Notes under the pieces: generated by a model
Told to the model about the DNA's origin: nothing
The model's database searches: none
What the model saw: the letters and a program-made list of their open reading frames with translations, nothing else
Source: an uncultured Patescibacteria group bacterium
Lineage (GTDB): Bacteria > Patescibacteriota > Microgenomatia > UBA1400 > PJMF01
DNA length: 64,000 bases
Reading direction: 5' to 3'
Assembly: GCA_905478415.1 (NCBI GenBank)
Contig: CAJQIG010000002.1
Location: 120,834-184,833, forward strand
Made by a program: the position numbers and the translations under genes
Shown here: in pieces, positions 1-64,000 of the stretch
How the letters are laid out: every line of letters begins with the position of its first letter
Position numbering within the stretch: the first letter of the stretch is position 1

Positions 1-74
1 TAGTATTCATTTAATCAAGTTGGAGGCTGATTGTAAAGGGGAACAACTACCGTAGAACTAGAGCAAAGCACCCC

Positions 75-833
75 ATGACGACACTCAAATTTTCCTGTAC
101 TATAGTTAAAGAGGAACTTCGTATGAAAAAAACCACTCGTACATCACCGCTTTTCACCTTGTTTTCACGAAAAAAACAAACAAAGAAGAAGGGGTTTAGT
201 TTAATAGAGTTACTTGTTGTCGTTGGTATCATTGGACTGCTCCTCATCATTGGCTTTCAACAGTTTGGATTACAAATGGCAAAAGGGCGAGATGCTCGAC
301 GTAAGGCTGATTTAGATAAGATTAAAAAAATCTATGAAGACTATGCGGGTGACTATAATCAATATCCCCCTTTTGGAACGCTTGATAACTGTGGAGATTC
401 AACTGGTACAGCTCTCGAAAAGTACTTAAATGAAATTCCTTGTGACCCAGCTGATGGATCACCCTATGTCTATGCTCCGTACCCTGACTTTGGTGATACT
501 TCTGGTGGATACCGTGTGTATTCTAAGCTAGAGCTTGATGAAGACCCCGATATTGCAACCTTAGGATGTGACCAGGGAATTGGGTGTGGTATTCCCGTAA
601 CGCTTATTTCAACTGGGGCAGAAGAATATAACTATGGCGTATCTGAAGGTGTACCTGTGTACTACACGGGTGATGGGGGAGGAGAAGTTCCAACAGAAGG
701 AATCTGTTGTCCATTGGGTAATACCTCTTGTAATCAAACTACTCTAGTTGGAGGGGCATGCCCAGGAAGTCCTCCTTATGCTCCGTATCCAGATCTAGCT
801 GCTTGTATTGCTAACTCACCTTGTACAAACTAA
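75..833 (+). CDS. Type IV pilin-like / pseudopilin protein (prepilin-type N-terminal cleavage/methylation domain). True start is probably the internal Met at ~123 (MKKTTRTS...)
   Basis: Positively charged leader then G|FSLIELLVVVGIIGLL hydrophobic helix (class III signal peptide motif). The GRDARRKADLDKIKKIYEDY helix is typical of pilin/T2SS-G-like proteins. Two paralogs follow. Confidence 0.7.
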   Translation: MTTLKFSCTIVKEELRMKKTTRTSPLFTLFSRKKQTKKKGFSLIELLVVVGIIGLLLIIGFQQFGLQMAKGRDARRKADLDKIKKIYEDYAGDYNQYPPFGTLDNCGDSTGTALEKYLNEIPCDPADGSPYVYAPYPDFGDTSGGYRVYSKLELDEDPDIATLGCDQGIGCGIPVTLISTGAEEYNYGVSEGVPVYYTGDGGGEVPTEGICCPLGNTSCNQTTLVGGACPGSPPYAPYPDLAACIANSPCTN

Positions 834-1396
834 TGATGATACTAACTATGCTAAAAAACAATCACGTTCCCAAATCAAATAAAAAAGGATTTACCTTAGT
901 AGAATTGTTAATTGTAATTGTAATTTTAGGTCTTTTGACGACGATTGGTCTTGGAAGCTTTATGAGTTCGCAGCGAAAAGGTAGAGATGCTCGGCGGAAA
1001 GCAGATCTAGATAGTATCACCTCGGCTCTTGAAATGTACTACAACGATTACGACCAATATCCAGTTCACGATGCTTCAGCACAAATCGATGGTTGTGACA
1101 GTGGTGGGTGCGGATGGAACCAGCTTTGGCAAAAGAATGGCACTATCTATATGGTCCAGATTCCTGAAGATCCAGCTGGTGGCTCGTATGCCTACCAATC
1201 TGACGGAAGTTCTTATGTGATATATGCCAGGTTTGAGAACTCTCAAGACGGTGATATCCCTGCTGGTCCGTCTGGTCCAGGTGTCTATAATACCTCGGGT
1301 TTTGACTGTGTTTCTGGAGGTTGTAACTATGAAGTTCACAGTAGTAATATGAGTTCAAGTTCTTTGCCAACCGTACTTGATGACCCAGATCTATAA
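821..1396 (+). CDS. Type IV pilin-like protein, paralog 2
   Basis: KKG|FTLVELLIVIVILGLL prepilin motif and the same GRDARRKADLDSITSALEMYYNDYDQYP signature as its neighbours. Confidence 0.7.
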   Translation: MYKLMMILTMLKNNHVPKSNKKGFTLVELLIVIVILGLLTTIGLGSFMSSQRKGRDARRKADLDSITSALEMYYNDYDQYPVHDASAQIDGCDSGGCGWNQLWQKNGTIYMVQIPEDPAGGSYAYQSDGSSYVIYARFENSQDGDIPAGPSGPGVYNTSGFDCVSGGCNYEVHSSNMSSSSLPTVLDDPDL

Positions 1397-1405
1397 GGAG
1401 TTGCT

Positions 1406-1858
1406 ATGAAAAAAAAACATGTACAGTCAGGTTTCACCCTGATCGAGCTGCTGGTTGTGATCACTATTATTGGAGTCTTAACTTCACTGTTTATCTCTAA
1501 CATGGTGGGAGTTCGTGAGCGCGCCAAAGATGCACGAACCAAGGCAAACTTGGATTCTATCAAGACAGCGCTTCGACTCTACTACAATGACTACCAGGGT
1601 TATCCTCAGGTGGCAGATGGCCCAGTTGAAGGCAGTGACTTTACTAATTTGACAGGAACAGTTGTCTACATGGACGAAATCCCAACCTTTTCAGGCTATG
1701 GATACTCGCTTCCTGGGGCAGATGACGAAAATTTTTTACTTCAGGCTGAGCTTGAAAACGAAGCTGATCAAGAAATTTGTGATAGTTGGGCTCGTTGTAA
1801 TGTTGGTGGGACTTGTACAACTGGAACTGATACCACCTACTATTTGTGTGCCAACTAA
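1406..1858 (+). CDS. Type IV pilin-like protein, paralog 3
   Basis: Canonical MKKKHVQSG|FTLIELLVVITIIGVL prepilin N-terminus and a conserved ARTKANLDSIKTALRLYYNDYQGYP helix. Confidence 0.75.
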   Translation: MKKKHVQSGFTLIELLVVITIIGVLTSLFISNMVGVRERAKDARTKANLDSIKTALRLYYNDYQGYPQVADGPVEGSDFTNLTGTVVYMDEIPTFSGYGYSLPGADDENFLLQAELENEADQEICDSWARCNVGGTCTTGTDTTYYLCAN

Positions 1859-1886
1859 TGTAAAAAAAGAGATTAATAAGATCATA

Positions 1887-1916
1887 CCCAGGTTTCAAAG
1901 CCTGGGTGTTTTTTTG
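1887..1916. terminator. Rho-independent terminator between the pilin array and the convergent giant gene
   Basis: Hairpin CCCAGGtttcaaagCCTGGG followed by TGTTTTTTT. Confidence 0.6.
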
Positions 1917-1975
1917 CCTAAAGAAGAAGCGAGGCTTACTGAGTAATCGAAGCACTAATCTAGACAAAATTAAGC

Positions 1976-4900
1976 TTAGTTTACAATCCACCAGTTGAGT
2001 TGTACTTCTGTATCCAAGGCTTCATCAAAGCCAACTATGAACTCCCCCTGTTTGTCTTCGCTTGGGTTTTCTTCTTGCTGTGACTTGACGTAGAGGACTT
2101 TGTTTTGTGTGCTGCCCACTGGAGTTACGTAGATAAGTGAGTCTTTATTGACTTTACTCGACTTGATTTTAATTTCTTTGGTACCACTTGGAATGGCGGC
2201 TTTACCAGAGGTTTTTTGACTCTCGAGTATTGGTCGGTTGTCACTGTCTAGGGTATCCAAGTTGGCTGTGCCCAGGTTTTCACTACCGACACTGAGTCCG
2301 CCTGCGAACTCAGCTTTTCCTTGAGCAGAGATGGTGGCTACAGGGGCACCGAGTTCGTCGATAATTTCAAAGCGTGATTTTCTCACTTCGCCATCTTCGT
2401 CAGAGATACCAGCCACCTGGACTTGGAGTGGGTTGCCAAAGTTGGTTGGTTTGAGGAGGTCTGCAAAGAGGGTGCCTTTAACAGTGGCGTCGTTTTCGAT
2501 AGTGAAGCTGCCGTTGATGGTGGCAGTACCGTTTTCTTCAAGGATAAGGAGGCCAGCCATGAGGGAGAGAGACCCTTGACCAGATGGTTGAATTTCAAAG
2601 ACTGAAGTACTATCGGTAGCAGTGTAGGCGATGTAGTTTTCACCGATTTCGAGGGTGTTGGCAATGGTGACTGATTGGCCGGCATGAATGTCTTTTTCGA
2701 CGAAGAGACTTTGGCCGATACCCATATTATCAGCTACGTAGGCACCGCCGTTGACTTTGAAATAGTTATTGATGAAGAGAGCGTCACCTTCAAGCGTGAC
2801 ATCAGTGGCACTCAGTGATAGATCAGCCAGTGTGAGGTTGAGGTCTGCAGAACTAGAGGCAGTGAAGCCGGCTGTTTCTACCGTTTGAACCACGTCGGCG
2901 ACTGATTTAATACTATCGGTGGTGGTCAACATTGCCAGGAGAGATGCTTTTTCGGTAACGGTCAGCGTCTTTTCGTTGAGGCCATCAATATTATTTGCAT
3001 AGAGTGTTCCCGAGACAGTAGCTGTGACAAACTCTGCTGTTTTGGCTTTAGCATCCTCAAACTGGGCGATTCCAGCTTCAAGAGCAGCTATTCTGGCTGA
3101 GGTCGTATCGATAGCAGTGGCAGTTATTGTTCCCGAGACGGTTGCTTCTTCAACTAAGAGAGAACCGAGTGATGTTTTATTTGCTGTGAGAGTATCAGTC
3201 GATACAGATCCCGAAATTGTTGCCGAGTTGGCCACAATATTTTTTGCTGTAAGTGAACCTAGGAGCGTCGTGTCTCCGTTACTAGAAATTGTTGCGACTG
3301 TAGTGTTTGAACTATCTGTAACCAGGACCGAGCCACTTTGTGAGGCGATTTTGATGACCGTGTTATTGGCAATAGGAGAGACAAGCGGTGCTACATTAGG
3401 AGTGTTTTGGTTTGCAGTAATACTTTGAATATAACTAGCGAGTGTTTGCCCATTAATGGTTATGGATTCAACAGATAGAGTCTTGATAGAAGCAGTATTC
3501 TGAACAACAAGATCCTTAGTGGTGGTGAGTCCTGCCTGGATATTTGCTACAAATGCTTTGGCGAGACTGGTGACAGAAGTGACGGTTTGTCCTGAGTTTT
3601 TGACTCTGTATCCTGTTGATGAGTCCCCAGTGAGCACTACCTGGCCATTTTCTGCAAGAGTAATAGTGGGGTCGTACCAGGCTATATTTACAAACACGAT
3701 TGCTTTTCCTACGTAGGTGCCATTGGGGAGTCTAAAACAAGGAGAGGATAAGTTGCTTCCTGGATCATCTGGCCAGGTAATGGCTTCAAGTGAGGGTACG
3801 TTGGTACAGGTTAGTTTTGATGGATCAAATGATTCTAAGACTTTACCAACAATTTGACCTGGCTGAGTTGATTTCATACCAATACCAGGTAAGACAGAAG
3901 TTGTAATGGCATCACCTCGGTTTAAAACTCCGTTTAGTGTGCTTACTTTGATTGAGGTTCTTCCATTTAGAGCCAGTGGTCTGATTTGTCCAGGGAAGTC
4001 TTCTTCTTCTAGCCAAGCTCCAAGGAGTGAGCCTGGAGTGGTTGAAATGACACCGATGACGGTATTGTCATAGGGTTTTGATGTTTTCTTAACCCAAGCA
4101 GTTTTAATGGATTCACTGTCATCAGTTGGATACTCTAGGTTTGCATATTGTTCGAATCCGGTGGGGACCATGTCTGGATTATTTGCTTCACTGTGGCCAC
4201 TCTTTACAACCTCATTTTCTTTAGTTGGGTCAACCACAACGATATCTGCGGCCTGGGTAGTAATATCACTTGTTAATATGTTTTCAGCATAGTCGTGAGA
4301 ACCTCTGGTATACGTTGTACCGTTACCCTTAACAGTAAACTCATCATGAGCATGGCCTGCATAACCATTTAGTACTTTGAGTATATCAGTTCCCCCAGTG
4401 GCACCACCCATAAGTGTAACGTAGCCAGTGTCTGCCGTATTCCATGTTTGTGAAGCAATTAGTAACCTGTTTGTTGCATCTTGTTGTATGTAAAAGTCTG
4501 AAAGGTTGTTAAAATATAACCCATCTGTTTTAATAGTCACATCTGCGTTTGTAGTTGAGTCTCCACTCAGGTTAAGTAAACTACCTAATCCAGACCAGAT
4601 TCTCGAGTATTGACTACCTGTACTACTTTCAAACACAATATCTGGAGGGTCATCTACATCAGTTGTATTTGCTCGATATTTAATTTCACCATCATGTTGG
4701 AAGATGACATTGGTACCGTAGCCACCTTGGGTGTGGAGTACAGCTGCTGGATTGGTAGTTCCAATACCTACATTACTTGCAAAGTAGCCACCTCCCGTAG
4801 TCCCATTAAGGAAGATCCTTGAAACTCCTCCTGCAGAAACATACATTCCCCAACCAGCTCCACCAGGAGTTGCTGAAACAAATGATGCATTTGAGTGTGT

Positions 4901-7900
4901 GTATCCAATACCATACATATTTCCAAGGGTAGTCGATGCAGGAAGGTAATTACTTCCAATTGTAAAGATAGGGTTAGTGTTTGTTGAGTTTGCACCAATG
5001 TTGTTATAACCACCTACTAAGAAGCCATCTTCGTGTGAGTTTCTATATATATTTCCAGTCAGGAGTACATCTCCATTAACTTCTAGCTCTGCATCTGGAG
5101 TTGTGTCACCAATGCCAACATTACCAGTAGATAATATAGTCATGACTTCTGTAAGTGCTGCAGCAACACCGCCAGTTAAGTTTGTACCGACTTCGAATGA
5201 CATTGCTCCACCCGTAGTGTTATCAGTATTTACTTCAATTCTGCCTGCATTACCAGTTTGTTCGGGTACACCATCCATATGATTAAATGTTAAGTTAGCA
5301 TTTCCATATCCGTCATTTATTGTCATGGCAACACCACCACTTCCATATCCGGATTGGATATTATCACTGGCTCTAATAAGACCGGTAACATCGAGTTTTT
5401 CACCTGGGTTAGTCGAATTAATACCAACATTGCCACCACTTAAGTAACTATCTCCACTACTAGTAATGTGAACTTCAGTACTAATATCTAGTGATGCATC
5501 TTCAACATGACCAGCTTTAATGCTTCCACCGGTAAATAAATTATATGTTTGTCCTGCTAAAGGAAGGTACATGCCATAACTAGAAAATTGAGCAACGCCA
5601 GTAACATCTTCGGCTCTTACATGGAGTCTATCTCCACTTGAATAAATTCTTGTTGCATCCGTTCCCATTGTACTACCTGCAAAGTAAGCACCATAGCTGT
5701 TGCTGAACTGAATATTACCGGAAGTTATATCTACTTTTTGAGTTGGGTTAGTAGAGCCAATACCAACATTTCCATCACTATCGATACGCATTCTCTCAAT
5801 AGGAGCATCTGCCACGGATCCGCTATTGTCTTTCGTGCTGAAGAACAGCATTCCACCCAAACTACCAGATCCAGTTTCGACTGTTCCAATTTTAGCATGT
5901 GCAAAATCGCCACTGACATGACCGACTGTACCAAGTGTAATTTGTGGACCACTTGTGTTATCCCAAGGAATAGCAATATCTAGACTTGAACTTGGAGTAA
6001 CCGTTCCAATACCCAGGTTTCCACTATCTAAGATAACTACTTCATTGGTTGTATCTCCATCTGGGTCAAAACCAAGGTAGTTGCTTGTGGTGTTATAAGA
6101 CAGAACTGCCTCATTACCATCAGTTCCGATATGAAGTGATGCTGGGCCAAGGTAGAGGTCTTGCCACCGGTAAGTGCTTGAACCGAGGTCGTAGGTATCG
6201 TCGGTGGTTGGTCCAATGTTGCCAGTTAGTTGGAGTTTAAATCTGCTTGGATTAATAGTGCCAATCCCTACGTTTCCTTGGTTATCAATCCTCATTCTCT
6301 CTGATGAAGTTGAAGAGCCGTCTGGTGTAGTCCAGAAGGTGAGTCGACCAGGCATATCATTAGTGCCAGGAGTACCATCAACTTCTACTCTAAACTCGGC
6401 TAAGTTGAGGAAGTTAGAGCCATCATAGCCTCGACCGACAAATGAGAGGGCTCCGTCTCCGTTTGCCACGATAGATGGACTAGCCACAGTGTTTCTACTT
6501 TTGTAGCCAAGGATGCTAGAAAAGCTTGAGGTATTACTAGCTTCTTGGAGCAAGATGTCAGCATCGGAGTCATTACTAATATGGAGTTTTTCTAATGGAG
6601 CTGTTGTCCCAATTCCCACATTACCACCATCTAAAATTGTCATAACCTCGGTGCTGCCATCAAAGGCATTGAAAATATCTTCAGTACTAGAGTTGCGAAC
6701 TACTAGTCTTGCAGTTGCTGGATTACTGGTGCCAATGCCCACATTACCTGCAAAGGTTCCCGATGTCGCTATAGCGGCTGGATCGATATAGTAGGCGGTA
6801 TTACTAATATCGGCAAAACGATCTGCTTGGGCGTAGCCAGCATTAGTAACAGTAAACCTTGTAGTGCCGGAAGCACTAGCGGTCAGTAGGTCTTGATTAC
6901 CTGTTTCATTTAAAATTACTAGAGCTTTTCCGATAGCAGCTCCCTCAATAGTTAATTTTCCAAGTGGTGTGGTAGATCCAATGCCTACATTACCATCTGC
7001 TCCGATGATCATGCGTTCACTGCCAGCAGTATCAAAACGAATTTTGTCTTCGTCAGCAGATTCTTCGACTTGAATGCCGGTATCAGTGTCAGCATCGAAG
7101 AGTCCGGCGGCAGCAATATTTCCTGAAATAAAGAGGTTGCTCCATCGTTTTGAGGCCGAACCAAGCGCGTAGGTGGCATCTACTGTTGGTCCTATGTCTC
7201 CAGCAATTTCAAGTTTAAAGCTAGAAGGAGTAGCAGTGCCAATTCCTACATTCTCCGTTCCCGCATCAAGCGTAAAGAAGTCAGAATTAGTGTCGCCATA
7301 CCAATTAAAATCAACATCATGACCATTTAAGTTACCGGTTACATTACCAGTAAATGCGGCTGTCTGTGAGGATGTTAGCAAACGAATGCCTCCTGCCTGC
7401 ATCTCAATTTGGTTGGTGCCAAATACAAATTTGGTGTCTATATCATCACGGGCCACAATCTGAGTTCCAAAGTAAATAGTGCCATTTACATCAAGCTTAG
7501 CGTTGGCAGTCGTTGTTCCAATTCCTACATTTGCATCAGGCATGAGGTAGAGACTACCCCCATTATGGTTTGCAATTGTGTAATCAAAACCAGTATCGAA
7601 TCCATCTTCGTCAAGACAAAATGAATTATTGCAGTCACTGGTACCAATCTTAAAAGAACCAGTGGCTAAGTTGAGTTCAGCCCCGGGATTAGATGTGCCA
7701 ATTCCGACATTACCATCGTTAGCAATAACAAATTTTGTAGCACCACTTGCTGAAGCTGTAAAAATTGCCTGGTCACCGGTTTCGTTTAGAATTGCCAAAG
7801 CTTTACCCACAGCTGCACCCTCCAGATTTAATTTTCCTAATGGAGTAGTAGTACCAACGCCAATATTTCCACTAGCATCAATTCTCATAGCTTCGGTACC

Positions 7901-10900
7901 TGCTGTGGTGAACCCCAAAATATCTGTACCACCTCTGAAGAGTCCGAGATCTAAATCATTTGTCCAGGTGTATTTTGGATCTGCAGCTGTCCCATCTGCA
8001 GAAGTTCTAAATTCGTCAGTTGCTGTAATGTCATCATCGGCCAAGATATCTCCATTTCCACCCACTCTTAAAGCCTCGGTAGACGGGGCTATACCAATCC
8101 CCACATTATCAGCAAAGTAAGCTCGACCGTCTGCATAGAGGTGTATGTTTGCACTTGCGGTAGAGGTGCCACCAAGAGCAAGATCGACAACGCTTGCATA
8201 CTCATCTTTTGGATGGAGTACGTTATCTGTGTTATCCCACCAACTGACTGATCCTAAGGTTGCAGGGTCAGTCCAAGTGTTGGCTCCACCAGCAGAAGAG
8301 GTGAGTAAGTAGCCTGAGGTGCCAGCATCACCGGCAACTCTGATGGCATCGGTGAGATTAAGTTCTCCGACAACATCAAGCTCATATCCTGGACTAGTAG
8401 AGCCGATCCCCACATTTCCAGCGGCATCAATTCTGAGTCGTTCGTTACTAGTTGCAAGTCCACCAGTAAAGAAGCGAATATCTCCACTAGCATGGTTGGA
8501 GATAAAGTCTAAACCAAGAGGTTCGAAACCGTTGTAGCCAGCAAATCCCATTCTGCCTGCAAAGTGAGTGAGTGAACCACCACCGGTAAAGCTATCAGCA
8601 TAGAGGCCAAAACCTCCACCTCTAGTAGCAGTTTCAAAGAGATATGATGAGTAGGCACCGGTGTTGTCTGTTTCATTGCTGACGAGCATAGCTGTATTGG
8701 CGTTTTGATCTTTTCTTACTACAACCTCATGTGTTGGAGTTCCAGTTCCGATTCCTATATTGCCATCACTACCTTGGACAAAAAAAGCATTCGCTTGGCC
8801 ACTAGCTTCAACTCTAAAGTCACTATCACTTCCTTGTTGGTTAAAGACGGCTGATCCATCTGCTAGGAGATGAATAGTTGCAGAGGCAGTACTGGTTCCT
8901 CCAAGTGCTAAATCAACCACACTTGCATACTCATCTGTAGGATGAAGTACATTGAGAGTGTTATCCCACCAAGTTACGCCGCTAATACTGGCAGGGTCTG
9001 TCCATGTGTTGACTCCTCCAGCAGAAGAAGTGAGGAAGTAACCAGAAGTTCCAGCATCACCGCCAGCTCGAATAGCATCAGCAAAATTGGCCTCACCATT
9101 AACATCAAGTTTGTAACCAGGAGAGCTACTGCCGATACCAACGTTGCCACTGCCATCAACCTCAAAAAGGGAGCCACTCGTATTATTAAGGACTTGGAAG
9201 GAGGTAGCCGTGGTATTGGTACCAAGCTGAAAAATAGATGCCCCAGAAGTACTCATATTATCAAAAATAAGATTTCCAGTGGCTGAAGTGATGTAGGAGT
9301 GAGAGCCAGTGTGGTACAGATCCAAATCGCCTCCAGCACCAATCTGGATTCGATCATTATCATTTCTGAGTAACAGATCATCTCCGAGAGAAACATTTCC
9401 TAGGTTTGTGTAGAGTGCATAGTTATTTGTGGCTCCTACGTTTTGACTTCCAACTAAAATTCCGTAGTTGTTAGTAATAGTGCCACCACCAGAATTAATA
9501 TTTGCATCAATGTATGCTGCAACCGCAGTTGTAATAGTGCCAGTGCTTTCATTATCGACGCGGCCATGAAGCGCATAGGCAGAAGTTATTGTTGAAGCTC
9601 CCGTTAATCTTACTTGGTTAAGCATACCTCTGACGACAGCCTGTGTACCAGAACTTGCACTGACATTTGTATTAATTTGAAGCGCGTTATACGTAGCAGC
9701 TCCAGCCACAGATCGAGTTGCATAGATTGAGTTAGCATATTGGGTAGCAGTGGCTTCTGAACTGGTTGAGGTGAGTCTGAGGCCATTCGTAAAGGTATCG
9801 TTTGTATTCGCTGTGATTGAGAGTCGAAGCGGAGAGCTTTGTTCGATTCTTGCATTAGCGTCATTGAACAAAATACCTGCGTTGCGCATGTTGAGGTCGC
9901 CATCAGCTTCTATGTTGGAAAGAATAGTACTACTACTATTTTGCCATTCTTGCAGGTTGGCTGTTTGACTGCCTGAGTTGGCTTTAATAATTTGGCCAAT
10001 ACGGCTATCTGACCCAGTGTTGAGTTGTAGTTTTGCTCCGGGACTAGATGTTCCAATTCCAACATTACCAGCAAGATATGCTTCACCATTAGATTGGAAG
10101 TGAACATTTGCACTGGCAGTTGAGTTACCTCCGAGTGCTAGGTCTACAACATCTGTGTACGGAGGCTTTGGATGGAAAACCCCAGCTGTGAGGTCCCAGT
10201 AGCCAGCTTCAACGATACTATAAGGTTCTGTCCAGTTATTAAGGCCACCCCCAGAAGATGTTAAAATGTAGTCGACGACACCAGCATCACCATTCAGGCG
10301 AATGGCATCGGTGAAGTTGGCTTCGCCGTTGACATCAAGTTTATAGCTGGGGGTGTTAGTACCTATTCCAACATTGCCATTAAAGACACCAGAAGTAACA
10401 ATTGCGGCTGGGTCTATATAGTAGCTGCTGTTACTAATATCAGTGAATCTATCGGCATAGGCGTAGCCGTTGTTGGCAATTCTGAAGCGAGTAACTCCAC
10501 TAGCACTAGCGGCTAGTATGTCTTGATCTCCTGTTTCATTGAGAATGCTCAAGGCTTTACCAACAACAGCTCCCTCAACATTGAGGAGGCCAACTGGGGT
10601 ACTTGTTCCGATTCCAACATTACCATTTTGATCCCAAGTGGTAAGAACAGTGGTATAGTTTTTAACTTGTAGAATGGGGCGATTTGCAATAGTTGAGCTA
10701 GTATTTTGACCGGTAAGTGTCAGGAGCGGATCTGTACCACTGTCTGTGGTAGCAATAGCCTGGATTTGACCAGCCACTGTCGAACCAGAGCCTTGAAATC
10801 TAATCTGAGGACTAAACAAGCTATCTGCAGAAGTCGCATTTCTGAAACTTAAGTATGCACCAGCATCATCACTGACTGACAGTTTTAAGAGTTCTTCTGC

Positions 10901-13645
10901 AGCTAGGGCAGCGGAAGTTTTGTATAGTTTTAAATACGAATCTGGAGTTGAAGTTCCAATGCCTACATTTGTTCCATTGTCGAAAAGCAAGGAGTTGGTC
11001 AGAGTATCGGCATCTGACCATTTAGAAATATAGTTAGTGGTACCAGATCCATCTGTGAGCGTGGTACCCCAAACTCTGGCATCGATTTCATCGGTAGTGA
11101 GTTGGTTGCTTCCATTGAGGATAACAACAGTATTATCAGTGCCTGTTCCGAGTCCTGAGAACGTGACGGTGCTCGTTGCTGCTAGAGTACTAATACTACT
11201 CAGATTGCCACTATTGAAATTCCAGTCCCCAGTGAGGTTTCCATCGTAGATAGTATTTGTACCCAAATCAAGAGTGCCTGCAAAATAAGCATTTCCACTG
11301 CTTTGCAACAGGATGTTTGCACTAGCCGTTGAATTTCCACCAACAGCTAAGTCTACAACGCCAGCAAACTCATTTTTTGGATGATAGACATTGAGGGTGT
11401 TCTCCCAAAGACCAGTGATAGAGCTGAAATCTGTGACACAGTTTGTTTCTCCGTCACCAGTACAAAATTTAGTTGCTTCTATAGTACCGTCAGAAACGGC
11501 AGTTCCAAAAGTTGAAAGACCAGAAGAAAGGTAGATATCTCCAACTACATCGAGTGGAGCTTGAGGGGAGGTTGAGCCAATACCTAGGTTTCCAGAGACA
11601 TAGACCTGATCATCAAGGGTGAGATTCCCGCTAGAACTGTAGATAGAGTTGCCATTGATGTCAAGCAGACTGTTTAAGATATCAATATCTGGAGTGCCAT
11701 CACCACCGTTTATAAGTAGGCGGTTAATATCGGTGCTGCTATCTTGAGTACGAAGGACGAGAGAACCACTGGTTCCACCACTGTTGGAGATATAGGAGCC
11801 ACCATTTCGATAGAAGGTGAGCTGGTTGCCGTTGAGCTGACTATAGAGTCCAGCACTAGAAGAGTAGGTAGTAATGGTGTTACTACCACCACCGTCACTT
11901 CCGAGTATGACATTACCTCCATCAGCAACATGAAGTTTTGCGCTGGGGTTATTAAGACCAGCGCCAATGTTTCCATTTTCATCGATCACACTTAAGGCAG
12001 TGCCAGAATTATTTTGCCATTCCTGAATGTTGGCTGTCCCACTGGGGCCACCTTTTGTTATCAAGGCAGTGCCTCCGGCATAAGTAGCGCTCAGTGTTGC
12101 TCCAGGAGCAGAAATATAGCCAGTTACATCGAGGTCAGACTGAACTTGCACTTGTCCAGTTCCGTCTGGAGACAGTGTGATATCTCCATTAGTCCCACTA
12201 CTTGTTTGTAGGGTTAGGGTTTCGGCCTCTATGGCGAAATTACCCGAAACAGCTTTGAGAAGAGGCGAAACTTCCCCCAAGATAATGTCACCGGTATTGT
12301 TCATAGTCACCACCGTGTTTTTTGTGGCTGCGCCGGTGGCGTCAATAGGATAGCCTTGCAGTGTTTCAGAGTTTAAAGCGTAGGGAACTGTCTTGATACT
12401 TTGTCGAGGAGTGAGTGTTTCAGTTGCGATCTCCACCTCGAGCCACACGTTTGAGTTCTCGGTAAAAACATCTTGGCTGATTTCACTACCACAAGTACTT
12501 CCGAGATCAGTATTAAAGATACCATCTTGATCTGGAGTGACACTACAAGTGCCAGAGCTCCAGAGTTGGCTGCCTGCAGTGTTAGCATCATAGAGGCGAA
12601 AGGCCATATCTGTAGCGGTAGTAATAGGGTTTTGACTGGTATCAGTTAAACGCCCCTGGAATTGAAGCACTCTATTTGGTCGAGTAGGGCTTGTAGGGTA
12701 AGCCAGGGGTGCTTTAGCATTTTTAATGAACTGGGTGTACCCAAAAATGCCAAAGGCAGCCACAAACAGTAAGATTATCACCAGGTTCAGGTAGGGGAGA
12801 AAGGTTTTTTGTTGTTGATCAGGTAGTAATTTACCCTGCAGGGTCCTCATCCCAGCTTTAATTCGACTTCTCATGTTCTGATTTGATTGGGCATTATCTC
12901 GAGTATTTATGTGTTCGTTTTGAGAATGAGATGATGTCACGGGAACTGAGGGTGCGTTTGAGGTTGGCACAGCGGTAAAGTGTAAGCGAGGCTCTTGTAC
13001 TGGAACAGTCTTACTTGAGGAAGAAGCAATGATCTTCTCAAGATCATTCCCAACTTCTTCAAGTTCTTTGATTGATGGAATGACTCCCTCTGTCATTAAC
13101 CAGAGGCCAAACTGAGTAATGCTGATGACTTTTCTTCTGATGGAAGAGGTCTTTAACCCCTTTTTTGCCTGTAGGACAACGAAAAGTGATAGTTCGTGTT
13201 TGTTTATGGCTCTTTGGAGCTCACTTTTCTGGGAAAATTGAAAAAATTGACTGATATCACTGCGATAATTTTTTATGGTTGATGCTGAGCAGTTGTCTGC
13301 TTTGAGTGCTAATAGGTATTCGTGAAGAAAAACTGTTGTCTGGTGGGGTGGATATTTTTGGACAAACTCAATCAAAGCTGTGCGTATCATTTGATCTTTT
13401 GTCTGGTGGTCCTCTGAGGTGTCCAAAAAGCGGATGAGTTCAGAAACAGGCCACTCACTGAGTGATTTTTTTTGTGAAAGATATTCGGCAAACAAAGCCG
13501 TGGCTTCACTGCGGTTGTGTTCACTGAGCAAAGCACTTTCCAAAAATGTGGAGAGTGAAGTCAGAATGCTAGGAATGTAACGGTTTTGGGCAGTCATTAT
13601 TTTATTTTTGCAAGTGTTTTTGACATGTGGCTCTACCAGATTCAT
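1976..13645 (-). CDS. Giant (3889 aa) membrane-anchored, fibre-like surface protein. Architecture: N-terminal cytoplasmic integrase-SAM-like domain, one TM segment, then a long extracellular region of tail-fibre-like beta-helical repeats.
   Basis: Single uninterrupted ORF. The N-terminal ~290 aa are hydrophilic and contain a Phage_integrase_N/SAM-like pattern (FLHEYLLALKADNCSASTIKNYRSDISQFF ... SSIRRKVISITQFGLWLMTEG). TM helix FLPYLNLVIILLFVAAFGIFGY follows. Dozens of repeats of the form GNVGIGT(S/T)(S/T)P..KLDV.G occur, with reiterated KAL.ILNETG(D/N)Q.....ASASG modules. Confidence 0.8.
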   Translation of the reverse strand: MNLVEPHVKNTCKNKIMTAQNRYIPSILTSLSTFLESALLSEHNRSEATALFAEYLSQKKSLSEWPVSELIRFLDTSEDHQTKDQMIRTALIEFVQKYPPHQTTVFLHEYLLALKADNCSASTIKNYRSDISQFFQFSQKSELQRAINKHELSLFVVLQAKKGLKTSSIRRKVISITQFGLWLMTEGVIPSIKELEEVGNDLEKIIASSSSKTVPVQEPRLHFTAVPTSNAPSVPVTSSHSQNEHINTRDNAQSNQNMRSRIKAGMRTLQGKLLPDQQQKTFLPYLNLVIILLFVAAFGIFGYTQFIKNAKAPLAYPTSPTRPNRVLQFQGRLTDTSQNPITTATDMAFRLYDANTAGSQLWSSGTCSVTPDQDGIFNTDLGSTCGSEISQDVFTENSNVWLEVEIATETLTPRQSIKTVPYALNSETLQGYPIDATGAATKNTVVTMNNTGDIILGEVSPLLKAVSGNFAIEAETLTLQTSSGTNGDITLSPDGTGQVQVQSDLDVTGYISAPGATLSATYAGGTALITKGGPSGTANIQEWQNNSGTALSVIDENGNIGAGLNNPSAKLHVADGGNVILGSDGGGSNTITTYSSSAGLYSQLNGNQLTFYRNGGSYISNSGGTSGSLVLRTQDSSTDINRLLINGGDGTPDIDILNSLLDINGNSIYSSSGNLTLDDQVYVSGNLGIGSTSPQAPLDVVGDIYLSSGLSTFGTAVSDGTIEATKFCTGDGETNCVTDFSSITGLWENTLNVYHPKNEFAGVVDLAVGGNSTASANILLQSSGNAYFAGTLDLGTNTIYDGNLTGDWNFNSGNLSSISTLAATSTVTFSGLGTGTDNTVVILNGSNQLTTDEIDARVWGTTLTDGSGTTNYISKWSDADTLTNSLLFDNGTNVGIGTSTPDSYLKLYKTSAALAAEELLKLSVSDDAGAYLSFRNATSADSLFSPQIRFQGSGSTVAGQIQAIATTDSGTDPLLTLTGQNTSSTIANRPILQVKNYTTVLTTWDQNGNVGIGTSTPVGLLNVEGAVVGKALSILNETGDQDILAASASGVTRFRIANNGYAYADRFTDISNSSYYIDPAAIVTSGVFNGNVGIGTNTPSYKLDVNGEANFTDAIRLNGDAGVVDYILTSSGGGLNNWTEPYSIVEAGYWDLTAGVFHPKPPYTDVVDLALGGNSTASANVHFQSNGEAYLAGNVGIGTSSPGAKLQLNTGSDSRIGQIIKANSGSQTANLQEWQNSSSTILSNIEADGDLNMRNAGILFNDANARIEQSSPLRLSITANTNDTFTNGLRLTSTSSEATATQYANSIYATRSVAGAATYNALQINTNVSASSGTQAVVRGMLNQVRLTGASTITSAYALHGRVDNESTGTITTAVAAYIDANINSGGGTITNNYGILVGSQNVGATNNYALYTNLGNVSLGDDLLLRNDNDRIQIGAGGDLDLYHTGSHSYITSATGNLIFDNMSTSGASIFQLGTNTTATSFQVLNNTSGSLFEVDGSGNVGIGSSSPGYKLDVNGEANFADAIRAGGDAGTSGYFLTSSAGGVNTWTDPASISGVTWWDNTLNVLHPTDEYASVVDLALGGTSTASATIHLLADGSAVFNQQGSDSDFRVEASGQANAFFVQGSDGNIGIGTGTPTHEVVVRKDQNANTAMLVSNETDNTGAYSSYLFETATRGGGFGLYADSFTGGGSLTHFAGRMGFAGYNGFEPLGLDFISNHASGDIRFFTGGLATSNERLRIDAAGNVGIGSTSPGYELDVVGELNLTDAIRVAGDAGTSGYLLTSSAGGANTWTDPATLGSVSWWDNTDNVLHPKDEYASVVDLALGGTSTASANIHLYADGRAYFADNVGIGIAPSTEALRVGGNGDILADDDITATDEFRTSADGTAADPKYTWTNDLDLGLFRGGTDILGFTTAGTEAMRIDASGNIGVGTTTPLGKLNLEGAAVGKALAILNETGDQAIFTASASGATKFVIANDGNVGIGTSNPGAELNLATGSFKIGTSDCNNSFCLDEDGFDTGFDYTIANHNGGSLYLMPDANVGIGTTTANAKLDVNGTIYFGTQIVARDDIDTKFVFGTNQIEMQAGGIRLLTSSQTAAFTGNVTGNLNGHDVDFNWYGDTNSDFFTLDAGTENVGIGTATPSSFKLEIAGDIGPTVDATYALGSASKRWSNLFISGNIAAAGLFDADTDTGIQVEESADEDKIRFDTAGSERMIIGADGNVGIGSTTPLGKLTIEGAAIGKALVILNETGNQDLLTASASGTTRFTVTNAGYAQADRFADISNTAYYIDPAAIATSGTFAGNVGIGTSNPATARLVVRNSSTEDIFNAFDGSTEVMTILDGGNVGIGTTAPLEKLHISNDSDADILLQEASNTSSFSSILGYKSRNTVASPSIVANGDGALSFVGRGYDGSNFLNLAEFRVEVDGTPGTNDMPGRLTFWTTPDGSSTSSERMRIDNQGNVGIGTINPSRFKLQLTGNIGPTTDDTYDLGSSTYRWQDLYLGPASLHIGTDGNEAVLSYNTTSNYLGFDPDGDTTNEVVILDSGNLGIGTVTPSSSLDIAIPWDNTSGPQITLGTVGHVSGDFAHAKIGTVETGSGSLGGMLFFSTKDNSGSVADAPIERMRIDSDGNVGIGSTNPTQKVDITSGNIQFSNSYGAYFAGSTMGTDATRIYSSGDRLHVRAEDVTGVAQFSSYGMYLPLAGQTYNLFTGGSIKAGHVEDASLDISTEVHITSSGDSYLSGGNVGINSTNPGEKLDVTGLIRASDNIQSGYGSGGVAMTINDGYGNANLTFNHMDGVPEQTGNAGRIEVNTDNTTGGAMSFEVGTNLTGGVAAALTEVMTILSTGNVGIGDTTPDAELEVNGDVLLTGNIYRNSHEDGFLVGGYNNIGANSTNTNPIFTIGSNYLPASTTLGNMYGIGYTHSNASFVSATPGGAGWGMYVSAGGVSRIFLNGTTGGGYFASNVGIGTTNPAAVLHTQGGYGTNVIFQHDGEIKYRANTTDVDDPPDIVFESSTGSQYSRIWSGLGSLLNLSGDSTTNADVTIKTDGLYFNNLSDFYIQQDATNRLLIASQTWNTADTGYVTLMGGATGGTDILKVLNGYAGHAHDEFTVKGNGTTYTRGSHDYAENILTSDITTQAADIVVVDPTKENEVVKSGHSEANNPDMVPTGFEQYANLEYPTDDSESIKTAWVKKTSKPYDNTVIGVISTTPGSLLGAWLEEEDFPGQIRPLALNGRTSIKVSTLNGVLNRGDAITTSVLPGIGMKSTQPGQIVGKVLESFDPSKLTCTNVPSLEAITWPDDPGSNLSSPCFRLPNGTYVGKAIVFVNIAWYDPTITLAENGQVVLTGDSSTGYRVKNSGQTVTSVTSLAKAFVANIQAGLTTTKDLVVQNTASIKTLSVESITINGQTLASYIQSITANQNTPNVAPLVSPIANNTVIKIASQSGSVLVTDSSNTTVATISSNGDTTLLGSLTAKNIVANSATISGSVSTDTLTANKTSLGSLLVEEATVSGTITATAIDTTSARIAALEAGIAQFEDAKAKTAEFVTATVSGTLYANNIDGLNEKTLTVTEKASLLAMLTTTDSIKSVADVVQTVETAGFTASSSADLNLTLADLSLSATDVTLEGDALFINNYFKVNGGAYVADNMGIGQSLFVEKDIHAGQSVTIANTLEIGENYIAYTATDSTSVFEIQPSGQGSLSLMAGLLILEENGTATINGSFTIENDATVKGTLFADLLKPTNFGNPLQVQVAGISDEDGEVRKSRFEIIDELGAPVATISAQGKAEFAGGLSVGSENLGTANLDTLDSDNRPILESQKTSGKAAIPSGTKEIKIKSSKVNKDSLIYVTPVGSTQNKVLYVKSQQEENPSEDKQGEFIVGFDEALDTEVQLNWWIVN
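7215..7860. repeat. Cassette within giant gene 1 that is ~88-90% identical at the DNA level, in inverted orientation, to 35268-35725 in giant gene 2. Giant gene 1 has a ~180-nt insertion relative to giant gene 2.
   Basis: Direct comparison of the reverse complement of 35268-35420 with 7700-7860, and of 35420-35720 with 7215-7520. Examples: ...agcaataacaaattttgtagcaccacttgctgaagctgtaaaaa... and ...ccacaat(c/t)tgag(t/a)(t/a)ccaaagtaaatagt(g/a)ccatttacatcaagct... Confidence 0.7.
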
Positions 13646-14205
13646 TAGACCTGTTAGACGTGTCTGAAATCAGTGTATCTTACCCGAGAGTCCAGGGTCA
13701 ATGGTCTGGTAGTTGGAGACAAAGGGGGGTGGGCAGAAAAAAGATCTCCCAGGCATACGATGATATATATAAAAAAGTATTTCACACTGTTTCATGAGTA
13801 TCATAAGACATCAAATAGGGGGTATTTATTCGTATTTATACGAAATGAGTCGCATTTATGTGCTTTTGTTCACACTATTTAATTCTTGTGGAACTGTTTA
13901 AATGAGTGGTAGTATGTGAAGGTAAAACTAACAAAAAAGATGGGGGAATCTTAGTACCAGGCTAAACGAGTGTAAAAATTACAATTATTTTACTTATGTG
14001 TGGAAAAAGTGAGTTTCGGTGCCGCTCAAGTGTTGAAAACTTTTTAAAAACAATTGCTTTGAGATAGTAATACTATTGACAATAGTGAGAATAAAGATGC
14101 AACAATAGTAATTGTGTTATATTCGGGTTCTATATTTAGTCGAGTAGATATAAGAATATAATGCGAAAATAGCTCTCAAAGCTGTGATGGAATCTTATAA
14201 TATAT

Positions 14206-14955
14206 ATGAAAAAAAATAGTGTTACGCTCGCCTTGTTTTTATATCCAACCAAGGAGAGTCAAGATCGATTCTTAAAGCAGTCTAGCGTGTATGCGTTAGT
14301 TCCTTCGCTGACGAGGGGTGGCAAGCGTTCTTTGTTATACCATTTAGAGCAAGAAGCAGTTCTTTTTTCCGAGCGGGTGTCCGGTGACATCCAGTACTCG
14401 TTAACAGAGAAGGGGCAACGCCAGTTAATTGAGCTATTTCCGGCTTTAGATTCCAAGTGGGATACCTACGCTGGAACCTGGCAGTGCATCGTCTTTCAAC
14501 AAGCTCCTAAGAGTGATCCCCAATTCAGGTACCTACGTTCTCAGTTGGTGCGAGAGCATGCCATTGGACTTAGCAGAGGAGTATACTGTTCTCCTGATTC
14601 TTTCTCGACCAACTTGATTCAAATGTGTCAAAAGCTCTATCAAGACTGTGTGAGTATTTTCTCAGTGGCTTCTTGGGACTTTGGCTTTGAGAGAAGCTCT
14701 ATTACACGAAACTTTTCACTTGCAGATCTTGCAACTTCTTACTCAAGTGTTAGCACTGAAGTTGAGTCTTTGCTAGCTTCTGTTGATCAAAAGAGAAGAC
14801 CGAATGATCAGGAAAAAAAGCAGTTCTTTTCGGTATACAATCGATTTCGGGATATTTTGAGTGAAGATGTTGGGATTACTACTTACTACTATCCTCAGGT
14901 ACCATCTGGACTGCAATTACTTGCTCAGTTGCAAGAGCTCGCAGACACATTTTAG
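14206..14955 (+). CDS. PaaX-family-like transcriptional regulator
   Basis: N-terminal winged-helix-like region (RGGKRSLLYHLEQEAVLFSERVSGDIQYSLTEKGQRQL) and the PaaX-type core WDTYAGTWQCIVFQQAPKSDPQFRYLRSQLVREHAIGLSRGVYCSP (compare PaaX WDGxWxLVxFDIPE..R..R..LR..L...GFG.L..SVWVSP). Confidence 0.55.
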   Translation: MKKNSVTLALFLYPTKESQDRFLKQSSVYALVPSLTRGGKRSLLYHLEQEAVLFSERVSGDIQYSLTEKGQRQLIELFPALDSKWDTYAGTWQCIVFQQAPKSDPQFRYLRSQLVREHAIGLSRGVYCSPDSFSTNLIQMCQKLYQDCVSIFSVASWDFGFERSSITRNFSLADLATSYSSVSTEVESLLASVDQKRRPNDQEKKQFFSVYNRFRDILSEDVGITTYYYPQVPSGLQLLAQLQELADTF

Positions 14956-15718
14956 AGCAATTTCTAACAATACATTTTCCTTTATATCCTCTAGACTACT
15001 AAAACACCACCACTTTTCGGGTGCTTATTCATGAATTATTGCCAGAGGCACTAAGATGCTCTTTTATTAGTAAATAACAAATAATTATATTTGCATGTAT
15101 ATTCGCCACAGGCTTTGCAGTAATAAATCGTTTATTATGCGTGAATAATAGATTCGTGTTTTTATAGTAATAATTTTATAATCTTAGTGCGATAAATATT
15201 ATTACCTCCTATTTATGATGCACTCTATTTTTTTAGCATACTAAATTACAATATACAGTTAGTTTCTTGAGTAAAAATCATATAATAGTTAAAATTATAT
15301 GATGATGAGTAACCCTAAAAGCAAATAACTATTGGTTGCAGTTATATTGATATAAGTGGTTTCAACAATTTCTTATAAGAAAAAAAAGCTAAAACACAGC
15401 TTGTTTTACTACCTGTTACTTACTATTGGTTTGAAGATGGCTGCAAGCAGCTTTCAGACCCCCAACCTGGTGTTAGCAGTCTAGTGAAAGTGAGTGCTAA
15501 GGTATTTTTTGAGGAAGTAAGAGCCCCTATATCAACAACTTTGTTCTTTTTGTTTGGTATTTATTCGAGCTTGGGGTTTTCTATTTTTTATCTGTGATGT
15601 CATATCTAACCTCTGGGCCGATAATCATTATTTTTGTTTCTTTTGCAGATAAGTGATGATTTGTATGGTCGTAGTTGGATTTTACTATTTTGTGTCTGCT
15701 TGCCTATAGAACAGAAGC

Positions 15719-17767
15719 TTAAAATGACTGTTGTGTGAGTTCTTCGAATGAGGTTAGGGAAGTATCAAATACAAGCGGTTTTTCACCGATTGTAACCTCT
15801 TCAAAGCCCATGTTCCCTGATTCTCGATACCAAATATATTGGCTCTTAGTAATAGTTATGTAGTACAGACCAGGATCACAGTAGGCTCCATATTTGCCTT
15901 TTTTATTAGTTGTGACCAATGCTACCAACTCTGTCGTTTGGGGATCGCTTACTTTGATAACGACATTTTCGATAGGTACTCCATCACGAGTGGTAATGGT
16001 TCCACGGATGGTAGCTCGTTTGTTGCTAATGACATACTTTTTTGCAAAAACTATCAAGTAAAAGGCGATAACTGCATAGTTTAATCTAGTTGGGCTAATC
16101 AAGGTAAAAATCACTGAGAGAATAAACATGGGAATGAGCAAATTCTTCATTCTAAGGCGAGCTGCAGTCAACCTCAGCCAACTTTTGAGGTTCTTTTTTC
16201 TGACTTTTTCATCTTTGGGATCAATTGGAATCAAGAACAATTGATGCGTCTTATCGGTACTTACCCGAAACGTTTCTCCTTTGTAGAAATCATTTATACT
16301 CAAGTAATTCGGCTTTTCTTTGGTAGTTGGGAAGGTGTAATCCTGGTGGGTAACAGTAATCTTGTAGACGCCATGGGGGAGTTGAATACCCTGATAGATA
16401 CCATTCTCATCAGTCACCACTGTTTCGAAGATAGTTTCGCTTGAGTCAACGCTCTCAATTGTAAGGAGGGCGAAGGGAACTGGCTCGTTTGTGTCACTAT
16501 TAAACACAATTCCTTGTGGTTCCTTGGCTGGAAGGAGTCCAATTGCTTGTAGAAACCTGAAGAAAAGTTCAAGACTCAGCTGTCCGCCGTAGCTGAAAAG
16601 TAGTGAGAGCAAACTGAGAGTAGGCAACAGCGCGGTTACAATTAATGCTCCAATTGGTGAGATAGCTCTGATCGATTGTGTGATAGCTTCGATAATTTGT
16701 GGGGGAATACTGTTCGTAACCTCCTCTGGAGTAGCCTCGAGGGTTTCTTGGATGATCTCATGGATGATTTCTCGCGGTGGCGTAATTGAAATAATGATAA
16801 CAGGGCTGGGACTCGGTGAGGGAGTTGGTACTACTGAAGGACTTGGCTCTGGGGTAAATCCAGGAGTAGGGCTTGGAGATGGAGTGGGCGTTGGGCTAGG
16901 TGTCGGGGTAGGTGTCGGTGCTGGTGGAGGAATGATAATGATGATAGGGTCAATGACAATTTTTAGATCACTAATGACAGAAATATTTCCTGAAGAGTCA
17001 GAAATAACAAAGTCGAGGGTAATGACTACGTTCCGGGGAAGAATACCAACTTGAAAGTCCCACGAACCATCAGAACCTATGGTAAAAGTATGAGTCTGGG
17101 TTGGATCATCGGGAATAGTGATGGTGAGTTGTACCGATGCATTACTTTCGCCAGTACCCACCAGGAGTGGTTCATTGTTTGCTAGGTGAATTGGATCAGA
17201 TGGAACGGTGGCGGCATCACCAGTGTTGATGTCAACTGTTTCATCGCCAATAGTTGTGATCTCGAAGTAGGGAGCAGTAGTATCAATAGTAAAATCCCAG
17301 ACAACTGACTGAGAAAAGTTTCCAGCCTCATCATAGGCATATATCTGCCAAGTGTGGTCGCCGTCGGAGAAGCCAGATTTGGGGGTAAGGAAGAAGTGTG
17401 AAAGGCCACTATCATAGAGTAGTGTGTATTGACTGGTTGTAGTTGCCCCAGTAGGAATGGTATCGAAGAGAAGGACTCCATCACGCCAAAATTGATAGTG
17501 AGAGACATCGACATTATCTGTGGATGCCTGCCACTCAAATGTAGGAGTGGGGGTGGTGAGGGTTATTTCATCCTCAGGAGAAATAAGAATTGGTGTACTT
17601 GGAGGGATGATGTCTGGGACAGTTGCGGTGACCAATTGTGGTCTATTTTTAGGATTTGTGGTTAAGTCTTCACCAGGAAGCAGTCCGCTTTCTTGAGCTC
17701 CTGCACCCAGAGGTGAGAATACAAGTAAGAGGGAAACCAAAAATGCTAGAAGTCGTTTGTAGCGCAC
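15719..17767 (-). CDS. Secreted/membrane surface protein with an Ig/FN3-like module, a Pro/Thr-rich linker, TM helices and C-terminal carboxypeptidase-regulatory-like beta-sandwich domains
   Basis: Signal peptide MRYKRLLAFLVSLLLVFSPLGAGAQE. PT linker PPPAPTPTPTPSPTPTPSPSPTP. Hydrophobic helices in the middle. CarboxypepD_reg-like segments (GTITTRDGVPIENVVIKVSD...KKGKYG; NGIYQGIQLPHGVYKITVTHQDY). Confidence 0.55.
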   Translation of the reverse strand: MRYKRLLAFLVSLLLVFSPLGAGAQESGLLPGEDLTTNPKNRPQLVTATVPDIIPPSTPILISPEDEITLTTPTPTFEWQASTDNVDVSHYQFWRDGVLLFDTIPTGATTTSQYTLLYDSGLSHFFLTPKSGFSDGDHTWQIYAYDEAGNFSQSVVWDFTIDTTAPYFEITTIGDETVDINTGDAATVPSDPIHLANNEPLLVGTGESNASVQLTITIPDDPTQTHTFTIGSDGSWDFQVGILPRNVVITLDFVISDSSGNISVISDLKIVIDPIIIIIPPPAPTPTPTPSPTPTPSPSPTPGFTPEPSPSVVPTPSPSPSPVIIISITPPREIIHEIIQETLEATPEEVTNSIPPQIIEAITQSIRAISPIGALIVTALLPTLSLLSLLFSYGGQLSLELFFRFLQAIGLLPAKEPQGIVFNSDTNEPVPFALLTIESVDSSETIFETVVTDENGIYQGIQLPHGVYKITVTHQDYTFPTTKEKPNYLSINDFYKGETFRVSTDKTHQLFLIPIDPKDEKVRKKNLKSWLRLTAARLRMKNLLIPMFILSVIFTLISPTRLNYAVIAFYLIVFAKKYVISNKRATIRGTITTRDGVPIENVVIKVSDPQTTELVALVTTNKKGKYGAYCDPGLYYITITKSQYIWYRESGNMGFEEVTIGEKPLVFDTSLTSFEELTQQSF

Positions 17768-17810
17768 ATGTACTTATATTTCTGATTTTGTATTACACTT
17801 GGCAACAACA

Positions 17811-18878
17811 TTAGTCTTCGTGTTGTTCCAGTTTTTTACTTTGTAAACTCTGGATCTGTTCCTCTAAATTCTTGATCTGTTCCTCTTTGTTTCCATTTTT
17901 GTGTACTATGTGTCTTCGAATTGAAATTATCATTGCAACTAAGACTAACAATATGATAATTGCGGTCAGAACTAACTTGACTGGAAAGAGCCAAAATGAA
18001 GTGTTAGAAATTGCAATATTTCCTTGTTCACCATAGCTCATTATCAGCTTAGCTCTATAAAAGCCATGTCCCCAGACTCGATCCCATTTCCCAGAGAAAG
18101 CTCGGTTGTAGAGTGGGAAGATATTCTTACTTTCGATTTCAATAGTGTCAATTTTTTGGTTGAAGATGTTATAAATTTCAACAGACATTTGAGGGGTGAT
18201 ATGAATATCTGACTGGTTATCAACAAAGAATGAGAAATCTACTGGTCCAATTTCGGTTAGCTGAGGAAAGCTGAAGTCTCTGATAAAGGCTTCTTCGTTA
18301 ATAAGCCCATCAACAATTACATAGAAGAGAGAACCGACCTTTTGACTGATTGCAGAGGCAGATTGACCATCATCGAGAGCAATTCCTTGTGATGGTTCGT
18401 GTGTGACCATAGCATAGTGACCTCCTGGCAAAGCATTTTCTGGAACTTCGATCAGTACAGAAGTAGCAGCTGTTGTTTGTGGTTGGATAGTTTGCTGAGA
18501 GGGGGCAATCACAAGCCAGTTGGCTAAACTCCAGCGAGTGGGGGTTTCTTCCATCAAAGGAATTGGTGTTTCCCCATCAAGATCAAGCATAAAGTCTTGA
18601 GCGAGTGTTCTAATAGTGATGGGTTTTGTAGAGTTGTTTCTGATTCTTAGTTGCACTTGCTCTTTAGCTCCAGGAGCAAGCTTGATGATTTCCTGATCTC
18701 CAACTCTAGGGGGAATAGCTGTCAAGGTAATAGTGTCATCACTTTGAGAAAAATCTTGGGCATGGATGGTGTGAGTAAAGACGGTTGCTCCGAGAACAAG
18801 GGTAGCTACAGTGAAAGCTAAAGTCTTAAGTGAGAGCTGTGGGCGGGCAGTGTTCATGTAGTTCCTTATGGTCCTCAA
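17811..18878 (-). CDS. Surface protein with signal peptide and a C-terminal TM anchor plus coiled-coil tail (paralog of 20398-21381). DUF916-like architecture.
   Basis: N-terminal signal sequence, a ~280-aa extracellular domain, C-terminal TM LVLTAIIILLVLVAMIISI and tail NKEEQIKNLEEQIQSLQSK. Shares motifs with 20398-21381 (..VSVTP.. / IKPGSK..TITIEN..). Confidence 0.5.
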   Translation of the reverse strand: MRTIRNYMNTARPQLSLKTLAFTVATLVLGATVFTHTIHAQDFSQSDDTITLTAIPPRVGDQEIIKLAPGAKEQVQLRIRNNSTKPITIRTLAQDFMLDLDGETPIPLMEETPTRWSLANWLVIAPSQQTIQPQTTAATSVLIEVPENALPGGHYAMVTHEPSQGIALDDGQSASAISQKVGSLFYVIVDGLINEEAFIRDFSFPQLTEIGPVDFSFFVDNQSDIHITPQMSVEIYNIFNQKIDTIEIESKNIFPLYNRAFSGKWDRVWGHGFYRAKLIMSYGEQGNIAISNTSFWLFPVKLVLTAIIILLVLVAMIISIRRHIVHKNGNKEEQIKNLEEQIQSLQSKKLEQHED

Positions 18879-20323
18879 AATGTTGCGGTTGCTGTATAGG
18901 TAACGTAGTTTTCATAGTCACCTGCTGATTGTGTAGACGAGATGACGGCTCTGTAGCAGACATCAATGTTTTCATTATCAGCCACCGTGCTACTGCTAAA
19001 TATTTGTTGCGGTGATTGGCTATCTTCGGCGTCTGCGAACTGTCTAGCACAGTAGGTTCCGGTACAGCTACCAGTTGCAGTTGTGTACTCGAATGGCACA
19101 GTATTGGCGTCGGCATTCTCGATAGAGAATCCAAAGCCTTTTACAGAAGTTGTGTTCCATTCATCAATCAGTGCGTGGGTCATGGTGGAGTTATCACCAA
19201 CTGAATCAGGAATACATGATCCAGATGTGTTGTCGCCGGTACAAGTGGCTCCACTGAGTCCGAGCTGATCACTTTCGACAGCGGTAACGGCATAGCCATT
19301 AGTAGCGTTTGTTGAGACAGTAAGCGTCTGGGCAGCATCAGTAAATGATGAAATAGCAAGTTCGGCCAATGGTACGGCTGCAGCAGTGGTGGTGACATCG
19401 GTGGTGACGCCACATTTAGTTGCACCGCTGGAAACACCTGCAATCGAGAAGGTAATTTGAGGTGCGACGCTGGCAGTAATTCGAACTGCTTCAATAACTC
19501 CAATAGCAACAGTGGTACTGTCTACAGTACTAAAGTCACTGCCAATATGTTGGACAACAATCTTGTATGAATCAGCAGTTCCCGTGGTGTGGCCAGTATC
19601 AGGTGCGGGGTTGATAATAGAGTTGATGGTAATAGCATCGTTGGTAGTACCATCAAAAGCAGTTCCAATGGCTCCAGTACCTGAATAGAGACACTCGTAG
19701 GAGTGGTAGTCGGTGCTGCCAATAGTAACCGCGCTAGCAGTAGCTGTTCCAGTTACAAAGTCATAGCCAGTGAGATCTGTCGGACAAGTCACGGTTGGGG
19801 CACTGGTCCCAAAGTCAAAAGCACCCTGATCTGGTAAACCATCGTTAGCATCTGCATCTGCATCAAGAGTTGGAACCAGAATTCTAAAACCACCATTCGC
19901 AACGGCATTGGCAGTGTTAAACCGAACAGTGTGTGTGGCAGATTGGGTAGAAATAACATCATCACTAGTATCAGCATCACCAGTACCCAGAACAGGAGTG
20001 ATATTGACCAGGGAATTGCTGACTATATTGGTAATGGTATAGAGACTCATGGTTCCAGCAGTTCCGACTGAAAGAACATCATCAGTTTGGAGTTGATCTG
20101 TTGTTGTTGAGGGGTAACCAGATGTGTTGATAATAACCTGAGATGAAGATTCTGTGTTCCCAGCACCAAGTACACCTCTAAATGAGGGGCGAGAGTTAGA
20201 AACAGTGACTGAAACGTTGGTCAAACTGGCAGATTCACTTCGATGTGCAAATCCTCCAGCAGCAACAATAGCAGTTAAAAATACTGATAAAACAATGGAT
20301 TTTTTTAGTTTATTTCTCTTCAT
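18875..20323 (-). CDS. Secreted Thr/Ser/Gly-rich, beta-rich surface protein (paralog of 21389-22144)
   Basis: Signal peptide MKRNKLKKSIVLSVFLTAIVAAGGFA. Shares blocks with 21389-22144 (SVKGFGFSIENADANTVPF vs TVSGFGFNIQGDDVATDFV). C-terminal alternating strand SAGDYENYVTYTATATF vs AAGTYETAVVYVAVPGY. Confidence 0.5.
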   Translation of the reverse strand: MKRNKLKKSIVLSVFLTAIVAAGGFAHRSESASLTNVSVTVSNSRPSFRGVLGAGNTESSSQVIINTSGYPSTTTDQLQTDDVLSVGTAGTMSLYTITNIVSNSLVNITPVLGTGDADTSDDVISTQSATHTVRFNTANAVANGGFRILVPTLDADADANDGLPDQGAFDFGTSAPTVTCPTDLTGYDFVTGTATASAVTIGSTDYHSYECLYSGTGAIGTAFDGTTNDAITINSIINPAPDTGHTTGTADSYKIVVQHIGSDFSTVDSTTVAIGVIEAVRITASVAPQITFSIAGVSSGATKCGVTTDVTTTAAAVPLAELAISSFTDAAQTLTVSTNATNGYAVTAVESDQLGLSGATCTGDNTSGSCIPDSVGDNSTMTHALIDEWNTTSVKGFGFSIENADANTVPFEYTTATGSCTGTYCARQFADAEDSQSPQQIFSSSTVADNENIDVCYRAVISSTQSAGDYENYVTYTATATF

Positions 20324-20397
20324 TTTTGCGCAATACTAAACTCTCAAAAGAGTATTTTAGTGCTTAGATTTAAGTTTAGCTGGTATTTCCCCTGACT

Positions 20398-21381
20398 TCA
20401 AGAGTCAGAGTGTTGTTTTTTTCTTTTTACTATGAAAGTAATTCCTGCAGCACTCAATAAGAGAGTTATGAGTGTTGGAAGTATGGGGAACGCAAAAAAA
20501 GTAAATGTGTCGTAGGCAATGATGTCTTGGCTTTCGCTGGTATAGGGTTGTGTTACTGTCACTTCTACGGTGTAGAGTCCGAGTAAAAAGGAAGGGTCAA
20601 ACGCAAAGGGAACTGCCTCTGGCTCGATATCTTTTTGAAAGTCGGTTCTCATAGCTCTGAGTTCTCGAGCACTAAAGCCAAGGATAGTGTCAGGGAAAAT
20701 GTTGAATGCAGCAACCTGAGAGTCAAACATATTCTTGACGACTACAGTTCCAGCTGCATTTGTAGCAGCAAAGTTATTATTTTTAATAGAGGGTTTGATA
20801 GTAATTTTTTTAAAGCTATCTACGAACTTTGGAACAGCGATACTATTGATATTTATTAATTGAGAGATTTGTTCATCTTTCGAAATAAGCACAATCATAT
20901 TGCTTCCGATGGCCCCAACAAGCTGTGAAGTTGAGCCTGGATTAGTGCTTTGCGTGGGGATTGATTCAAACATAACTGTCAGCGGGTATTCCTTCTCTTC
21001 GGCATCTTCAGGAACGGTGAACAAAAGTGCCAGCTGAGCCCGTTTTCCACCAGGAATGGTGATTTCTTGTTGAGAAATAGTTTCTATGTCGAGGTAGGGG
21101 AATGACGACTCTCCTACTAGAATGGGTCGTCCTGTAGTGCCATCGGCTGTGAAATCAAAGATGAGTGGTCTGAGGGTACTATTTAAAGCTCCTTGGTTTT
21201 CGATAGTGATGGTGTGACGAACTTTCGATCCTGGTTTGATTCGTATATACGAAGTGTCTGGGGTGACCGAGACAGTAAAGGCCTGTGTTTGTGCTGCAAC
21301 GGGAGTAGGGGTAATCACTCGACACAACAAAGTAATGGTGAGGATACTGTAGGAAAGCAGCTGGGTTATTTTTGTGTTCAT
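20398..21381 (-). CDS. Surface protein with signal peptide and C-terminal TM anchor (paralog of 17811-18878)
   Basis: Signal peptide, extracellular domain, C-terminal TM LPTLITLLLSAAGITFIV then KRKKQHSDS. Confidence 0.5.
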   Translation of the reverse strand: MNTKITQLLSYSILTITLLCRVITPTPVAAQTQAFTVSVTPDTSYIRIKPGSKVRHTITIENQGALNSTLRPLIFDFTADGTTGRPILVGESSFPYLDIETISQQEITIPGGKRAQLALLFTVPEDAEEKEYPLTVMFESIPTQSTNPGSTSQLVGAIGSNMIVLISKDEQISQLININSIAVPKFVDSFKKITIKPSIKNNNFAATNAAGTVVVKNMFDSQVAAFNIFPDTILGFSARELRAMRTDFQKDIEPEAVPFAFDPSFLLGLYTVEVTVTQPYTSESQDIIAYDTFTFFAFPILPTLITLLLSAAGITFIVKRKKQHSDS

Positions 21382-21388
21382 AATGCTA

Positions 21389-22144
21389 TTAATACCCTGG
21401 TACGGCTACGTACACAACCGCTGTCTCATAAGTTCCAGCAGCAGTGTTACCGCTTTTAGCGGCCTGATAGGTGACGGTTGATTGCCGTTTATAGCCAACA
21501 TTATTTGACGACATGATTGCTTGCATAGGAGCTGCGGCTTCATCATCAGCAAAAGGGCGAAAGTAGGTATTGTTAACAAAATCTGTTGCGACATCATCGC
21601 CTTGGATATTAAAGCCGAAGCCACTGACTGTGGGGTCAGTCCAGATACCAGCCGAAGCAGTTGTGCAAGTTCCAGCATCGCAAGTAGTGTCTGTAATTTC
21701 GTCTGTATCTCCTTGAAGTCTGAGGGGGTGAAGTTCGTACGCATACACCGAGTAGCCGCCAGCTCCACGGGTAGTTATTTCGAGGGTATGTGTATCTGTA
21801 CCAAAGGCCCCACTGACTAACTCTCCCAAGTTCATGTTGACGTCACTGATAATAAAACTAAAGTCTTTGATCTGATAGATATACTGAAATCCAGCTCCAA
21901 CAAAGTAGCCAGAAGTACCGTATTCGCCAAAGGCTCCGGCTGCCGTTTGTCCAACAGTGTCCGTAACATTGTAGTTGGCCGAACTTTTTTCTCCAGAAGT
22001 CACATTGAAATTGCCGAATTGAATAACATACGAATCTGACTCTAATCGCTCAGCTTTGACGCGGTCAACTTGCCAAAAGAAGAGAGAAAAGACGAAGAAT
22101 CCCAGGAGGCTTAGAATGAAAAAAGATTTCGTAGTGTTGTGCAT
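21389..22144 (-). CDS. Secreted beta-rich surface protein (paralog of 18875-20323)
   Basis: Signal/anchor FFILSLLGFFVFSLFFW. Paralogous blocks as listed for 18875-20323. Confidence 0.5.
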   Translation of the reverse strand: MHNTTKSFFILSLLGFFVFSLFFWQVDRVKAERLESDSYVIQFGNFNVTSGEKSSANYNVTDTVGQTAAGAFGEYGTSGYFVGAGFQYIYQIKDFSFIISDVNMNLGELVSGAFGTDTHTLEITTRGAGGYSVYAYELHPLRLQGDTDEITDTTCDAGTCTTASAGIWTDPTVSGFGFNIQGDDVATDFVNNTYFRPFADDEAAAPMQAIMSSNNVGYKRQSTVTYQAAKSGNTAAGTYETAVVYVAVPGY

Positions 22145-22836
22145 TACTCATTTACTTTTTTTAACAGTTTTTCGCTTTCGGAAACGATCAAAGTTATTTG
22201 TGAGTGAAGGGTTTTCTCAAGCTCTGTTTGGGGAGTGCCTAGGGAGCTGAGTGTTGCAGTTTTGGGGAGTAAAAACTGTTGGATATAGTCTTCGAGAGTA
22301 GTGATTTCAGCCTGTGATGCTGCAACTAGCGCTTCTTCTTCCTCAATAATCTGTTTTTCTAGCAGCGCAGTGGTGTGTCGATCTTTTGCGTAGAGCATCA
22401 CGCCGGTGATCAGCGGAATATTCACTAGGATAATCATTTCTTGGACAGTGAAAGTGGTAATCAAAAGTAGCTGAAGAGCAAAGGTACAACCAGCAATAAG
22501 GAGTGCCGAAGTTTTTTCGAGACTAAACACGATTAAGAACAGGTACAGATAGGTGAGTGGGTAGGCCCATGAATGGGTGTTCCCGGTGGCAGAAATGAGG
22601 AGCATAAAGAGCAAGGTAATAGGAATGAGTTCAGAGTTAGTATGATTAGGAAAAGGACTTTGAAGGTTGTTCCGATTATGTTTAAACCTGAGAAATACAA
22701 ATAATAAAAAAGTCAGAGCCACCAGCTGCAGTGAGTAGATTTCTAGAAATGGAACCGACATCCAGATACCAATAATGGCAAAACTTAAGACCACGAATGG
22801 CAGGCGGGTATCAATGGACATACGTTCAGTATACAT
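22144..22836 (-). CDS. Integral membrane protein with a C-terminal cytoplasmic coiled-coil; function unknown
   Basis: Four to five hydrophobic helices, then an acidic/coiled-coil tail (EKQIIEEEEALVAASQAEITTLEDY). Confidence 0.45.
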   Translation of the reverse strand: MYTERMSIDTRLPFVVLSFAIIGIWMSVPFLEIYSLQLVALTFLLFVFLRFKHNRNNLQSPFPNHTNSELIPITLLFMLLISATGNTHSWAYPLTYLYLFLIVFSLEKTSALLIAGCTFALQLLLITTFTVQEMIILVNIPLITGVMLYAKDRHTTALLEKQIIEEEEALVAASQAEITTLEDYIQQFLLPKTATLSSLGTPQTELEKTLHSQITLIVSESEKLLKKVNE

Positions 22837-22976
22837 GGAAGTGGACTCGAGACTCTAGATGCAGTTCTGATCTAAAAAGACTGGTGTGTTATAATCCTGG
22901 AGTATGCAAAAAGAAGCCCTTTTTCTTCCACTCCTTCTTGAGTTACACTAAAGAAAGTGGGATTTAGAGTGCACAG

Positions 22977-23000
22977 ACAAATCCCCACCAGGGGATTTTT
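22977..23000 (+). promoter_or_regulatory. Terminator-like hairpin inside the leuS 5' leader; possible attenuator
   Basis: CAAATCCCCaccaGGGGATTTTTT lies ~20 nt upstream of the leuS ATG. It is preceded by an extended -10-like TGTTATAAT at ~22887. No upstream same-strand gene for it to terminate. Confidence 0.35.
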
Positions 23001-23020
23001 TACTATTACAAAGGAGCCAC

Positions 23021-25486
23021 ATGGCAAAAGAGTACTACGATCACAGCAACGTTGAAGAAAAATGGCTGGCAGCCTGGGAGAGTGCCCGTCTCTTTTTAGG
23101 TACTCAGAAAAAAGGTCAAGAACTTGTCGAAAAACAGTATCTTCTGTTTGCGTTTGCCTATCCGTCCGGATCGGGACTGCACGTTGGTCATGTCGAAAGT
23201 AAAACAGCTCTCGATATTGTAGCTCGATACACGAGAATGCATGGCAAAGATGTCTTTTTTCCAGTGGGCTGGGACGCTTTTGGATTACCTGCCGAGAACT
23301 ACGCTATTAAGACTGGGATTCCACCAGCCGAAACAACAAAAAGTGCTATAGCTACCTTCCGACGTCAAATTAAACGCTTGGCTATTTCGTACGATTGGGA
23401 TAATGAAATAGCAACTAATCATCCTGAGTACTATAAGTGGACTCAATGGATTTTCTTACAATTATTTAACAAGGGCTTGGCGTATCAAAAAGATGGTAAG
23501 GTGAACTGGTGTCCTTCGTGCCAAACAGTCTTAGCGAATGAACAGGTTGTTGAAGGTTTATGTGAGCGCTGCGACAGCGAGGTGATGCAGAAAGATATGA
23601 AACAGTGGTACTTCAAGATTACTGAGTACAAAGATGAGCTTATTACTGGACTTGATACGGTCGACTGGCCAGAACCAACCAAGCAACAACAGCTCAACTG
23701 GATAGGTAAAAAAACAGGAATAAATATTGCGTACAAGATTGATGGAAGTGACGAGACAATTACTTGTTTTACCACTCGCCCAGACACAAACTTTGGAGCT
23801 ACCTTTGTAGTGTTGGCCCCCGAACACCCGTTTGCTAGAAAGTGTGCTGCAAAAAACAAAGAGGTTGCCAAGTACTTAGAGCAAGCAGAAAAAAAGACTG
23901 AGTTAGAGCGTCAACAAGAGGGCAAAAAGAAAACTGGTGCTTTCACTGGATACTCTGCAGTTAATGAGTTAACGGGTAAAAAAATGCCACTTTGGATTTC
24001 AGACTTTGTCTTAGGCAGTTTCGGAACTGGCGCAGTTGTTGGTGTTCCTGGCCATGACATGCGAGATTTTCAATTTGCAAAATTTGTCAACAATTCTGAC
24101 GCAGAGCACACCATCGAAGTTATTCGTGTAGTCACTGGGGTTGATGGAGACACTTCACCAATTACAGATGCATCACAAGTGCAAGAAGAAGCTGGAACGA
24201 TGGTTAACTCTGATTTTCTTGATGGCATGGAAATTCATGCGGCTACCGAGAAGGTGATGGATTTTATGGAAGAAAAGGGATATGGAACGCGTGTGACTAG
24301 CTATCGTTTGCGCGATTGGTTGATTTCACGACAGCGATATTGGGGAACTCCAATTCCGGTGGTCTATGATCCAGACGGAAAGCCACATCCTGTCAAAGAA
24401 GAACATTTGCCTTGGACACTACCAACGGATGTTGACTTTAAACCAACCGGTGAGTCTCCACTTAGATCGTCACAAGAATTTATTGAAAGAACAGAAAAAC
24501 TGTATGGTAACGGCTGGAGACCAGAATTTGATACTATGGACACCTTTGTTGACTCAAGTTGGTACTACCTGCGGTATGTTGATTCTCGGAATTCAGAATC
24601 ATTGGCTGAACGTGACCAGCTTAACAAGTGGTTGCCAGTTGATCTGTACATGATTGGTCCAGAACACATTGTGCTGCACTTACTGTACTCTCGATTCTTT
24701 ACAAAATTTTTACGAGATGAAGGGTTGATTACTGCCGACGAACCATTTGGAAAAATGCGTCACCAAGGTATGATTTTAGGTCCAGATGGCAAGAAGATGA
24801 GTAAGAGTAAGGGAAATGTTATTAACCCCGATGATATTATTCAAAAATTTGGTGCTGATACCCTCCGGGTGTATGAGATGTTTATGGGTCCACTTGAGGC
24901 CGATAAACCATGGGACACAAGAGCTGTGATTGGTGTCTATAAATTTTTACAGCGGATTTATCGACTGTGTACCGCTGAAAAAGATGTGGCTGAGAGTCCA
25001 GAACTCGAACGTGTACTGCATCAAACACTTAAAAAAGTTTCAGAAGATATTCCAAAGTTGAAATTTAACACAGCTATTGCAGCTATTATGAAGTGTACTA
25101 ATGCCTGGGAAGCAGCCATCAAAAAGGGCCAGAGTTTATCGACCGCTCAAAAAGATATGTTTGCTCGGATGATTGCCCCATTTGCTCCATTTTTAGCTGA
25201 AGAAGTATTCCAAACGCTCAAAACTCGCGCCGATGGTGCCTTCGTTCATACTTCGGAGTGGCCAGAATATGATGATGCGCTAGCCAAAGATGAACAAATT
25301 ATTATTCCTGTTCAAATTAATGGAAAAGTTAGAGCTGAGTTATCGATTGCTGCCGAAGAGGTGAGTAATAAGGACATGATCCTAGAACAAGCTCGTAGCT
25401 TGGAAGCTATTCAGCGATACATTGATGGCAAGACCATTCAAAAAGAGATTTATGTTCCAGGTCGAATTTTGAACTTGGTTGTTTAG
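23021..25486 (+). CDS. leuS: Leucyl-tRNA synthetase
   Basis: HIGH motif (YPSGSGLHVGHVE), KMSKS motif (KMSKSKGN), the CP1 editing region and overall LeuRS architecture. 821 aa. Confidence 0.95.
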   Translation: MAKEYYDHSNVEEKWLAAWESARLFLGTQKKGQELVEKQYLLFAFAYPSGSGLHVGHVESKTALDIVARYTRMHGKDVFFPVGWDAFGLPAENYAIKTGIPPAETTKSAIATFRRQIKRLAISYDWDNEIATNHPEYYKWTQWIFLQLFNKGLAYQKDGKVNWCPSCQTVLANEQVVEGLCERCDSEVMQKDMKQWYFKITEYKDELITGLDTVDWPEPTKQQQLNWIGKKTGINIAYKIDGSDETITCFTTRPDTNFGATFVVLAPEHPFARKCAAKNKEVAKYLEQAEKKTELERQQEGKKKTGAFTGYSAVNELTGKKMPLWISDFVLGSFGTGAVVGVPGHDMRDFQFAKFVNNSDAEHTIEVIRVVTGVDGDTSPITDASQVQEEAGTMVNSDFLDGMEIHAATEKVMDFMEEKGYGTRVTSYRLRDWLISRQRYWGTPIPVVYDPDGKPHPVKEEHLPWTLPTDVDFKPTGESPLRSSQEFIERTEKLYGNGWRPEFDTMDTFVDSSWYYLRYVDSRNSESLAERDQLNKWLPVDLYMIGPEHIVLHLLYSRFFTKFLRDEGLITADEPFGKMRHQGMILGPDGKKMSKSKGNVINPDDIIQKFGADTLRVYEMFMGPLEADKPWDTRAVIGVYKFLQRIYRLCTAEKDVAESPELERVLHQTLKKVSEDIPKLKFNTAIAAIMKCTNAWEAAIKKGQSLSTAQKDMFARMIAPFAPFLAEEVFQTLKTRADGAFVHTSEWPEYDDALAKDEQIIIPVQINGKVRAELSIAAEEVSNKDMILEQARSLEAIQRYIDGKTIQKEIYVPGRILNLVV

Positions 25487-25498
25487 GGTTAGCTTAAA

Positions 25499-25792
25499 TT
25501 ATTCGACCCCGATATTGAGATCAAAGACAAGAAAGACTTCGGCCGCATTTTCAAAAATCTTGAGAACTCCTTTTTGGAAGATGAATTCCTGAGTGGTTTC
25601 ATTGGCTAAATGGACAACAAGTTTATTTTCATTCAATGCTCCAGTAATAACAGAAACAAAGTTAGTGTGGCCTGAGAGTACACTGAAAGGGCCAGCTTCA
25701 TTGACCGCTTCGAGAGCTTTAATTTCCTCGGCAAAAAGGAGTCCTGTTTCATCAAAAATTTTTAAATGAAATGTTTCTGGAATGTTTGGCAT
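25499..25792 (-). CDS. atpC: F-type ATP synthase epsilon subunit (divergent)
   Basis: Position immediately after atpD. N-terminal beta-sandwich pattern FHLKIFDETGLLFAEEIKALEAVNEAGPFSVLSGHTNFVSVITGALNENKL resembles the epsilon fold. Confidence 0.55.
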   Translation of the reverse strand: MPNIPETFHLKIFDETGLLFAEEIKALEAVNEAGPFSVLSGHTNFVSVITGALNENKLVVHLANETTQEFIFQKGVLKIFENAAEVFLVFDLNIGVE

Positions 25793-25806
25793 ACTGATTT
25801 AGAGGG

Positions 25807-27483
25807 CTATGTGTTTGTTTCTTCCATCTTGGTTGGAGTGTAGTTGACAACTCGTTTTTCGAGGTGCTCAGTCACCTTTGTTTGTGAGCTTTTGTTTGCT
25901 TCGGCCATAAGAGTGGCGGTGTATTTATCTTTTATAGAGGCGGTATCTTCTGTTGATTTTTTCTTAGCGGCAATTTTTTCTTGAATGAGTGTTTGAGCTT
26001 CGGTGTCAGAAAGTGTCATGGGAATTGGCTCAGATTGTGTTTGGGTTGTTTGGTTGGTTGGTAGTACGGGACCCGACGACTTAAGGGTGACAGTTGGAGT
26101 ATTTTTTTTCCAAGCATCATCTATTTTTTCGATGTAGAGGAAGAGATCTGGGTCTGCATCATCAAAGGCACCAGAAAGAATTTTTTCGATGTCGATGAGT
26201 GTTGTGTTGGGGGTGGCAAAAACCCCTGGTTTTCCGGTTTGTGGCTCGGCCACAGACAAGCTTTGGGTCATGTAGTTCTGCAAAAGAATAGAACGTTTGT
26301 ATTTTTTTTGATCTTCGGCAGAAAGTTCTGAAAGTCCTACAAGTGATACAATTCGTTCAATTTCTTTGGCAGATTCAAGGACTTTTTTGGCTTCTAAGTA
26401 GAGTCCAAAATGTTTTTCTCCTACAGTTTCTGGAGTTAGAGCTGATGAATTAGACTCGAGTAAATCAACGGCAGGGAGCCGTCCAGACTGATAGACATCT
26501 CGAGAAAGGACGATATAACCGTCGAGATAGTCAAAGGTTGATCTAACACTGTAATCCAGGAGGTCGTCAGAAGGGAGATAGATGGCTTCGATAGTTGTAA
26601 TGTGGGCTGACTTATTAGAGACGAGTCTTTCGTGAAGTGTGCCGATCTCGGAAGGGAGTGTGGGCTGATAGCCTTCTTCGGAAGGAATGGCTTTCATAAG
26701 TGTGGCTAGTTCGTATCCTGCTTGACTAAATCGGTACATGTTGTCAATGAAGAAGAGCACGTCTTTGCCTTCATCACGGAAGTGCTCGGCTATTGTAGCC
26801 GATGCAGAGGCGGTTCTAAAACGAACTGCTGGATTTTCTCCCATTTGCCCCAGGACCATGGTCGTTTTTTTGAGCACATCGGAAGCCTCGAGGGTTTCGA
26901 GGAGTTCATGGGCTTCTCTAGAACGTTCTCCAACAGCGCTAAAGACAGAGACAGTTTCAGAGTCGCTTTTGTTGTTGTTAGTAACAACATTATGGATAAG
27001 TTCGGTAAGCAAGATTGTTTTTCCGAGGCCAGCCCCACCAACCAATCCAGTCTTACTACCTTTAAGTATGGGAGTAAAGAAATCAATGGCTCGAATACCA
27101 GTCGTGATCACTTCAGAAGGGATGTAGGTATCTTCGATACTGGTTTTTTTGTGAGAGTGAATTGGTTTGCGTGTCGTTGCTAATGGTGCTTTGCCATCAT
27201 GCGGAGTCCCAAAAATATCAAAAGCTCTGCCCAAGACCGCGTCTCCGACTGGAATAGAGAGTGGTTCTCCAGTGCTAATCACCTCGGTACCTCTAGAGAG
27301 CCTGATTTCATCACTCAAGATGAAGCAGAAGTAGTGTTGCTCGCTGGCTGAGGCAATAATTTCAAGCTTTACTGCTGGGTTGTCAGCCAGAGTTAAAATA
27401 TCGAAGATACGTGGTTGTTCATCGAGAAATTCGACCTCAGCCACGGTGCTTCTGATAGATTTGATACTGCCTCTGAGTGCCAT
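25807..27483 (-). CDS. atpD: F-type ATP synthase beta subunit with an unusual ~90-aa Thr/Gln/Lys-rich C-terminal extension
   Basis: GGAGLGKTILLTELIHN P-loop, VSVFSAVGERSREAHEL, QPTLPSEIGTLHERL...IEAIYLPSDDLLDYSVRSTFDYLDGYIVLSR. 558 aa versus the usual ~470. Confidence 0.9.
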   Translation of the reverse strand: MALRGSIKSIRSTVAEVEFLDEQPRIFDILTLADNPAVKLEIIASASEQHYFCFILSDEIRLSRGTEVISTGEPLSIPVGDAVLGRAFDIFGTPHDGKAPLATTRKPIHSHKKTSIEDTYIPSEVITTGIRAIDFFTPILKGSKTGLVGGAGLGKTILLTELIHNVVTNNNKSDSETVSVFSAVGERSREAHELLETLEASDVLKKTTMVLGQMGENPAVRFRTASASATIAEHFRDEGKDVLFFIDNMYRFSQAGYELATLMKAIPSEEGYQPTLPSEIGTLHERLVSNKSAHITTIEAIYLPSDDLLDYSVRSTFDYLDGYIVLSRDVYQSGRLPAVDLLESNSSALTPETVGEKHFGLYLEAKKVLESAKEIERIVSLVGLSELSAEDQKKYKRSILLQNYMTQSLSVAEPQTGKPGVFATPNTTLIDIEKILSGAFDDADPDLFLYIEKIDDAWKKNTPTVTLKSSGPVLPTNQTTQTQSEPIPMTLSDTEAQTLIQEKIAAKKKSTEDTASIKDKYTATLMAEANKSSQTKVTEHLEKRVVNYTPTKMEETNT

Positions 27484-27541
27484 GTTATTGTTGCTTACTT
27501 TTTATTTTTTTATGTCTGTACTGGTTATTCAGTATAGAGTA

Positions 27542-28411
27542 CTACTGCCAAAAATGCATACCAGCCAAGCGATTTCTCTGTTTTCTACTATCTTTTTTAC
27601 GTAGGATTTTCACTGTTTGTTGGCTAACTTTTTTTCGTTCTTCCTCAATATTTTGTTGAGTGTATTGCAGCGTTGTAATTCGAGCTCCCAGAGTAGCTAG
27701 CTGGGCTTCACGCATTTTTTGTTGAAGGAGAGAAGCTAAAATTTGGATTTCAAAAAAGTGGAGGATTTTCTTTTTGTCTGGTTCAAAAAAAAAGTGGCGG
27801 TTCTGTCGCTCGGCTTCTAGTAGTTTATCACCAAGTGGGATGTCTCCAGAGATGGTACTCGATTGAGGTTCCTGGTGCATGATAGTGACAAAATAGGGGT
27901 AAAAGACTTCAACCTGTTCAAACTGTAGGATGTGTTCAAAGAAATCACTATTTTCGGATAAGTTAATGTTTTTCTCTTTTATGTCGAAGTAGGCGAATTG
28001 CATTCCTTCTGGAAAGTACTCATGAAAAAGACGCTTGGCAGTGGCACCAGTAATGACAATCTCAAATTCATTTTCAGAACTCTTCTTAGCAAACTCTCTA
28101 AACGATCTGCGAATTACGTCTGTCGAGAACTTGGTTTCAAATGCAATAAACACTGCCACACGCTTCCCATTTTTTTCAAGTGTCGAGAAAGATAGACTGG
28201 AAGAGTTGCTCTGTTTCTCAAAGAGTTTTTTGATTGATTGTTTAACATCAATAAAGGTCTCGATCAGGCCTTCAGAAAAAGCTCGACTATTAATGGTGGC
28301 ATCTCTATTTTTTTGCATCTGGTAGATGGTTAGTTTTTGATATGCAGAAAAGAAATCATTAATAGTAATGAGGGAATCTTGTTGCAGCTGAAGGTCTTTT
28401 AAATTTGACAT
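27542..28411 (-). CDS. atpG: F-type ATP synthase gamma subunit (divergent)
   Basis: Located between atpA and atpD. N-terminus MSNLKDLQLQ.. and C-terminal helix (EAQLATLGARITTLQ) are gamma-like. Confidence 0.6.
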   Translation of the reverse strand: MSNLKDLQLQQDSLITINDFFSAYQKLTIYQMQKNRDATINSRAFSEGLIETFIDVKQSIKKLFEKQSNSSSLSFSTLEKNGKRVAVFIAFETKFSTDVIRRSFREFAKKSSENEFEIVITGATAKRLFHEYFPEGMQFAYFDIKEKNINLSENSDFFEHILQFEQVEVFYPYFVTIMHQEPQSSTISGDIPLGDKLLEAERQNRHFFFEPDKKKILHFFEIQILASLLQQKMREAQLATLGARITTLQYTQQNIEEERKKVSQQTVKILRKKDSRKQRNRLAGMHFWQ

Positions 28412-29880
28412 AGTTGCCGTAACTGTGTTTGATTAGATTTTATTTTTGAAAGAAAAGCAGTAAACGAAGGTGCAGTGACATACTCATCGAGTTGTGTAGC
28501 AATAGTGGATGTTTGGTACTGTTTTGAGAGTTGGAATATTGAACTTTTTAGAGCATTTTCGTGAGTCTGGGCATACCATCCCTGCCAGATTAATCCTAAA
28601 ATGATGAGTCGGACAGTAGTGGCAATTCCTTGCTGCTGAGAGTCACTCAGGAAGTTAGTAATCAGGTCTCCTTTTTTAAGGACTTCTTGGCTTCGAGTGC
28701 TAATTTCACTTCCCAAGTGAGTCAGGTTCTTGGTTTTGCGGTAGGAAGTTAAGAAACTGGTTAGCTCTTGGTTGATGTCACGTTGCAAAGGACTTTGCGT
28801 TTGTTTTCCCACACGAGTGACTGAAAGTTTTGTATCAATTGCTGGTCGAAAGCCTTGCGCAAAGAGCTTTGTATCGAAAAGCAGGTGCCCATCAGTAATA
28901 CTGATTAGGTTTGAAGTGATAAAGTCAGTCAGGTCACTGTTGATGGTTCGAACCACGGGGAGGCAGGTGAGCGAAACTTCACCAGCAGTATTTTTATCGT
29001 GAGAGAACATACCGGCTCTCTCGAGTAATTGAGCGTGTCGGTAAAAAATGTCGCCGGGATACGAGTCTCTTCCCGGGAATCGTTTTGCAAGCAATGAAAG
29101 TTCTCGATAAAACTCTGCATGGGTTGTGAGGTCATCTAGAATGAGTAAGACATCTTTTCCTTGGGATACAAGGTGTTCTGCAACAGTCATGGCGGCAACA
29201 GGAGTAATGGTGATAGTACTGACGGGGTCTTGGGTAGTTGAGGCAACTAGAATGATATTCTCGAGCACACCCGATTTTTTAAAGAAGTCATACGTTTTTT
29301 TTATATCAGCAACTTTTTTACCTACGAGGCCGTACACAACAGTGGTACCACTCTGAGCTTGAGTGAGCGCAACTCCTCGAGCAAAGTCACTCTTCCCTGC
29401 TTTTCTGTCTCCCACGAGGAGTTCTCGTTGCCCATGCCCAATGGGCAGTAGGATGTCAGTCAGACTAAAACCAGTTTCTAGCTGTTTTGTAATACGTTTT
29501 CTTTGAGAGATTCTAGGGGGGACTTTAAAGATGCTGCTATATTCTTCTGACGAACTTGATGAAGCGGCTGTTCCAAGGACAACCTCCCCAAGAGGTGAAA
29601 AAATAGCGCCTGTTTTGAGTCGGGATACAGGAAATGAAAGGACATGCCCGGTGCGAGAGATCTTACTTTCGATAGCCACTGGCTTTGTTGAAAAAACCAT
29701 AATATCAATAGCTTCGTCAGTAAAAGACAACACCTGGCCGAGTGAGTTGTCTTCAAAGATGACTACTTCCCCAACGCTCACACTCTGAAAACCTCGAGCA
29801 CGTACCAGAGGATGATGCACCGCAATCACGACAGCATACTCACTAGTAACTACGGGGTATTGTGGTTGGGTTGTGCTCAT
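28399..29880 (-). CDS. atpA: F-type ATP synthase alpha subunit
   Basis: GDRKAGKS P-loop variant, ILDDLTTHAEFYRELSLLAKRFPGRDSYPGDIFYRHAQLLERAG, SLTCLPVVRT...ISITDGHLLFDTKLFAQGFRPAIDTKLSVTRVG. Confidence 0.9.
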   Translation of the reverse strand: MSTTQPQYPVVTSEYAVVIAVHHPLVRARGFQSVSVGEVVIFEDNSLGQVLSFTDEAIDIMVFSTKPVAIESKISRTGHVLSFPVSRLKTGAIFSPLGEVVLGTAASSSSSEEYSSIFKVPPRISQRKRITKQLETGFSLTDILLPIGHGQRELLVGDRKAGKSDFARGVALTQAQSGTTVVYGLVGKKVADIKKTYDFFKKSGVLENIILVASTTQDPVSTITITPVAAMTVAEHLVSQGKDVLLILDDLTTHAEFYRELSLLAKRFPGRDSYPGDIFYRHAQLLERAGMFSHDKNTAGEVSLTCLPVVRTINSDLTDFITSNLISITDGHLLFDTKLFAQGFRPAIDTKLSVTRVGKQTQSPLQRDINQELTSFLTSYRKTKNLTHLGSEISTRSQEVLKKGDLITNFLSDSQQQGIATTVRLIILGLIWQGWYAQTHENALKSSIFQLSKQYQTSTIATQLDEYVTAPSFTAFLSKIKSNQTQLRQLCQI

Positions 29881-30326
29881 GAGGCAGCTCCCTTACTTGT
29901 TTCAAAAGCGGAGCGGTGATGGCGTTCTCCGGATACTTCCCAGGTGACTTCACCTAGTGTTGTATTGTTGGTGGTGACTTTCAGAATAAATGGATTTTTG
30001 TACTGTTTTTTGAACAGGGTTTGAAAATCTTGCAACTGCTTTTGAGTGGGAGAGTAGGGAAGAGTGAGGTGTAGTATCTCTAGTGAAGCTAAGCTGGCAT
30101 CGAGTGTAGTGAGTTGTTTTTCCTGTTCGGTAACGCTTTTAGTGGCTGCTATACTTGAATAAAGGAGTGAAAACTTGAGGGGAATGACTGCTTGTAGTGA
30201 TCTGTCAAAATCAGTTCCTGACTTTGTGTAGAGATTTTTTTTGATTTCGGCAATCACGCTTCGGAGTTCAGCCAGATCGTGGGTAGAAAGAATGGTTTCA
30301 AGTAGTTGTGATTGCAGTGGTGACAT
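29877..30326 (-). CDS. atpH: Putative F-type ATP synthase delta (OSCP) subunit
   Basis: Position between atpF and atpA; size of 149 aa. No strong motif. Confidence 0.4.
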   Translation of the reverse strand: MSPLQSQLLETILSTHDLAELRSVIAEIKKNLYTKSGTDFDRSLQAVIPLKFSLLYSSIAATKSVTEQEKQLTTLDASLASLEILHLTLPYSPTQKQLQDFQTLFKKQYKNPFILKVTTNNTTLGEVTWEVSGERHHRSAFETSKGAAS

Positions 30327-30955
30327 TATGAGGGATCTTTACGCGCTTCAGTTTGTTCTTTTGGCAGTGTTGCCAGGTGTTCAGATATGAGTGTTAGGCA
30401 AAGTTCATGTACTTGGTCTGAAGATAATTCTTGGTGTAGGTAGCGCTTTGTCACTTGATGCACTTCCTGGGCAGCTTGCTGAGCAATGACTTGTTTTTGT
30501 TCTGCTGTGTACTGAGCAATTTCTTCTGTAGCCTTTTTTGTATGTGTTAAAAGCAGTTGATGCATTTCAGACTTTGTATGGGTGATTGCTGCTGTTAGTT
30601 CCTCAGTTAAGTTGGATACTTGTACCTTGGCGGAAGTTTGTAGTTCTTTGAGTGTTTCCTGTGTTTGGTTCAAAATAGTGTGTTCAATTTTTTCTTGGAC
30701 CTTTTGAGCCAGTGATGCCACTTCTTTAGAGGCCGTAACTGAGTTTTGAGATACTCTAGAGAGAGAAGTGCGAGCTTCTTCGGCAGCTGAAGTGACAATT
30801 TTTTCAAGTTTTTCTTGCGTTTTCTTGAGTTCTTTTTGGTATTCTTTTTCGAACCGCTTGGTTTTATTTCTTTCAGAAAACAGTAACCCAGCAATGATGA
30901 CTTCAAGAATAAAAATTGACCAGAGTGAAAGAAGCGTGATATCGGGTGATTGCAT
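30326..30955 (-). CDS. atpF: Putative F-type ATP synthase b subunit
   Basis: N-terminal TM helix (LLSLWSIFILEVIIAGLLF) followed by a long charged coiled-coil; operon position. Confidence 0.5.
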   Translation of the reverse strand: MQSPDITLLSLWSIFILEVIIAGLLFSERNKTKRFEKEYQKELKKTQEKLEKIVTSAAEEARTSLSRVSQNSVTASKEVASLAQKVQEKIEHTILNQTQETLKELQTSAKVQVSNLTEELTAAITHTKSEMHQLLLTHTKKATEEIAQYTAEQKQVIAQQAAQEVHQVTKRYLHQELSSDQVHELCLTLISEHLATLPKEQTEARKDPS

Positions 30956-30957
30956 AA

Positions 30958-31773
30958 TTAAAAAGTGACCATCAGGTACGCTCCTACTACTCCAGCAATA
31001 ATAATGATAATGCTGACTACTATATTAACAAAAATACTGGTGATAATGCTATTCTTTGCGAGTGGATTACGACCAATGGCTTCAATTCCTTTTTGAGAAG
31101 TGCGACCCAACAGGATAAAACTGGCGAAAATTGAAAGCAGTAAAACTGCGCCCGCCACCACATACTTGAAAACTTTTGTTGGCTCTTCAAAAGCAGCAAT
31201 GGCACTGAGACTGACGATGTTTCTGAGTCGGTCCGAGATGGTTTCCGAATCTGGTGTGTCGCCAGCAAAGGTAAACTCCTTGTTGAGGCGGATTGAAATT
31301 AAAGCAGTGTCATCTGAAGTAGTGCCTGCAAAACTTTCTTCAGCTACACCGAGAGTAAAGCCAGATTTGACCGCCTTCATACCAACTCCTGGGCTCGAAG
31401 AGCTAGTGATTTTATCACCAGGTTGTATAGCTCCATTTTCTCCCGAGACCAAGACATTAGCTGTTCCATCTGCAATTACTGGTGAAGTGTCGCTCGTATT
31501 ACCAAAGGTAAACTCAATGCTGGGATTGAGGTCAACTATGCCAAACATGGTTCGGTCATAGGGACCTTGGCTTTCAGTGTAGGTTGTGTCTCCCAAAGAA
31601 ACAATCATGCCATCAAAGATTTCAATTGATGGTTCTACTTTGAGTTGATAGGCAATTCCCAGAGGTTCTTCAACTTGTTTTTGCGCTTGTATCTGTGGAG
31701 TGACCAACTGCGTTGCCCCAAAACCAAGTGTTAGGAGGAGAAGAGTTTGTAGGGTATTTTTTTTACTCAACAT
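30958..31773 (-). CDS. Fusion protein: N-terminal signal peptide plus a ~190-aa extracytoplasmic domain, with a C-terminal ATP synthase c-subunit-like helical hairpin that lacks the ion-binding carboxylate
   Basis: C-terminus LLLSIFASFILLGRTSQKGIEAIGRNPLAKNSIITSIFVNIVVSIIIIIAGVVGAYLM aligns to c-subunit (..[57 protein letters not shown]), with the conserved Asp/Glu position occupied by Ser. The N-terminal part is hydrophilic with signal peptide MLSKKNTLQTLLLLTLGFGATQL. Confidence 0.5.
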   Translation of the reverse strand: MLSKKNTLQTLLLLTLGFGATQLVTPQIQAQKQVEEPLGIAYQLKVEPSIEIFDGMIVSLGDTTYTESQGPYDRTMFGIVDLNPSIEFTFGNTSDTSPVIADGTANVLVSGENGAIQPGDKITSSSSPGVGMKAVKSGFTLGVAEESFAGTTSDDTALISIRLNKEFTFAGDTPDSETISDRLRNIVSLSAIAAFEEPTKVFKYVVAGAVLLLSIFASFILLGRTSQKGIEAIGRNPLAKNSIITSIFVNIVVSIIIIIAGVVGAYLMVTF

Positions 31774-32086
31774 ATTTTGCGTTACATTTACTTTTTTTGG
31801 CCTGGTTTTAATGTTTTTTTACTAAGTATCTTTTTAGTCTTTATTTTTTTAATAAAAAAAGTACTCAACATGTATTTTTTAGTGTTTTTGGTGGCGTGAA
31901 TTCCACTAAAATAAACGCTCTTTTCTTGAGAGGCATACCTCCATTCTAAAGGAGAAGTACAAAGAATAAAAGATTGATTTATCAATCTTAGTGAGGTTTT
32001 TATATCAGATTTGATTGCATTTGCATGCTTTCCTTCGTGTTAACTTTGTCTGATGTTTTACCCAAAAAAAAAGTACCATATATAGT

Positions 32087-35000
32087 ATGAGTAAAAAAGT
32101 TGCCCGTCACATAGGACGAAGGGTGGCTCTGTTTTTGATGGCAGGGTCGTTCCTCTGCTTTTTTGCAGCTGGGTTCATCTTTTGGTATGGCCCTGGTAGT
32201 ACTGCTCAAAACCAAGAAGATGCTTTTTCCAATTCTGGAAAAGTTGCAGGAGTTTCCATTGATTCGTTTGGTAACACAGTTGATGCTCGAGGAAAAATCA
32301 AGGGCGTTGTTTCCCCCGAAGAAGCAGATAGTTTAGTTTTTCGAATAAAAACAGTTTTTAACGATACGGTTTCACTTGGTGAAGCTTTGGTTACAGGGAA
32401 TCTTGAAGTCGGCGGAGATTCTGTAGTTGATGGAGATGCAACGGTAGTAGGCAACTCCACCTTGGATGGTGATGTAACCGTTTCTGGAAACTCAAACTTT
32501 GCTGGGACGGTTTCTATTGATGGCAACTTAGTTGTTCAGGGAGGAGAGGTCGAGGCTTCAAATGTGATTTACTCAGTTCTGACTGGGAGCGGACTGACTC
32601 TCTCAGGAAATCAAAACATTACACTTACAAACTCAGATCTGGGTTCATCCCAAAACATTTTCAAAAATTTTAAGATAGAATCAACAACGCTCTCGGCGAA
32701 TTCAAACGATGACACACTGACTTTTACCGGAGGAGCAGGTGTTTCTCTTTCAAATGATGGTAAAACAATTACAATTGCTGCTGATAGTAATGAGCTCAAT
32801 GTCTCTGGGTGGGATGTGGGTACCGGTACCGTTTTCTTAACTACCTCAACTGACAACGTCGGAATTGGCACAACTAGCCCAACAAGTAAGCTCGATGTTG
32901 TCGGTGGATTAAAGGTTTCTTCTGGAGCAACTATCAACTCAGGAATTAATAATACTAGCGGAGGTATTACTAATGCTGGAGTTATCACCGGAGGAACGGG
33001 TTTTACTTCTTCTGGAACAATTACTCTTTCAGGTTTATCAACAGGTGTTCTACAAAGCAGTTTTGGAGGAGTACTTTCCTCTGGAGCTTTAAATATTGCA
33101 GGAGGAGGTAGTTATGTAACTGGTATCTTACCAGTTACTAATGGTGGTACCGGTTTGAATACGGTTACTGCTGGAGATTTACTCTATGCTAGTGGAGCTG
33201 ATACTTTAGCAAGTCTCGGTATTGGTGGAGATGGTCAAGTCTTGACTGTTTCTGGTGGTACTGTAGCTTGGGGAAGTGCTGGTGGTAGTGGTCCCTGTGC
33301 AACTTGTCTTATTACCGACCCCGGTACAACTCAAGTTATTACTCCAAGTGCGGCGACTGCAACAGGGCTTTCAATTAAGCAGGCAAGTAGTGGTTCGGTT
33401 GATGTCTTTAATGTGACTTCGTTTGATGGTTCTACTAAGTATTTTAGAGTAGACAGTTCTGGAAATGTATTGCTTGGAAGTGGAGTGACTTCGGCAATGG
33501 GAAACCTTTCGATTTCACCAACTGGCTCTGATCCGATTGTTATTGCACCGTTCGATGGTTTTAATGCTGCCCCCTTTAGTGGCACCGTGACTTCAGAAGA
33601 TTTAACAGCAGACAGAACTTGGACATTCCCTAACGAAAGTGGCGTTGTTTGTTTAGCCACTGGAAACTGTGCTGGCACGTCTGCTGGGATTGGCGGTAGT
33701 GGTACCACTGGTTACTTGACTAAATGGACTGATACTTACACCGTTGGAGCTTCAGTTTTATATGATAATGGTACGAATATTGGTATTGGTACTGCTACAC
33801 CGACAAGTAAGTTACATGTTGTTGGAACAGTTAACCTCAATGGAGTGACAACCATTGGGGCTGCCTTGACAGCAAGTTCAACGCTGAATGTCACAGGAAC
33901 CGCTACCTTAAGTAGTAGCTTACAAGTCGATGGCAGCACCGATCTCAACGATACCCTCGAGGTGACTGGTGTCACTACTTTGGGTTCGACACTCGGTGTG
34001 ACAGGGCAGGGAACATTCGGAGGTAATGTTGGCATTGGGAGCCTCTCTCCAAGTCAAGCACTCGACGTTTTAGGTGCGATGAGATTTGGTACTGCAGGTG
34101 CATATAACACGCTCAATACTTCTGCAGCTGTATCTGGTCCGACCGGTGATTTGTACTGGGGAGATAGAAGCGTTTGTGATAGTAGCGGCAACTGTGCAGG
34201 GACCTCAGCGGGCCTTGGTGGATCTGGTACAACGAACTATCTTGCCAAGTGGAGTAGTACTTATGGGCTTGGAAATTCTTTAGTTTTTGATAATGGAACT
34301 AATGTGGGTATTGGTTCTACTTCACCTACAGCAACACTTGATGTAGTAGGAAGTTTGAGATTAAACGATGGTAGCTACTCAGCTCCGTCACTCACCTTTA
34401 GAACTAACTCAGATGCTGGTTTTTACGAAGAGCCACTCGGTGGGGGATATGTTGCTTATGCTTCAGGAGGCCAAGCTCGGTACTTTTTCACTGCCAACTC
34501 ATTATCTGGAAGGGACACGGGTTCATTCTATTTACTTCGTGCCCCAGGTGATGCAACGACACCGACCTTTTCATTTGTTGGTGACACCAACACTGGTATG
34601 GCTCGAGCTACTGCAGATGAACTAACTCTTATTACTGGTGGAAGTGAGCGACTCCGCGTTAATGCATCTGGAAATGTTGGGATAGGTACCAGTGCTCCGC
34701 TTGGAAAGTTTGATGTTCAAGGCGCAGCTGTGGGTAAGGCATTAGTAATTCTGAACGAAACAGGTAACCAGGCGATTTTTGCAGCTTCAGCAAGTGGTGC
34801 TACAAAGTTTTTGATTGCGAATGATGGCAATGTCGGTATTGGTTCCACTTCTCCAGGCTATTCACTAGACACAGTCGGCACAACAAGATTGCAAGGCACC
34901 ACCACCGGTGGAGGAAACGGACTGTATGTGAATGATGATAGTCAGGTTGGTATTGGAGGGACACCAGTTGCGTTTCACACCCTTACGGTCGATACTTCTT

Positions 35001-36730
35001 CGAGTAGTTGGCCAATTCTATTTAATACAGATAGTAGTGATTTCAACAACCTGCTGAAGCTTCAAAATAGTTCTAGTTTAGGAGCTGATAGAGGTTCGAA
35101 AGTAGAGTTTCTTGGAACTTCTGGAGTAATTACTGGATATACCGGTATTGCTTTGGAGGGTGCCAGTTACGATAATTCATACATGGCTTTTGCTACTCGG
35201 GGAAGTGGAACAGTTGCTGAACAGATGCGGATTAACTCTTCTGGAAATATTGGCATAGGTACTACTGCTCCACTAGGAAAATTAAATCTTGAGGGTGCAG
35301 CTGTGGGTAAAGCTTTGGCAATTCTAAATGAGACAGGAGACCAGGCTCTTTTTACAGCTTCAGCAAGTGGTGCTACAAAATTTGTTATTGCTAATGACGG
35401 AAACGTGGGAATTGGGACAACGACTGCAAACGCTCAGCTTGATGTAAATGGTACTATTTACTTTGGTTCTCAAATTGTGGCTCGTGATGACACAAATACA
35501 AAGTTTGTCTTTGGTAATGACCAGATAGAGTTGCAAGCGGGCGGTCTTCGATTACTTACTCTGTCAGAGTCAGGCTCCTTTACAGGAGATGTTACGGGGA
35601 ACTTAAATAAACATAATGTTGACTTCAATTGGTTTGGTGACACTAATTCTGACTTTTTTACGCTTGATGCTGGGGCAGAGAATGTAGGAATTGGTACTGC
35701 TACTCCGGGCCAAAAACTCGATGTCGTCGGCAGCGCTCGCTTTAGTGCGGTTGGCAGTGGTTCCTACAGCGCAGATCTTAATCTCACTGCTGATGGCACA
35801 CTGACTACGAGTTCTTCTGATATTCGTTTGAAAGAGAACTTCAAAGAATTAAATGATGCTGAAATTTTGAGTAAAGTCTTAACTCTTAAAACCTACAAGT
35901 TTGATTGGATCAGTGGAGGCCAAAGTGATATTGGTATGATTGCTCAAGAGGTGCAGTCAATTTTTCCCGAGATCACATTTACTAATGCTACCGATGGATA
36001 TATGGGTATTAACTACTCCAGGTTACCATCATTGTTGGTAAATGCGATCCAAGAGCAACAGTCACAAATAAATAACATCTCTTTGAAGATAGATGCTGAG
36101 GGCCAGGTACTTGGTCAAGCAACGAATGTAGCCGTGATTCAAGAACCAAGTGTTGAGGAATCCTTGCTTCCTTACGCAGAGATTTCACCATCGCTCTGGA
36201 AGTTTTTACAAGAAGTTGTCTTTACAGCTCGAACCAGCTTCCAGTCAAGCGTCGAGTTTATGAAGGATGTCGCCTTTAAAGGCGCAGTCACTCTTAATGC
36301 TGATACCGTTGGACGCTTTGTCGTTCCAGCAGGAGCAACTCGAGTACGTGTTTCGTTCACTACTCGTTTCAAGCAGATTCCAACTGTTTACTTGAGTGTT
36401 CGATCGGACGTTTCTGGAGGCTATACTCTAGAATTAGTTGATGCAACAGGTTTTGTAGTTGTTCTTGAACAGGGACAACCAGATGCTGTTGTTATTGATT
36501 GGTTAGCGCTGCTCAGCGCTGGTGACGGTGCTGCAACGGTGCAGGTGCTTGAGTCAAAACCTATTTCCACAAGTCCAGAACCTACGCCGGTCGATGTTAT
36601 AGAATCAACTCCATCTCCAACTCCAATACCTAGTCCAAGTTCGACTCCGACATCCACACCAACGCCGAGTGCATCTCCAAGCCCAACAGATGTACCAGCT
36701 TCTTCCACTTCGGCAATAGTGACACCATAA
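32087..36730 (+). CDS. Giant (1547 aa) membrane-anchored, fibre-like surface protein with tail-fibre-like repeats, an internal Peptidase_S74 intramolecular chaperone domain, a ~210-aa extension and a Pro/Thr/Ser-rich tail
   Basis: N-terminal signal anchor (RVALFLMAGSFLCFFAAGFIFWY). Many GNVGIGT(S/T)TP..KLDV.G repeats. S74 domain SDIRLKENFKELNDAEILSKVLTLKTYKFDWISGGQSDIGMIAQEVQSIFPEI...YSRLPSLLVNAIQEQQSQINNISLKI. C-terminal PSPTPIPSPSSTPTSTPTPSASPSPT. Confidence 0.8.
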   Translation: MSKKVARHIGRRVALFLMAGSFLCFFAAGFIFWYGPGSTAQNQEDAFSNSGKVAGVSIDSFGNTVDARGKIKGVVSPEEADSLVFRIKTVFNDTVSLGEALVTGNLEVGGDSVVDGDATVVGNSTLDGDVTVSGNSNFAGTVSIDGNLVVQGGEVEASNVIYSVLTGSGLTLSGNQNITLTNSDLGSSQNIFKNFKIESTTLSANSNDDTLTFTGGAGVSLSNDGKTITIAADSNELNVSGWDVGTGTVFLTTSTDNVGIGTTSPTSKLDVVGGLKVSSGATINSGINNTSGGITNAGVITGGTGFTSSGTITLSGLSTGVLQSSFGGVLSSGALNIAGGGSYVTGILPVTNGGTGLNTVTAGDLLYASGADTLASLGIGGDGQVLTVSGGTVAWGSAGGSGPCATCLITDPGTTQVITPSAATATGLSIKQASSGSVDVFNVTSFDGSTKYFRVDSSGNVLLGSGVTSAMGNLSISPTGSDPIVIAPFDGFNAAPFSGTVTSEDLTADRTWTFPNESGVVCLATGNCAGTSAGIGGSGTTGYLTKWTDTYTVGASVLYDNGTNIGIGTATPTSKLHVVGTVNLNGVTTIGAALTASSTLNVTGTATLSSSLQVDGSTDLNDTLEVTGVTTLGSTLGVTGQGTFGGNVGIGSLSPSQALDVLGAMRFGTAGAYNTLNTSAAVSGPTGDLYWGDRSVCDSSGNCAGTSAGLGGSGTTNYLAKWSSTYGLGNSLVFDNGTNVGIGSTSPTATLDVVGSLRLNDGSYSAPSLTFRTNSDAGFYEEPLGGGYVAYASGGQARYFFTANSLSGRDTGSFYLLRAPGDATTPTFSFVGDTNTGMARATADELTLITGGSERLRVNASGNVGIGTSAPLGKFDVQGAAVGKALVILNETGNQAIFAASASGATKFLIANDGNVGIGSTSPGYSLDTVGTTRLQGTTTGGGNGLYVNDDSQVGIGGTPVAFHTLTVDTSSSSWPILFNTDSSDFNNLLKLQNSSSLGADRGSKVEFLGTSGVITGYTGIALEGASYDNSYMAFATRGSGTVAEQMRINSSGNIGIGTTAPLGKLNLEGAAVGKALAILNETGDQALFTASASGATKFVIANDGNVGIGTTTANAQLDVNGTIYFGSQIVARDDTNTKFVFGNDQIELQAGGLRLLTLSESGSFTGDVTGNLNKHNVDFNWFGDTNSDFFTLDAGAENVGIGTATPGQKLDVVGSARFSAVGSGSYSADLNLTADGTLTTSSSDIRLKENFKELNDAEILSKVLTLKTYKFDWISGGQSDIGMIAQEVQSIFPEITFTNATDGYMGINYSRLPSLLVNAIQEQQSQINNISLKIDAEGQVLGQATNVAVIQEPSVEESLLPYAEISPSLWKFLQEVVFTARTSFQSSVEFMKDVAFKGAVTLNADTVGRFVVPAGATRVRVSFTTRFKQIPTVYLSVRSDVSGGYTLELVDATGFVVVLEQGQPDAVVIDWLALLSAGDGAATVQVLESKPISTSPEPTPVDVIESTPSPTPIPSPSSTPTSTPTPSASPSPTDVPASSTSAIVTP
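35268..35725. repeat. Cassette ~88-90% DNA-identical, in inverted orientation, to 7215-7860 of giant gene 1
   Basis: See feature 7215-7860. Protein level: GKLNLEGAAVGKALAILNETGDQALFTASASGATKFVIANDGNVGIGTTTANAQLDVNGTIYFGSQIVARDD...DFNWFGDTNSDFFTLDAGAENVGIGTATP versus the same string with conservative changes in giant gene 1. Confidence 0.7.
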
Positions 36731-36772
36731 GGTGTAACAATTCTTGTCACTTTTCTTCGTTATGCTCTGAGT

Positions 36773-37453
36773 ATGTTCCAAGAGCTTTCTTTTAGTTCAG
36801 TTACCAAAACCCAACTTTTCACCATGGGGGCTGTACTCCTTTTCTTAAGTGGTATAGCTACCGTTGGTTACGGACTTTGGGTTCTCTTCATCTCTCCTAG
36901 TACTGTATATAGTGCTGAAAGCCCGATTTCATGCGACACAGACGCTAATCCAGAGGAAAAACAAGACAACGTGGTAACAGAGATCACCGTAGCAGCGAGT
37001 GGAGCCGTTACTAACCCGGGTGTTTATACGCTTCAAGAAGATGCTCGGGTGGGTGATCTGGTAGCTGAAGCTGGTGGGTTTTCTAAAGTGGCGGATCCGG
37101 TGGTTCTCAGTCAATCGCTCAACTTGGCAAGGTCGCTTGCTGATGGTGAGGGAGTCTACATTCCTCAATTAGTCGATGAGGAGGTCTCTGCTGTGTGTGC
37201 TCAACTAGCTCAACTCTCAGAGAGCACTGGACTTCAACCACTTAAAAATGAAAAACAGGAGAGCTTCTTTGGATCAGTGGTTTCTGTAAATACAGCTTCA
37301 AACGAAGAACTCGAATCATTGTCAGGCATTGGCGAAAAGCGAGCAGAAGCAATTATTGGAGGAAGGCCATACACACAGTTGGATCAGTTAGTGGAACAAA
37401 AAATTTTATCAGAATCTCTCTTTTCAGAGTTGAAAGATTTGATATCTTTATGA
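36773..37453 (+). CDS. comEA: Competence protein ComEA (membrane anchor + SLBB domain + helix-hairpin-helix DNA-binding domain)
   Basis: TM anchor. SLBB-like segment VTEITVAASGAVTNPGVYTLQEDARVGDLVAEAGG. C-terminal HhH: SVNTASNEELESLSGIGEKRAEAIIGGRPYTQLDQL. Confidence 0.8.
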   Translation: MFQELSFSSVTKTQLFTMGAVLLFLSGIATVGYGLWVLFISPSTVYSAESPISCDTDANPEEKQDNVVTEITVAASGAVTNPGVYTLQEDARVGDLVAEAGGFSKVADPVVLSQSLNLARSLADGEGVYIPQLVDEEVSAVCAQLAQLSESTGLQPLKNEKQESFFGSVVSVNTASNEELESLSGIGEKRAEAIIGGRPYTQLDQLVEQKILSESLFSELKDLISL

Positions 37454-37974
37454 TGTTATCGGATGTTGCTATCGGACTCAATAAATCAGACTGCGTGTTT
37501 GAGAAAAAAAGAAAAACAGTCAGTTCATAAAATATTCGCCTCACTTACTGTTTGGGTTTTTAAATATATTTAAAAATATCAAAATAAGTATGTGTTTATA
37601 ATATAAAATATGATTAAATTGTTATTTTTAATTATATTTTGATACATAAATAGTAGTCGGTGTAATTGCAATAATTATAACTTAGGATGACCTTTGGTGA
37701 TCATTTATAGTCTGATAAGAGCTACCGATTGGTACAATCTGCAAAATAGGGGTGCTGCATGAGCTTTAAGAGTTGCATTTTTATGGTTTTGCCACCAGGC
37801 GAAAATCAAAGAAATGCTAGCAATAGTTCATCACCTGTTAGTAGTTTTGAATGCTTTTTAGCAAGCGAGATAGCAGACTGATAAGCCTATTTTTTAGCTA
37901 TAAAAGATTGATAGATAGGGTATTTGATTGTTTTATACTAGTGTAGTGGAGTCTTTACTTCGGTTAGTAGCTGT

Positions 37975-38934
37975 ATGACTTTTTTCCCGCTTCTTCAAAA
38001 AGCTCTCATAGAGTGTTCTCAAGAGTCACTCGAGGTGAAGGCGAGTGCTTTATTTGGCAGTTTGCTCTTGGGGTTGAACCTGGATAGAGCTGCTGAGCTA
38101 CAGTCTCAAATTAAAGTTACAGGGACGTTATATTTTTTCGTGATTTCTGGATTACATATCTCAATTTTGGCTCAAGCAGTAGTACAGTTGTTTATTGCCA
38201 TGAGGATTCCTAAGAGCCTTCATAAGGGGCTTTCATTTTTAGTTTTGGGCATGTATGGCGGGTTAATCGGTTTTTCAATTCCTGTTTTGAGAACAGTGAG
38301 TATGCGGTTCCATTCTGTGATTTCTGCCTTTCTTAAAAGATCAACTTCTGCGCAGTATGTGTTTTTTTTGAGTGTCATACTTGTTGGACTACTTGCTTTT
38401 TTTCAAACAGAGAAAACAGTGTCTTCAATTTCATTTCAACTATCTTATGGAGCTGTAGCGGGAATTCTTTTTTTGCTACCGAAAGAGAACTTTACTAAAA
38501 AATCAACTGGTTTTTCTCGAGTAGTCACTAGTTTTATTCGGAAAAATATATCGACTTCGGTGGCAATAAATATGTTATTAGTACCGTTGCTTTTACATTA
38601 TTTTGGCTCTTGGAGCCCCTTGAGTATTGTTTTTTCGGTTGTACTTTCTCCCTTGATTACACTTGTAGTAGTGCTTGGTTTTGGCTTTTTAGCCTGGGAA
38701 TTGGTGTCTCTAGGGCTTTCCTTAAGGAGTGAATACCTCTTGAAAGTGTTTGCTGGGGTTTTTCAAGTGTGTGTTGATATGCTTGTTTTTTTGTTAGATT
38801 GGTTTGCGGGCATTTCTTGGCAGTTTTCTGCAGATTTTTCGGTTACATTTCTAGTTTTGTATTATTTCTGCCTGGTAGGAGTTGTTGTTCTCTTTAAATA
38901 TGTCAAAAAAGTCTCTTTTTCTCCCTTTCTATAG
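37975..38934 (+). CDS. comEC: ComEC/Rec2 competence-domain (membrane channel) portion; continues into 38882-39859 in another frame
   Basis: Polytopic membrane protein carrying the competence-domain signature ALFGSLLLGLNLDRAAELQSQIKVTGTLYFFVISGLHISILAQ. Confidence 0.7.
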   Translation: MTFFPLLQKALIECSQESLEVKASALFGSLLLGLNLDRAAELQSQIKVTGTLYFFVISGLHISILAQAVVQLFIAMRIPKSLHKGLSFLVLGMYGGLIGFSIPVLRTVSMRFHSVISAFLKRSTSAQYVFFLSVILVGLLAFFQTEKTVSSISFQLSYGAVAGILFLLPKENFTKKSTGFSRVVTSFIRKNISTSVAINMLLVPLLLHYFGSWSPLSIVFSVVLSPLITLVVVLGFGFLAWELVSLGLSLRSEYLLKVFAGVFQVCVDMLVFLLDWFAGISWQFSADFSVTFLVLYYFCLVGVVVLFKYVKKVSFSPFL

Positions 38935-39859
38935 ATACCTACTCACTTTGAGTGTGGTTCTGTGTGTAGCTGTTGGTATGCAGTACCCATCAGAGGGAGT
39001 CACCGTAGCTTTCTGTGATGTTGGACAAGGAGATGCGATACTCCTTTCATATCAATCGACACAACTTCTTATTGATGCTGGTCCAGGCGAAGAAGTGCTT
39101 GTTTGTCTAGAGGAAGCACTCCCATATTGGGATAAAACGATCGAATTTGCTATTGCTACGCATCCAGATTTAGATCATATTGGTGGTTTTCCTCTGGTAG
39201 CAGAACATTATTTTCTTCAGAAGATGCTCTATCTTCCGCTCGAGCCAGAGTCAAAAGTAAGTTACCGTTTCTACGAAATGCTTGCAAATATACAGTCTGA
39301 AGGTGCGGTTCTTTTGATTCCTACTCGAGGAGAAAGGTATCGGGTTGGTAGTTTGATATCTTTTGAGGTGATCAGCCCATTTTTGCCGCTACGCCTGGAA
39401 AAGGGGTGTGAAAAGAGCATCGCCGAAACCTACTTATGGGATAAAAATGGATGTTTTTTTAACCGAAAAAAGGGTAGTCTAATAGATAAAAACAACCTAT
39501 CGATAGGTATAAAATTAGAAATAGGACCAGTGGTGTTTTTAATGATGGCAGACCTTGAGGAAGAGGCAGAAATGGCAATGCTGAGGAGTCAAATGCTACA
39601 TCGAGTAAATGTGTTAAAAGTGGGGCACCATGGGTCTAAATCAAGCACAACACAACCATTTATCGAGGTAACGAGACCCGAAGTTTCAGTGGTTTCTGTT
39701 GGCAAAAATAACGCTTATAATCACCCCGCACCTCAAGTAGTGCAACGATTAGAAGATATCGGCAGTACTGTATTGAGGACAGATACTCTGGGGACAGTCG
39801 AGTTTCTGGTTCAAGGCGATGTGTTTTGGAGTAAAAATCATAGCTATTACTGGAAATAA
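38882..39859 (+). CDS. comEC: ComEC/Rec2 metallo-beta-lactamase domain portion (+1 frame relative to 37975-38934, 53-nt overlap)
   Basis: VAFCDVGQGDAILLSYQSTQLLIDAGPGEE...IATHPDLDHIGGFPLV...LKVGHHGSKSSTT (ComEC MBL-domain motifs). Confidence 0.75.
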   Translation: MLFSLNMSKKSLFLPFYRYLLTLSVVLCVAVGMQYPSEGVTVAFCDVGQGDAILLSYQSTQLLIDAGPGEEVLVCLEEALPYWDKTIEFAIATHPDLDHIGGFPLVAEHYFLQKMLYLPLEPESKVSYRFYEMLANIQSEGAVLLIPTRGERYRVGSLISFEVISPFLPLRLEKGCEKSIAETYLWDKNGCFFNRKKGSLIDKNNLSIGIKLEIGPVVFLMMADLEEEAEMAMLRSQMLHRVNVLKVGHHGSKSSTTQPFIEVTRPEVSVVSVGKNNAYNHPAPQVVQRLEDIGSTVLRTDTLGTVEFLVQGDVFWSKNHSYYWK

Positions 39860-40399
39860 TAGTGGTTTTTAACAAAACATGTTAATTTGCAATCTATAGT
39901 TACCCACTCTTTCATGTTTTGCATATGTTAGCAAGTAGTAATTTATAAAATAGGCGAAAAAAATACGAATAATAGTTGAGAAAAATAGGAAAAAAGAAGC
40001 GAGCTCATTTGTAGGTCCAAAATCGGCTTATCTCACCTTTTCCTATACGAAGAGACATGATTCAAAAAGAGAGTTGTCAGTACTCTTACTCGATAAACAC
40101 ATGCTTTTTTGTATTTCTCTGTACCAGGGAGACCTGGAAAAAATCTACATACATCTTATCTCTCGGCAGTGCTTTGTTTTTTTTGATACTAAAAGAAAAA
40201 GTGTTTTACTGTTTCTGCCTAACGAGAATCAAAGAGCGGAAAATGAAAAAAGTGTCAGCAGTTTTTGAGACTATTTTAAGTAAAAATTTAAAACACGTAG
40301 ATAACCCGTAAATAATTGTTTTATGCTCTTTTAGTAAAAAGAGAGGTTCTGTTTTGTAAAAAATCACTAATAGAGTACTTTTTGTTTGTCTGGTAGATT

Positions 40400-40755
40400 G
40401 ATAATTTAGTTTAATGGGGTGTCCAGTGGTTGCAACAAAATGTACTCAAAATAATTCGGGTAACATTTGGATGTTAGACCTTACTCAGTTTGTCTGATAT
40501 ACTGTGGTTACATTCGTTTTGAAGGAAAGTCGCGCTTCCGGATAGCACTTTTTTCTTGAGAAAAAGTACTAGCGAAGACCACAAAATATGGTCCGTCTGA
40601 GCACGTTACGCAGAGACTTACGAGCAAAAACATGCAAGATAAGTCAACAAGTTTGTACTAGTGATGGTACAGAAAAGAGAGGGTGGTACCGTTTAAAACA
40701 GATGTATACTGTTGTAAGCCCCTTTTTGTATGAAGTATCGAATCAATGCATCACT
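40400..40755 (+). promoter_or_regulatory. Candidate T-box riboswitch-type leader upstream of argS (T-box core AGGGTGGTACCG at 40680-40691)
   Basis: Exact match to the conserved T-box core GGGUGGUACCG, whose UGGU bulge fits a tRNA with A73 (the tRNA-Arg in this window has an A discriminator). Preceded by hairpin GTACtagtgatgGTAC (40655-40670). Candidate Arg specifier AGA triplets lie upstream. No canonical downstream terminator seen. Confidence 0.4.
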
Positions 40756-42702
40756 ATGCCATCCACTTATTCAACTGTAGCCACACTTAAAGACTTTGTT
40801 TTTGATGCGCTCACACGACTCCAGTTATCCCAAAACACTTCGATTGATGATTTTATTGTTGAACGGGTTAGTGACCCAGCTCATGGTCATTTTTCTACGA
40901 CTGTAGCACTCAAACTTTATGGGGCCTTACAAAAGGATGCCCCAGAACTACTTGCATCACTGCAAGTCTCAAACCCCAGAGAGCTTGCTCAAAAAATTGC
41001 AGATGAGCTCGTCCAGGGAACTACTGAAGTCTTTGCAGATGTTTCTGTGGCCGGCGCTGGATTTGTAAATATGCGACTGACTACGTCATTTATTTTGGCT
41101 CAGCTTTCAGACCACTGTACCGAAGCAGCTATTCAGATAGATCAAGAGTTACAAGACCAAAAAATTATGGTTGAGTTTACCGACCCAAATCCGTTCAAAG
41201 AACTACACATCGGGCATTTGTACAGTAATACCGTTGGTGAAGCGATTTCACGCATCTTAGAAGCCCAAGGAGCGATAGTTCATCGTGCTTGTTACCAAGG
41301 TGATGTGGGTATGCATGTAGCGAAGAGTATTTGGGGGATGCGACAGCTGTTCACAGAAGAGTTTGCTGAGCTGTCATATTCAGAAGCTTTGCAAAAACTC
41401 GAAATGCAAAATCTCTCAAGTCGAGTTAAATTCCTCGGACGTTCCTATGCAGTTGGAGCCACAGCTTACAAAGAAGATCCAGCAGCTGCTGAGGAAATGA
41501 AAGATATTAACTACTTAACGTTTCTCTCAGGTCAAGAAAATCTTGTGGCTGAAGGTGGTTGGGAGCCACAGGTCGATTATCGTCAATATGTAGCCCAGAC
41601 AAACCTTGATTTTGAAGAAATTAAAACGCTTTACACGCAGGGGAGAGCTTGGTCTCTCGACTATTTCAACCAGATGTATGAGCGAATTGGTATGCAGTTT
41701 GACAACTTCTTTTACGAAAGTGTTGTGGGTGAGTATGGTGCCAAAATTGTGAAAGAATTTCTCAAAAAAGGAGTCTTTGAAGAGAGCCAAGGGGCAGTCA
41801 TTTTTCCTGGTAAAAAACATGGCTTACATGACAGAGTTTTCATTAACTCGCTGGGACTTCCTACCTACGAGGCTAAGGAACTCGGTCTGGCTCCAGAAAA
41901 GTATAGACGTTTCGCATACGATACTTCACTCATCATTACAGGAAATGAAATTGACGAGTATTTTAAAGTGTTGTTAAAAGCTTTAGAGTTCACTAATCCC
42001 GATCTTCGAGCCAAAACAAAACACCTGTCTCACGGCATGGTTCGATTGCCCGAAGGCAAAATGTCGAGCCGAACGGGAAAGATTTTGAGTGCCCAATGGT
42101 TGATTGATGAAGCTCATACACGTATCACTACCGTGCTTGCAGATACCCGCGAACACATGAGTCAAGCAGATCGTGACCAAATCTCAGAGGTAGTGGGGCT
42201 CAGCGCCATTAAATTCGCCTTTTTAAAGCAGTCAGTAGGCAAAGATATTGCTTTTAACTTTGAAGAATCGTTGGCATTTAGCGGAAATTCTGGACCGTAC
42301 CTCTTGTATTCATATGTTAGAACCAAGAGCGTTTTACAAAAGGCCGAGGACGCAGCCAAAGAAAGCCAAAAAAGATCTATTGCTAAACAATTTGATATGG
42401 TTAATGATATTATGAAGTCACAAAAGTATGCTTTTTCACAAACCGAAGAAGATATCTTACTTAATATATTGATATATTCTGATAGCTTTAAAAAAGCAGC
42501 CCAAGAATATGCTCCACACCACATTGCAGTGCATCTTTTTGAATTAGCACAGCTTTTTAATGTTTTCTACAGTGAGGGGCAAATTGTTGCTACAAAGCAG
42601 CCCGAAGTGAGTGCTGTTAGAATAGTGATAACGAGACTTGTTTCACAGGTGCTCGAACATGGATTAGTTAGTCTTGGTATTAAAACAGTAGAAAAAATGT
42701 AA
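40756..42702 (+). CDS. argS: Arginyl-tRNA synthetase. Start chosen at MPSTYSTVATLKD; alternative ATG at 40702. The long ORF start at 40588 is rejected because the T-box core lies inside it.
   Basis: N-terminal Arg_tRNA_synt_N-like region, HIGH motif (ELHIGHLYSNTVGE), MSSRTGK (KMSK-like), and a C-terminal DALR anticodon-binding region. Confidence 0.9.
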   Translation: MPSTYSTVATLKDFVFDALTRLQLSQNTSIDDFIVERVSDPAHGHFSTTVALKLYGALQKDAPELLASLQVSNPRELAQKIADELVQGTTEVFADVSVAGAGFVNMRLTTSFILAQLSDHCTEAAIQIDQELQDQKIMVEFTDPNPFKELHIGHLYSNTVGEAISRILEAQGAIVHRACYQGDVGMHVAKSIWGMRQLFTEEFAELSYSEALQKLEMQNLSSRVKFLGRSYAVGATAYKEDPAAAEEMKDINYLTFLSGQENLVAEGGWEPQVDYRQYVAQTNLDFEEIKTLYTQGRAWSLDYFNQMYERIGMQFDNFFYESVVGEYGAKIVKEFLKKGVFEESQGAVIFPGKKHGLHDRVFINSLGLPTYEAKELGLAPEKYRRFAYDTSLIITGNEIDEYFKVLLKALEFTNPDLRAKTKHLSHGMVRLPEGKMSSRTGKILSAQWLIDEAHTRITTVLADTREHMSQADRDQISEVVGLSAIKFAFLKQSVGKDIAFNFEESLAFSGNSGPYLLYSYVRTKSVLQKAEDAAKESQKRSIAKQFDMVNDIMKSQKYAFSQTEEDILLNILIYSDSFKKAAQEYAPHHIAVHLFELAQLFNVFYSEGQIVATKQPEVSAVRIVITRLVSQVLEHGLVSLGIKTVEKM

Positions 42703-42745
42703 CAAAGCTCACAAAAGCTTTGAGATTGATGGAAAGAAAGGTTGG

Positions 42746-44056
42746 TTGCACACTATGACAAAGCACACTCTTAAGAAGTTGAAAAATGGTCCGTCGGTGA
42801 TTATGGTTCCGATGCCAGGAGTTGAGTCAGTTACCGTTTTGGCACTGTGTAATACAGGATCTCGTTTTGAGAAGCCTCGAGAAGAGGGAATTGCTCACTT
42901 TTTTGAACACATGGTGTTTAAGGGGACGACTAAGTACCCTACTGCTCAAGTTTTAGCCAAGGCTATTGACTCTATTGGAGCTGATTTTAATGCGTTTACC
43001 AGCAAAGAATACACTGGCTACTATGTGAAATCGGGTAGTAAGCATACGCAAGTTGCGCTCGATGTTGTTTCTGACATGTTGCTGCAACCATTGCTTCGAC
43101 AAGATGATATTGATCGAGAAAAAGGGGTGATTGTCGAGGAAATTAACATGTATGAAGATATGCCAATGCGGCAAGTCGAGAATGTGTTTGAGCGTATGGT
43201 CTTTAAAGGCTCAGCACTCAGCCATGACATTTTAGGTTCGAAAGAGACAGTAAATGCTCTCAAGACCAGCAATTTTAAGCGCTTCCTCAAACAGTGGTAT
43301 GGACTCGAAAATATGTTGATTGTGCTGGCAGGTGATCCTTCAGTTGTTTCAGATAAAGAAACACTCAAACTTGTTTCAGAGTCATTTAGTAAAGAAACAG
43401 ATGTGAGAGCTTTGGGCAAGTACGATGTTCTCTCAAATTTAAGTAAAAAAGGGCCATGGTCTCCGCATAAACTCGAAGTTGCATACAAAAAAACCGAACA
43501 GGCTCACTTAGTACTCGGTTGGCCAAGTATAGCTCGATCTGATGAGCAACGTCACTTGCTTTCTTTAGCAAGTGTTATGCTTGGAGGTAACATGAGCTCC
43601 CGACTTTTTACTGAAGTAAGAGAACAGCGAGGACTGTGTTACTACGTTCGAACTTCAACTGATTACTATCATGATACTGGTGTATTTGGTGCATCTGCTG
43701 GAGTGGCTCCAAAACGAATTTTTGAAGCTATTAAGGTTATCAAGGAAGAATTTACTCAATTAGGTTCTGGAGAACGTCCATTTACCGAAGAAGAGTTAGC
43801 TAGTGCCAAGGAGTATCTCATTGGAACTATGACACTTTCATTCGAAGACAGTCGCTCCGTGGCTCAATACTATGGTTTAAAGCAACTCCTGAGCAATGAA
43901 GTCAAGGACCCTGATACCTTTATTGCAAAGATTAAAGCAGCTACTCTTGAAGAGATAAACAAGGTAGTGCAGAAAATTATCACCGTTGATGGTATGCGGC
44001 TCGCGGTTATTGGTCCCTACAAATCTACTCAAAAATTTCAGGAGTTCGTAGGGTAA
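42746..44056 (+). CDS. M16-family (pitrilysin/insulinase-like) zinc peptidase
   Basis: Inverted zinc-binding motif HFFEHMVFKGT (HxxEH) with a downstream Glu, plus a two-domain M16 architecture. Confidence 0.85.
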   Translation: MHTMTKHTLKKLKNGPSVIMVPMPGVESVTVLALCNTGSRFEKPREEGIAHFFEHMVFKGTTKYPTAQVLAKAIDSIGADFNAFTSKEYTGYYVKSGSKHTQVALDVVSDMLLQPLLRQDDIDREKGVIVEEINMYEDMPMRQVENVFERMVFKGSALSHDILGSKETVNALKTSNFKRFLKQWYGLENMLIVLAGDPSVVSDKETLKLVSESFSKETDVRALGKYDVLSNLSKKGPWSPHKLEVAYKKTEQAHLVLGWPSIARSDEQRHLLSLASVMLGGNMSSRLFTEVREQRGLCYYVRTSTDYYHDTGVFGASAGVAPKRIFEAIKVIKEEFTQLGSGERPFTEEELASAKEYLIGTMTLSFEDSRSVAQYYGLKQLLSNEVKDPDTFIAKIKAATLEEINKVVQKIITVDGMRLAVIGPYKSTQKFQEFVG

Positions 44057-44119
44057 AATAGAAACTCGGTAAAAAGTATACATAAAGTTGTAAATACTTA
44101 ATAAAAGAAAGGATTTTTT

Positions 44120-44602
44120 ATGTCAGATACATCAAGAACAGCTGTGCTGGTTAAGCCAGACGGCCTCCAAAGAGGACTCATTGGCGAAATTATTAGCCGT
44201 TTTGAGCGCAAAGGCCTCAAGTTGATTGGTTTGAAGATGGTTAACTTAAGTGATGATCAACTCTCAGCCTGGTATGTAGAGCACAAAGACAAGAGTTTCT
44301 TCGGAGACTTGAAGTCATTTATGGGTTCAATGCCAATTGTTTCGATGGTTTGGGAGGGGATTGATGCCGTTCCAGTCGTCAGAAAGTTAGTAGGAACTAC
44401 TTTGGGTCGTGAAGCTGAAGCTGGCTCGATTCGTGGCGATTTTGGCATGAGTCAACAGTTTAACTTAATCCATGCTTCCTCGAGTGGTAGTGATGCCAAA
44501 CGCGAAATTGCGATTGTGTTCGATACAGATGAACTTTTTGAGTATGCAGGCGTTCGTGAAGCAGTTATCTATGCTGATTACGAGATGGCTGACCTCAAGT
44601 AA
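44120..44602 (+). CDS. ndk: Nucleoside diphosphate kinase
   Basis: RTAVLVKPDGLQRGLIGEIISRFERKGLKLIGLKM...; active-site region NLIHASSSGSDAKREI (NxxHGSD-like). Confidence 0.85.
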   Translation: MSDTSRTAVLVKPDGLQRGLIGEIISRFERKGLKLIGLKMVNLSDDQLSAWYVEHKDKSFFGDLKSFMGSMPIVSMVWEGIDAVPVVRKLVGTTLGREAEAGSIRGDFGMSQQFNLIHASSSGSDAKREIAIVFDTDELFEYAGVREAVIYADYEMADLK

Positions 44603-44638
44603 AAGAGCAATTTTGATCTTTGAAATTGAATGAATGGG

Positions 44639-44668
44639 CACCAGGCTTTTAGCCTGGTGTTTTTTTAT
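44639..44668 (+). terminator. Rho-independent terminator after ndk
   Basis: CACCAGGCttttaGCCTGGTG followed by TTTTTTT. Confidence 0.7.
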
Positions 44669-44757
44669 TTACCTCTGGTAGGTTGCTTGTAAAAAGACCT
44701 ATAATGTGTTATACTAGTAAGTGATAGTAGTACCGAAATCTTTTTTTTAAACTAAGG

Positions 44758-44784
44758 TTTTAAGGTGCTGCTAGCACCTTAAAA
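44758..44784. promoter_or_regulatory. Perfect 12-bp inverted repeat with 3-bp spacer between the putative promoter and the RBS of the lipoprotein gene (candidate operator or leader hairpin)
   Basis: TTTTAAGGTGCT-gct-AGCACCTTAAAA, ~30 nt upstream of the start codon and followed by GAGGAGG. Not followed by a T-run. Confidence 0.35.
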
Positions 44785-44811
44785 TCATGAGAAAAAATCC
44801 CGAGGAGGATT

Positions 44812-45768
44812 GTGATGCATCGTTTATATACGATTGGCTTGCTTATTGTGTCTTTGATTTCTTTTGTTGCCTGTGGTGGAAGTGAAATTGCCCAAGAATT
44901 GGGCTTTCAGCCAGCATTTACTGTCGGCACTTTGACCGATGTGGATGGTTACGAAACCACTGATGGAGAAATTTACGTGTCTGGACTGTCTGGATGTGTG
45001 GTTGCTCCGAGTATCGGTGGAAGTATTAACCAGGCACAACTTACCATGGAAGAAGGCGAAAGCACGATTAAGCTCGTGCAAAAAGAAGGTGTCTGGAATG
45101 GTTATGCGACCAATCCTGATCTGATTACTTATAAGGCTTTACAGGGTGAGTTAAATTGCTCTGAAGCATTTGCCTTCGAATTAGCACCCATTGACCAACT
45201 TTCATCATCTGATGGAAATTTTGCTATTGATGCGGAAATTGCAGAATTAGTGAGTTTTTCCATTACTAGCGGAAAGTACCAGACCAGTGATCCGATCACT
45301 GGTTGTCATTTGACCGATGATGGTCAAGATGTGGCAGGGTTTGAGCAAGGTGTTCAGATTATCCCAAAGACAGATGAGATCATTGGGTTTAACCCCAATA
45401 ATGGCGGTTTGTCTGGTGAATTTACTGTTACGCCTTTTGAAGGCAATGAATGTCCGCTGGTTGCGACTGTTTCTCCAAGTTTGGTTTCTGTTGGTGAAGG
45501 TACTGTAGTAATATATGTAACCGATGCTACAAATGATACTGAAATTGCGAGGGCAGAAGTTCGCTTAGTTGTTGTCGGTCATATGTATGCACCGGCATAC
45601 ACGGATAACAATGGGTATGCTTACTTCGAGAATGTTACCTCTGAAAATGATGGAGCAGAAGTGCATGTTTCGGCCAATGGGTATGAAAACTCTTGGCAGA
45701 ATGTATCTTTGTCTCAGTTGGTTGGCAAGCTGCCAATGGCATACAGCCTACAGCCAGTTCAACAATAA
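44812..45768 (+). CDS. Lipoprotein with a carboxypeptidase-regulatory-like C-terminal domain; function unknown
   Basis: Lipobox LISFVAC|GG after a hydrophobic signal. C-terminal VVIYVTDATNDTEIARAEVRLVVVGHMYAPAYTDNNGYAYFENV. Confidence 0.55.
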   Translation: MMHRLYTIGLLIVSLISFVACGGSEIAQELGFQPAFTVGTLTDVDGYETTDGEIYVSGLSGCVVAPSIGGSINQAQLTMEEGESTIKLVQKEGVWNGYATNPDLITYKALQGELNCSEAFAFELAPIDQLSSSDGNFAIDAEIAELVSFSITSGKYQTSDPITGCHLTDDGQDVAGFEQGVQIIPKTDEIIGFNPNNGGLSGEFTVTPFEGNECPLVATVSPSLVSVGEGTVVIYVTDATNDTEIARAEVRLVVVGHMYAPAYTDNNGYAYFENVTSENDGAEVHVSANGYENSWQNVSLSQLVGKLPMAYSLQPVQQ

Positions 45769-45784
45769 TTTCTCATGTATTTAA

Positions 45785-45812
45785 AAGAGCGTCCTTAGTG
45801 GCGCTCTTTTTG
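45785..45812 (+). terminator. Rho-independent terminator after the lipoprotein gene
   Basis: AGAGCGtccttagtgGCGCTCT followed by TTTT. Confidence 0.6.
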
Positions 45813-45824
45813 CGTTCAAGTTGT

Positions 45825-45842
45825 GTGTCCCCACTGGGAATC
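45825..45842. repeat. Direct repeat of the 3' end of tRNA-Arg (18/20 nt including flanking bases); att-site-like scar
   Basis: gtgtgtccccaCtgggaatc (45823-45842) versus atgtgtccccaCCgggaatc (45995-46014). Confidence 0.55.
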
Positions 45843-45997
45843 TCCCCTCCGGGGGTTAACCAGGCGCTTCGTAGTGTTTAGTTGAAAAAAGTTTTTGGTC
45901 GCTTGGTGGTAGAACTACTTTCGCATGGCTCAAGTGGCTCAGTTCAGTTGCAAGGAACTATATAAAAAAACAGACACCTGTCTGTCATTTTTATATG

Positions 45998-46069
45998 TGT
46001 CCCCACCGGGAATCGAACCTGGAGCCGTCGCTTAGGAGGCGACTGTTTTATCCGTTAAACTATGAGGAC
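45998..46069 (-). tRNA. tRNA-Arg (anticodon CCU)
   Basis: Manual fold of the reverse complement. Acceptor GTCCTCA/TGGGGAC; D-stem GTTT/AAAC with GG in the loop; anticodon stem GTCGC/GCGAC with loop CTCCTAA (U33, anticodon CCT, A37); T-arm CCAGG-TTCGATT-CCCGG (one A.C mismatch); discriminator A; CCA not encoded. Confidence 0.8.
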
Positions 46070-46172
46070 TTTTTTTGTAGTTTTGATTATACCATTCGAG
46101 AGGGAAGAGTGCTGTGGATGCAAAAAGGTGCCACACGTATGTGACACCTTAGTGAGTATTCAATGTATTCAA

Positions 46173-46442
46173 CTATTGACTAAAGGCAACTACGAGAGCC
46201 CCTAAAAAGAGAAAGACCACAATCATAACAATGACGTTGACTAGAACAAACCATAGTACAAACAGCGCTACAAATGCGCTGACTGCGAAGGCAATGCCAA
46301 TTCCGAGTCCAGACACTACTCGAATAAGTATCGTATCGTCAGTAGTGAAAAAGACAACTATTGCTGCAATGATACCAACAACTACCGCAATACCAATACC
46401 GATGGGCAAAAGACCCTGTCCACTAAAAAACATCTCAATCAC
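46173..46442 (-). CDS. Small hydrophobic membrane protein (2-3 TM helices); hypothetical
   Basis: 89-aa ORF composed almost entirely of Gly/Ile/Val/Ala-rich helices; no homolog recognised. Confidence 0.3.
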   Translation of the reverse strand: MIEMFFSGQGLLPIGIGIAVVVGIIAAIVVFFTTDDTILIRVVSGLGIGIAFAVSAFVALFVLWFVLVNVIVMIVVFLFLGALVVAFSQ

Positions 46443-46625
46443 TTGTCACCTCTTAATGTGCGAATAGGTACCGCGTTGGTACCAGGTTAAATAAATTTGG
46501 AAAAAAATTATACCACACACTATTCTACCTGAGCTGCACACTAGCTACTCATCGCTGGTTTTAGTCAAGCGTGCTATAGTATTGAGGTCTGCCCTCGAGT
46601 GTTCTGATCGATACTCACTGACACC

Positions 46626-47738
46626 ATGATTGAACCAACCAAACTACCAACTGTCGAGTCAATCGATAGACACACCATTCTTTCTAGTCCGCTTACCGAT
46701 GATAAGTTTCTGCGTCCCGATGGCATGCCTTTTTGGCAGTTTTTAGAGATACACGACATTCCTTTTCAGAAGAAAGATTTTCCGTTTTTAACGAACTACT
46801 CAACACCTCGAATAAAGCCGAGTTTTGATTTTAAGCACTACATGGAGCTGAGTTCCCGTGGTGAGGCCCTTTCGTACCTGTACAGCGGCTTAGGCAGAGC
46901 ATTAAATTATGTCGGTCCCGTCTTAGATATGGAGATGAAGCATGGTTTCAATGATCATACCGATCGGCATACATTGTGGGTGAGTCAGACCGGTGTGGAG
47001 TTACTGCAACGATCGGGTCATTCCTATGATGGTAATGGCTACTTTGACGAAAAAACTGAAGTCTTAATGACATTGGTGGGCATGACTCATGATCTTGGAA
47101 ATCTGCAAACAAGGAAAGAACACAGTACCTATAGCGCCTGGTTGTTGACCAAACTTTTTGAAAACACGGTACTGAACGAACAAGAATTCAGAACGGCACT
47201 CTTTAGTATTCTCTTTCACGAGGAGCCCGTGTTGATTTCGCATGGTATCGATTTATCTGAAGGCAATCCACTACAGTGGGCATTGATTGCGGCTGACAAA
47301 ATGCATGTGGGCAGAGATCGAATTGGCGGTCGGTCTTTTGTGAGTGGAATTAAAAATGGGGCATTCGATGATATTCACATCTTGTTGAACGCATTGATTG
47401 TCAGGTCCTCATGGCACCTAGGAGTAGGTGAGTTTGTCTGGAACCTAGACTTCAGTGTTGATCAGCTTGAGAAAAAATTCGAGTCGTTTACGAAAGGTAA
47501 TACTCGGCTTTGGATGCCAAGTATTTTTCAGAAGATGTTCATAAGTAAGGGCACCATGTATCGAGAATCATTTGTTACTCAGTTTAGTGAAATCTATAAG
47601 GATCGAATCAAATTGGCAGCGCGCTCGGTGTTTCTACTGTTCCCGTATTTAAACTCGTTTAAGGTTGTTTTGACTGATAACGATACCCGTGCAAAAGTTG
47701 GCAGTGGGCAAGTAACTGTGTGTACCGAGCGTCGGTAA
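46626..47738 (+). CDS. HD-domain metal-dependent phosphohydrolase-like protein
   Basis: H..H pair (HGFNDHTDRHTLWV) and HD motif (LVGMTHDLGN), followed by conserved His/Asp residues. Confidence 0.5.
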   Translation: MIEPTKLPTVESIDRHTILSSPLTDDKFLRPDGMPFWQFLEIHDIPFQKKDFPFLTNYSTPRIKPSFDFKHYMELSSRGEALSYLYSGLGRALNYVGPVLDMEMKHGFNDHTDRHTLWVSQTGVELLQRSGHSYDGNGYFDEKTEVLMTLVGMTHDLGNLQTRKEHSTYSAWLLTKLFENTVLNEQEFRTALFSILFHEEPVLISHGIDLSEGNPLQWALIAADKMHVGRDRIGGRSFVSGIKNGAFDDIHILLNALIVRSSWHLGVGEFVWNLDFSVDQLEKKFESFTKGNTRLWMPSIFQKMFISKGTMYRESFVTQFSEIYKDRIKLAARSVFLLFPYLNSFKVVLTDNDTRAKVGSGQVTVCTERR

Positions 47739-47740
47739 GA

Positions 47741-49093
47741 TTATTTAAGTTCCACAGCGTACAGGTTGAGTGGTGTTTCAGGACTAAAGCTAGTCATGAT
47801 GATGAGACGTTCGGCGTTTGGTGATGGATAGACAAATTCGTCAGCGAATGGTCCAGAATAGAGCGTTGTTTGGTTACCAGCGTCATGCTCCATAACTTTG
47901 ATGTTGCCATTTTCTACATACAGCAAATGTTTTGAGTCAGGGTACCATTGGAAGGTGTGTGAGTAGACAGGACTGTGGTAGCTATTGAAGTTGTTAGCAG
48001 TCTGAGCCGATTGGGTGGCTTGCAGAGTGGTGAACGAACTCGCAGAAGCAGTTAGTAGTGGAGAAGTTGTATCGAAAGCATCAATTGCTAACAGTCGCTT
48101 GGTTGTTTTGTCATTGTTTATAGTGGCTTCCGCAACTTTATAGTTTCGATCTTCTTCTCGGTCATAGACATAGATTGCATTTGGTTCTAGCTGGCGATTT
48201 TCTTCGACAGAGTTAGTCGAAGGTAGTGGGTTATTGACGATGTCTGCAGGCAGTGTTTGTTGCTCTTTGGCGGTATAGAGGAGACGCTTTTTATCTGGAG
48301 AGATGTAGACATTTTCTGCACTGGCAGTGGCGATGGCAACAACTTCTTTTGGAAACTCGCTTAAGAATTGACGTTCTCTCAGGTACATTTCTTGCTCCCA
48401 CTCACTCAGGATGAGACTTTCTTTATACCCAACATCGGGTAATAGGTTGAGGGTGTTTTGTTTATTTGCATCGACCAGCACGGTCCGATTGGGGGTGATG
48501 AGCATGATCTCGCTTGAATCTGGTGACCAGATATAACGAGCTTCAGAGAGATCAAAATTTGTAGAGTCTTCTGCAATTTGCTTTGGTCCTTTTGAAAAAC
48601 TGAGGTTGTTGCTGTATGAAGTCAAATCAAGCACATAGAGTCCATTTTTTTTCTGGGCGCTGGCTGAAGCAGAATAGTAGACAATTTTTTCGCCATCTGG
48701 AGAGGGTTGGAGGTTGGTAACTCCAGAAAAAGTTAGGGTTGAAAGACTTGGCGCCAGTGGAAACAGTTGTGCATTCGTTTGTGTGACAAGTTCTTTCTCA
48801 ATCATCACTCGTTTTTTCCAAGGAGCATAGCCATCCTTGATGATTTCTATGTCATAGTGCCCGGGTTCAAGATAAATGGTATCATCGGAAGCAGTAACCA
48901 GCTTGTCATCAATATGAACTTCCGCGCCAGTTGGAAATGAGTTAGCTGCCAGCAACCCAGTGCCTTGCACAAATCCTTCGTCGGTAACGCGCAGATTGCC
49001 TTTGGCATACTGAATGGCTACCGCACTGCAGACCAAGATGATAGCGGCTGAAACAAAAGTATAGATAGTTTTTCTATTGAAAATAGATGTCAC
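47741..49093 (-). CDS. Membrane-anchored protein with a PEGA domain and a TolB-like beta-propeller
   Basis: N-terminal TM anchor. PEGA-like segment PTGAEVHIDDKLVTASDDTIYLEPGHYDIEIIKDGYAPWKKRVMI. Repeated SPDG/SPDS..I.Y blades (LQPSPDGEKIVYY, IWSPDSSEIMLI, YISPDKKRLLYTA, WYPDSKHLLYVENG). Confidence 0.5.
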   Translation of the reverse strand: MTSIFNRKTIYTFVSAAIILVCSAVAIQYAKGNLRVTDEGFVQGTGLLAANSFPTGAEVHIDDKLVTASDDTIYLEPGHYDIEIIKDGYAPWKKRVMIEKELVTQTNAQLFPLAPSLSTLTFSGVTNLQPSPDGEKIVYYSASASAQKKNGLYVLDLTSYSNNLSFSKGPKQIAEDSTNFDLSEARYIWSPDSSEIMLITPNRTVLVDANKQNTLNLLPDVGYKESLILSEWEQEMYLRERQFLSEFPKEVVAIATASAENVYISPDKKRLLYTAKEQQTLPADIVNNPLPSTNSVEENRQLEPNAIYVYDREEDRNYKVAEATINNDKTTKRLLAIDAFDTTSPLLTASASSFTTLQATQSAQTANNFNSYHSPVYSHTFQWYPDSKHLLYVENGNIKVMEHDAGNQTTLYSGPFADEFVYPSPNAERLIIMTSFSPETPLNLYAVELK

Positions 49094-49162
49094 AACGTTA
49101 TTATAACCTTATAGAGTACAATTAGCCAAGGAATTATTTTAGGAGAGGGAGAAACAGCAAGT

Positions 49163-50185
49163 ATGGCCACTATTTTATCAAGTTTTACTCAAGTTATAGG
49201 AATCGATCTCGGTTCTTCTATGGTACGTATTTGGACACCGCAAGCTGGAGTAGTAGTGGCAGAACCTGCCTATTTGGCAATCGATAGTAGTACTAAAAAA
49301 GTATTGGCAGTAGGAACTGAGGCTAGAGCCATGCAGGGTCGAGTGCTGAAAGGGGTCGAAATTCTACAACCGATTCGAGATGGCAAAGTGTACGATTTTC
49401 ATTCAGCCCAGGCTTTGCTGAAAATTTTTGTTCAAAAAATTCAGCAGCGGATCCCGTTTGCCAGTAAAACGATTATGGTGAGTGTGCCTGCAAATAAAAC
49501 TGAGACGAGCCAAAATATTGTTTCTGACTTGATGTATAGTTTGGGAGCTGGATCGGTGTATACCATTTCTCAGCCACTCGCCGCCTCGATTGGTGCGGGT
49601 ATTCCAATTGCTGATGCCTCTGGAACTATTGTGGTTCAGTTCGGAGCAGATTTGGTCGAAGCAGCGGTGATTTCGCTTGGAAGTGTGATTACTTCGAGCA
49701 CTTCATATAAGGCTGGGACCTACTTTAATCAAAGAATTCAGTACCTCCTTCGTAAGAAAAAAAACTTTGAAGTAGCTTTCGAGGTAGCTGAGAAGTTAAA
49801 GCGTGAAATTGTTTCATTGGATAAGAATGTGCAGAAGAAAATGTTGGTAGCGGGCAAGGATAGTTTGAAGGGAAATCCCCGAGAAATTACACTCGAAACG
49901 AAAGATCTTGCCCCAGAAGCACTGAAACTGTTTGATCACTATGAGCAACTTATTAAAACTATGTTAACTCGGATTCCTCCGGAGCTGACGGTAGATATTG
50001 TCGATAAGGGTATTATTCTTTCTGGTGGCGGAGCAGGAGTTGATGGCAGCACCCAGTACTTTGTTGATCGACTTGGTGTGCCAGTCTCAGTTGTTGATGA
50101 TGCTCCAGATGTTGTAATCAAGGGCATCGCCACAGCACTCGAAAATTTGGATGAATTTATTCAAAGTATAGGATACAGAAACTAG
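49163..50185 (+). CDS. mreB: Rod-shape-determining actin homolog MreB
   Basis: IGIDLGSSMVRIW (phosphate-1), VSVPANKTETSQNIVSDLMYSLGAG, IVVQFGADLVEAAVISLG, ILSGGGAGVDGSTQYFVDRLGVPVSVVDDAPDVVIKG. 340 aa. Confidence 0.8.
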   Translation: MATILSSFTQVIGIDLGSSMVRIWTPQAGVVVAEPAYLAIDSSTKKVLAVGTEARAMQGRVLKGVEILQPIRDGKVYDFHSAQALLKIFVQKIQQRIPFASKTIMVSVPANKTETSQNIVSDLMYSLGAGSVYTISQPLAASIGAGIPIADASGTIVVQFGADLVEAAVISLGSVITSSTSYKAGTYFNQRIQYLLRKKKNFEVAFEVAEKLKREIVSLDKNVQKKMLVAGKDSLKGNPREITLETKDLAPEALKLFDHYEQLIKTMLTRIPPELTVDIVDKGIILSGGGAGVDGSTQYFVDRLGVPVSVVDDAPDVVIKGIATALENLDEFIQSIGYRN

Positions 50186-50205
50186 TTTCAAAAGATAGGG
50201 ATTTT

Positions 50206-50937
50206 ATGGCAATTTCAGTTGTAACACTTAATATCGAAGGAGATAGACACTTTGATCGATTTTTACCAGTTATTCAAAAAATGCAGCCTGACGTTGTCTG
50301 TTTACAGGAAGTATTTAAGGTTGATCTGCCTCGAATTGCGGAGGCTCTCGGTTTTGTCGAATCTCAGTTTGCGTTTATGCCCATGACGAGTATTGATGAA
50401 GAAAACCAATACGATATTTCTCCCCGAGGAGAGTGGGGGATTGCGTTGCTTACTCGACTCGAACACAGTAGTTTCACTACGTTGGTGTATAAGGGGACAG
50501 GGACGGTGCCAAAGTTTACAACTCCCAACTCAGTGAACCGAGGACTGCTCCTGACCACGGTTTCAAAAGAAGGTACTTCTGTGCCAATTGCGACCACACA
50601 CTTTACTTGGACAGGAGACGGTGAAACTTCTGCAGAACAACAACGAGATTTTGAAAGTTTGGCCCGTTTTACCAGTTTTCTACCTCCTCACATTCTCTGT
50701 GGGGATTTCAACTCACCTAGAGGAAAGAAAACTTTTTCACTGTTTGAAACTCTCTACACCGACGGATTACCACCAGAGGTAACCACTACTATTGATGGTG
50801 CATTGCATTATTCGGGAGGATTGGAGTTGGCAGTAGATACTGTTTTTTATCAGCAACCATTTGTAGTCACTGACGTTTCAGTCTTTGAAGGTGTTTCAGA
50901 TCACAAAGGGCTTCACTTCAAAGTGACAACAAGTTAG
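50206..50937 (+). CDS. Endonuclease/exonuclease/phosphatase (EEP) family protein
   Basis: VVTLNIEGDRHFDRFLPVIQKMQPDVVCLQEV... plus C-terminal GDFNS and SDH motifs typical of the EEP fold. Confidence 0.7.
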   Translation: MAISVVTLNIEGDRHFDRFLPVIQKMQPDVVCLQEVFKVDLPRIAEALGFVESQFAFMPMTSIDEENQYDISPRGEWGIALLTRLEHSSFTTLVYKGTGTVPKFTTPNSVNRGLLLTTVSKEGTSVPIATTHFTWTGDGETSAEQQRDFESLARFTSFLPPHILCGDFNSPRGKKTFSLFETLYTDGLPPEVTTTIDGALHYSGGLELAVDTVFYQQPFVVTDVSVFEGVSDHKGLHFKVTTS

Positions 50938-52325
50938 TCTTCTTGGACAAACTGTTTAAATTGATTTCCGCGATCTTCGTAGTTTTTGAATCTACCAAAA
51001 CTTGCTGCTGCTGGACTCATCAACACCACATCACCAGATTTAGCCATTTTTTTTGCAATGTGCACAGCCTCAGACATGGTCTCTACCTTAAAGTAGTTAT
51101 CGGGTATGAGTGGATGTGTTGGCTCAATTTTGTACATATGCCCAATTATTTTTTCTCCGGTTGGGGGAAAGAGAATGAGGGCTTTGATGGGAGCGGCAAG
51201 AATTTTTTTAGCTAACGCATGGAAATCCAGAGACCGATCATAGCCTCCAGCAATGAGAATTATGTGTTTTTCCGAAAATGCCTCGAGGGCTGCAATAGTT
51301 GCTTCTGGGGTTGTGGCCAGAGAATCGTTGACAAAGAGGACATCAGAATTTGGAGCTTTTACTGGTTCAAGTCGATGCGGTAGTGGGGTGAAAGTTGTGA
51401 GTGCTTTTTCCAAGATGGCTAGTGGAATCTCTAGGAGTTGTGCAACAACATAACTTGGTGCCATGTTGTAGTGATTATGTTTTCCTAGCAAACTTGTTGT
51501 TGTTTGATTTAGCAGCACGGATATCTCTTTTGATAGTTGGTTTATATCTGGATTTTCGAGGCTGAACACATGTTTTTGAGCGGGACTTTGTTCGGCAAGT
51601 TTGACCACTGAATCAAAATCACTCGAGTAGATAAGGTGATCACTTTTAGTTTGGAATTTTGCAATAGTGGCTTTAGCCTCGAGATATGTCTCGAATGAAT
51701 CGTAGTAATCAAGGTGCTCTGGAACAATCTCTTGGATAACGGCTATGTGTGGACTGGTCGAAACTCGTGAAAGCTGGTGAGAGGATAGTTCGAGCACGAC
51801 ATGTAAATTTTGGTTTTTATTGCTTTGAGCAGCGGCTCGAATAGCTGGGATGACTTCGAGTGGTGGGATGCCCATGTTGCCAGCATAGAACGAGGTGTGG
51901 TTTGCAGTTTCGAGCAGATGCTGTATCAGTGCTGAAGTGGTGCTTTTTCCCTTGGTCCCAGTGACACCAATAGTTTTAATAGCTGGGTTAATACTTTTCA
52001 ATTCAGAGAAGAAGAGCTCTAAATTAGAGGAAATAGTGGCTCTCCTTTGAGTGAGCTCTATAAAGAGTGGCGCATGAGGAGGAATTCCTGGAGAACAGTA
52101 CGCCACGGGATAATCCAAATTTTCAGGTAGTGTTTGTGTGACGTGCGTGTGAGGGTGTGTGGCAATTTCTTGCCAAGAGGGAGAGAGTTCTGACAGCGGT
52201 TTCTCATCGAGAAGTACAATGTCTAGGTTGGGACTTTTAGTCCGGAGATACTGATAGGTAGAGAGACCTTCTCGGCCAAGGCCAAAAATGAGGACCGATC
52301 CAACTGTTTGAGTATCGTTATGCAT
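50934..52325 (-). CDS. murD: UDP-N-acetylmuramoylalanine--D-glutamate ligase
   Basis: N-terminal Rossmann (LIFGLGREGLS), Mur ligase P-loop GVTGTKGKSTTSALIQHLL, C-terminal IAGGYDRSLDFHALAKKI and NDSLATTPEATIAALEAF. Confidence 0.75.
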   Translation of the reverse strand: MHNDTQTVGSVLIFGLGREGLSTYQYLRTKSPNLDIVLLDEKPLSELSPSWQEIATHPHTHVTQTLPENLDYPVAYCSPGIPPHAPLFIELTQRRATISSNLELFFSELKSINPAIKTIGVTGTKGKSTTSALIQHLLETANHTSFYAGNMGIPPLEVIPAIRAAAQSNKNQNLHVVLELSSHQLSRVSTSPHIAVIQEIVPEHLDYYDSFETYLEAKATIAKFQTKSDHLIYSSDFDSVVKLAEQSPAQKHVFSLENPDINQLSKEISVLLNQTTTSLLGKHNHYNMAPSYVVAQLLEIPLAILEKALTTFTPLPHRLEPVKAPNSDVLFVNDSLATTPEATIAALEAFSEKHIILIAGGYDRSLDFHALAKKILAAPIKALILFPPTGEKIIGHMYKIEPTHPLIPDNYFKVETMSEAVHIAKKMAKSGDVVLMSPAAASFGRFKNYEDRGNQFKQFVQED

Positions 52326-53694
52326 CGAGCGCCTTTCTGACTATGGTTTCAAGGGAGGTTGGAATCAGGTGTGCAGCATTCCAACTTTTTAAAACTGTCT
52401 GCGTTCGTTCCTCAAGATTCTCCTGACTGAAAAGGATTTCATCAGCAACTTTTTTGAGGAGTGCTGGATAGTTTGCTTGTGGGAATTGCTTTGTGGCTAG
52501 ATAAAAAGCGCAGACTGTTTCTTCGTGCGTACCTACGCACTCGAGTGGTTTTTTGTCGCCAACCCCAAGTAATTCTTGCGCAACGGGATAGAGTGAGAGA
52601 TCAGCAAGAAGGTCTTTTCCGAAGAAAGTAGCGACTTTTTCAGGTCCAAGGAATGGCACCATCATGATGTAGGCAAAGAGGCATTTTGAGCATTCGCCGC
52701 ACCAGCTATTTGTTTTTTGACCTCTGTTACAACTTCGAAACACGGGGTGATACTGTTCGAATTTCGAAAAAATTTGAGCAATTTGCAGTTCGTAGAGGGG
52801 GCGTAGAAAGGAGAAGTAGTCAGGTGTCCCCACGGGCAGATACTTTTGGGAGTAATCGGCTAAGTCAGTCTCGAACTCAAAGGTTTTTGAGTATTGATGG
52901 TTGATTTCTTGGTTGCAGAACATGACATTACCTTCATTCGAGCTGCGTTCATTTGAGATAGCAATATGAGAATATCCTTGAAGGCGAGCTGCCAAGATGC
53001 TAACGAAGGCAATCACGGATGAGACTGGCACGTGACCGTTGAGGTAGCCCTGCTGGTTAAGCTCGAGGAGCTTGGGGTCCAGTTTTCTTTGCACGGTGAC
53101 AGTGTCGGTGATGGTACTGGTTGCTAGTGTTTCGACTGCAGAGGGCAGCGGGTTGATCATGAAGCCGGCAACTTGGTTTGGTAGTGCTTGTGATAAGAGC
53201 TCAAGGGTGACAGCAGAATCTTTACCACCACCTAGAGGGATGAGTATTTTGTGAATTTTTTCTTCTGAAAGTTGTGTAGTGATTGGGTTTTGATCTCTAG
53301 GTTTTGCTTCGAGCGTTACAAAGTCTGGTTCGTTAAAGTGAATATCATTGACGAAAAAGTACTCACCCATGCCTTTGATGAGGAGTTTGTGCCACCACTG
53401 GGTTTGTGATTGGCTCAATGCTCCGGCTGAGATCTTGATGGTTGGACTTGCCGTTAGTTTCCAGTAGTTAAGCATCTCGGCTAAACCAATGGTGAACACA
53501 TAGGTTTCGAGGTCAGCTGTGGACAGTTGTGATAGGTGTTTTTCTGAAATGTCATTGAGAATGATGGTATGTTCGAATTGATGTTCGCTTAAAGTGTAGA
53601 TAAATCGAAGTTCGAGACCAGCCGAGGTAGTGTGGTGCTGGTAGGAGACAAACTCGAAAGTGGGATAGGTTTTTCGTAGTTCTTGAACGGTCAT
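52318..53694 (-). CDS. PP-loop (adenine nucleotide alpha-hydrolase superfamily) ATP pyrophosphatase with a C-terminal Cys cluster and an N-terminal ~190-aa extension; function unknown
   Basis: PP-loop LIPLGGGKDSAVTLELL (SGGxDS-type). QueC/TtcA-like Cys cluster CNRGQKTNSWCGECSKC. 4-nt overlap with murD start. Confidence 0.45.
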   Translation of the reverse strand: MTVQELRKTYPTFEFVSYQHHTTSAGLELRFIYTLSEHQFEHTIILNDISEKHLSQLSTADLETYVFTIGLAEMLNYWKLTASPTIKISAGALSQSQTQWWHKLLIKGMGEYFFVNDIHFNEPDFVTLEAKPRDQNPITTQLSEEKIHKILIPLGGGKDSAVTLELLSQALPNQVAGFMINPLPSAVETLATSTITDTVTVQRKLDPKLLELNQQGYLNGHVPVSSVIAFVSILAARLQGYSHIAISNERSSNEGNVMFCNQEINHQYSKTFEFETDLADYSQKYLPVGTPDYFSFLRPLYELQIAQIFSKFEQYHPVFRSCNRGQKTNSWCGECSKCLFAYIMMVPFLGPEKVATFFGKDLLADLSLYPVAQELLGVGDKKPLECVGTHEETVCAFYLATKQFPQANYPALLKKVADEILFSQENLEERTQTVLKSWNAAHLIPTSLETIVRKALDA

Positions 53695-54188
53695 AGTGTG
53701 CTTTTCTAAGACCCATTATAGTAGAGAATGGTAGAAATAAGAAGACTTGTTGCAGGTTGCAGTTTCGGGAGGTTTTGGTCTTTTTTTGCAGGAAAAGATG
53801 GGAAGAGAGTGAGTACAGTACTTGTGAGAGTTCATGAATCTATTTTTCCAAAAATTACAAGGTGTTTGTTTTTTTTGTTTTTATCACAAACATCAAGTAA
53901 AAAAGTGTTCATAAAATACAAAAAAGATCAATTCAATGAGTAGCTTATCTACTTGAAACTGAAAGGTCGGGTGGTTATATATTATTTTTTAATGCAGAGC
54001 TGATTTTTAGGCGAATATAATACGAACATGGGAATGGTGTACAATGATGTGTAGACATGTTTTTTGAGGTATCGTCAGCGAGTAAATGGAGCAGTCTGCA
54101 AATGGACAAATTGACACCAAAACGTTGTTTTTTGTTCGGTTTGAGTATGGGTATCACGAATATTGGTAAGTATATAAAAGAGGTATAA

Positions 54189-55013
54189 ATGACTGATAGT
54201 TCAAATTTTTTATCAAAATTCAACTTGCATAGCAGTGGCACCATCACTCTGCTAGAAAAATTGCAGTTTTCATCACATTCCGAAAAGAAGTTGCAGGTGC
54301 TTTTTACGCCAAATCCTGAACAAATTGTTCTGGCAAGTAAAGACAAGAGTTTCGCTGAAGCTTTGTGCCAGGCAGACATAGTGATTCCGGATGGTATTGG
54401 TCTTGTTTTTGCTTCCAGGCTATTTAGCCTGGCAGGAAGAGGTGCCAAAATTGTCGAACGGATTCCAGGCGTAGATATTGTTCAAAAACTATTGCACCAG
54501 GCAAAGGAGAAAAAACTCAAAGTTTTGGTTATTGGCGGCATGGCCTATAGTGGGTTGTCATATAAAAGTTGGCAGATTCGGGAGCTAGACCACTTGGCTG
54601 CTCAAAAAAACCAAGCAACTATCCAGAACAATGTGGCGGCAGGACTCTGGTGGACGCCAGCTTTCGAAGATGCTCGGTATCCAACATCAAAAGAGCAGAG
54701 CCTTTTAGAAAAACACATTACAGCACTGAGTCCCGATATTATCTTTGTAGCTTTTGGAGCTCCAACTCAGGAAAAATGGGTGATTGAAAATCGAAAGCTG
54801 TTAGAAAAGCAAGGTGTCCAGTTGGCGATGGTAGTCGGCGGTGCCTTTGATATGCTTTTAGGCAAGGTTGATCGAGCACCTAAACTCATACGCACCTTGG
54901 GCTTGGAATGGCTTTTTAGGCTGGTTCAGGAGCCATGGAGATGGCGGCGACAGCTGCGGTTGGTGGAGTTTGTAAAACTAGTCATAGGGGACTTGTTGCA
55001 GCTGAGAACATAA
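54189..55013 (+). CDS. WecB/TagA/CpsF-family glycosyltransferase (N-acetylmannosaminyltransferase-like, wall teichoic acid / polysaccharide linkage unit)
   Basis: IPDGIGLVFASRLF, VFVAFGAPTQEKWV, LAMVVGGAFDMLLGKVDRAPKLIRTLGLEWLFRLVQEPWRWRR (family signature C-terminus). Confidence 0.8.
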   Translation: MTDSSNFLSKFNLHSSGTITLLEKLQFSSHSEKKLQVLFTPNPEQIVLASKDKSFAEALCQADIVIPDGIGLVFASRLFSLAGRGAKIVERIPGVDIVQKLLHQAKEKKLKVLVIGGMAYSGLSYKSWQIRELDHLAAQKNQATIQNNVAAGLWWTPAFEDARYPTSKEQSLLEKHITALSPDIIFVAFGAPTQEKWVIENRKLLEKQGVQLAMVVGGAFDMLLGKVDRAPKLIRTLGLEWLFRLVQEPWRWRRQLRLVEFVKLVIGDLLQLRT

Positions 55014-55015
55014 AT

Positions 55016-56710
55016 ATGCACGAAAAAAATGTTGACCAGGCGCAATTAGTAAGCTCTGAGATTTTTGCTCAGGAGTTTAGCCTTCTGGGTATCGAGTACA
55101 ATGCTGATCCATCAGCAGTACTCGATCTATTGAAACTTGAGCCAAGTGGTCCGATTGGTGGCTTGGGTCGATTGCGTGTCTCAGAGGCTCCGGTTGGGTT
55201 TCCTGTTTTATATGATCAAGGTGGAGATCCTGGAATGTTGGCGTTTTACGAACAACTACAGGAGAAAACAAAACGACGTATGAGTGAGTTGCGAGGATAT
55301 TTCCAAGGACTACTGCGAAACTCTGATTTTTTGGAATACTTAGCTGATGAAAAAGAAGTAGACTTTGATGTGTTGCAAAAAGCGACTGGTATGAGCTCGG
55401 GATATGAAAATATTGTATCGAGAATGGAGTCAGTTCTCACCAATACAGTTGATCCTGAAGTTATTCCGATGGCTGTGGCAACGGCGACAGAAGATTTTAC
55501 TCTGGGGTGTGAGCTTGCTGCTATTTTTGACGGGCACTCTCAGCTTCGAAAAATGCTAACAAGAATAATTTCCAACCCTGAGTTTGTCAAAGAGTTTATG
55601 GCAAGCAAGGGGTTTGATGGATATACATCCAAGTGGCTAGAGATTTTGAACACATTTATTGCCACTGTATGTGAAAAGTACACAGCGCAGTTTCCCGAGA
55701 AAGAAAGTGATGAAATCAAAGAGCATCTACAACATTTTTTTAATATGGATGGTGCATTTTGGACGAATGATCCTCAAACTTGTGGCAAAATGATGGTTTT
55801 TGCGAAACAAACAACAACGGGTAACTATTTTCAACAGAGAGCTGAAGATGGTTCTGAAAATCAAGTTTGGTCTCGGTTTTCACAGCTGCCCGAATCATTA
55901 CCTGATTACATGAGTGAGTATGCCCAAGGATATCAAAAAGCTCGGTATTTTGTGGGAGTGTATTCACGAGCTAACACACTATTTAAAGAGCTTTTTTCCC
56001 AAGTGTATGTTGATCCTGTGATTAAGTCATTGTCAGTTTCTTACGCTCGACCTGTTCCTGGAAGAAAAGATGAGTTTAGCAGTTCAAGTTGTGCATCTAA
56101 TGGATTTTGGTCTGACAAAGATCGAACGATTGGTATACGAACACCAACTAGCCCAGAGGGGTTGCGGCCAGAAGCTATACAAAATGAAAAAGTTCAGGCT
56201 TTTGTGGGAGGTGAGGGGCGACGAGCTATTGTTGATGTACTTATGTTGATCCACGAAATTGCACATGCCGTTTATAATACTAGAGTTCAAGGCAGCCAAA
56301 TTATTGATCGGGAAAGCTATGCTGATTCAGCAGACCATGCAATCAATGAGGGACATTCTGTATTACTTGAACTAGTGTGTATCGATCATTTTATCCAGAA
56401 TGCAGCTGACTTGTCTTTAACGGATGAAGACGTTGTTTTTCTTGAAGACCAGAAGGTTGCACGACTGTACTTTTTTAAAAATACAAAAAGCGCTTATACT
56501 GAAGGGACATTTCGCATTTTACATAAAGTATTTGTGGCTGGAGCAGGAAAGGGTACAGAGCGAAATGTTGCGGCTGGACTAGAAGCAGTTGCGCAGTTTC
56601 TTGATGAAATCGACTCTATGAAAACCCTTGCTCTTCGAAGAGATTCACCCGAATATTTAGAGGCATTGCAATCTGGTGATCCAGAACAATGGTTTCAACT
56701 TTTTTCTTGA
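55016..56710 (+). CDS. Hypothetical protein with HExxH motif (possible zinc metalloprotease fold). Start placed at the internal Met; the longer ORF starting at 54935 overlaps tagA.
   Basis: LMLIHEIAHAVYN (HExxH) with a downstream Glu (INEGHSVLLE); otherwise no family recognised. Confidence 0.4.
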   Translation: MHEKNVDQAQLVSSEIFAQEFSLLGIEYNADPSAVLDLLKLEPSGPIGGLGRLRVSEAPVGFPVLYDQGGDPGMLAFYEQLQEKTKRRMSELRGYFQGLLRNSDFLEYLADEKEVDFDVLQKATGMSSGYENIVSRMESVLTNTVDPEVIPMAVATATEDFTLGCELAAIFDGHSQLRKMLTRIISNPEFVKEFMASKGFDGYTSKWLEILNTFIATVCEKYTAQFPEKESDEIKEHLQHFFNMDGAFWTNDPQTCGKMMVFAKQTTTGNYFQQRAEDGSENQVWSRFSQLPESLPDYMSEYAQGYQKARYFVGVYSRANTLFKELFSQVYVDPVIKSLSVSYARPVPGRKDEFSSSSCASNGFWSDKDRTIGIRTPTSPEGLRPEAIQNEKVQAFVGGEGRRAIVDVLMLIHEIAHAVYNTRVQGSQIIDRESYADSADHAINEGHSVLLELVCIDHFIQNAADLSLTDEDVVFLEDQKVARLYFFKNTKSAYTEGTFRILHKVFVAGAGKGTERNVAAGLEAVAQFLDEIDSMKTLALRRDSPEYLEALQSGDPEQWFQLFS

Positions 56711-56732
56711 AGATATAGAACATCTTGGAACG

Positions 56733-56775
56733 AAAAAGCCCCCAAGTATGTTACGAGGGGGCTGATCTTTATTTA
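56733..56775. terminator. Bidirectional terminator between convergent genes
   Basis: AAAAAGCCCCCaagtatgttacgaGGGGGCTgatcTTTATTT. Confidence 0.6.
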
Positions 56776-56787
56776 CTAAGGAGCAGT

Positions 56788-57783
56788 TTACCCACCACCG
56801 AAGCCAAAATACGTGCTTTCGCAATTATTTACTGTAATCTGGCCTAAATAGTGAGGGGAGAGATCTTTTGTGATCTTTTCGCCCCACCACCGAGTGGTGA
56901 AATCGAACTGTTCAAATAGAACAATGGTATGCTCGGAGGCATACTCAGGGATCTCTGAAATAAGGTCTGGCAAAAAAACAATTTCTTGTGTTGGCAGTAG
57001 TGCATATGAAGCGTCTTTACAGACTTCAATGTTCCAGCCGCCTGTCCAAGTTGTTGTTTCTTCTGTGGTTCCAATGAAGAGCCATTGGTTTTGAGTCAGA
57101 ATACTGCCACGTGCATAGAACCCATTTACAAAGAATTCGTACCCAATTGTGCCTGGGTGCGGAGTTTGTTCGTAACAGAGCTCGATCGCGTCCAAGACAT
57201 ACTCAGTTGGCAGATCCGGATCACGTTTTGTCATTTCGAAACACAAATTTGTTGTCTTTGTGATCACGCTTTCTTCGAGTTCTGTATCGAACATTTCTTC
57301 ATAGAATGCGCGAATTGGTTCAACTTTTGCCAGAGCGGTTTCGTAGCCTTCTATTTCTAGCAAATGACCAGATTCATAGTCTGGCTGTAGACGATCAATG
57401 TATCCATCAGAGACAATCGCTTCATAGGGTATGTCAAACACCATTTTTGGTTCACCATCATCCAGGTACCTGTCATCGATATAGATGAGATTTCCTACGG
57501 TAACTTCTACTGTGTCAATGCGTAGCCAGGCTTGGTAGCCCTGGTATTGACGAATTTCGTAAGCCATTCCATTGAGTTTGACATGAGCTGGGCAGCCGTT
57601 GTTTTCGCTTTCAACTTCGGCTGAGGTGATATCAAGCGACCCAACTTCACTGGTGTTTCCCCAGATGAGCCCGGTCGGGCAAGCAGGATTGAACTCCTCA
57701 TTTATTGCTTTGGCCTGGGTCGATTTTGGCGAAAGTGAAAAGAGTATAGAAATAATAACTGCTACAAAAAGTTTGCTTTTCAT
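56788..57783 (-). CDS. Secreted hypothetical protein
   Basis: Signal peptide MKSKLFVAVIISILFSLSPKSTQAKA; acidic, Tyr/Glu-rich mature region; no family recognised. Confidence 0.45.
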   Translation of the reverse strand: MKSKLFVAVIISILFSLSPKSTQAKAINEEFNPACPTGLIWGNTSEVGSLDITSAEVESENNGCPAHVKLNGMAYEIRQYQGYQAWLRIDTVEVTVGNLIYIDDRYLDDGEPKMVFDIPYEAIVSDGYIDRLQPDYESGHLLEIEGYETALAKVEPIRAFYEEMFDTELEESVITKTTNLCFEMTKRDPDLPTEYVLDAIELCYEQTPHPGTIGYEFFVNGFYARGSILTQNQWLFIGTTEETTTWTGGWNIEVCKDASYALLPTQEIVFLPDLISEIPEYASEHTIVLFEQFDFTTRWWGEKITKDLSPHYLGQITVNNCESTYFGFGGG

Positions 57784-57959
57784 GAGTTTCTCCTAGTAAA
57801 AAATTTAAAGAACGTGTGCTCGAGAGCACAAACATTACGCTGCTTTCGGCTACAGTTGTTCGCGATGGAACAATAAAGCCTCGTCAGTTCCACTAGTAGT
57901 GGAAGAGCAGTGGCCCGGGTGCTGCTTTCGCTGCACCCAGGGCCAAAACGCTTAGTTAT

Positions 57960-58397
57960 CTATTCAGAAGGAATGGTAACCCAATCTTGAGGATCAAGGT
58001 TTTCACCAAATGATCCTGCGGGAACATGGGTATATCCGCCAGCGTGGTAGACATCTACGACCCAGGCTCCATCGTCAACAGAGTCTTCTGTTCGCTTGAA
58101 TGCCTGGAAGGTTACGGGCACAGATCCCACTTTACAGACAACCATAATGTGTTTCTCGTTGAGGTCGGGATTTGGAGGCCCAAATGTTCTTTGTGCAATG
58201 AGGTATCCATCGTGCTTGATGCACACGTTGTGCAGAGGTGATTGGTTCACCGCTATAGCATTTACGGTTGAAACGAGTCCATATATAAAGCCGACAATCA
58301 CACAGATTGTCAAGAAAAACTGTGCAGTAATTATGAATAATTCAGTGAACAGTTTTCTTTTCTTTTTACTTGGTGTTTTTGCTGTTCCGGTTGTCAT
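57960..58397 (-). CDS. Small membrane-anchored hypothetical protein
   Basis: Lys-rich N-terminus, one TM helix (LFIITAQFFLTICVIVGFIYGLV), and a ~90-aa extracytoplasmic domain. Confidence 0.4.
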   Translation of the reverse strand: MTTGTAKTPSKKKRKLFTELFIITAQFFLTICVIVGFIYGLVSTVNAIAVNQSPLHNVCIKHDGYLIAQRTFGPPNPDLNEKHIMVVCKVGSVPVTFQAFKRTEDSVDDGAWVVDVYHAGGYTHVPAGSFGENLDPQDWVTIPSE

Positions 58398-58548
58398 GGG
58401 AAATACTCTCCTTTTTTTGAGATTTGACTAAACGTTATTAAAGATCAGATGCTGTTAGTGGTTGTTACAACAACATCGATATATCCCATAGTATATCAAA
58501 ATAGTATTATTTGTCAATAAAAAATAAAATAAAAAAACTCAATAAAAG

Positions 58549-59460
58549 TTGCTTTTTTCAAAAAAAAATGACAAAATAAAAATGTTGCCAAGTTATAACT
58601 CAGAAAAACATACAATAGTTTCAAAAAAAAGTAACAGCAAAGGGAAAAGTCGAATGGCAAGAACACACTCAGAGCAAGTACATCCAGTGGGCGAGCAGAA
58701 TCTGGAGTTTTTATTCTCTCAGCTAGGACTATCACAGAAAGCACTGGTGATATATACAACTCTGCTCCAGAGCAAAGGGTTAAAAGTGGCTTCTATTTCT
58801 CAGAAGTCGGCTATTAAACGAGGTACTGCCTATGTGCTTTTAGCAGAACTTGAAGAGTTAGAGCTTATTGAAGGATATGAAAAAAGTGGCGTGCAGTATT
58901 ATCGTGCAACGTCTCCAGAAAATTTACTGACGCTGGTTGAACGTAGAAGAAAAGAACTGTTGGCAACAAAAGTATTGGCAGAGGACGTGGTAAAAGATCT
59001 CAAGAAGCAGTGGAAAGTTGCTGTTGGTCGACCCGTTGTTCAGTATTACGAAGGTAGAGAAGGGATACAAAAAGTTTTTGCGGATATTTATGCTCCTAAA
59101 GATGAGCCGGTGTATGGTTGTGTAGACCTAGAGGTCGCTGACACTGTGTTTCCTGAGGAAATTACTGAAAAACTAATCCCAATTCGTATACAGAACAAGC
59201 TGTTTGCATACACCATTTTGGGAGATTCTCCGTTGGCTCAGGAAGTGGCATCAAGAGATAGCGAGCAATGTCGAAGTACTCGTCTAGTTGCTAAAGAAGA
59301 ATATCCATTTCCAGCTGAAATTGATGTGTACGAAGATAAAATTGCCATGTTGAGTTTTGATAAAGGGGATTTTGTTGCAACAATTATCGAAAATAGAGAC
59401 TTTGCTCAGACGCTCAGAAGTATTTTTAAACTTGCGTTTGATGCCAAGCAGTCAAGCTAG
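58549..59460 (+). CDS. TrmB-family-like transcriptional regulator (N-terminal winged helix). True start probably the internal Met at ~58654 (MARTHSEQ).
   Basis: LGLSQKALVIYTTLLQSKGLKVASISQKSAIKRGTAYVLLAELEELELIE wHTH pattern followed by a ~200-aa C-terminal domain. Confidence 0.5.
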   Translation: MLFSKKNDKIKMLPSYNSEKHTIVSKKSNSKGKSRMARTHSEQVHPVGEQNLEFLFSQLGLSQKALVIYTTLLQSKGLKVASISQKSAIKRGTAYVLLAELEELELIEGYEKSGVQYYRATSPENLLTLVERRRKELLATKVLAEDVVKDLKKQWKVAVGRPVVQYYEGREGIQKVFADIYAPKDEPVYGCVDLEVADTVFPEEITEKLIPIRIQNKLFAYTILGDSPLAQEVASRDSEQCRSTRLVAKEEYPFPAEIDVYEDKIAMLSFDKGDFVATIIENRDFAQTLRSIFKLAFDAKQSS

Positions 59461-61261
59461 GTTCGGGCTCACTTACTTTTTGTAGCACAAATGTGTGGCG
59501 AATATGATCACTTTTAGTTTTCCATTTACTTGGTGTATTTGGGATGGTTGGTGTGTTTGAGTTAAGTGGCTCTGAAACAAGTTGAAAGCCTGCTTTCTTA
59601 AATAGAGTGAGCGAAATATAATCAGGATCAATTGCAAATTTTTTGGTAAGCTTTGTGCCGTCAGAGAGTTCAAAGTGACGTTCCATAGTGCCATATGGTT
59701 CTTCTGGATGAGCGGCGTGATATTCATCTGCCTCAGCTCTATAATTTTCAAAAGAAGCGATATCAATCACCAGTATGCCACCAGGCTGCAGTGAGTTTGA
59801 GATATTAGCGAGCATGATTTCTTGCTCATGATAGGGAAGATCTTGCAGGACCGACCAGGTACTGAGTGCCATATTGTATGGTTCACCCCCACCGAGAACG
59901 GTGTTGTGTTGTTGTCCAAGATCTGCTTGAGCTTTTTCCCAGGGAGTGTTTGTTGTTTGTGGATTTATATCAAGTCCAACTACTCGTTTAAGCTGTGGGC
60001 GATATGCATCCATAATTGGTTCTAGAATGCGTCCATGCCCAACTCCAGCATCGAGGAGTGAAAAAGATTCAGGAATTAGGTGTTGGTCTTTGAGCCACTC
60101 GATAATTGTTGCATAACGAGTGAGTTCTTGCTGAGTATCTCCCGTTGCCGAAGCAATGCTTTTTTCTAGTTCATCACCGGAGCTTGGATAAAAGAACTCA
60201 CAAGCATTCTGAAATTCATTGGGAATTGCTCGGGAAAGTGATCTAAAAAATTGTGTTTCAATCATAGATTGACCTATAGCAAGAAGATCAGAACTATGTT
60301 CAGTATCTGAGAAGAGGTTGGTGAGGATGATATGTTGTTCTGACAGCGTTCGCTTTGATGGTATATCGACGGTAACCTGAAAAATATCATCAAATACCTG
60401 CTGTAATGATCCAAAGGCAGCTTCAATAAGTTCCCAAGAGAAGTTGGGGTTGCTGTGCTGAGTAAGTGCTGTTTTGGTTATTTGTGTGGCAATATCAAAA
60501 ATTTGTTTTTTGAAGAGATCGATAGTCTGAGAATGTTGCTCCTTCTGTTTTTGAGAGTATTCCTGAGGATTTAATTTTTGGAGTACGAGCTCGAATGATT
60601 CAAGTATCTCAAATATGGCAAAGTAAGCAGGGATAAGTTCTGCCGCTTGGTCTGGATAGCGTAGTGCCATGTCCGTTGCGCGTTTGCTAGCATGTTCATC
60701 CGAAATGCAAAACCCAAGAGCACTAGCTTTGGTACCAAATGTTTCTATCAGAAGATTAAGGTGTGCAATGGCTCGTGGATATGGTGGCCGCATCTGTGTC
60801 ATTTCCAGGTCACGTCTGTACAGCCGGTGGTAGTGGAACATAATGCTGAAGGGAAACTGGGTAATACTCTGAATACCTGTCAGCTCTACAAACTCACTTT
60901 CAGATGAGAAAAGTGTAGGAAGATCTGTAATTAAATTTGCGAGTTCTGATTCGGTCGGTGATACAAAAAGTGGATATGTGTCTTGCAAGGCTTGCAGTAG
61001 TGGCGTTGGTGTTAGCTCAACTGAAGGAGTAGCAGAGCGAGAAAGAGTGCAGCCGCCAATAAGATTTTGATCCGCATCAAGAAGCGCGTATACTCGAGGT
61101 TGAATTTCGAGAACTTGCGTAACTTGTGGAGCATCGATGAGGTGTACTTGTGTTCCCTCATGCATAAAGACGCCATTGATGACAGGAAGATTCTCCATTT
61201 TGAATTGAAGGGTATCTTGACCAATGTGGTCTGGTTGTATTCGCAGTGAGTCCATTGTCAT
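59426..61261 (-). CDS. Large (611 aa) protein with a C-terminal class I SAM-dependent methyltransferase domain; N-terminal ~380 aa of unknown function
   Basis: Motif I LLDAGVGHGRILEPI, motif II RVVGLDINPQ, motif IV-like LQPGGILVIDIAS. Confidence 0.55.
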   Translation of the reverse strand: MTMDSLRIQPDHIGQDTLQFKMENLPVINGVFMHEGTQVHLIDAPQVTQVLEIQPRVYALLDADQNLIGGCTLSRSATPSVELTPTPLLQALQDTYPLFVSPTESELANLITDLPTLFSSESEFVELTGIQSITQFPFSIMFHYHRLYRRDLEMTQMRPPYPRAIAHLNLLIETFGTKASALGFCISDEHASKRATDMALRYPDQAAELIPAYFAIFEILESFELVLQKLNPQEYSQKQKEQHSQTIDLFKKQIFDIATQITKTALTQHSNPNFSWELIEAAFGSLQQVFDDIFQVTVDIPSKRTLSEQHIILTNLFSDTEHSSDLLAIGQSMIETQFFRSLSRAIPNEFQNACEFFYPSSGDELEKSIASATGDTQQELTRYATIIEWLKDQHLIPESFSLLDAGVGHGRILEPIMDAYRPQLKRVVGLDINPQTTNTPWEKAQADLGQQHNTVLGGGEPYNMALSTWSVLQDLPYHEQEIMLANISNSLQPGGILVIDIASFENYRAEADEYHAAHPEEPYGTMERHFELSDGTKLTKKFAIDPDYISLTLFKKAGFQLVSEPLNSNTPTIPNTPSKWKTKSDHIRHTFVLQKVSEPEPSLTAWHQTQV

Positions 61262-61296
61262 CTACCTCTATAGTACTGCAATTTACTTCAAAAATA

Positions 61297-61335
61297 AAAA
61301 CAGCTCCTGTTTAAGAGAGCTGTTTCAAGTTTCGT
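61297..61335 (-). terminator. Rho-independent terminator (minus strand) after the excisionase-like gene
   Basis: Minus strand reads AACAGCTCtcttaaacagGAGCTGTT followed by TTTATTTTT. Confidence 0.6.
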
Positions 61336-61349
61336 TACTGTGTTAAAAG

Positions 61350-61619
61350 CTACTCATCCTCAGGAGTTACGCCCAAAAGCCAAAGCACAGCTTCTTTTTT
61401 GTAGCGTCTATCTCCTCGAGAGTTAATGCGAATAGCGGGAAGTTTCCCGCGTTTGCCCCATCGTTTGATAGTTAGGGGAGAGACTCTGAGTAAGTCAGCG
61501 ACTTCACGGACTGTTAGAAGGTCTGGAAGATTGTTGATATCTAACTTAGTTGCATCGTTGGCTCGACCGGTTTTTTTGTCATCTTCTGATACTTGAGGCA
61601 TCGTTGCTGATGAGTTCAT
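61350..61619 (-). CDS. Excisionase-family / MerR-like helix-turn-helix DNA-binding protein
   Basis: LLTVREVADLLRVSPLTIKRWGKRGKLPAIRINSRGDRRYKKEAVLWL matches the excisionase-family HTH pattern (T.E.A.lL.vs..T..rW...G.lp....g...r.y....v). Confidence 0.65.
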   Translation of the reverse strand: MNSSATMPQVSEDDKKTGRANDATKLDINNLPDLLTVREVADLLRVSPLTIKRWGKRGKLPAIRINSRGDRRYKKEAVLWLLGVTPEDE

Positions 61620-61785
61620 GATTTCCTTTATTTACTCTACTTTTTACAGATTATTCTGCTTGCTGTGATCTTGATTTCCGGTGAGAAGTGATACAAACAA
61701 TAGCTTATCTAACCATAAAGGTAGCAGAGTGGAATGAAGTGGGTCAATAGGGAATTTGTACTTTTTTGATGTTGTTTGAACTTGT

Positions 61786-61841
61786 TCACATTTACATCCG
61801 ATAATATATTTTTGCACATCCGATAGTATATTAGATGTGAA
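61786..61841. promoter_or_regulatory. Candidate operator upstream of the excisionase-like gene: two 16-nt direct repeats bracketed by a 7-bp inverted repeat
   Basis: TTCACAT-tt-ACATCCGATAaTATAT-ttttgc-ACATCCGATAgTATAT-tag-ATGTGAA. Confidence 0.35.
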
Positions 61842-61939
61842 AAACTCGAGTAAAATACTCAACTAAAGTAAAAATGACACTTTGTTCGTGTTTTGTTCGT
61901 TTATGAAATTATTGAGTAGTTTGCAGGAGGCGACTTGGA

Positions 61940-62239
61940 TTATGAAGTTGTTGATTGTGATAGGATTTCGAGGAGGATGGTAATAAGTTTGGTAATGTCT
62001 TTTTTTTCACGTTTCGTGAGGTAGCCTTCTGTGTGTAGAGAGTTGGCTTGATGTCTCAGGTTTTCTAGAGAATCTGTATCGCCGGCTTTATATGAGTCCC
62101 TTGAATGTTGAAAAAGTTCCGAGTATTTGTTGGGATCATGAGGATAGCGATTGTTTGTTTCCATAGATTTTGAGTCTTTTTGATGTAGATAGTATACACC
62201 AAAGGTCAAAAAAAGTGCCAGGCATACTGCCTGGCACAA
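61940..62239 (-). CDS. Small hypothetical protein
   Basis: ORF only; hydrophobic N-terminus; no recognised motif. Confidence 0.25.
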   Translation of the reverse strand: MCQAVCLALFLTFGVYYLHQKDSKSMETNNRYPHDPNKYSELFQHSRDSYKAGDTDSLENLRHQANSLHTEGYLTKREKKDITKLITILLEILSQSTTS

Positions 62240-62264
62240 ATAACAACTAATTCAAAAAAACATA

Positions 62265-62912
62265 TTACTGAGGACGATTGAACAGTGACCCCCACCAGTC
62301 ATAGGTGGTGGCGATGGGGAGATCAAAGGTAATCTCTGCAGTGATTTCTTCGGCTTCTCGGCGTGTTTGATATCGAGCATCAAAGCCAGCTTGGCCGCTT
62401 CGCCAGTGAAAGTATTCGTGCGTGTCGCAGCTATCAGATATAGAAGTAACTTTGCCATTTCGGTCAAAAAACACACAAACACCATCAAGTTCCATAGAGT
62501 GAACTCGGGCAACATACTCAATCCGTTTGCCAACTGGCAAGGTTTGAGAAACAGTTGCCACCAAGGTTCTATACACCTGGGCCTCTTCAGTTTCTAAAGA
62601 GAGAATAATGATTTGGTCTAGGTTTGGCCTCGTTATGTAGTAATCAACTGATTTAAAAACCGAAAAGAGGGGGGCAGGAAACTGCGTGCCACTCTCAATC
62701 AGGCACTGTTTTCTCCAAAAACGTGCATTCTCTTGGGGTACCCCTTCAACACAAAAGTCATAGTTGGTGACCTGGTACTCATGGGCACTTGTATTTCCAT
62801 TGTTTGCATAGCAGGCAGCTAAGCTGACCAAGTTCACACCAAGCCAAGCCACTACACAAAAAAAGACAACTTGTTTCCAACTGTACGAAGTTTCCACGGA
62901 TTGTTCCTCCAA
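62265..62912 (-). CDS. Membrane-anchored hypothetical protein
   Basis: N-terminal TM (VVFFCVVAWLGVNLVSLAAC), then a Cys/Tyr-containing extracytoplasmic domain. Overlapping out-of-frame ORF 62252-62533 rejected. Confidence 0.4.
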   Translation of the reverse strand: MEEQSVETSYSWKQVVFFCVVAWLGVNLVSLAACYANNGNTSAHEYQVTNYDFCVEGVPQENARFWRKQCLIESGTQFPAPLFSVFKSVDYYITRPNLDQIIILSLETEEAQVYRTLVATVSQTLPVGKRIEYVARVHSMELDGVCVFFDRNGKVTSISDSCDTHEYFHWRSGQAGFDARYQTRREAEEITAEITFDLPIATTYDWWGSLFNRPQ

Positions 62913-63011
62913 TTTTTTTGAAATGTTTGATAAAGAGCAATTGAAAATTGCCTGCTACACAGCAGATTTTCAATGACTGTGAGGGGATTATACCCTATAT
63001 TTCTAAATATA

Positions 63012-63042
63012 CAAAAAAGCACCAGACGCTTTGCCTGGTGCT
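63012..63042 (-). terminator. Rho-independent terminator after rplL (minus strand)
   Basis: Minus strand: AAAGCACCAGgcaaagcgtCTGGTGCTTTTTTG. Confidence 0.65.
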
Positions 63043-63084
63043 TTCTAGTTTACATTTTAAAATGTAGAAACTGTTGGAGTGAAC

Positions 63085-63462
63085 TTACTTAAGCTCAACC
63101 ACACAGCCAGCTTCTTCAAGAGCTTTCTTAGCTGCTTCTGCAGTTTCTTTGTTTGCTGCTTCGAGAACAGTCTTAGGAGCTGATTCAACGAAGGTCTTTG
63201 CATCACCAAGGCCGAGTTCAGGCTTGAGGGCACGAACAGCTTTGATAGCAGCGATCTTGTTAGATCCAGCTTCTTTTAAGACGACATCGAATTCGTCTTT
63301 TTCTTCAACAGCTTCTGCAGCTGCTGCTGGTGCGGCACCCATCATCATAGGGGCGGCAGCACTTACTCCGAACTCTTCTTCAAGAGCCTTTACGAGCTCA
63401 GAAACTTCAACGAGTGAAAGTTCTTTGACTGAGTCAACGATTTTTTGAACTTTATCTGACAT
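63085..63462 (-). CDS. rplL: 50S ribosomal protein L7/L12
   Basis: N-terminal dimerisation helix ([29 protein letters not shown]), Ala/Met-rich hinge, C-terminal domain [59 protein letters not shown]. Confidence 0.95.
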
Positions 63463-63527
63463 GTTTTTCCTTTCTTAAGAATTATTTTGGTCAGTTATTT
63501 CTTTTTTATACTTGTTACTACAGGTGA

Positions 63528-64000
63528 CTAGGCACCTTTTTCGGCAATTGCTTTTAATGCGTATACCAGATCTCTTTGGCCTGCTTTCAAGACGTTAACA
63601 AGTCCAGTTGCTGGAGCTTGGAGACGGTTGAGTAACATACCAATGAGTTCTTCTTTTCCTGGAAGCTTGCTTAAAGCTTCGACTTCTGCAGAGGAGAGGA
63701 CTTTTTCATCCATGTATCCTTGCTTGATAGTGAGTTTTTTCTCTTCTTTATGAAAATCGAAGAGTTTCTTGAGGGCAGAAACAGCATCGTTATAAGAAAA
63801 AACGATGGCGTTCATACCTTCGAGAGATTCACTAACTTTTCCCTTACCGATAGCGATATCGATTAAGGTGTTTTTAGCTACCAGCATTTCGCCGCCAGCT
63901 TCTGTAATTGCGGATCTGAGTTTAACTTGATCATTCACAGTTGTTCCAGAGTAATCAACAATGGCGACTGACTGTGCTTTTTCGAGTTTCTGCTTCAAGA
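63528..64000 (-). CDS. rplJ: 50S ribosomal protein L10 (5' part runs off the window end)
   Basis: Order L10 then L7/L12. Sequence ...[34 protein letters not shown]...[18 protein letters not shown]... is typical L10. Confidence 0.85.

Follow-up and report, generated by a model that had tools for sequence, protein, structure and literature searches.

A Patescibacterial F-type ATPase operon with a secreted-domain fusion in the c-subunit position and no acidic residue at the ion-binding site

Systems comparable to the locus analysed here have been described in mycoplasmas and in other members of the CPR. The mycoplasma F1-like X0 ATPases, first described in PMC3369863 and listed as Type 3 in PMC12994834, are required by the MIB-MIP antibody-cleavage system, and the G1-ATPase of Mycoplasma mobile (Type 2 in PMC12994834) serves as a gliding motor. 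In an essentially complete WWE3 genome, Kantor et al. (2013) found only an atypical ATP synthase operon with no recognisable a or c subunit and remarked on an odd "putative c subunit", which was not characterised. More recently, a preprint (bioRxiv 10.64898/2026.03.03.709456) described the Pam locus, in which PamA/B-type pilins and membrane-anchored PamC/D chaperones adjoin 'ATP synthase' genes, and noted that ATP-synthase and tail-fibre-like genes co-localise with pam operons; its authors took the adjoining genes as a link to ATP production. Our literature searches returned no characterisation of the first protein of such operons, here called X; apart from the remark of 2013, they yielded just the co-localisation note of 2026. 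In metabolic reconstructions, X-type operons are routinely counted as complex V.

The operon and its first protein

The operon lies on the minus strand of a 64,000-nucleotide stretch of DNA from an uncultured Patescibacteria group bacterium (the window) and comprises seven genes in the order X–b–δ–α–γ–β–ε, spanning positions 25499–31773 (Table 1). A preliminary description of the window had proposed a comparison with the ATPase operons of related CPR genomes, and we found the same seven-gene order in about 45 loci from Pace-, Woese-, Davies- and Gottesmanbacteria and from Saccharimonadales, across which the sequence identity of X falls to about 25%. X precedes b in every one of these loci, filling the atpE slot immediately 5' of b.

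Table 1. Positions of the operon genes, the parts of X and neighbouring features in the window
Feature	Position	Strand	Basis
X, first operon gene, 271 aa	30958..31773	-	ORF; homologues; AlphaFold2 model
X signal peptide, residues 1-30 (KK n-region, hydrophobic core, IQA/QK)	31684..31773	-	read from sequence
X extracellular beta domain, residues ~36-170, conserved GDxITSSxxxGVGMKA motif	31264..31668	-	
X c-subunit-like helical hairpin, residues 199-271	30961..31179	-	
X G-R-N-P cytoplasmic loop, residues 234-237	31063..31074	-	invariant in alignments A1, A3
X Ile255, aligned to the ion-binding carboxylate (E. coli c Asp61)	31009..31011	-	hhalign register
b-like peripheral-stalk subunit, 209 aa, N-terminal TM helix then long coiled coil	30326..30955	-	profile A6, position
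delta/OSCP-like subunit, 149 aa	29877..30326	-	profile A5
F1 alpha, 493 aa	28399..29880	-	PF00006, E 1.9e-60
F1 gamma, 289 aa	27542..28411	-	PF00231, E 1.3e-13
F1 beta, 558 aa	25807..27483	-	PF00006, E 7.7e-62
beta C-terminal tail, 99 aa, low complexity	~25810-26106	-	
epsilon, 97 aa, beta-sandwich domain only	25499..25792	-	PF02823 over residues 8-86
X ectodomain copy, residues 3182-3277 of a 3,889-aa giant protein, outside the operon	3815..4102	-	hmmsearch with X profile, E 1.6e-16
Divergent tail-fibre-like giant protein, 1,547 aa	32087..36730	+	PF13884 Peptidase_S74, E 1e-12
Pam-pilus-like gene set	15719..22144	-	size, topology, C-terminal motif

X begins with a signal peptide, which is followed by a 135-aa β ectodomain, a linker helix and a C-terminal hairpin, and its AlphaFold2 model (pLDDT 88) places an N-terminal helix at residues 5–23. 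The preliminary description had read the gene as a fusion of a secreted domain to a c-like segment, or alternatively as a c subunit with a mis-called start codon. The first of these readings stands and the second was rejected, because at least 1,361 protein clusters (50% identity) from Microgenomatia and Saccharimonadia, all carrying the hairpin, conserve the fusion at full length. Among 94 full-length homologues and, more widely, in hundreds of proteins of 240–300 aa, signal peptide, ectodomain and hairpin are kept together, and the N-terminus is hydrophobic in all 34 aligned members. A stand-alone c subunit made from an internal start could be ruled out, as the few short matches proved to be contig-truncated fragments, and no promoter-like signal above chance was seen 5' of the hairpin-coding part. 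With a signal peptide at its N-terminus and a loop of net positive charge, X is predicted to expose its ectodomain outside the cell and to keep the loop inside, which is the topology of a c subunit.

A c-like hairpin without the carboxylate

The hairpin of X matches the F-type c subunit by profile, by profile–profile and by fold comparison, and the c2 subunit of A. woodii is its top sequence match in the PDB. An alignment to PF00137, suggested earlier, was negative for the X of the window alone and positive only at the profile and fold level; weak PF00137 matches were obtained for 4 of 34 X members. Judged by these comparisons, we regard the hairpin as a homologue of the c subunit. Its GRNP loop corresponds to the R-Q/N-P loop with which c subunits contact γ and ε, and no other part of X is as well conserved as the loop region (conservation 0.66 versus 0.33–0.45 elsewhere).

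In contrast to the loop, the position of the ion-binding carboxylate holds L, I, V, A, M, G, F, T or S, and an Asp or Glu in none of 356 proteins of the family. The preliminary description was thus right that the acidic residue of helix 2 is missing, but the residue aligned to it in the window is Ile255 and not the adjacent Ser254. An invariant loop combined with a carboxylate position that is never acidic is what selection on F1 docking, rather than on ion binding, would be expected to leave. In addition, the first transmembrane helix of X is devoid of the GxGxGxG packing motif of c-rings.

The second transmembrane helix conserves a polar residue (N, H or Q, rarely E) at P+12/13, five to six residues ahead of the canonical position; in 7 of the 356 proteins it is Glu. 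This residue could be taken to mean that ions are still carried through a non-carboxylate site (Asn, His or Gln, occasionally Glu) moving against an unrecognised stator, a proposal to which we give very little credence. The residue sits near the cytoplasmic end of the helix rather than in mid-membrane and is V, T or I in many members, and no conserved stator candidate was found among the operon neighbours. Moreover, ion translocation without a carboxylate is not known from any rotary ATPase.

The F1 motor, the a subunit and the surface proteins

The remaining six genes encode a complete motor head with its central and peripheral stalks. As single sequences, b and δ of the window gave no match, and their homology emerges from family profiles: profile A6 matches F-type b subunits (9itj_U, E 1.2e-6), in line with the conserved position of b, whereas profile A5 matches OSCP/δ (E 4.8e-9), with PF00213 matched by 21 of 37 members. 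On the strength of these profiles we consider both to be real homologues. In the aligned F1 sequences, the catalytic motifs are intact, namely the Walker A motif (33 of 34) and the catalytic Glu within GERxRE (34 of 34) in β and the Arg finger S[VI][ST]RVG in α (37 of 37). The window α nevertheless falls under the cut-offs of the NCBIfam α models, β scores 397 bits against a TIGR01039 cut-off of 463, and ε matches PF02823 (E 3e-5) slightly under the gathering score. In 29 of 30 loci ε measures 82–118 aa and is without the C-terminal helical domain that inhibits hydrolysis. The C-terminal extension of β had been counted earlier among the atypical features of the complex; it is a low-complexity, lineage-specific tail seen in no more than about 9 of 31 lineages, roughly a third, and does not characterise the system as a whole.

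The preliminary description had also noted the absence of atpB from the locus, and indeed the window operon has no a subunit (PF00119). Neither an a subunit nor a free c subunit was encoded within 10 kb of the operon in any of the roughly 45 loci, and a phmmer search with E. coli AtpB and AtpE gave no match to AtpB in the 3,582 ORFs of these loci. An a subunit hidden in gaps of the operon was ruled out, since the inserts encode either phosphoglycerate mutase, as in the 1.8-kb insert that separates X and b in Woesebacteria, or, in other operons, unrelated soluble proteins. When neighbours with at least four transmembrane helices were clustered in search of a surrogate stator, only ComEC and lineage-specific proteins were recovered, and BLAST clustering of all operon neighbours showed that only housekeeping genes (leuS, argS, comEA/EC) are shared; no conserved a-like multi-spanning protein was found near the operon.

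These results bear on two ways in which the organism might still own an ordinary proton ATPase. In one, the enzyme would be an ion-translocating F1Fo complex whose atpB and atpE lie elsewhere in a split operon, X being an accessory or assembly factor with a c-like anchor. Other bacteria are known to have split atp operons, a and c genes of the canonical kind occur in some Saccharimonadia and in some Patescibacteria, and our view covered 64 kb of the window genome and 10 kb on either side of the operon in its relatives. We nonetheless consider a split operon unlikely, since X, not atpE, lies 5' of b in every locus, the roughly 45 loci lend no support to a lone atpB-atpE pair away from b, and a mere accessory protein would not need an invariant F1-docking loop. 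The loss of the ε C-terminal domain and the sub-threshold α and β scores further argue for a separate lineage rather than a housekeeping enzyme, and the WWE3 genome of Kantor et al. (2013) has an X-type operon and is essentially complete, with a and c still unrecognisable.

In the other, a canonical F1Fo encoded elsewhere would coexist with an a-less paralogous machine, as in mycoplasmas, which have a Type 1 enzyme plus F1-like types; the operon would then still be non-canonical, and the organism not short of a proton ATPase. Canonical atpIBEFHAGDC operons are present within Saccharimonadia (Southlakia), so that both operon types occur in one class and their coexistence is possible. This arrangement likewise seems improbable to us. 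Southlakia has a single set of ATP synthase genes and the WWE3 genome the atypical operon only (Kantor et al., 2013), two rotary ATPases would be costly for genomes of about 1 Mb, and a second α or β was present in none of the loci, the additional 'β' matches upstream of some operons being RadA.

The surroundings of the operon contain several candidate surface proteins. The ectodomain of X was found again in giant fibre-like proteins, including one in the window, and the Pam-like gene set encodes secreted proteins, 251 and 482 aa long, whose C-termini are pilin-like, together with 327-aa and 355-aa proteins that have a transmembrane helix at the C-terminus and weak fn3_5 or WxLIP_PGBD matches. 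Proteins matching Pam in size, topology and C-terminal motif also lie beside Saccharimonadales operons, a likeness drawn from the published description of the M. amalyticus proteins, and the arrangement agrees with the co-localisation noted in the preprint. Pam-like genes could be recognised by sequence in 8 of the loci analysed, at distances of up to 10 kb, and these loci belong to two lineages only (the relatives of the window and Saccharimonadales), which makes the proposed surface partner uncertain. Furthermore, Ig-rich surface proteins whose lengths run from 780 to over 2,040 aa terminate in an acid-less X-type hairpin in Saccharibacteria (L046) and CPR3 (L050, L051); the fused hairpins score 21.7–21.9 bits (CPR3) and 27.4 bits (L046) against PF00137, with only L046 above the 24-bit cut-off, and b-like and OSCP genes lie downstream of the Ig-rich protein in L051.

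That X-type hairpins also anchor such unrelated large proteins, and that X lacks the ring-packing glycines, could indicate that X is merely a surface protein co-transcribed with the F1 genes for unrelated reasons, the F1–b–δ complex working without it or decaying. We find this very unlikely, given that the gene order is strict across class-level divergence, the catalytic motifs are intact, the loop of X is conserved more than its transmembrane helices or ectodomain, and γ and ε, whose only known partner is the c-ring, are retained.

Proposed function and comparison with known systems

On balance, we lean towards the view that the operon encodes a divergent, ion-blind F-type ATPase that hydrolyses ATP and whose motor is coupled to the extracellular domain of X. 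This agrees with the non-canonical use of the complex that the preliminary description had offered as one of its alternatives, and is favoured by the carboxylate position that is never acidic, the absence of an a subunit from the loci and the intact F1 motifs. Because the rotor lacks a proton-binding residue, has gained an outward domain and has no proton-channel subunit adjoining it, the machine probably spends ATP on work at the cell surface and neither makes ATP nor pumps ions. In such a complex, the soluble motor (α3β3, γ, ε) and the peripheral stalk (b, δ) would be retained, and the membrane partner of F1 would be X, with its c-derived hairpin and an ectodomain on its outward-facing N-terminus. 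X may oligomerise like a c-ring and dock γ and ε through the invariant cytoplasmic loop. Lacking both the carboxylate and the half-channels of an a subunit, the complex would neither be driven by a gradient of H+ or Na+ nor build one, so that it would run as an ATPase, and the hairpins could relay torque or conformational strain from F1 to the extracellular ectodomains. These may act on surface structures, for which the giant fibre-like proteins with an X ectodomain and the neighbouring Pam-type pili are candidates. Two points weigh against this view: the first transmembrane helix of X lacks the packing motif of c-rings, and the b2–δ stator normally requires the a subunit as its membrane foot.

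A more specific version, which we put forward only tentatively, is that F1 turns or torques a ring of ion-blind c-like hairpins whose outward domains are mechanically coupled to filaments, either Pam pili or tail-fibre-like giant adhesins, the fibre being fused to the rotor hairpin itself in some CPR lineages. If true, such a machine would be the first rotary engine of the F type to deliver ATP-derived mechanical work across the membrane to the exterior of a cell wall-bearing bacterium, and would explain why an 'ATP synthase' is kept by CPR bacteria that lack respiratory chains. Our observations also make the X-type ATPase a candidate for powering the recently described Pam pili. More generally, Microgenomatia and much of Saccharimonadia have an operon scored as complex V without a recognisable ion path, and inferences of PMF generation or ATP synthesis from X-type operons are probably wrong.

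Compared with bacterial F1Fo (atpIBEFHAGDC), the α, β, γ, ε, δ and b subunits are homologous and in canonical order, and X shares with the c-ring subunit (PF00137) its slot, hairpin fold, topology and R-N/Q-P loop. The window operon differs in having neither an a subunit nor AtpI, in the truncated ε, in α and β scores under the NCBIfam equivalog cut-offs, and in an X that lacks both Asp/Glu and GxGxGxG and is fused to a signal peptide and ectodomain. The N-ATPases ('alternate F1F0', TIGR03305/03324) are likewise a divergent F-type lineage, to which the window β is comparable (370 bits), but the window scores are far under the cut-offs of these models. N-ATPases retain an a subunit and a carboxylate-bearing (Na+-type) c together with AtpQ/AtpR; the window operon encodes no such a subunit, no c with a Na+/H+ site and no AtpQ/AtpR. 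Hairpins of c type that have lost the ion site are also found in A. woodii c1 and in the duplicated proteolipids of V/A-type enzymes, in which the other hairpins of the ring keep the carboxylate and the enzyme pumps, whereas the window locus has no carboxylate-bearing copy. The ectodomain fold is that of phage capsid decoration or cement proteins and the C-terminal autochaperone domain of phi29 gp12 (PF23982, PF22758, PF11962), here joined to a membrane hairpin and encoded within the ATPase operon of a cellular organism.

Finally, the comparison extends to the two F1-like systems of mycoplasmas. The G1-ATPase of Mycoplasma mobile is an F1-like ATPase repurposed for moving surface proteins, and the window α and β score on its NCBIfam models almost as high as on atpA/atpD; it differs in forming cytoplasmic dimer chains, in having no c-like membrane subunit and in its accessory proteins. 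The F1-like X0 ATPase differs in that its cluster lacks b and δ and its α the δ-binding helix, its seven genes include a small cytoplasmic protein and a 12-TM protein that has no counterpart in the window, and it coexists with a genuine F1Fo. An NCBIfam scan detected no sequence similarity of X to the X0 proteins, and the window scores on the MSC_0618/0619 models are under their cut-offs. However, the two share F1-derived α, β, γ and ε joined to non-Fo membrane proteins, one protein with the architecture of X (signal peptide, ectodomain, two C-terminal transmembrane helices), and a genetic link to a surface system, and the mycoplasma enzyme runs by ATP hydrolysis. The c-like hairpin of X would represent a preserved, recognisable evolutionary intermediate, and the operon a second, independent case in which genome-reduced bacteria dependent on other cells have come to power surface machinery with the F1 motor. 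The best reading is that, in function, the window operon comes nearest to the mycoplasma F1-like X0 ATPases, whose hydrolysis of ATP powers surface systems.

Composition of the operon and architecture of X

The ATP synthase operon consists of seven close-set open reading frames on the minus strand (25499-31773 by ORF calling in the window), which overlap by up to 13 nt or lie up to 58 nt apart, and their order, X-atpF-atpH-atpA-atpG-atpD-atpC, is the one given in the preliminary description, as seen from Pfam matches for alpha, beta, gamma and the N-terminal domain of epsilon and from orthologue profiles for b and delta. A 313-bp intergenic region on the 5' side leads to a divergent gene for a 1,547-aa protein, and leuS lies downstream, convergent with the operon. 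Alpha and beta score below the NCBIfam equivalog cut-offs for atpA and atpD (397 bits for beta versus a cut-off of 463), and beta scores nearly as high against "alternate F1F0" models and two mycoplasma F1-like families, which indicates that the F1 in the window is divergent. Genes 2 and 3 have no match as single sequences; profiles built from 37 orthologues match OSCP/delta in the PDB for gene 3 (E 4.8e-9, with 21 of the 37 members attaining PF00213) and, amid coiled-coil noise, F-type b subunits for gene 2 (E 1.2e-6).

Features of the operon, of X and of the genes discussed in the text (window positions unless a related locus, L, is named)
Feature	Position	Strand	Remark
X	30958-31773	-	271 aa
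X beta domain	residues ~36-170		AlphaFold2 model
X linker helix	residues 177-196		AlphaFold2 model
X two long helices	residues 198-235, 237-270		AlphaFold2 model
X loop between the two long helices			contains GIEAIGRNPLAK; AlphaFold2 model
X helix-2 polar position	31024-31026		Asn250
b-like subunit	30326-30955	-	209 aa, one N-terminal TM helix and long coiled coil
delta/OSCP-like subunit	29877-30326	-	149 aa
alpha	28399-29880	-	Pfam match
gamma	27542-28411	-	Pfam match
beta	25807-27483	-	Pfam match
beta tail	25810-26106	-	99 aa
epsilon	25499-25792	-	97 aa, Pfam match to N-terminal domain
230-aa protein	22144-22836	-	between leuS and Pam-like genes
Pam-pilus-like gene set	15719-22144	-	
3,889-aa giant	1976-13645	-	X-ectodomain copy, residues 3182-3277
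1,547-aa tail-fibre-like protein	32087-36730	+	Peptidase_S74 domain, residues 1244-1295
Hairpin-ended Ig-rich proteins	L046:3-6125; L050:6244-9120; L051:136-2484		

X was initially described as a fusion of a secreted domain with a c-subunit-like hairpin, and this fusion is real: a typical Sec signal peptide, a beta domain and the hairpin are encoded in one ORF, the latter two being resolved in an AlphaFold2 model that rests on 34 homologues (pLDDT 88). The window protein alone falls short of PF00137, the c-subunit family, and has only a weak NCBIfam c-subunit match (E 0.017). At the family level, the best PDB matches of the X profile are c subunits (A. woodii c2, E 0.0034; Chloroflexus c, E 0.013), and in hhalign the match of the hairpin profile to eight canonical c subunits has a probability of 83% (E 8.6e-6). 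Judged by these profile comparisons, which are stronger than the single-sequence matches, the hairpin is a c subunit, although PF00137 does not recover it from the window sequence. Helix 1 is without the GxGxGxG packing motif. Because of the signal peptide and the net-positive loop, both read from the sequence, the ectodomain is predicted to lie outside and the loop in the cytoplasm, as in a c subunit.

The alternative that the start codon of X is mis-called is rejected. In a first search, 94 homologues of 245-305 aa aligned from the signal peptide to the C-terminus, and with the hairpin profile as query, a full HMMER scan returned at least 1,361 representative clusters at E<=1e-3, of which 595 have E<=1e-10. 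Nearly all of the best 150 are 240-300 aa long, with the hairpin at the extreme C-terminal end. The few short matches are contig-truncated fragments, and the annotated start is correct. A second X subfamily of more than 500 proteins occurs in Saccharimonadales.

Loss of the ion-binding site, absence of an a subunit at the locus and state of the motor

In rotary ATPases, ions are translocated by the c-ring carboxylate working against the Arg and half-channels of the a subunit. In the hhalign register, E. coli Asp61 pairs with Ile255 of X, directly after the Ser that the preliminary description had taken for the replacing residue, so that the assignment shifts by one position and the loss itself stands: neither hairpin helix contains Asp or Glu among 34 aligned X members, and in 356 family proteins the carboxylate-equivalent position is L, I, V, A, M, G, F, T or S, never acidic. 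Nine of these 356 have an acidic residue elsewhere in a helix, in most cases at a polar position that lies 5-6 residues before the carboxylate site. This helix-2 position is itself conserved, being Asn or His in Microgenomatia and Gln in Saccharimonadia, with Glu in 7 proteins. The G-R-N-P motif is invariant and its loop is the best-conserved segment of X (0.66 versus 0.33-0.45 in other regions); in canonical enzymes the R-Q/N-P loop contacts gamma and epsilon. The X family has therefore kept what F1 docking requires and lost what the carrying of ions requires, and we consider it very probable that this operon specifies an F-type complex in which the c-derived subunit is unable to bind ions.

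The a subunit is likewise absent from the locus. The ~50 loci compared come from Pace-, Woese-, Davies- and Gottesmanbacteria, other Microgenomates and Saccharimonadales. In nearly all of those long enough to display it, jackhmmer searches with the window proteins recovered the seven genes in this order. Within 10 kb of the operon, the loci have no recorded PF00119 (AtpB) gene and no free PF00137 gene, which extends the earlier remark on missing atpB and atpE to the related operons. Moreover, E. coli AtpB had no match among the 3,582 ORFs of these loci, and no multi-TM family is conserved beside the operon in the loci compared. Operon inserts do not hide an a subunit, as they encode phosphoglycerate mutase or unrelated soluble proteins. 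In the Woesebacteria-type operons (L013, L016, L017, L018, L021), X and the b-like gene are separated by a gene for a 2,3-bisphosphoglycerate-independent phosphoglycerate mutase. An apparent second beta subunit upstream of some operons (L023:39-1379, L026:8428-9897) is RadA, with Zn-ribbon, KaiC/RecA-like ATPase and Lon_C domains.

A "putative c subunit" similar to a TM protein of the OP11 and WWE3 ATPase operons, and no canonical Fo, has been reported (Kantor et al., 2013); evidently this was the X-type system, noticed there without analysis. In the saccharibacterium Southlakia epibionticum, the operon is fully canonical (atpI-B-E-F-H-A-G-x-D-C), its epsilon is 141 aa long, and every gene in it is dispensable; both operon types are thus present within Saccharimonadia, and the two may occur together in one genome.

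On the catalytic side, the beta Walker A is found in 33 of 34 loci, the GERxRE of beta in all 34 and the alpha Arg finger in all 37. In bacterial enzymes, hydrolysis is inhibited by the C-terminal helical domain of epsilon, which is lacking here, since epsilon measures only 82-118 aa in 29 of 30 loci. The C-terminal extension of beta, initially counted as part of the atypical picture, is a low-complexity, P/Q/T/S/K-rich tail found in ~9 of 31 lineages and alignable only among the closest relatives of the window, and therefore lies outside the definition of the system. Its stretch ..PMxLSDxEA...KDKY...EHLE..YTPT aligns only with the closest relatives, L008 and L009.

Surface proteins around the operon

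The X ectodomain matches PF23982 in 12 of 34 members and PF22758 or PF11962 in a few, all phage capsid decoration/cement or phi29 gp12 autochaperone families, and Foldseek is in agreement. It is also embedded in giant, N-terminally anchored, fibre-like proteins, such as the 3,889-aa protein in the window, and ectodomain-bearing giants adjoin the operon in L012, L016, L019, L020 and L024. At its N-terminus, the window giant also carries a Phage_int_SAM-like domain; its one TM helix lies near residue 280, and it shares the C-terminal motif ..NWWIVN with the giants in L012, L016 and L020.

The converse layout is found in one Saccharibacteria contig (L046) and two CPR3 contigs (L050, L051), where Ig-rich surface proteins, from 780 aa to more than 2,040 aa long, terminate in a hairpin that carries G-x-EAIGRNP and a glycine-rich helix 1 and lacks any acidic residue. 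These hairpins score 21.7-27.4 bits on PF00137 (cut-off 24), and for these termini GenBank has either a hypothetical protein of only 78 aa or an "ATP synthase F0 subunit C, partial". At 9 kb downstream, L051 has genes for a b-like protein (11742-12296) and for OSCP. From its presence on both X and the Ig-rich proteins, the acid-less c-like hairpin is a recurrent CPR device that ties extracellular domains of very different sizes to the membrane and, probably, to an F1.

Pam pili have been solved in the Saccharimonadia bacterium Ca. Mycosynbacter amalyticus, their pilins occur mainly in Saccharimonadia and Microgenomatia, and nearby ATP-synthase genes were read by the authors as a link to ATP production (bioRxiv 10.64898/2026.03.03.709456). 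The window neighbourhood fits this picture: its Pam-like set encodes secreted proteins of 251 aa and 482 aa with pilin-like C-termini (..VAVPGY and ..TATATF) and PamC/D-like proteins of 327 aa and 355 aa, which have a TM helix at the C-terminus and match fn3_5 / WxLIP_PGBD weakly. The same kinds of genes directly follow epsilon in the Saccharimonadales loci; among the loci compared, this neighbourhood is recognisable only there and in the window's relatives. In addition, the phyletic range of X, Microgenomatia and Saccharimonadia, is that reported for Pam pilins. The set also includes a 682-aa Big_13/CarboxypepD_reg protein. The 230-aa protein has ~4 TM helices, a C-terminal coiled coil and no Pfam match, and is conserved only in close relatives. 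The divergent 1,547-aa protein, a further point of agreement with the pilus picture, carries an endosialidase/tail-spike chaperone domain; it has a Pro/Ser/Thr-rich tail and relatives in ~20 loci. Nearly all 2-kb bins of 1-64000 have a positive GC skew (about +0.06 to +0.25) whichever strand the genes are on, which resembles the strand composition disparity reported for the Microgenomates order UBA1400 (PMC7143001).

A proposed function and comparison with known systems

A rotary ATPase without both the carboxylate and the a subunit is not known to be driven by a gradient or to generate one. The suggestion that the complex is used in a non-canonical way gains support from the family-wide loss of the carboxylate and the lack of an a subunit at the loci. 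Beyond the established composition, homologies, topology logic, ion-site loss and locus-level absence of the a subunit, we propose that X oligomers would dock gamma and epsilon through the GRNP loop, that F1 would hydrolyse ATP with an epsilon that does not restrain it, and that torque or strain could be passed to the ectodomains outside the membrane, which may act on surface structures, namely the fibre-like giants with the same ectodomain and/or Pam pili. Taken as a whole, we are slightly inclined to believe that this is an ion-blind, ATP-hydrolysing F-type motor working on cell-surface structures.

A passing remark was made on the system in 2013, and the 2026 preprint took note of its neighbourhood; in the searchable literature we found nothing that analyses the X fusion, the loss of the carboxylate or the lack of an a subunit. 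X-type operons are widespread and, in two large classes of CPR, contradict the default "complex V" annotation; why CPR bacteria retain an ATP synthase becomes a question for specific experiments.

By its F1 and stalk subunits, the window operon belongs to the F-type ATPase superfamily; of the features that define Fo, it lacks the carboxylate and, at the locus level, the a subunit. It is not an N-ATPase. Membership in the mycoplasma F1-like X0 ATPase family is ruled out, as the CPR operon retains b and delta, has no 12-TM protein and has dissimilar membrane subunits, with no sequence similarity in an NCBIfam scan. In function, that enzyme is the closest to the CPR operon: one of its X0 proteins combines a signal peptide and an ectodomain with two TM helices at the C-terminus, and through ATP hydrolysis the enzyme is needed for the surface MIB-MIP system (PMC12994834; PMC3369863).

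Follow-up and report, generated by a model that had tools for sequence, protein, structure and literature searches.

Giant protein 2, a predicted MAT-like surface fiber related to phage tail fibers, is encoded by a Patescibacteria, Pacebacteria-like cell and carries a Peptidase_S74 domain that does not form the C-terminal end. The domain is followed by 212 amino acids (aa 1336-1547), which contain a conserved module with an H-type-lectin-like domain, and this order recurs widely in other proteins. The reading that is considered rather likely is that of an N-terminally anchored, probably trimeric surface adhesin fiber from which the S74 cut would detach a lectin-bearing cap. The gene is located in a window of 64,000 nucleotides, which is the whole stretch of DNA that was analyzed. 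Its features have the following positions in the window:

32087..36730, plus strand: whole gene of giant protein 2, 1547 aa, 156.5 kDa, pI 4.3, from the list of open reading frames and the translation
32123..32185, plus strand: hydrophobic segment, aa ~13-33, a signal-anchor or signal peptide, with five basic residues just before it
32264..32866, plus strand: conserved N-terminal domain, predicted to be extracytoplasmic, aa ~60-260, common to S74-type and non-S74 relatives
32867..35815, plus strand: fiber shaft, aa 261-1243, with nine N[VI]GIG[TS]xxPxxxL motifs, a duplicated unit, and three close Cys pairs
35816..36091, plus strand: Peptidase_S74 intramolecular chaperone/auto-processing domain, aa 1244-1335, including a C-terminal helix at aa ~1310-1331
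35816..35833, plus strand: predicted catalytic motif S1244-D-I-R-L-K1249, with the predicted scissile bond between Ser1243 and Ser1244
36092..36196, plus strand: variable linker, aa 1336-1370, pLDDT of 46-58 in the model, length-variable and gappy in alignment A3
36197..36307, plus strand: short beta-helix-like stretch, aa ~1371-1407, with the pattern WxFxxEVVFxAxxxFxxxVxFxxxVxFxG
36308..36526, plus strand: H-type-lectin-like beta-sandwich, aa ~1408-1480, of which aa 1420-1474 are covered by the alignment to the Pfam H_lectin profile
36554..36727, plus strand: Pro/Ser/Thr-rich low-complexity tail, aa 1490-1547; these last 58 aa contain 28% P, 26% S, and 19% T

The Peptidase_S74 domain and the fiber shaft

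Giant protein 2 belongs to Peptidase_S74 (PF13884, MEROPS S74) on the basis of the HMM search, the profile, and the fold. The match to PF13884 was well above the threshold (E value of 1e-12, 48.6 bits compared with a threshold of 22) and covered profile positions 1-55 of 58, and the fold agreed with that of solved chaperone domains. The first-pass annotation had assigned this family from the peptide SDIRLKENF...NNISLKI, which was found exactly at aa 1244-1335 and far beyond chance. It had placed the domain at 35811-36095, where a domain is indeed located, but this span was 4 to 5 nucleotides too wide and out of frame compared with the true one, 35816-36091; with a frame offset of 5 nucleotides, its literal translation runs into stop codons.

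The catalytic Ser and Lys residues expected for such a domain were present on alignment and invariant among the relatives, in alignments A2 (28 sequences) and A3 (29 sequences) as well as in 62 of 62 internal S74 domains with the lectin module downstream. The scissile position was transferred from the work on endoNF, which is cleaved N-terminally of S911, and on MrfA (PMC3828593). The dyad is needed for cleavage because the S767A and K772A mutants of MrfA remained uncleaved (PMC3828593), as did the S782A mutant of the self-cleaving Bdellovibrio protein Bd3182 (PMC10769870). Invariance of the dyad was therefore taken as selection for catalysis, on the assumption that folding does not depend on the dyad. 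A cut before Ser1244 is predicted to yield a fragment of aa 1244-1547 with 304 aa and 32.5 kDa, close to the ~300 aa that had been proposed for it. The proposal that S74 is internal here and C-terminal in phages also held, since the S74 domain was the protein end in the PHROG tail-fiber profiles, and most of the 120 relatives listed had only ~82-140 aa between the Ser residue and the end of the protein.

The nine N[VI]GIG motifs of the shaft span aa 257-1199. The duplicated unit of ~190 aa was found at aa ~850-960 and ~1040-1150, and the close Cys pairs at positions 404/407, 522/528, and 697/703. A phmmer comparison of the shaft with the PDB sequences identified the Bdellovibrio MAT fiber Bd2133 (8OND; E value of 4.6e-9, three stretches), followed by 8OML (E value of 4.8e-4), both aligning to the shaft via SERxRIxxxGNxGxGTxAPxxxLxV. 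Capping loops of the type V-G-G/N-pi-x-x-P-x-x-x-L are the hallmark of MAT shafts (PMC10769870). Judged by its sequence, the shaft of giant protein 2 is homologous to the beta-helical MAT shafts with their capping loops. The fiber nature, which had been deduced from NVGIGTxTP repeats, thus gained support from nine such motifs and from homology to crystallized trimeric MAT fibers. The orthologs vary in length, with 1547, 2122, and 2290 aa.

The module downstream of S74 and its distribution

The sequence downstream of S74 had been described as a further ~210 aa with a Pro/Thr-rich tail. Length and tail were correct, but these residues are not anonymous and represent a widespread conserved module that ends in the H-type-lectin-like domain. 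The beta-helix-like stretch was conserved in alignments A3 and A5 and extended in the monomer model with a pLDDT of 86-98. It may form a trimeric beta-helix; the top match of the A5 profile in the PDB was a chlorovirus repeat protein and was not significant.

The H_lectin profile PF09458 matched giant protein 2 over positions 2-66 of 67 with an E value of 0.078 and 13.6 bits, which is below the threshold of 24, and gave sub-threshold matches in 24 of 29 relatives, with a best E value of 1.2e-5. When a profile of the lectin module was compared with the PDB sequences, the Helix pomatia agglutinin appeared near the top, with an E value of ~0.3 that is not significant alone. The domain of giant protein 2 displays the beta-sandwich fold of H-type lectins. 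The knob downstream of S74 is a candidate for an H-type-lectin-like domain and a putative glycan binder. The tail of giant protein 2 lacks a sorting motif and does not end in a hydrophobic stretch, and the tails of the orthologs are P/T/S/E-rich and not homologous to it.

An exhaustive search for the post-S74 module yielded at least 421 cluster representatives (clusters at 50% identity, E value of ≤1e-3), nearly all with the module at the C-terminal end of proteins of 1000-5500 aa. S74 was directly upstream of the module in 69 of the best 150 of these 421 clusters, and the S74-then-lectin order is kept in dozens of clusters. The exhaustive search was needed for the giant relatives, and a word-indexed search with S74 plus the extension gave only short S74-terminal proteins. 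Divergent copies of the module also follow S74 in P0003, P0010, P0023 (Moraniibacteriota), and P0067. Other members possess the same lectin module downstream of a Peptidase_G2-like putative auto-processing module, and in the non-S74 relatives, the lectin-like module is located directly at the fiber end.

Giant protein 1, the other giant protein named in the first-pass annotation, had been suggested as a possible carrier of a degenerate S74 domain. None was present, degenerate or otherwise, and a comparison of the six-frame open reading frames of the window with the S74 and extension profiles gave no second S74. The C-terminal end of giant protein 1 contained instead the same type of lectin-like module in a divergent form, as indicated by a weak match in an unfiltered profile search; phmmer gave no match of this end to the retrieved proteins.

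Proposed assembly and competing explanations

Giant protein 2 would be exported by the Sec pathway via the N-terminal signal-anchor. Outside the cell, and without ATP-dependent chaperones, the C-terminal regions of three chains would associate, and S74 would act as nucleus and register for a beta-helical shaft that folds from the C-terminal end toward the membrane, as the behavior of the S74 family suggests. After formation of the trimer, the Ser1244/Lys1249 dyad should cut before Ser1244, for which its strict conservation argues, leaving a fiber of ~120 kDa up to aa 1243 plus the C-terminal piece. The cap may provide extra trimerization and aid glycan docking during assembly, and it may also or instead be a detachable lectin tip, the removal of which would expose the end of the shaft; this is the least certain step. 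The released piece would be larger than the ~95-120-aa chaperone of every characterized S74 protein and, because S74 continues into the linker, the beta-helix-like stretch, the knob, and the tail, would resemble a small lectin-tipped fiber of its own.

Loss of the lectin module would be odd, however, as the non-S74 relatives and giant protein 1 must keep the module attached at the fiber end. Their same or related lectin-like modules without a preceding protease point to a fixed tip. The lectin-like fold, moreover, is similar to that of the receptor-binding domains at the distal end of phage tailspikes and R-pyocin fibers, and the beta-sandwich and lectin tips of MAT fibers are binding ends (PMC10769870). 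S74 may accordingly be only a trimerization clamp, or may stay tightly bound after the cleavage event, with the knob as a permanent distal glycan-binding tip. This explanation is the strongest competitor but nevertheless unlikely: both dyad residues are invariant in all 62 such proteins, and the C-terminal part separates after cleavage in every characterized S74 protein, which are endoNF and MrfA (PMC3828593), Bd3182 (PMC10769870), and T5 pb1 (PMC4690869).

Very unlikely is release of the fiber, by which the lectin module and the tail would grip the wall glycans of the cell itself, the signal peptide would be removed, and the S74 cut would free the fiber into the medium. In this manner, MYRF and MrfA free their N-terminal part from a C-terminal anchor by an internal S74 (PMC3828593). 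The sequence STA|Q following the hydrophobic segment of giant protein 2 is a possible signal-peptidase site, and this segment may be removed as a signal peptide instead of serving as an anchor. Moreover, Pro/Thr-rich stretches are typical wall-spanning linkers. On the other hand, with ~21 residues, the hydrophobic segment has a length suited to an anchor. It is the sole strongly hydrophobic segment in a Kyte-Doolittle scan (windows above 1.6 only at aa 9-17), and the orthologs have the same N-terminal layout. Giant protein 1 is clearly N-terminally anchored because its single hydrophobic segment follows a predicted cytoplasmic part of ~280 aa, and giant protein 2 has no C-terminal wall-sorting motif. 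Finally, the conserved N-terminal domain parallels the proposed cell-proximal domain of the MAT fibers. It was found by phmmer in at least 20 giant relatives with E values of 1e-62 to 1e-16 and always at aa ~45-280; a separate search gave 7 short matches only, and the AF2 monomer model had a low confidence (pLDDT of 65.9).

The ATP-synthase operon is located upstream of the gene and comEA, comEC, and argS downstream, and this order is kept in three other genomes, from Ca. Pacebacteria, Patescibacteria BroJett025, and another MAG, which were found by a genome-contig scan seeded with five close sequences. A 271-aa neighbor of giant protein 2 shared 51-69% identity across the syntenic genomes. 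Due to the housekeeping neighbors, the gene order conserved in three other Patescibacteria genomes, and the ordinary GC content without deviation, the locus is chromosomal and cellular and not that of a phage, in agreement with the cellular genome assumed before. A protein identical to giant protein 2 is already on record from a 394-kb metagenome scaffold. A scan of the interval between the gene and comEA for terminators and promoters revealed nothing convincing, and an NCBIfam search with giant protein 2 gave no informative match.

The best PHROG family match was a tail fiber with an E value of 8.5e-35. In a tblastn comparison with 50,697 GenBank phage records, 335 records matched the S74 part and none matched beyond it. 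The viral structures of BFVD likewise matched in the S74 part only and showed no S74 plus lectin module, and the IMG/VR contigs matched only the S74 part, which is a weak negative because the patterns were drawn from the S74 region alone. A tail-fiber gene of a prophage, tailocin, or contractile injection system, for which the PHROG tail-fiber families as strongest matches, the typical occurrence of S74 in phage fibers, and the 335 records would speak, is highly improbable in view of the absence of flanking phage, tail, or baseplate genes, the position kept in three other genomes, the N-terminal membrane segment, the ordinary GC content, and a post-S74 module not covered by any phage record or viral contig searched.

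Known fibers and biological meaning

The MAT fibers of Bdellovibrio bacteriovorus are displayed on the surface of the predator and include the S74-type Bd3182 and the non-S74 proteins Bd2133, Bd1334, Bd2439, Bd2734, and Bd2740 (Caulton et al. 2024, PMC10769870). Their hallmarks are a signal peptide, followed by a conserved beta-rich N-terminal domain of ~130 aa, and S74 or an alternative adhesive tip at the C-terminal end (PMC10769870). Giant protein 2 resembles them as a chromosomally encoded, predicted exported fiber of ~1000 aa or more related to phage fibers, with the capping-loop motif GNxGxGTxxPxxxL, the SDxxxK motif in S74, an N-terminal domain conserved within its own family, and variable C-terminal tips, and members occur in predators and symbionts. 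It differs by possessing S74 and a lectin tip in series, a combination absent from PMC10769870, and by the H-type-lectin-like tip itself, whereas the described MAT tips are TNF-like, C-type lectin, novel sandwiches, FGE, collagen-like, or invasin. Its host belongs to the Patescibacteria, a group missing from the MAT survey table (PMC10769870).

With the C-terminal intramolecular chaperone domains (CIMCDs) of phage tailspikes and fibers (K1F endosialidase, 3GW6; T5 pb1, 4UW8 and 8HQZ; GA-1 neck appendage, 3GUD; S16 gp37, 6F45), giant protein 2 shares the Pfam family, the dyad, the fold, and an S74 domain near the end of a long fiber. The phage S74 is terminal, however, and only the chaperone is released, while giant protein 2 continues with 212 residues that include a folded lectin-like domain and has a membrane segment and a cellular locus. 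In the case of the MYRF/MrfA ICA domain (7DC3; PMC3828593, PMC8326128), the MYRF anchor is C-terminal of S74 and a transcription factor is released, but the only hydrophobic segment of giant protein 2 is N-terminal, and no transmembrane segment is located downstream of S74. MYRF and MrfA are also eukaryotic and intracellular, while giant protein 2 is bacterial and predicted to be extracytoplasmic. Compared with the H-type lectins (Helix pomatia agglutinin, 2CCV; discoidin I/II; coral SLL-2) and with the lectin-like domains at the C-terminal end of phage tailspikes and R-type pyocin fibers (7EEA, 4RU4, 6CL6), its lectin-like domain scores below the Pfam threshold and follows a predicted self-cleaving domain.

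Patescibacteria account for much of the diversity of bacteria, and every member in culture lives attached to other microbes (PMC12206443). No description of S74 or tail-fiber-like adhesins in Patescibacteria was found among the papers searched. Recognition and holding of the host by these bacteria are known mainly for the type IV pili of Saccharibacteria. A Pacebacteria-like lineage keeps one or more long fibers at a fixed chromosomal position, apparently built like the fibers of phage tails and those used by Bdellovibrio for prey recognition. The S74-then-lectin order, which recurs across dozens of clusters at 50% identity but not in the phage collections searched, is unusual and widens the S74 architectures beyond a terminal position in phages and MATs and a position before a membrane anchor in MYRF. 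The lectin-like module is a candidate glycan binder with which the ligand of the host could be sought.

Tentatively, S74 may be a predetermined breaking point in bacterial surface fibers of a large class not described before, present in Patescibacteria and also in Hydrogenedentota. This would mean that one polypeptide gives rise to two trimeric products, an anchored fiber with a fresh tip and a lectin-tipped mini-fiber that is free or loosely held. The mini-fiber might enter the surroundings as a soluble factor that binds glycans, or it might break off after contact with the host cell. An auto-processing domain plus a lectin cap would then be a general design for the assembly and arming of attachment fibers in ultrasmall episymbionts.

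The probable fibre and its predicted self-cleaving domain

Two large open reading frames of the window are treated here:
32087-36730, forward strand: giant protein 2, 1547 aa
1976-13645, reverse strand: giant protein 1, 3889 aa

Giant protein 2 is best understood as an N-terminally anchored trimeric adhesin fibre similar to the mosaic adhesive trimer (MAT) fibres of Bdellovibrio, with a Peptidase_S74 (S74) intramolecular chaperone domain predicted to cut itself off. The sole strongly hydrophobic stretch (aa ~13-33), with five basic residues ahead of it, is a predicted signal-anchor or signal peptide. The domain at aa ~60-260, poorly modelled as a monomer, is shared with at least 20 giant relatives, in which it likewise lies near the N terminus. 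The shaft (aa 261-1243) contains an internally duplicated unit, nine N[VI]GIG[TS]xxPxxxL motifs, and three pairs of closely spaced Cys residues. It matched phage tail-fibre families (PHROGs; best E 8.5e-35) and, among PDB sequences, two crystallised Bdellovibrio fibres, 8OML (E 4.8e-4) and, in three stretches, Bd2133 (8OND; E 4.6e-9), with both alignments running through SERxRIxxxGNxGxGTxAPxxxLxV. This aligned motif corresponds to the MAT "capping loop" consensus V-G-G/N-pi-x-x-P-x-x-x-L (Caulton et al. 2024, PMC10769870), and MAT proteins are chromosomally encoded, surface-exposed, trimeric prey-recognition fibres (PMC10769870). The Cys pairs are located at aa 404/407, 522/528, and 697/703, two of them within copies of the element C..(S)GNCAGTSAG[IL]GGSGTT.YL.KW; they may form small disulfide loops, which would fit an extracytoplasmic location.

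The peptide quoted in the first-pass annotation as a phage-type chaperone was recovered exactly, at aa 1244-1335 (nt 35816-36091); the coordinates assigned to it were out of frame and 4-5 nt too wide. PF13884 matched aa 1244-1295 (E 1e-12, 48.6 bits versus a gathering score of 22). The observation is real, and its interpretation is supported, including the internal position of the domain, which is followed by 212 aa. Ser1244 and Lys1249 correspond to a Ser and a Lys five residues on that were invariant in all 62 internal S74 domains with an intact N-terminal part preceding the module described below, in agreement with the expected catalytic pair, while the Arg between them varied (R, T, N, K, S, V). 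Both residues are needed for cleavage of the eukaryotic protein MrfA (mutants S767A and K772A; PMC3828593), and the Ser is needed in Bd3182 (S782A; PMC10769870). Since endoNF is cut immediately N-terminal of the Ser (PMC3828593), the cut in giant protein 2 is predicted between Ser1243 and Ser1244. By this analogy, it would yield a fibre of ~120-124 kDa and a 304-aa, 32.5-kDa fragment, close to the ~300 aa proposed earlier.

The module after S74 and the proposed fate of the cap

The region after S74 is the part of giant protein 2 that departs from known S74 proteins. In most of 120 listed relatives from an indexed search, only ~82-140 aa separate the catalytic Ser from the protein end, and the S74 match also reaches the profile end in phage PHROG profiles. 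When aa 1336-1500 alone served as the query, an exhaustive HMMER search returned 421 cluster representatives at E <= 1e-3 (54 at <= 1e-10), with the match C-terminal in nearly all of them, in proteins of 1000-5500 aa; S74 was located directly upstream in 69 of the 150 best matches. This lectin module consists of a variable linker with low pLDDT, a conserved WxFxxEVVFxAxxxFxxxVxFxxxVxFxG stretch, extended in the monomer model (pLDDT 86-98) and probably a short triple beta-helix, and a beta-sandwich (aa ~1408-1480, pLDDT >90). The sandwich is called H-type-lectin-like because Pfam H_lectin covered nearly its whole profile, yet below threshold (E 0.078, 13.6 bits), gave hits, likewise below threshold, in 24 of the 29 relatives scanned (lowest E 1.2e-5), and because Helix pomatia agglutinin ranked near the top in register, albeit not significantly, when the module profile was compared to the PDB; giant protein 2 thus has the H-type lectin fold with a subthreshold HMM score. 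Pro, Ser, and Thr make up 73% of the final 58 aa, and the low-complexity tails of relatives are unrelated to this one.

Giant protein 1 is a second fibre of this kind. Its ~280-aa N-terminal part contains a Phage_int_SAM-like match (E 3.6e-8). A lone hydrophobic segment (aa ~280-300) comes next, and then ~3500 aa with 21 NVGIG-like motifs; a cytoplasmic integrase-SAM-like domain is an odd partner for a surface fibre. No S74 was found in it, not even the degenerate copy previously considered. In a one-sequence search, the lectin-module profile gave a weak match (15.1 bits; p ~8e-7) to the last ~80 aa of giant protein 1 (...IYVTPVGS...GEFIVGFDEALDTEVQLNWWIVN). Other S74-less relatives outside the window (P0123, P0137, P0140, P0196, P0201, P0223, P0234, and others) often carry a GRVPVKVS..G.I..GD.LT.S..PG.AMKA module ahead of the lectin module. 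Two of four scanned members of this type gave subthreshold matches to Peptidase_G2 (IMC autoproteolytic cleavage domain, PF11962; 22.5 and 17.5 bits versus a cutoff of 25), so the position of S74 may be taken there by an auto-processing domain of another kind. Many giant proteins outside the window that lack S74 (P0129, P0132, P0133, P0148, P0171, and others) have yet another conserved module ahead of the lectin module, ...GIQLFAVD..GSHELRVRDEAGNVTTLSPHNFS...AWAFYSERN..AINADMTKALR.VE.LSGE.L, to which no Pfam match was found.

In the proposed mechanism, S74 would nucleate extracellular folding of the fibre and then cut itself off, taking the lectin-tipped cap away with it. In the main rival reading, the lectin remains on the fibre as its working tip, as the same kind of module ends giant protein 1 and the non-S74 relatives without a preceding protease; this is opposed by the invariance of the dyad and by the behaviour of characterised S74 proteins, whose two parts separate once cleaved. 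A model like that of the eukaryotic MYRF, in which the fibre would be released, is unlikely for giant protein 2. A departing cap may aid trimerisation and glycan docking while the fibre assembles, may serve as a detachable lectin, or, by analogy, may mask the shaft end until its removal; S74 removal has been argued to expose a binding cleft in MAT fibres (PMC10769870).

Genomic setting and distribution

ATP-synthase genes are located upstream of the giant protein 2 gene on the opposite strand, and comEA (SLBB plus HHH), comEC as two ORFs, and the arginyl-tRNA synthetase gene downstream. The gene has a GC content of 42-47% along its length, compared to 37-46% in its neighbours, and an identical protein is recorded on a 394-kb ENA metagenome scaffold. 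Scanning one genome per species for S74 plus the downstream region gave full-length matches in Candidatus Pacebacteria CG_4_9_14 (L008), Patescibacteria bacterium BroJett025 (L010), and three MAGs labelled "Pseudomonadales." In L008, L009, and L010, the fibre gene occupies the same slot, between comEA and the orthologue (51-69% identical) of a divergent gene of 271 aa, with comEC and an argS homologue following comEA in L008 and L009. The fibres of these loci differ in length (1547, 2122, and 2290 aa), and in BroJett025 the gene is present as a tandem pair. Because this slot with its housekeeping neighbours is conserved, the gene is a stable cellular gene as claimed at first, ordinary in GC content, and an origin as prophage cargo is unlikely.

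Several features of these loci were also recorded. The first of the tandem fibre genes of BroJett025 (L010, 2285-7978) is interrupted into ORFs of 1383 and 512 aa, 3 nt apart, the latter with S74 and the lectin end; the break could be an in-gene stop codon or an assembly error. ComEC is encoded by two overlapping ORFs, with the Competence domain in one and the metallo-beta-lactamase domain in the other:
37975-38934, forward strand: ComEC ORF
38882-39859, forward strand: ComEC ORF
The same split occurs in L008 and L009, which suggests a trait of the lineage and not an error of sequencing. The MAGs of L006, L007, and L009, titled "uncultured Pseudomonadales bacterium," carry a Patescibacteria-type locus (in L009 a 282-aa neighbour, giant fibre, comEA, split comEC, and argS homologue), and these labels look wrong.

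Among the named module members, those of Pacebacteria and Patescibacteria are recorded as "hypothetical protein" and those of Hydrogenedentota as "tail fiber domain-containing protein"; in four shorter proteins, of which one belongs to Moraniibacteriota, S74 is also followed by divergent lectin-like modules. No viral S74 plus lectin module was found in IMG/VR contigs (matching only query residues 1-111, with scan patterns drawn from the S74 region), GenBank phage records (335 matching the S74 part alone, none covering 80% of the query), or BFVD structures (top matches aligning 87-150 columns, S74 only). Of the MAT proteins, thirteen have a self-cleaving S74 at the C terminus, among them Bd3182, for which a cut at S782 was demonstrated, and eight have beta-sandwich or lectin tips there instead (PMC10769870); the survey table of that study contains no Patescibacteria lineage and no S74-plus-tip architecture. 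A literature search found no paper that describes adhesins with S74 or of tail-fibre-like type in Patescibacteria. Bacterial phage-like surface fibres with S74 are a kind already known from work of 2013-2024; new are the architecture of S74 followed by an H-lectin module, how widely it is spread among uncultured lineages, and its occurrence in Patescibacteria.

Follow-up and report, generated by a model that had tools for sequence, protein, structure and literature searches.

A probable miniaturised T-box riboswitch in the argS leader of an uncultured Patescibacteria bacterium

The segment 40510–40727 of the window, by which we mean the whole 64,000-nt stretch of Patescibacteria DNA that was analysed, constitutes leader RNA of argS, and very probably adopts the fold of a miniaturised T-box riboswitch for uncharged tRNA-Arg. 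As judged from sequence and comparison with relatives, the decoding and discriminator parts of the putative element are well supported. The regulated gene would be argS (40756–42702, + strand), which encodes an arginyl-tRNA synthetase (ArgRS) of 648 aa, and whose start was placed from homologue N-termini. Upstream, a consensus scan predicts a sigma-70-type promoter at 40475–40503 on the + strand (TAGACC, 17 nt, extended −10 TGaTATACT), with a transcription start near 40510, which is where the match to the Rfam T-box model (RF00230) begins. The promoter block, GTTAGACC..TACTC..TTGATATACT, is conserved in alignments with the relatives L001, L087 and L089, and was found by BLASTN also in L002; the L088 contig starts within the leader and does not include this part.

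When genome and metagenome collections were searched with ArgRS, 85 Patescibacteria loci were obtained, to which exact-protein look-ups added 12. Leaders homologous to that of the window are present in L001 (with identical copies in L037 and L086), L087 and L088, where the ArgRS proteins are 64–65% identical to the one in the window; these leaders together with the window form the window clade. The independent lineages L015, L025, L062 and L097 carry UGGUACC elements in front of argS, or of a short operon whose last gene is argS, and a position upstream of argS or an argS operon is common to all elements (8/8). Conservation in related genomes, which the preliminary description had proposed as a check, is present: seven lineages share a plan in which a Stem I hairpin with GUCGCR in the loop is followed by a Stem II hairpin with CWAAAU in the loop, and then by helix A1, the UGGUACC bulge and helix A2, the helix sequences in the seven lineages being unrelated; the A1-bulge-A2 part of this plan is seen in L015 as well. 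No T-box was found in L089 and L002, though both have kept the promoter (the T-box part is deleted in L089), nor in L096, and the element is therefore sporadic and was repeatedly lost.

The motif AGGGTGGTACCG, previously recognised as a T-box core string in front of argS, is located at 40680–40691 on the + strand, and the assignment holds. It is the single exact copy in the window; when up to one mismatch is allowed, approximately 0.05 copies are expected from dinucleotide shuffles, and the sole further match is a one-mismatch copy at 33141. There are 57 TGGNACC sites on the two strands of the window, and only the one at 40684 (1/57) combines a flush A1 helix with an adjacent A2 hairpin. The consensus T-box sequence of canonical Firmicutes T-boxes is identical to AGGGUGGUACCG in the window. 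The predicted discriminator, or antiterminator-type, fold spans 40676–40727 (+ strand), and has a constrained folding energy of −14.3 kcal/mol. Here, the A1 5' strand AGAGAGGG (40676–40683) forms 8 bp with the A1 3' strand CCCUUUUU (40720–40727), the T-box bulge UGGUACC of 7 nt (40684–40690) is placed between A1 and A2, and A2 (40691–40719) makes 10 of 11 pairs around the loop AUGUAUA. In the four clade members, A1 pairs completely (100%), and UGGUACC occupies a 7-nt bulge in eight distinct Patescibacteria argS leaders (seven tabulated, and L015 by constrained fold). In all seven tabulated lineages, A1 and A2 pair despite unrelated sequences, as illustrated by the A2 strands, which are GUUUAAAACAG/CUGUUGUAAGC in the window, ACGUAUACA/UGUAUAUGU in L087, ACCAA/UUGGU in L001 and GUCGC/GCGAC in L062. 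The U-run at 40723–40727 was considered as a possible terminator tail and rejected, since it forms the 3' side of a lengthened A1 helix (AGAGA/UUUUU), and relatives do not conserve it. That no terminator follows the motif, as stated earlier, is borne out by a scan of 39700–41000, where no intrinsic-terminator-like site is present on the + strand.

The motif lies inside a 704-aa ORF opening at 40588, and we regard the first 56 codons of this ORF (40588–40755, + strand) as a spurious 5' extension of argS, that is, as leader RNA and not as coding sequence, in agreement with the preliminary description. ArgRS homologues begin approximately 25–35 residues before the motif (V/I/L)E(R/H/Y)P..(D/Q/A).HG(D/H/Q), which fits the ATG at 40756 but not the one at 40588, and L001, the closest relative, has an in-frame TAA between the T-box and the ATG; both observations argue for leader RNA. 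The called genes in homologous loci carry PF03485, PF00750 and PF05746. A chance motif within a genuine N-terminal extension of ArgRS from 40588 would be compatible with the open frame, with the sub-threshold Rfam score, and with the gene caller's product P0001, which shows the same over-extension as the ORF in the window. However, nothing corresponding to the extension is present in the 24 N-termini of homologues that were compared, and the extensions in P0001–P0003 are mutually unrelated. Besides the stop in L001, nucleotide conservation tracks the RNA helices, which covary within the segment, and not the codons, and the ATG at 40588 falls in the loop and 3' strand of Stem II. An extended ArgRS is on these grounds exceedingly improbable. 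Alternatively, GAGAGGGUGG could serve the in-frame ATG at 40702 as a Shine-Dalgarno sequence, which would make ArgRS 18 residues longer and the T-box likeness incidental. The stretch is purine-rich and Shine-Dalgarno-like, 40702 is in frame with 40756, and the latter is not preceded by a Shine-Dalgarno sequence, but the spacing between GGUGG and ATG is approximately 15 nt, and ATG 40702 is located in the A2 loop. Since relatives keep UGGUACC and A1/A2 without an equivalent ATG, and homologue N-termini align to 40756, a start at 40702 is hardly credible. Between the T-box and the assigned start codon at 40756, the window has a linker of 28 nt (40728–40755, + strand) without Shine-Dalgarno-like sequence; in L001, L087 and L088 this spacer is approximately 75–150 nt long and unconserved.

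The decoding part of the predicted riboswitch is an ultrashort Stem I, GGAA-AGUCGCGC-UUCC (40524–40539, + strand), called from covariation and from comparison across lineages. This 4-bp hairpin of 16 nt presents CGC, which is an Arg codon, at 40531–40533, followed by the purine G at 40534, and thereby supplies the Arg specifier in Stem I that had been left to be identified. Pairing amounts to 93.8% in the four clade leaders, and two of the four base pairs show compensatory changes (A-U to and from G-C, and G-C to and from A-U or G-U). In seven lineages with unrelated stem sequences, GUCGC(G/A) is situated in an apical loop of 7–10 nt, and no triplet other than CGC is conserved in this loop throughout the seven tabulated argS leaders, G or A being the next base. 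The L062 loop of 7 nt resembles an anticodon loop, G-U-CGC-G-A, with CGC in the central position. C-ending (NNC) specifiers are the norm in the T-box family, and T-boxes with a short Stem I that carries the specifier in its apical loop form an established class (PMC7583486).

Several other assignments for this region were rejected. The long Stem I returned by cmscan and by single-sequence MFE folding (AGGAA/UUCUU, with UGA/GAGA as K-turn) is not maintained in L001, L087 and L088, whereas the 4-bp hairpin is, and the UGA/GAGA segments that cmscan aligns to the K-turn are not conserved in these relatives. An AGG specifier for tRNA-Arg(CCU) is found only in the Stem I 5' strand of the window clade and is missing from L025, and CGA-A immediately 5' of Stem II occurs only in the four close relatives, within the proposed helix P0, and is missing in L062 and L025. 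Stem I of the window element has no K-turn, specifier internal loop, AG bulge, or distal loop/platform. The loop sequence GUCGC(G/A) also holds the overlapping Ala triplets GCG/GCA, and tRNA-Ala(CGC) genes are located near argS in several loci, but an Ala reading is deemed unlikely because the regulated gene is argS. Synthetase autoregulation through mRNA mimicry is known, and with a loop of 7–10 nt, a U before the central triplet and a purine after it, Stem I has the look of an anticodon loop; the leader could then be an operator bound by ArgRS itself, like the tRNA-mimic operator of E. coli thrS. However, the loop displays the codon CGC and not an Arg anticodon, and two features that in combination are a T-box signature, the conserved UGGUACC with its complementarity to ACCA and the fold overlapping a terminator in four lineages, would be without a role in such an operator, which makes this explanation very improbable.

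Given the conserved CGC specifier, the ligand of the T-box should be tRNA-Arg(GCG) or tRNA-Arg(ACG/ICG), and not tRNA-Arg(CCU) as proposed in the preliminary description. The anticodon GCG is a perfect Watson-Crick partner of CGC, and ACG/ICG would also read this codon. The tRNA-Arg(CCU) gene at 45997–46069 (− strand; CCA not encoded) has the discriminator A called for earlier, but the codon match fails, since the specifier is CGC and not AGG. Because this tRNA reads AGG, and shares only A73 with the expected ligand, it is probably not the effector. No CGC-reading tRNA-Arg is encoded within the 64,000-nt window; L015 does encode a tRNA-Arg(GCG), and its discriminator is A. The UGGU bulge predicts A73, which is present in tRNA-Arg(CCU) of the window and in tRNA-Arg(GCG) of L015, and the CGC reader of the window's own genome lies outside the window.

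Between the decoding and discriminator parts, the leader contains a series of smaller helices on the + strand. A tentative base helix, P0, is proposed from pairing of UUCGUU (40513–40518) with AGCGAA (40571–40576), and all four clade members have a conserved RCGAA block that directly precedes Stem II; the UUCGU/ACGAA duplex beats shuffles with p values of 0.15, 0.07, 0.07 and 0.02. A variable hairpin was read from the sequence, CUUUUU[UCUUGAG]AAAAAG (40548–40566), in place of which L001, L087 and L088 have a hairpin of differing sequence and length. Mini Stem II, GACCA[CAAAAUA]UGGUC (40577–40593), has 5/5 pairs kept in the four sequences, with C-G to and from U-A or U-G changes, and the loop motif CWAAAU is conserved in seven lineages. 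This 5-bp hairpin and Stem III are both well supported, and no S-turn is recognisable in the former. Stem II and P0 are shifted by one column in the MAFFT alignment, and pair in every sequence when checked by hand. The segment 40594–40612 can form a Stem IIA/B-like pseudoknot with an F-box-like CGUUA, in which CGU (40594–40596) pairs with ACG (40603–40605), and GC (40601–40602) with GC (40610–40611). The Rfam alignment sets CGUCUGAGCACGUUA on the IIA element. For IIA and IIB, pairing stands at 91.7%, and a single compensatory change is seen (C-G to U-A in L088), IIB being only 2 bp in the window. An extra hairpin, GACUUA...UAAGUC (40615–40645; 95.8% paired, two compensatory pairs), separates the pseudoknot from Stem III (95.2% paired, one compensatory change), which is followed by the purine-rich linker AGAAAAG. 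The core of Stem III, GTAC-tagtgatg-GTAC at 40655–40670, extends to UUGUAC/GUACAG at roughly 40652–40673. The preliminary description had noted a short hairpin 5' of the motif at the position of Stem III, and it is the GTAC hairpin that the Rfam alignment puts there.

The hand-built structure was set on an alignment of four close sequences, which alone carry the covariation statistics; 81.7% of the cells pair, compared with 40–52% when the 3' partners are slid by 1–3 columns. Six pairs show changes on both sides, none of 500 shuffles reaches the observed score, and six of the eight helices are supported by covariation among the four homologous leaders. Pairing reaches 92–100% in the Stem I hairpin, IIA, IIB, the extra hairpin, Stem III and A1. 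As a whole, the leader is not more stable than shuffles (z = −0.93). When the long and the short leaders were aligned jointly with MAFFT, Stem I and Stem II came out misaligned. RNAalifold also suggests a long-range helix between the 5' end (CAUUCGUU) and the 5' strand of the T-box, which was rejected as no better than shuffles (p 0.22–0.83), and which is probably an artefact of MAFFT misaligning A2.

RF00230 is the best match in a local E-value scan of 40000–40900 (901 nt), and aligns from end to end, with model positions 1–219 covering 40508–40726 at 22 bits (E=0.013). In the alignment, Stem I is squeezed to 24 nt for 75 model positions, CGUUA is assigned to the IIA/F-box region, and the antiterminator is aligned cleanly. 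Taken alone, the match would be weak evidence for a T-box. The gathering threshold of the model is 93 bits, and a scan of the window in gathering mode reports no T-box, the sole match being tRNA-Arg(CCU). A sub-threshold score had been named in the preliminary description as speaking against a T-box, and 22 bits against 93 is such a score. Since T-boxes of Saccharibacteria with clear terminators also reach only 33–46 bits, we attribute the low score to a truncated architecture and not to absence of the element. The Saccharibacteria cases are found in the MAGs L027, L028 and L030, upstream of a class I synthetase gene, and suggest that sub-threshold Rfam scores are the rule for CPR T-boxes. The L087 leader matches RF00230 independently (20.2 bits, E=0.017), whole-locus E-value scans of the relatives with Rfam return no T-box, and targeted RF00230 scans give a local match of only 13 bits in L062, and nothing at E≤1 in L025 and L015. 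With scores of 13–46 bits against a threshold of 93, the Patescibacteria elements are missed by annotation pipelines.

In L015, L025, L062 and L097, the antiterminator gives way in the unconstrained fold to a strong hairpin, in which the A1 3' strand takes part and after which a U-run comes. The predicted terminator is GCCCCUUU...AAGGGGC in L025 and ACGUCCCUGAGA...UCUGAGGGACG in L097, in both cases followed by UUUUUU. As modelled in these four lineages, a terminator overlapping the antiterminator fold is the canonical arrangement for T-box attenuation. The shared plan and the terminators in relatives make a chance resemblance very unlikely. In L062, Stem I through antiterminator takes up approximately 113 nt.

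No terminator is found in the window clade (window, L001, L087 and L088), and no Shine-Dalgarno sequence precedes the ATG at 40756. The pairing between an anti-sequestrator and a ribosome-binding site anticipated earlier was accordingly not found, there being no Shine-Dalgarno sequence and no conserved sequestrator. In the unconstrained MFE fold of the window, a candidate partner for start-codon occlusion is located at 40757–40768 (+ strand), where UGCCAUCC (40757–40764) pairs with GGGUGGUA (40681–40688), and CUU (40766–40768) with GAG (40677–40679). The former pairing takes in two bases of the start codon, U and G, as well as codons 2–3, and the duplex has an energy of −14.1 kcal/mol, only marginally better than shuffles (p=0.08). 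When the antiterminator is enforced, the accessibility of the start region in the window rises from 0.32 to 0.63. Because the same strand, GGGUGGUA, takes part in both folds, tRNA binding and masking of the start codon could compete. Equivalent duplexes in the three relatives occur at other positions and are not significant, with p = 0.24, 0.76 and 0.54, and cofolding of the whole discriminator with the start region yields p = 0.16, 0.04, 0.53 and 0.13 for the four clade members. The enforced antiterminator slightly opens the start region in L088, leaves it unchanged in L087 and closes it in L001. L087 alone has an alternative hairpin on the antiterminator 3' strand (−18.2 kcal/mol, p=0.024), and this is not followed by a U-run. 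Since the sequestrator tests give a suggestive result for the window, marginal ones for L001 and L088, and a null result for L087, no conserved expression platform can be claimed; for the window, occlusion of the start codon by the T-box strand is a weak fit, and the relatives do not conserve it. For the output in the window clade, we tentatively rank first a control of translation initiation by start-codon occlusion, which is a real possibility without reaching the level of the probable. Our best guess for the order thereafter is another transcriptional or stability mechanism, and then loss of regulation. Translational control as in Actinobacteria, suggested in the preliminary description, is made plausible by the ultrashort Stem I, while the Shine-Dalgarno sequence and a conserved sequestrator that would complete the parallel are lacking.

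The same observations are relevant to the idea that the element is a true T-box by descent, but persists in the window clade as a non-regulating relic that would still fold, and may still bind tRNA, but has lost its terminator without a replacement, with argS being expressed constitutively. Neither a terminator nor a Shine-Dalgarno sequestrator was found in the four leaders of the clade, the spacer to the ATG ranges from 28 to approximately 150 nt, and the T-box is missing from L089 and L002, where the promoter is conserved, and from L096, with outright loss in L089. On the other hand, at 64–65% ArgRS identity the lineages show either no change or compensatory changes in the specifier loop, UGGUACC, the Stem II loop and Stem III, and the A1 helices have been lengthened and have not decayed. 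Maintenance of these elements across diverged lineages points to purifying selection on the RNA, and we consider a relic improbable compared with a functional T-box.

Among known systems, Sherwood et al. in 2015 reportedly described actinobacterial ileS T-boxes with an ultrashort Stem I. Such T-boxes, in Mycobacterium and Nocardia, act on translation (PMC7583486). Similarities to the window element are noted in the apical-loop specifier on a short Stem I, followed by a purine, and in the lack of a tRNA-elbow platform, as well as in the order of Stem II, the putative IIA/B pseudoknot, Stem III, and the A1-bulge-A2 arrangement with UGGN. Like the ileS elements, the window clade is also without an intrinsic terminator. 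The specificity differs, being Ile (AUC) in ileS and Arg (CGC) in the window, and the longer Stem II of ileS, with an S-turn purine string that latches the duplex of codon and anticodon, corresponds here to a 3–5-bp hairpin with the A-rich loop CWAAAU. Unlike the actinobacterial elements, the window clade has no recognisable K-turn and no Shine-Dalgarno sequence to mask, and it features two extra hairpins. Transcriptional T-boxes are described as generally needing a long Stem I (PMC7583486), whereas L025, L062 and L097 pair the same ultrashort decoding module with intrinsic terminators.

As for the Firmicutes T-boxes (RF00230; B. subtilis tyrS and glyQS), the antiterminator topology, the position of Stem III and the F-box-like CGUUA are similar, an aminoacyl-tRNA synthetase gene is regulated, and the C-ending specifier of the window fits the NNC preference. 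In contrast, Stem I is approximately 90 nt in the Firmicutes elements and a 16-nt hairpin in the window, the specifier is located in an internal loop in the former and in a terminal loop in the latter, and the window element has no AG bulge, distal loop or terminator. An argS T-box is known from B. cereus ATCC 10987, where one argS gene out of three has it (PMC2494555). The Firmicutes argS T-boxes share the gene and the amino-acid specificity class with the window, but belong to another phylum, have a canonical long Stem I, and show no sequence relationship beyond the T-box core. The Saccharibacteria T-boxes in L027, L028 and L030 resemble the window element in being of CPR origin, in the ultrashort Stem I with an apical-loop specifier, and in scoring below the Rfam threshold; they differ in having an Ile specifier (AUC followed by A), a retained K-turn, a classical terminator, and a sequence nearer to the Rfam consensus. 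According to surveys, T-boxes occur in Firmicutes, Actinobacteria, Chloroflexi, Deinococcus-Thermus and a few Proteobacteria. In a limited search of the full-text literature, which is no proof that none exists, no paper joined T-box with Patescibacteria, CPR, Saccharibacteria or TM7, and the earlier statement that T-box regulation is unreported for CPR-type organisms is in line with this result.

By analogy with the known T-box mechanism, uncharged tRNA-Arg would bind the leader at two points. Its anticodon (GCG, or ICG derived from ACG) would pair with CGC, followed by the 3' purine, in the Stem I apical loop, and the Stem II hairpin with its A-rich loop and the IIA/B-type pseudoknot would probably support the codon-anticodon contact. 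The free 3' end, A73-C-C-A, would pair with the UGGU of UGGUACC, and thereby lock the A1/A2 fold, whereas a charged tRNA should be unable to pair with the bulge. In the absence of tRNA, the purine-rich GGGUGGUA may instead pair with 40757–40764, in which case tRNA binding would free the start codon.

A broader reading is that Patescibacteria own a lineage of minimal T-boxes (approximately 115–220 nt, with an apical-loop specifier and a hairpin-sized Stem II), in which relatives use terminators, and in which the window clade has replaced the terminator by GGGUGGUA masking a start codon without Shine-Dalgarno sequence, the tRNA 3' end and the AUG being competitors. In this full form, we regard the proposal as speculative and rather unlikely to be correct. 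If true, T-boxes would extend to CPR beside the Terrabacteria phyla Firmicutes, Actinobacteria, Chloroflexi and Deinococcus-Thermus, which would fit either an ancient origin or transfer from hosts.

For genome annotation, it is relevant that gene callers stretch ArgRS ORFs into the leader, as seen for the 704-aa ORF in the window and for P0001–P0003. The L062 element of approximately 113 nt suggests a lower size bound for tRNA recognition, and is therefore attractive for structural work, and the combination of an ultrashort Stem I with intrinsic terminators puts to the test whether an elbow-binding platform is needed for fast tRNA capture. Members of the CPR/Patescibacteria have tiny genomes with few recognisable regulators, and little is known of how they control expression. 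If an essential synthetase gene is under a tRNA-sensing riboswitch, this RNA would be among the few cis-regulatory RNAs identified in CPR, and would tie the supply of ArgRS to arginine charging in organisms that scavenge amino acids.

Three lineages independent of the window carry compact argS T-boxes in which CGC stands in the apical loop and an intrinsic terminator is present (loci L025, 3400-3990; L062, 1736-2495; and L097, 940-1200). In L062, Stem I through antiterminator together span about 113 nt. The first gene under T-box control is not argS in all of these loci: in L025 it encodes a tRNA_bind (PF01588) protein, and in L062 a protein with an NYN domain (PF01936), the gene of which lies upstream of argS. 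Stem I of L015, a further independent lineage, is a longer hairpin with K-turn-like internal loops (3640-3700) that is strongly predicted (z = -4.0) and has no CGC apical loop.

Among relatives of the window, the T-box is absent from the argS leaders of L089 (640-1050) and L002 (about 1850-1980), both of which keep the promoter block, and from the region upstream of argS in L096 (about 1000-1200), which keeps the upstream ATGTACTC motif. The leader in L089 is short, about 120 nt, and the T-box is therefore lost outright at this locus. Directly 5' of the argS -35 element in the window lies the motif CAACAAAATGTACTCAA (40433-40449), with a partly inverted partner, TAGAGTAC, some 60 nt farther upstream (40371-40378). 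The downstream motif is kept in L001, L087, and L089, and is found also in L095 and L096, neither of which has a T-box; it may constitute a transcription-factor site. A conserved intergenic block, TGTTAATTTGC..TATA..TCTTTCATGTTT (window 39873-39950), is located directly 3' of a gene encoding a metallo-beta-lactamase-domain (ComEC-like) protein, and is common to L001, L087, L089, L002, and L003. This block contains no conserved ORF.

As for the tRNA partner, the preliminary description had proposed the tRNA-Arg(CCU) encoded on the minus strand of the window (45997-46069). The predicted discriminator A of this tRNA stands, but its anticodon does not match the CGC specifier. The gene is syntenic in several relatives (L001, at 8086-8158, and L002, L003, L005, and L006), where it follows argS at a distance of a few kb. 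In L094, another Patescibacteria locus, a candidate tRNA-Arg(CCG) gene with encoded CCA, read by eye, is positioned immediately 5' of argS (about 1270-1350), and has been swallowed by the ORF call for the L094 ArgRS (P0069, 726 aa).

A near-copy of the T-box motif with one mismatch, ATGGTGGTACCG, occurs in the window at 33141-33152 within a 1547-aa ORF. Helices corresponding to A1 and A2 were looked for around this site and none were found, so the match is ascribed to chance.

T-box elements matching the Rfam model RF00230 (33-46 bits, E-values of 2e-7 to 6e-4) are also located near argS in three Saccharibacteria MAGs (L027, 6263-6411; L028, 6354-6514; and L030, 6089-6230), where they are placed 3' of argS and 5' of a class I synthetase gene. 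In L028, this synthetase (6579-9635) carries PF00133 and Anticodon_1 domains, as well as an inserted histidine phosphatase domain (PF00300, residues 509-664). The L030 element has a K-turn and presents AUC followed by A in the apical loop of an ultrashort Stem I, and a classical terminator comes next. This arrangement resembles the ileS T-boxes of Actinobacteria, but differs in being transcriptional. Since Saccharibacteria are described in the literature as living on Actinobacteria, an origin of these T-boxes by horizontal transfer is conceivable.
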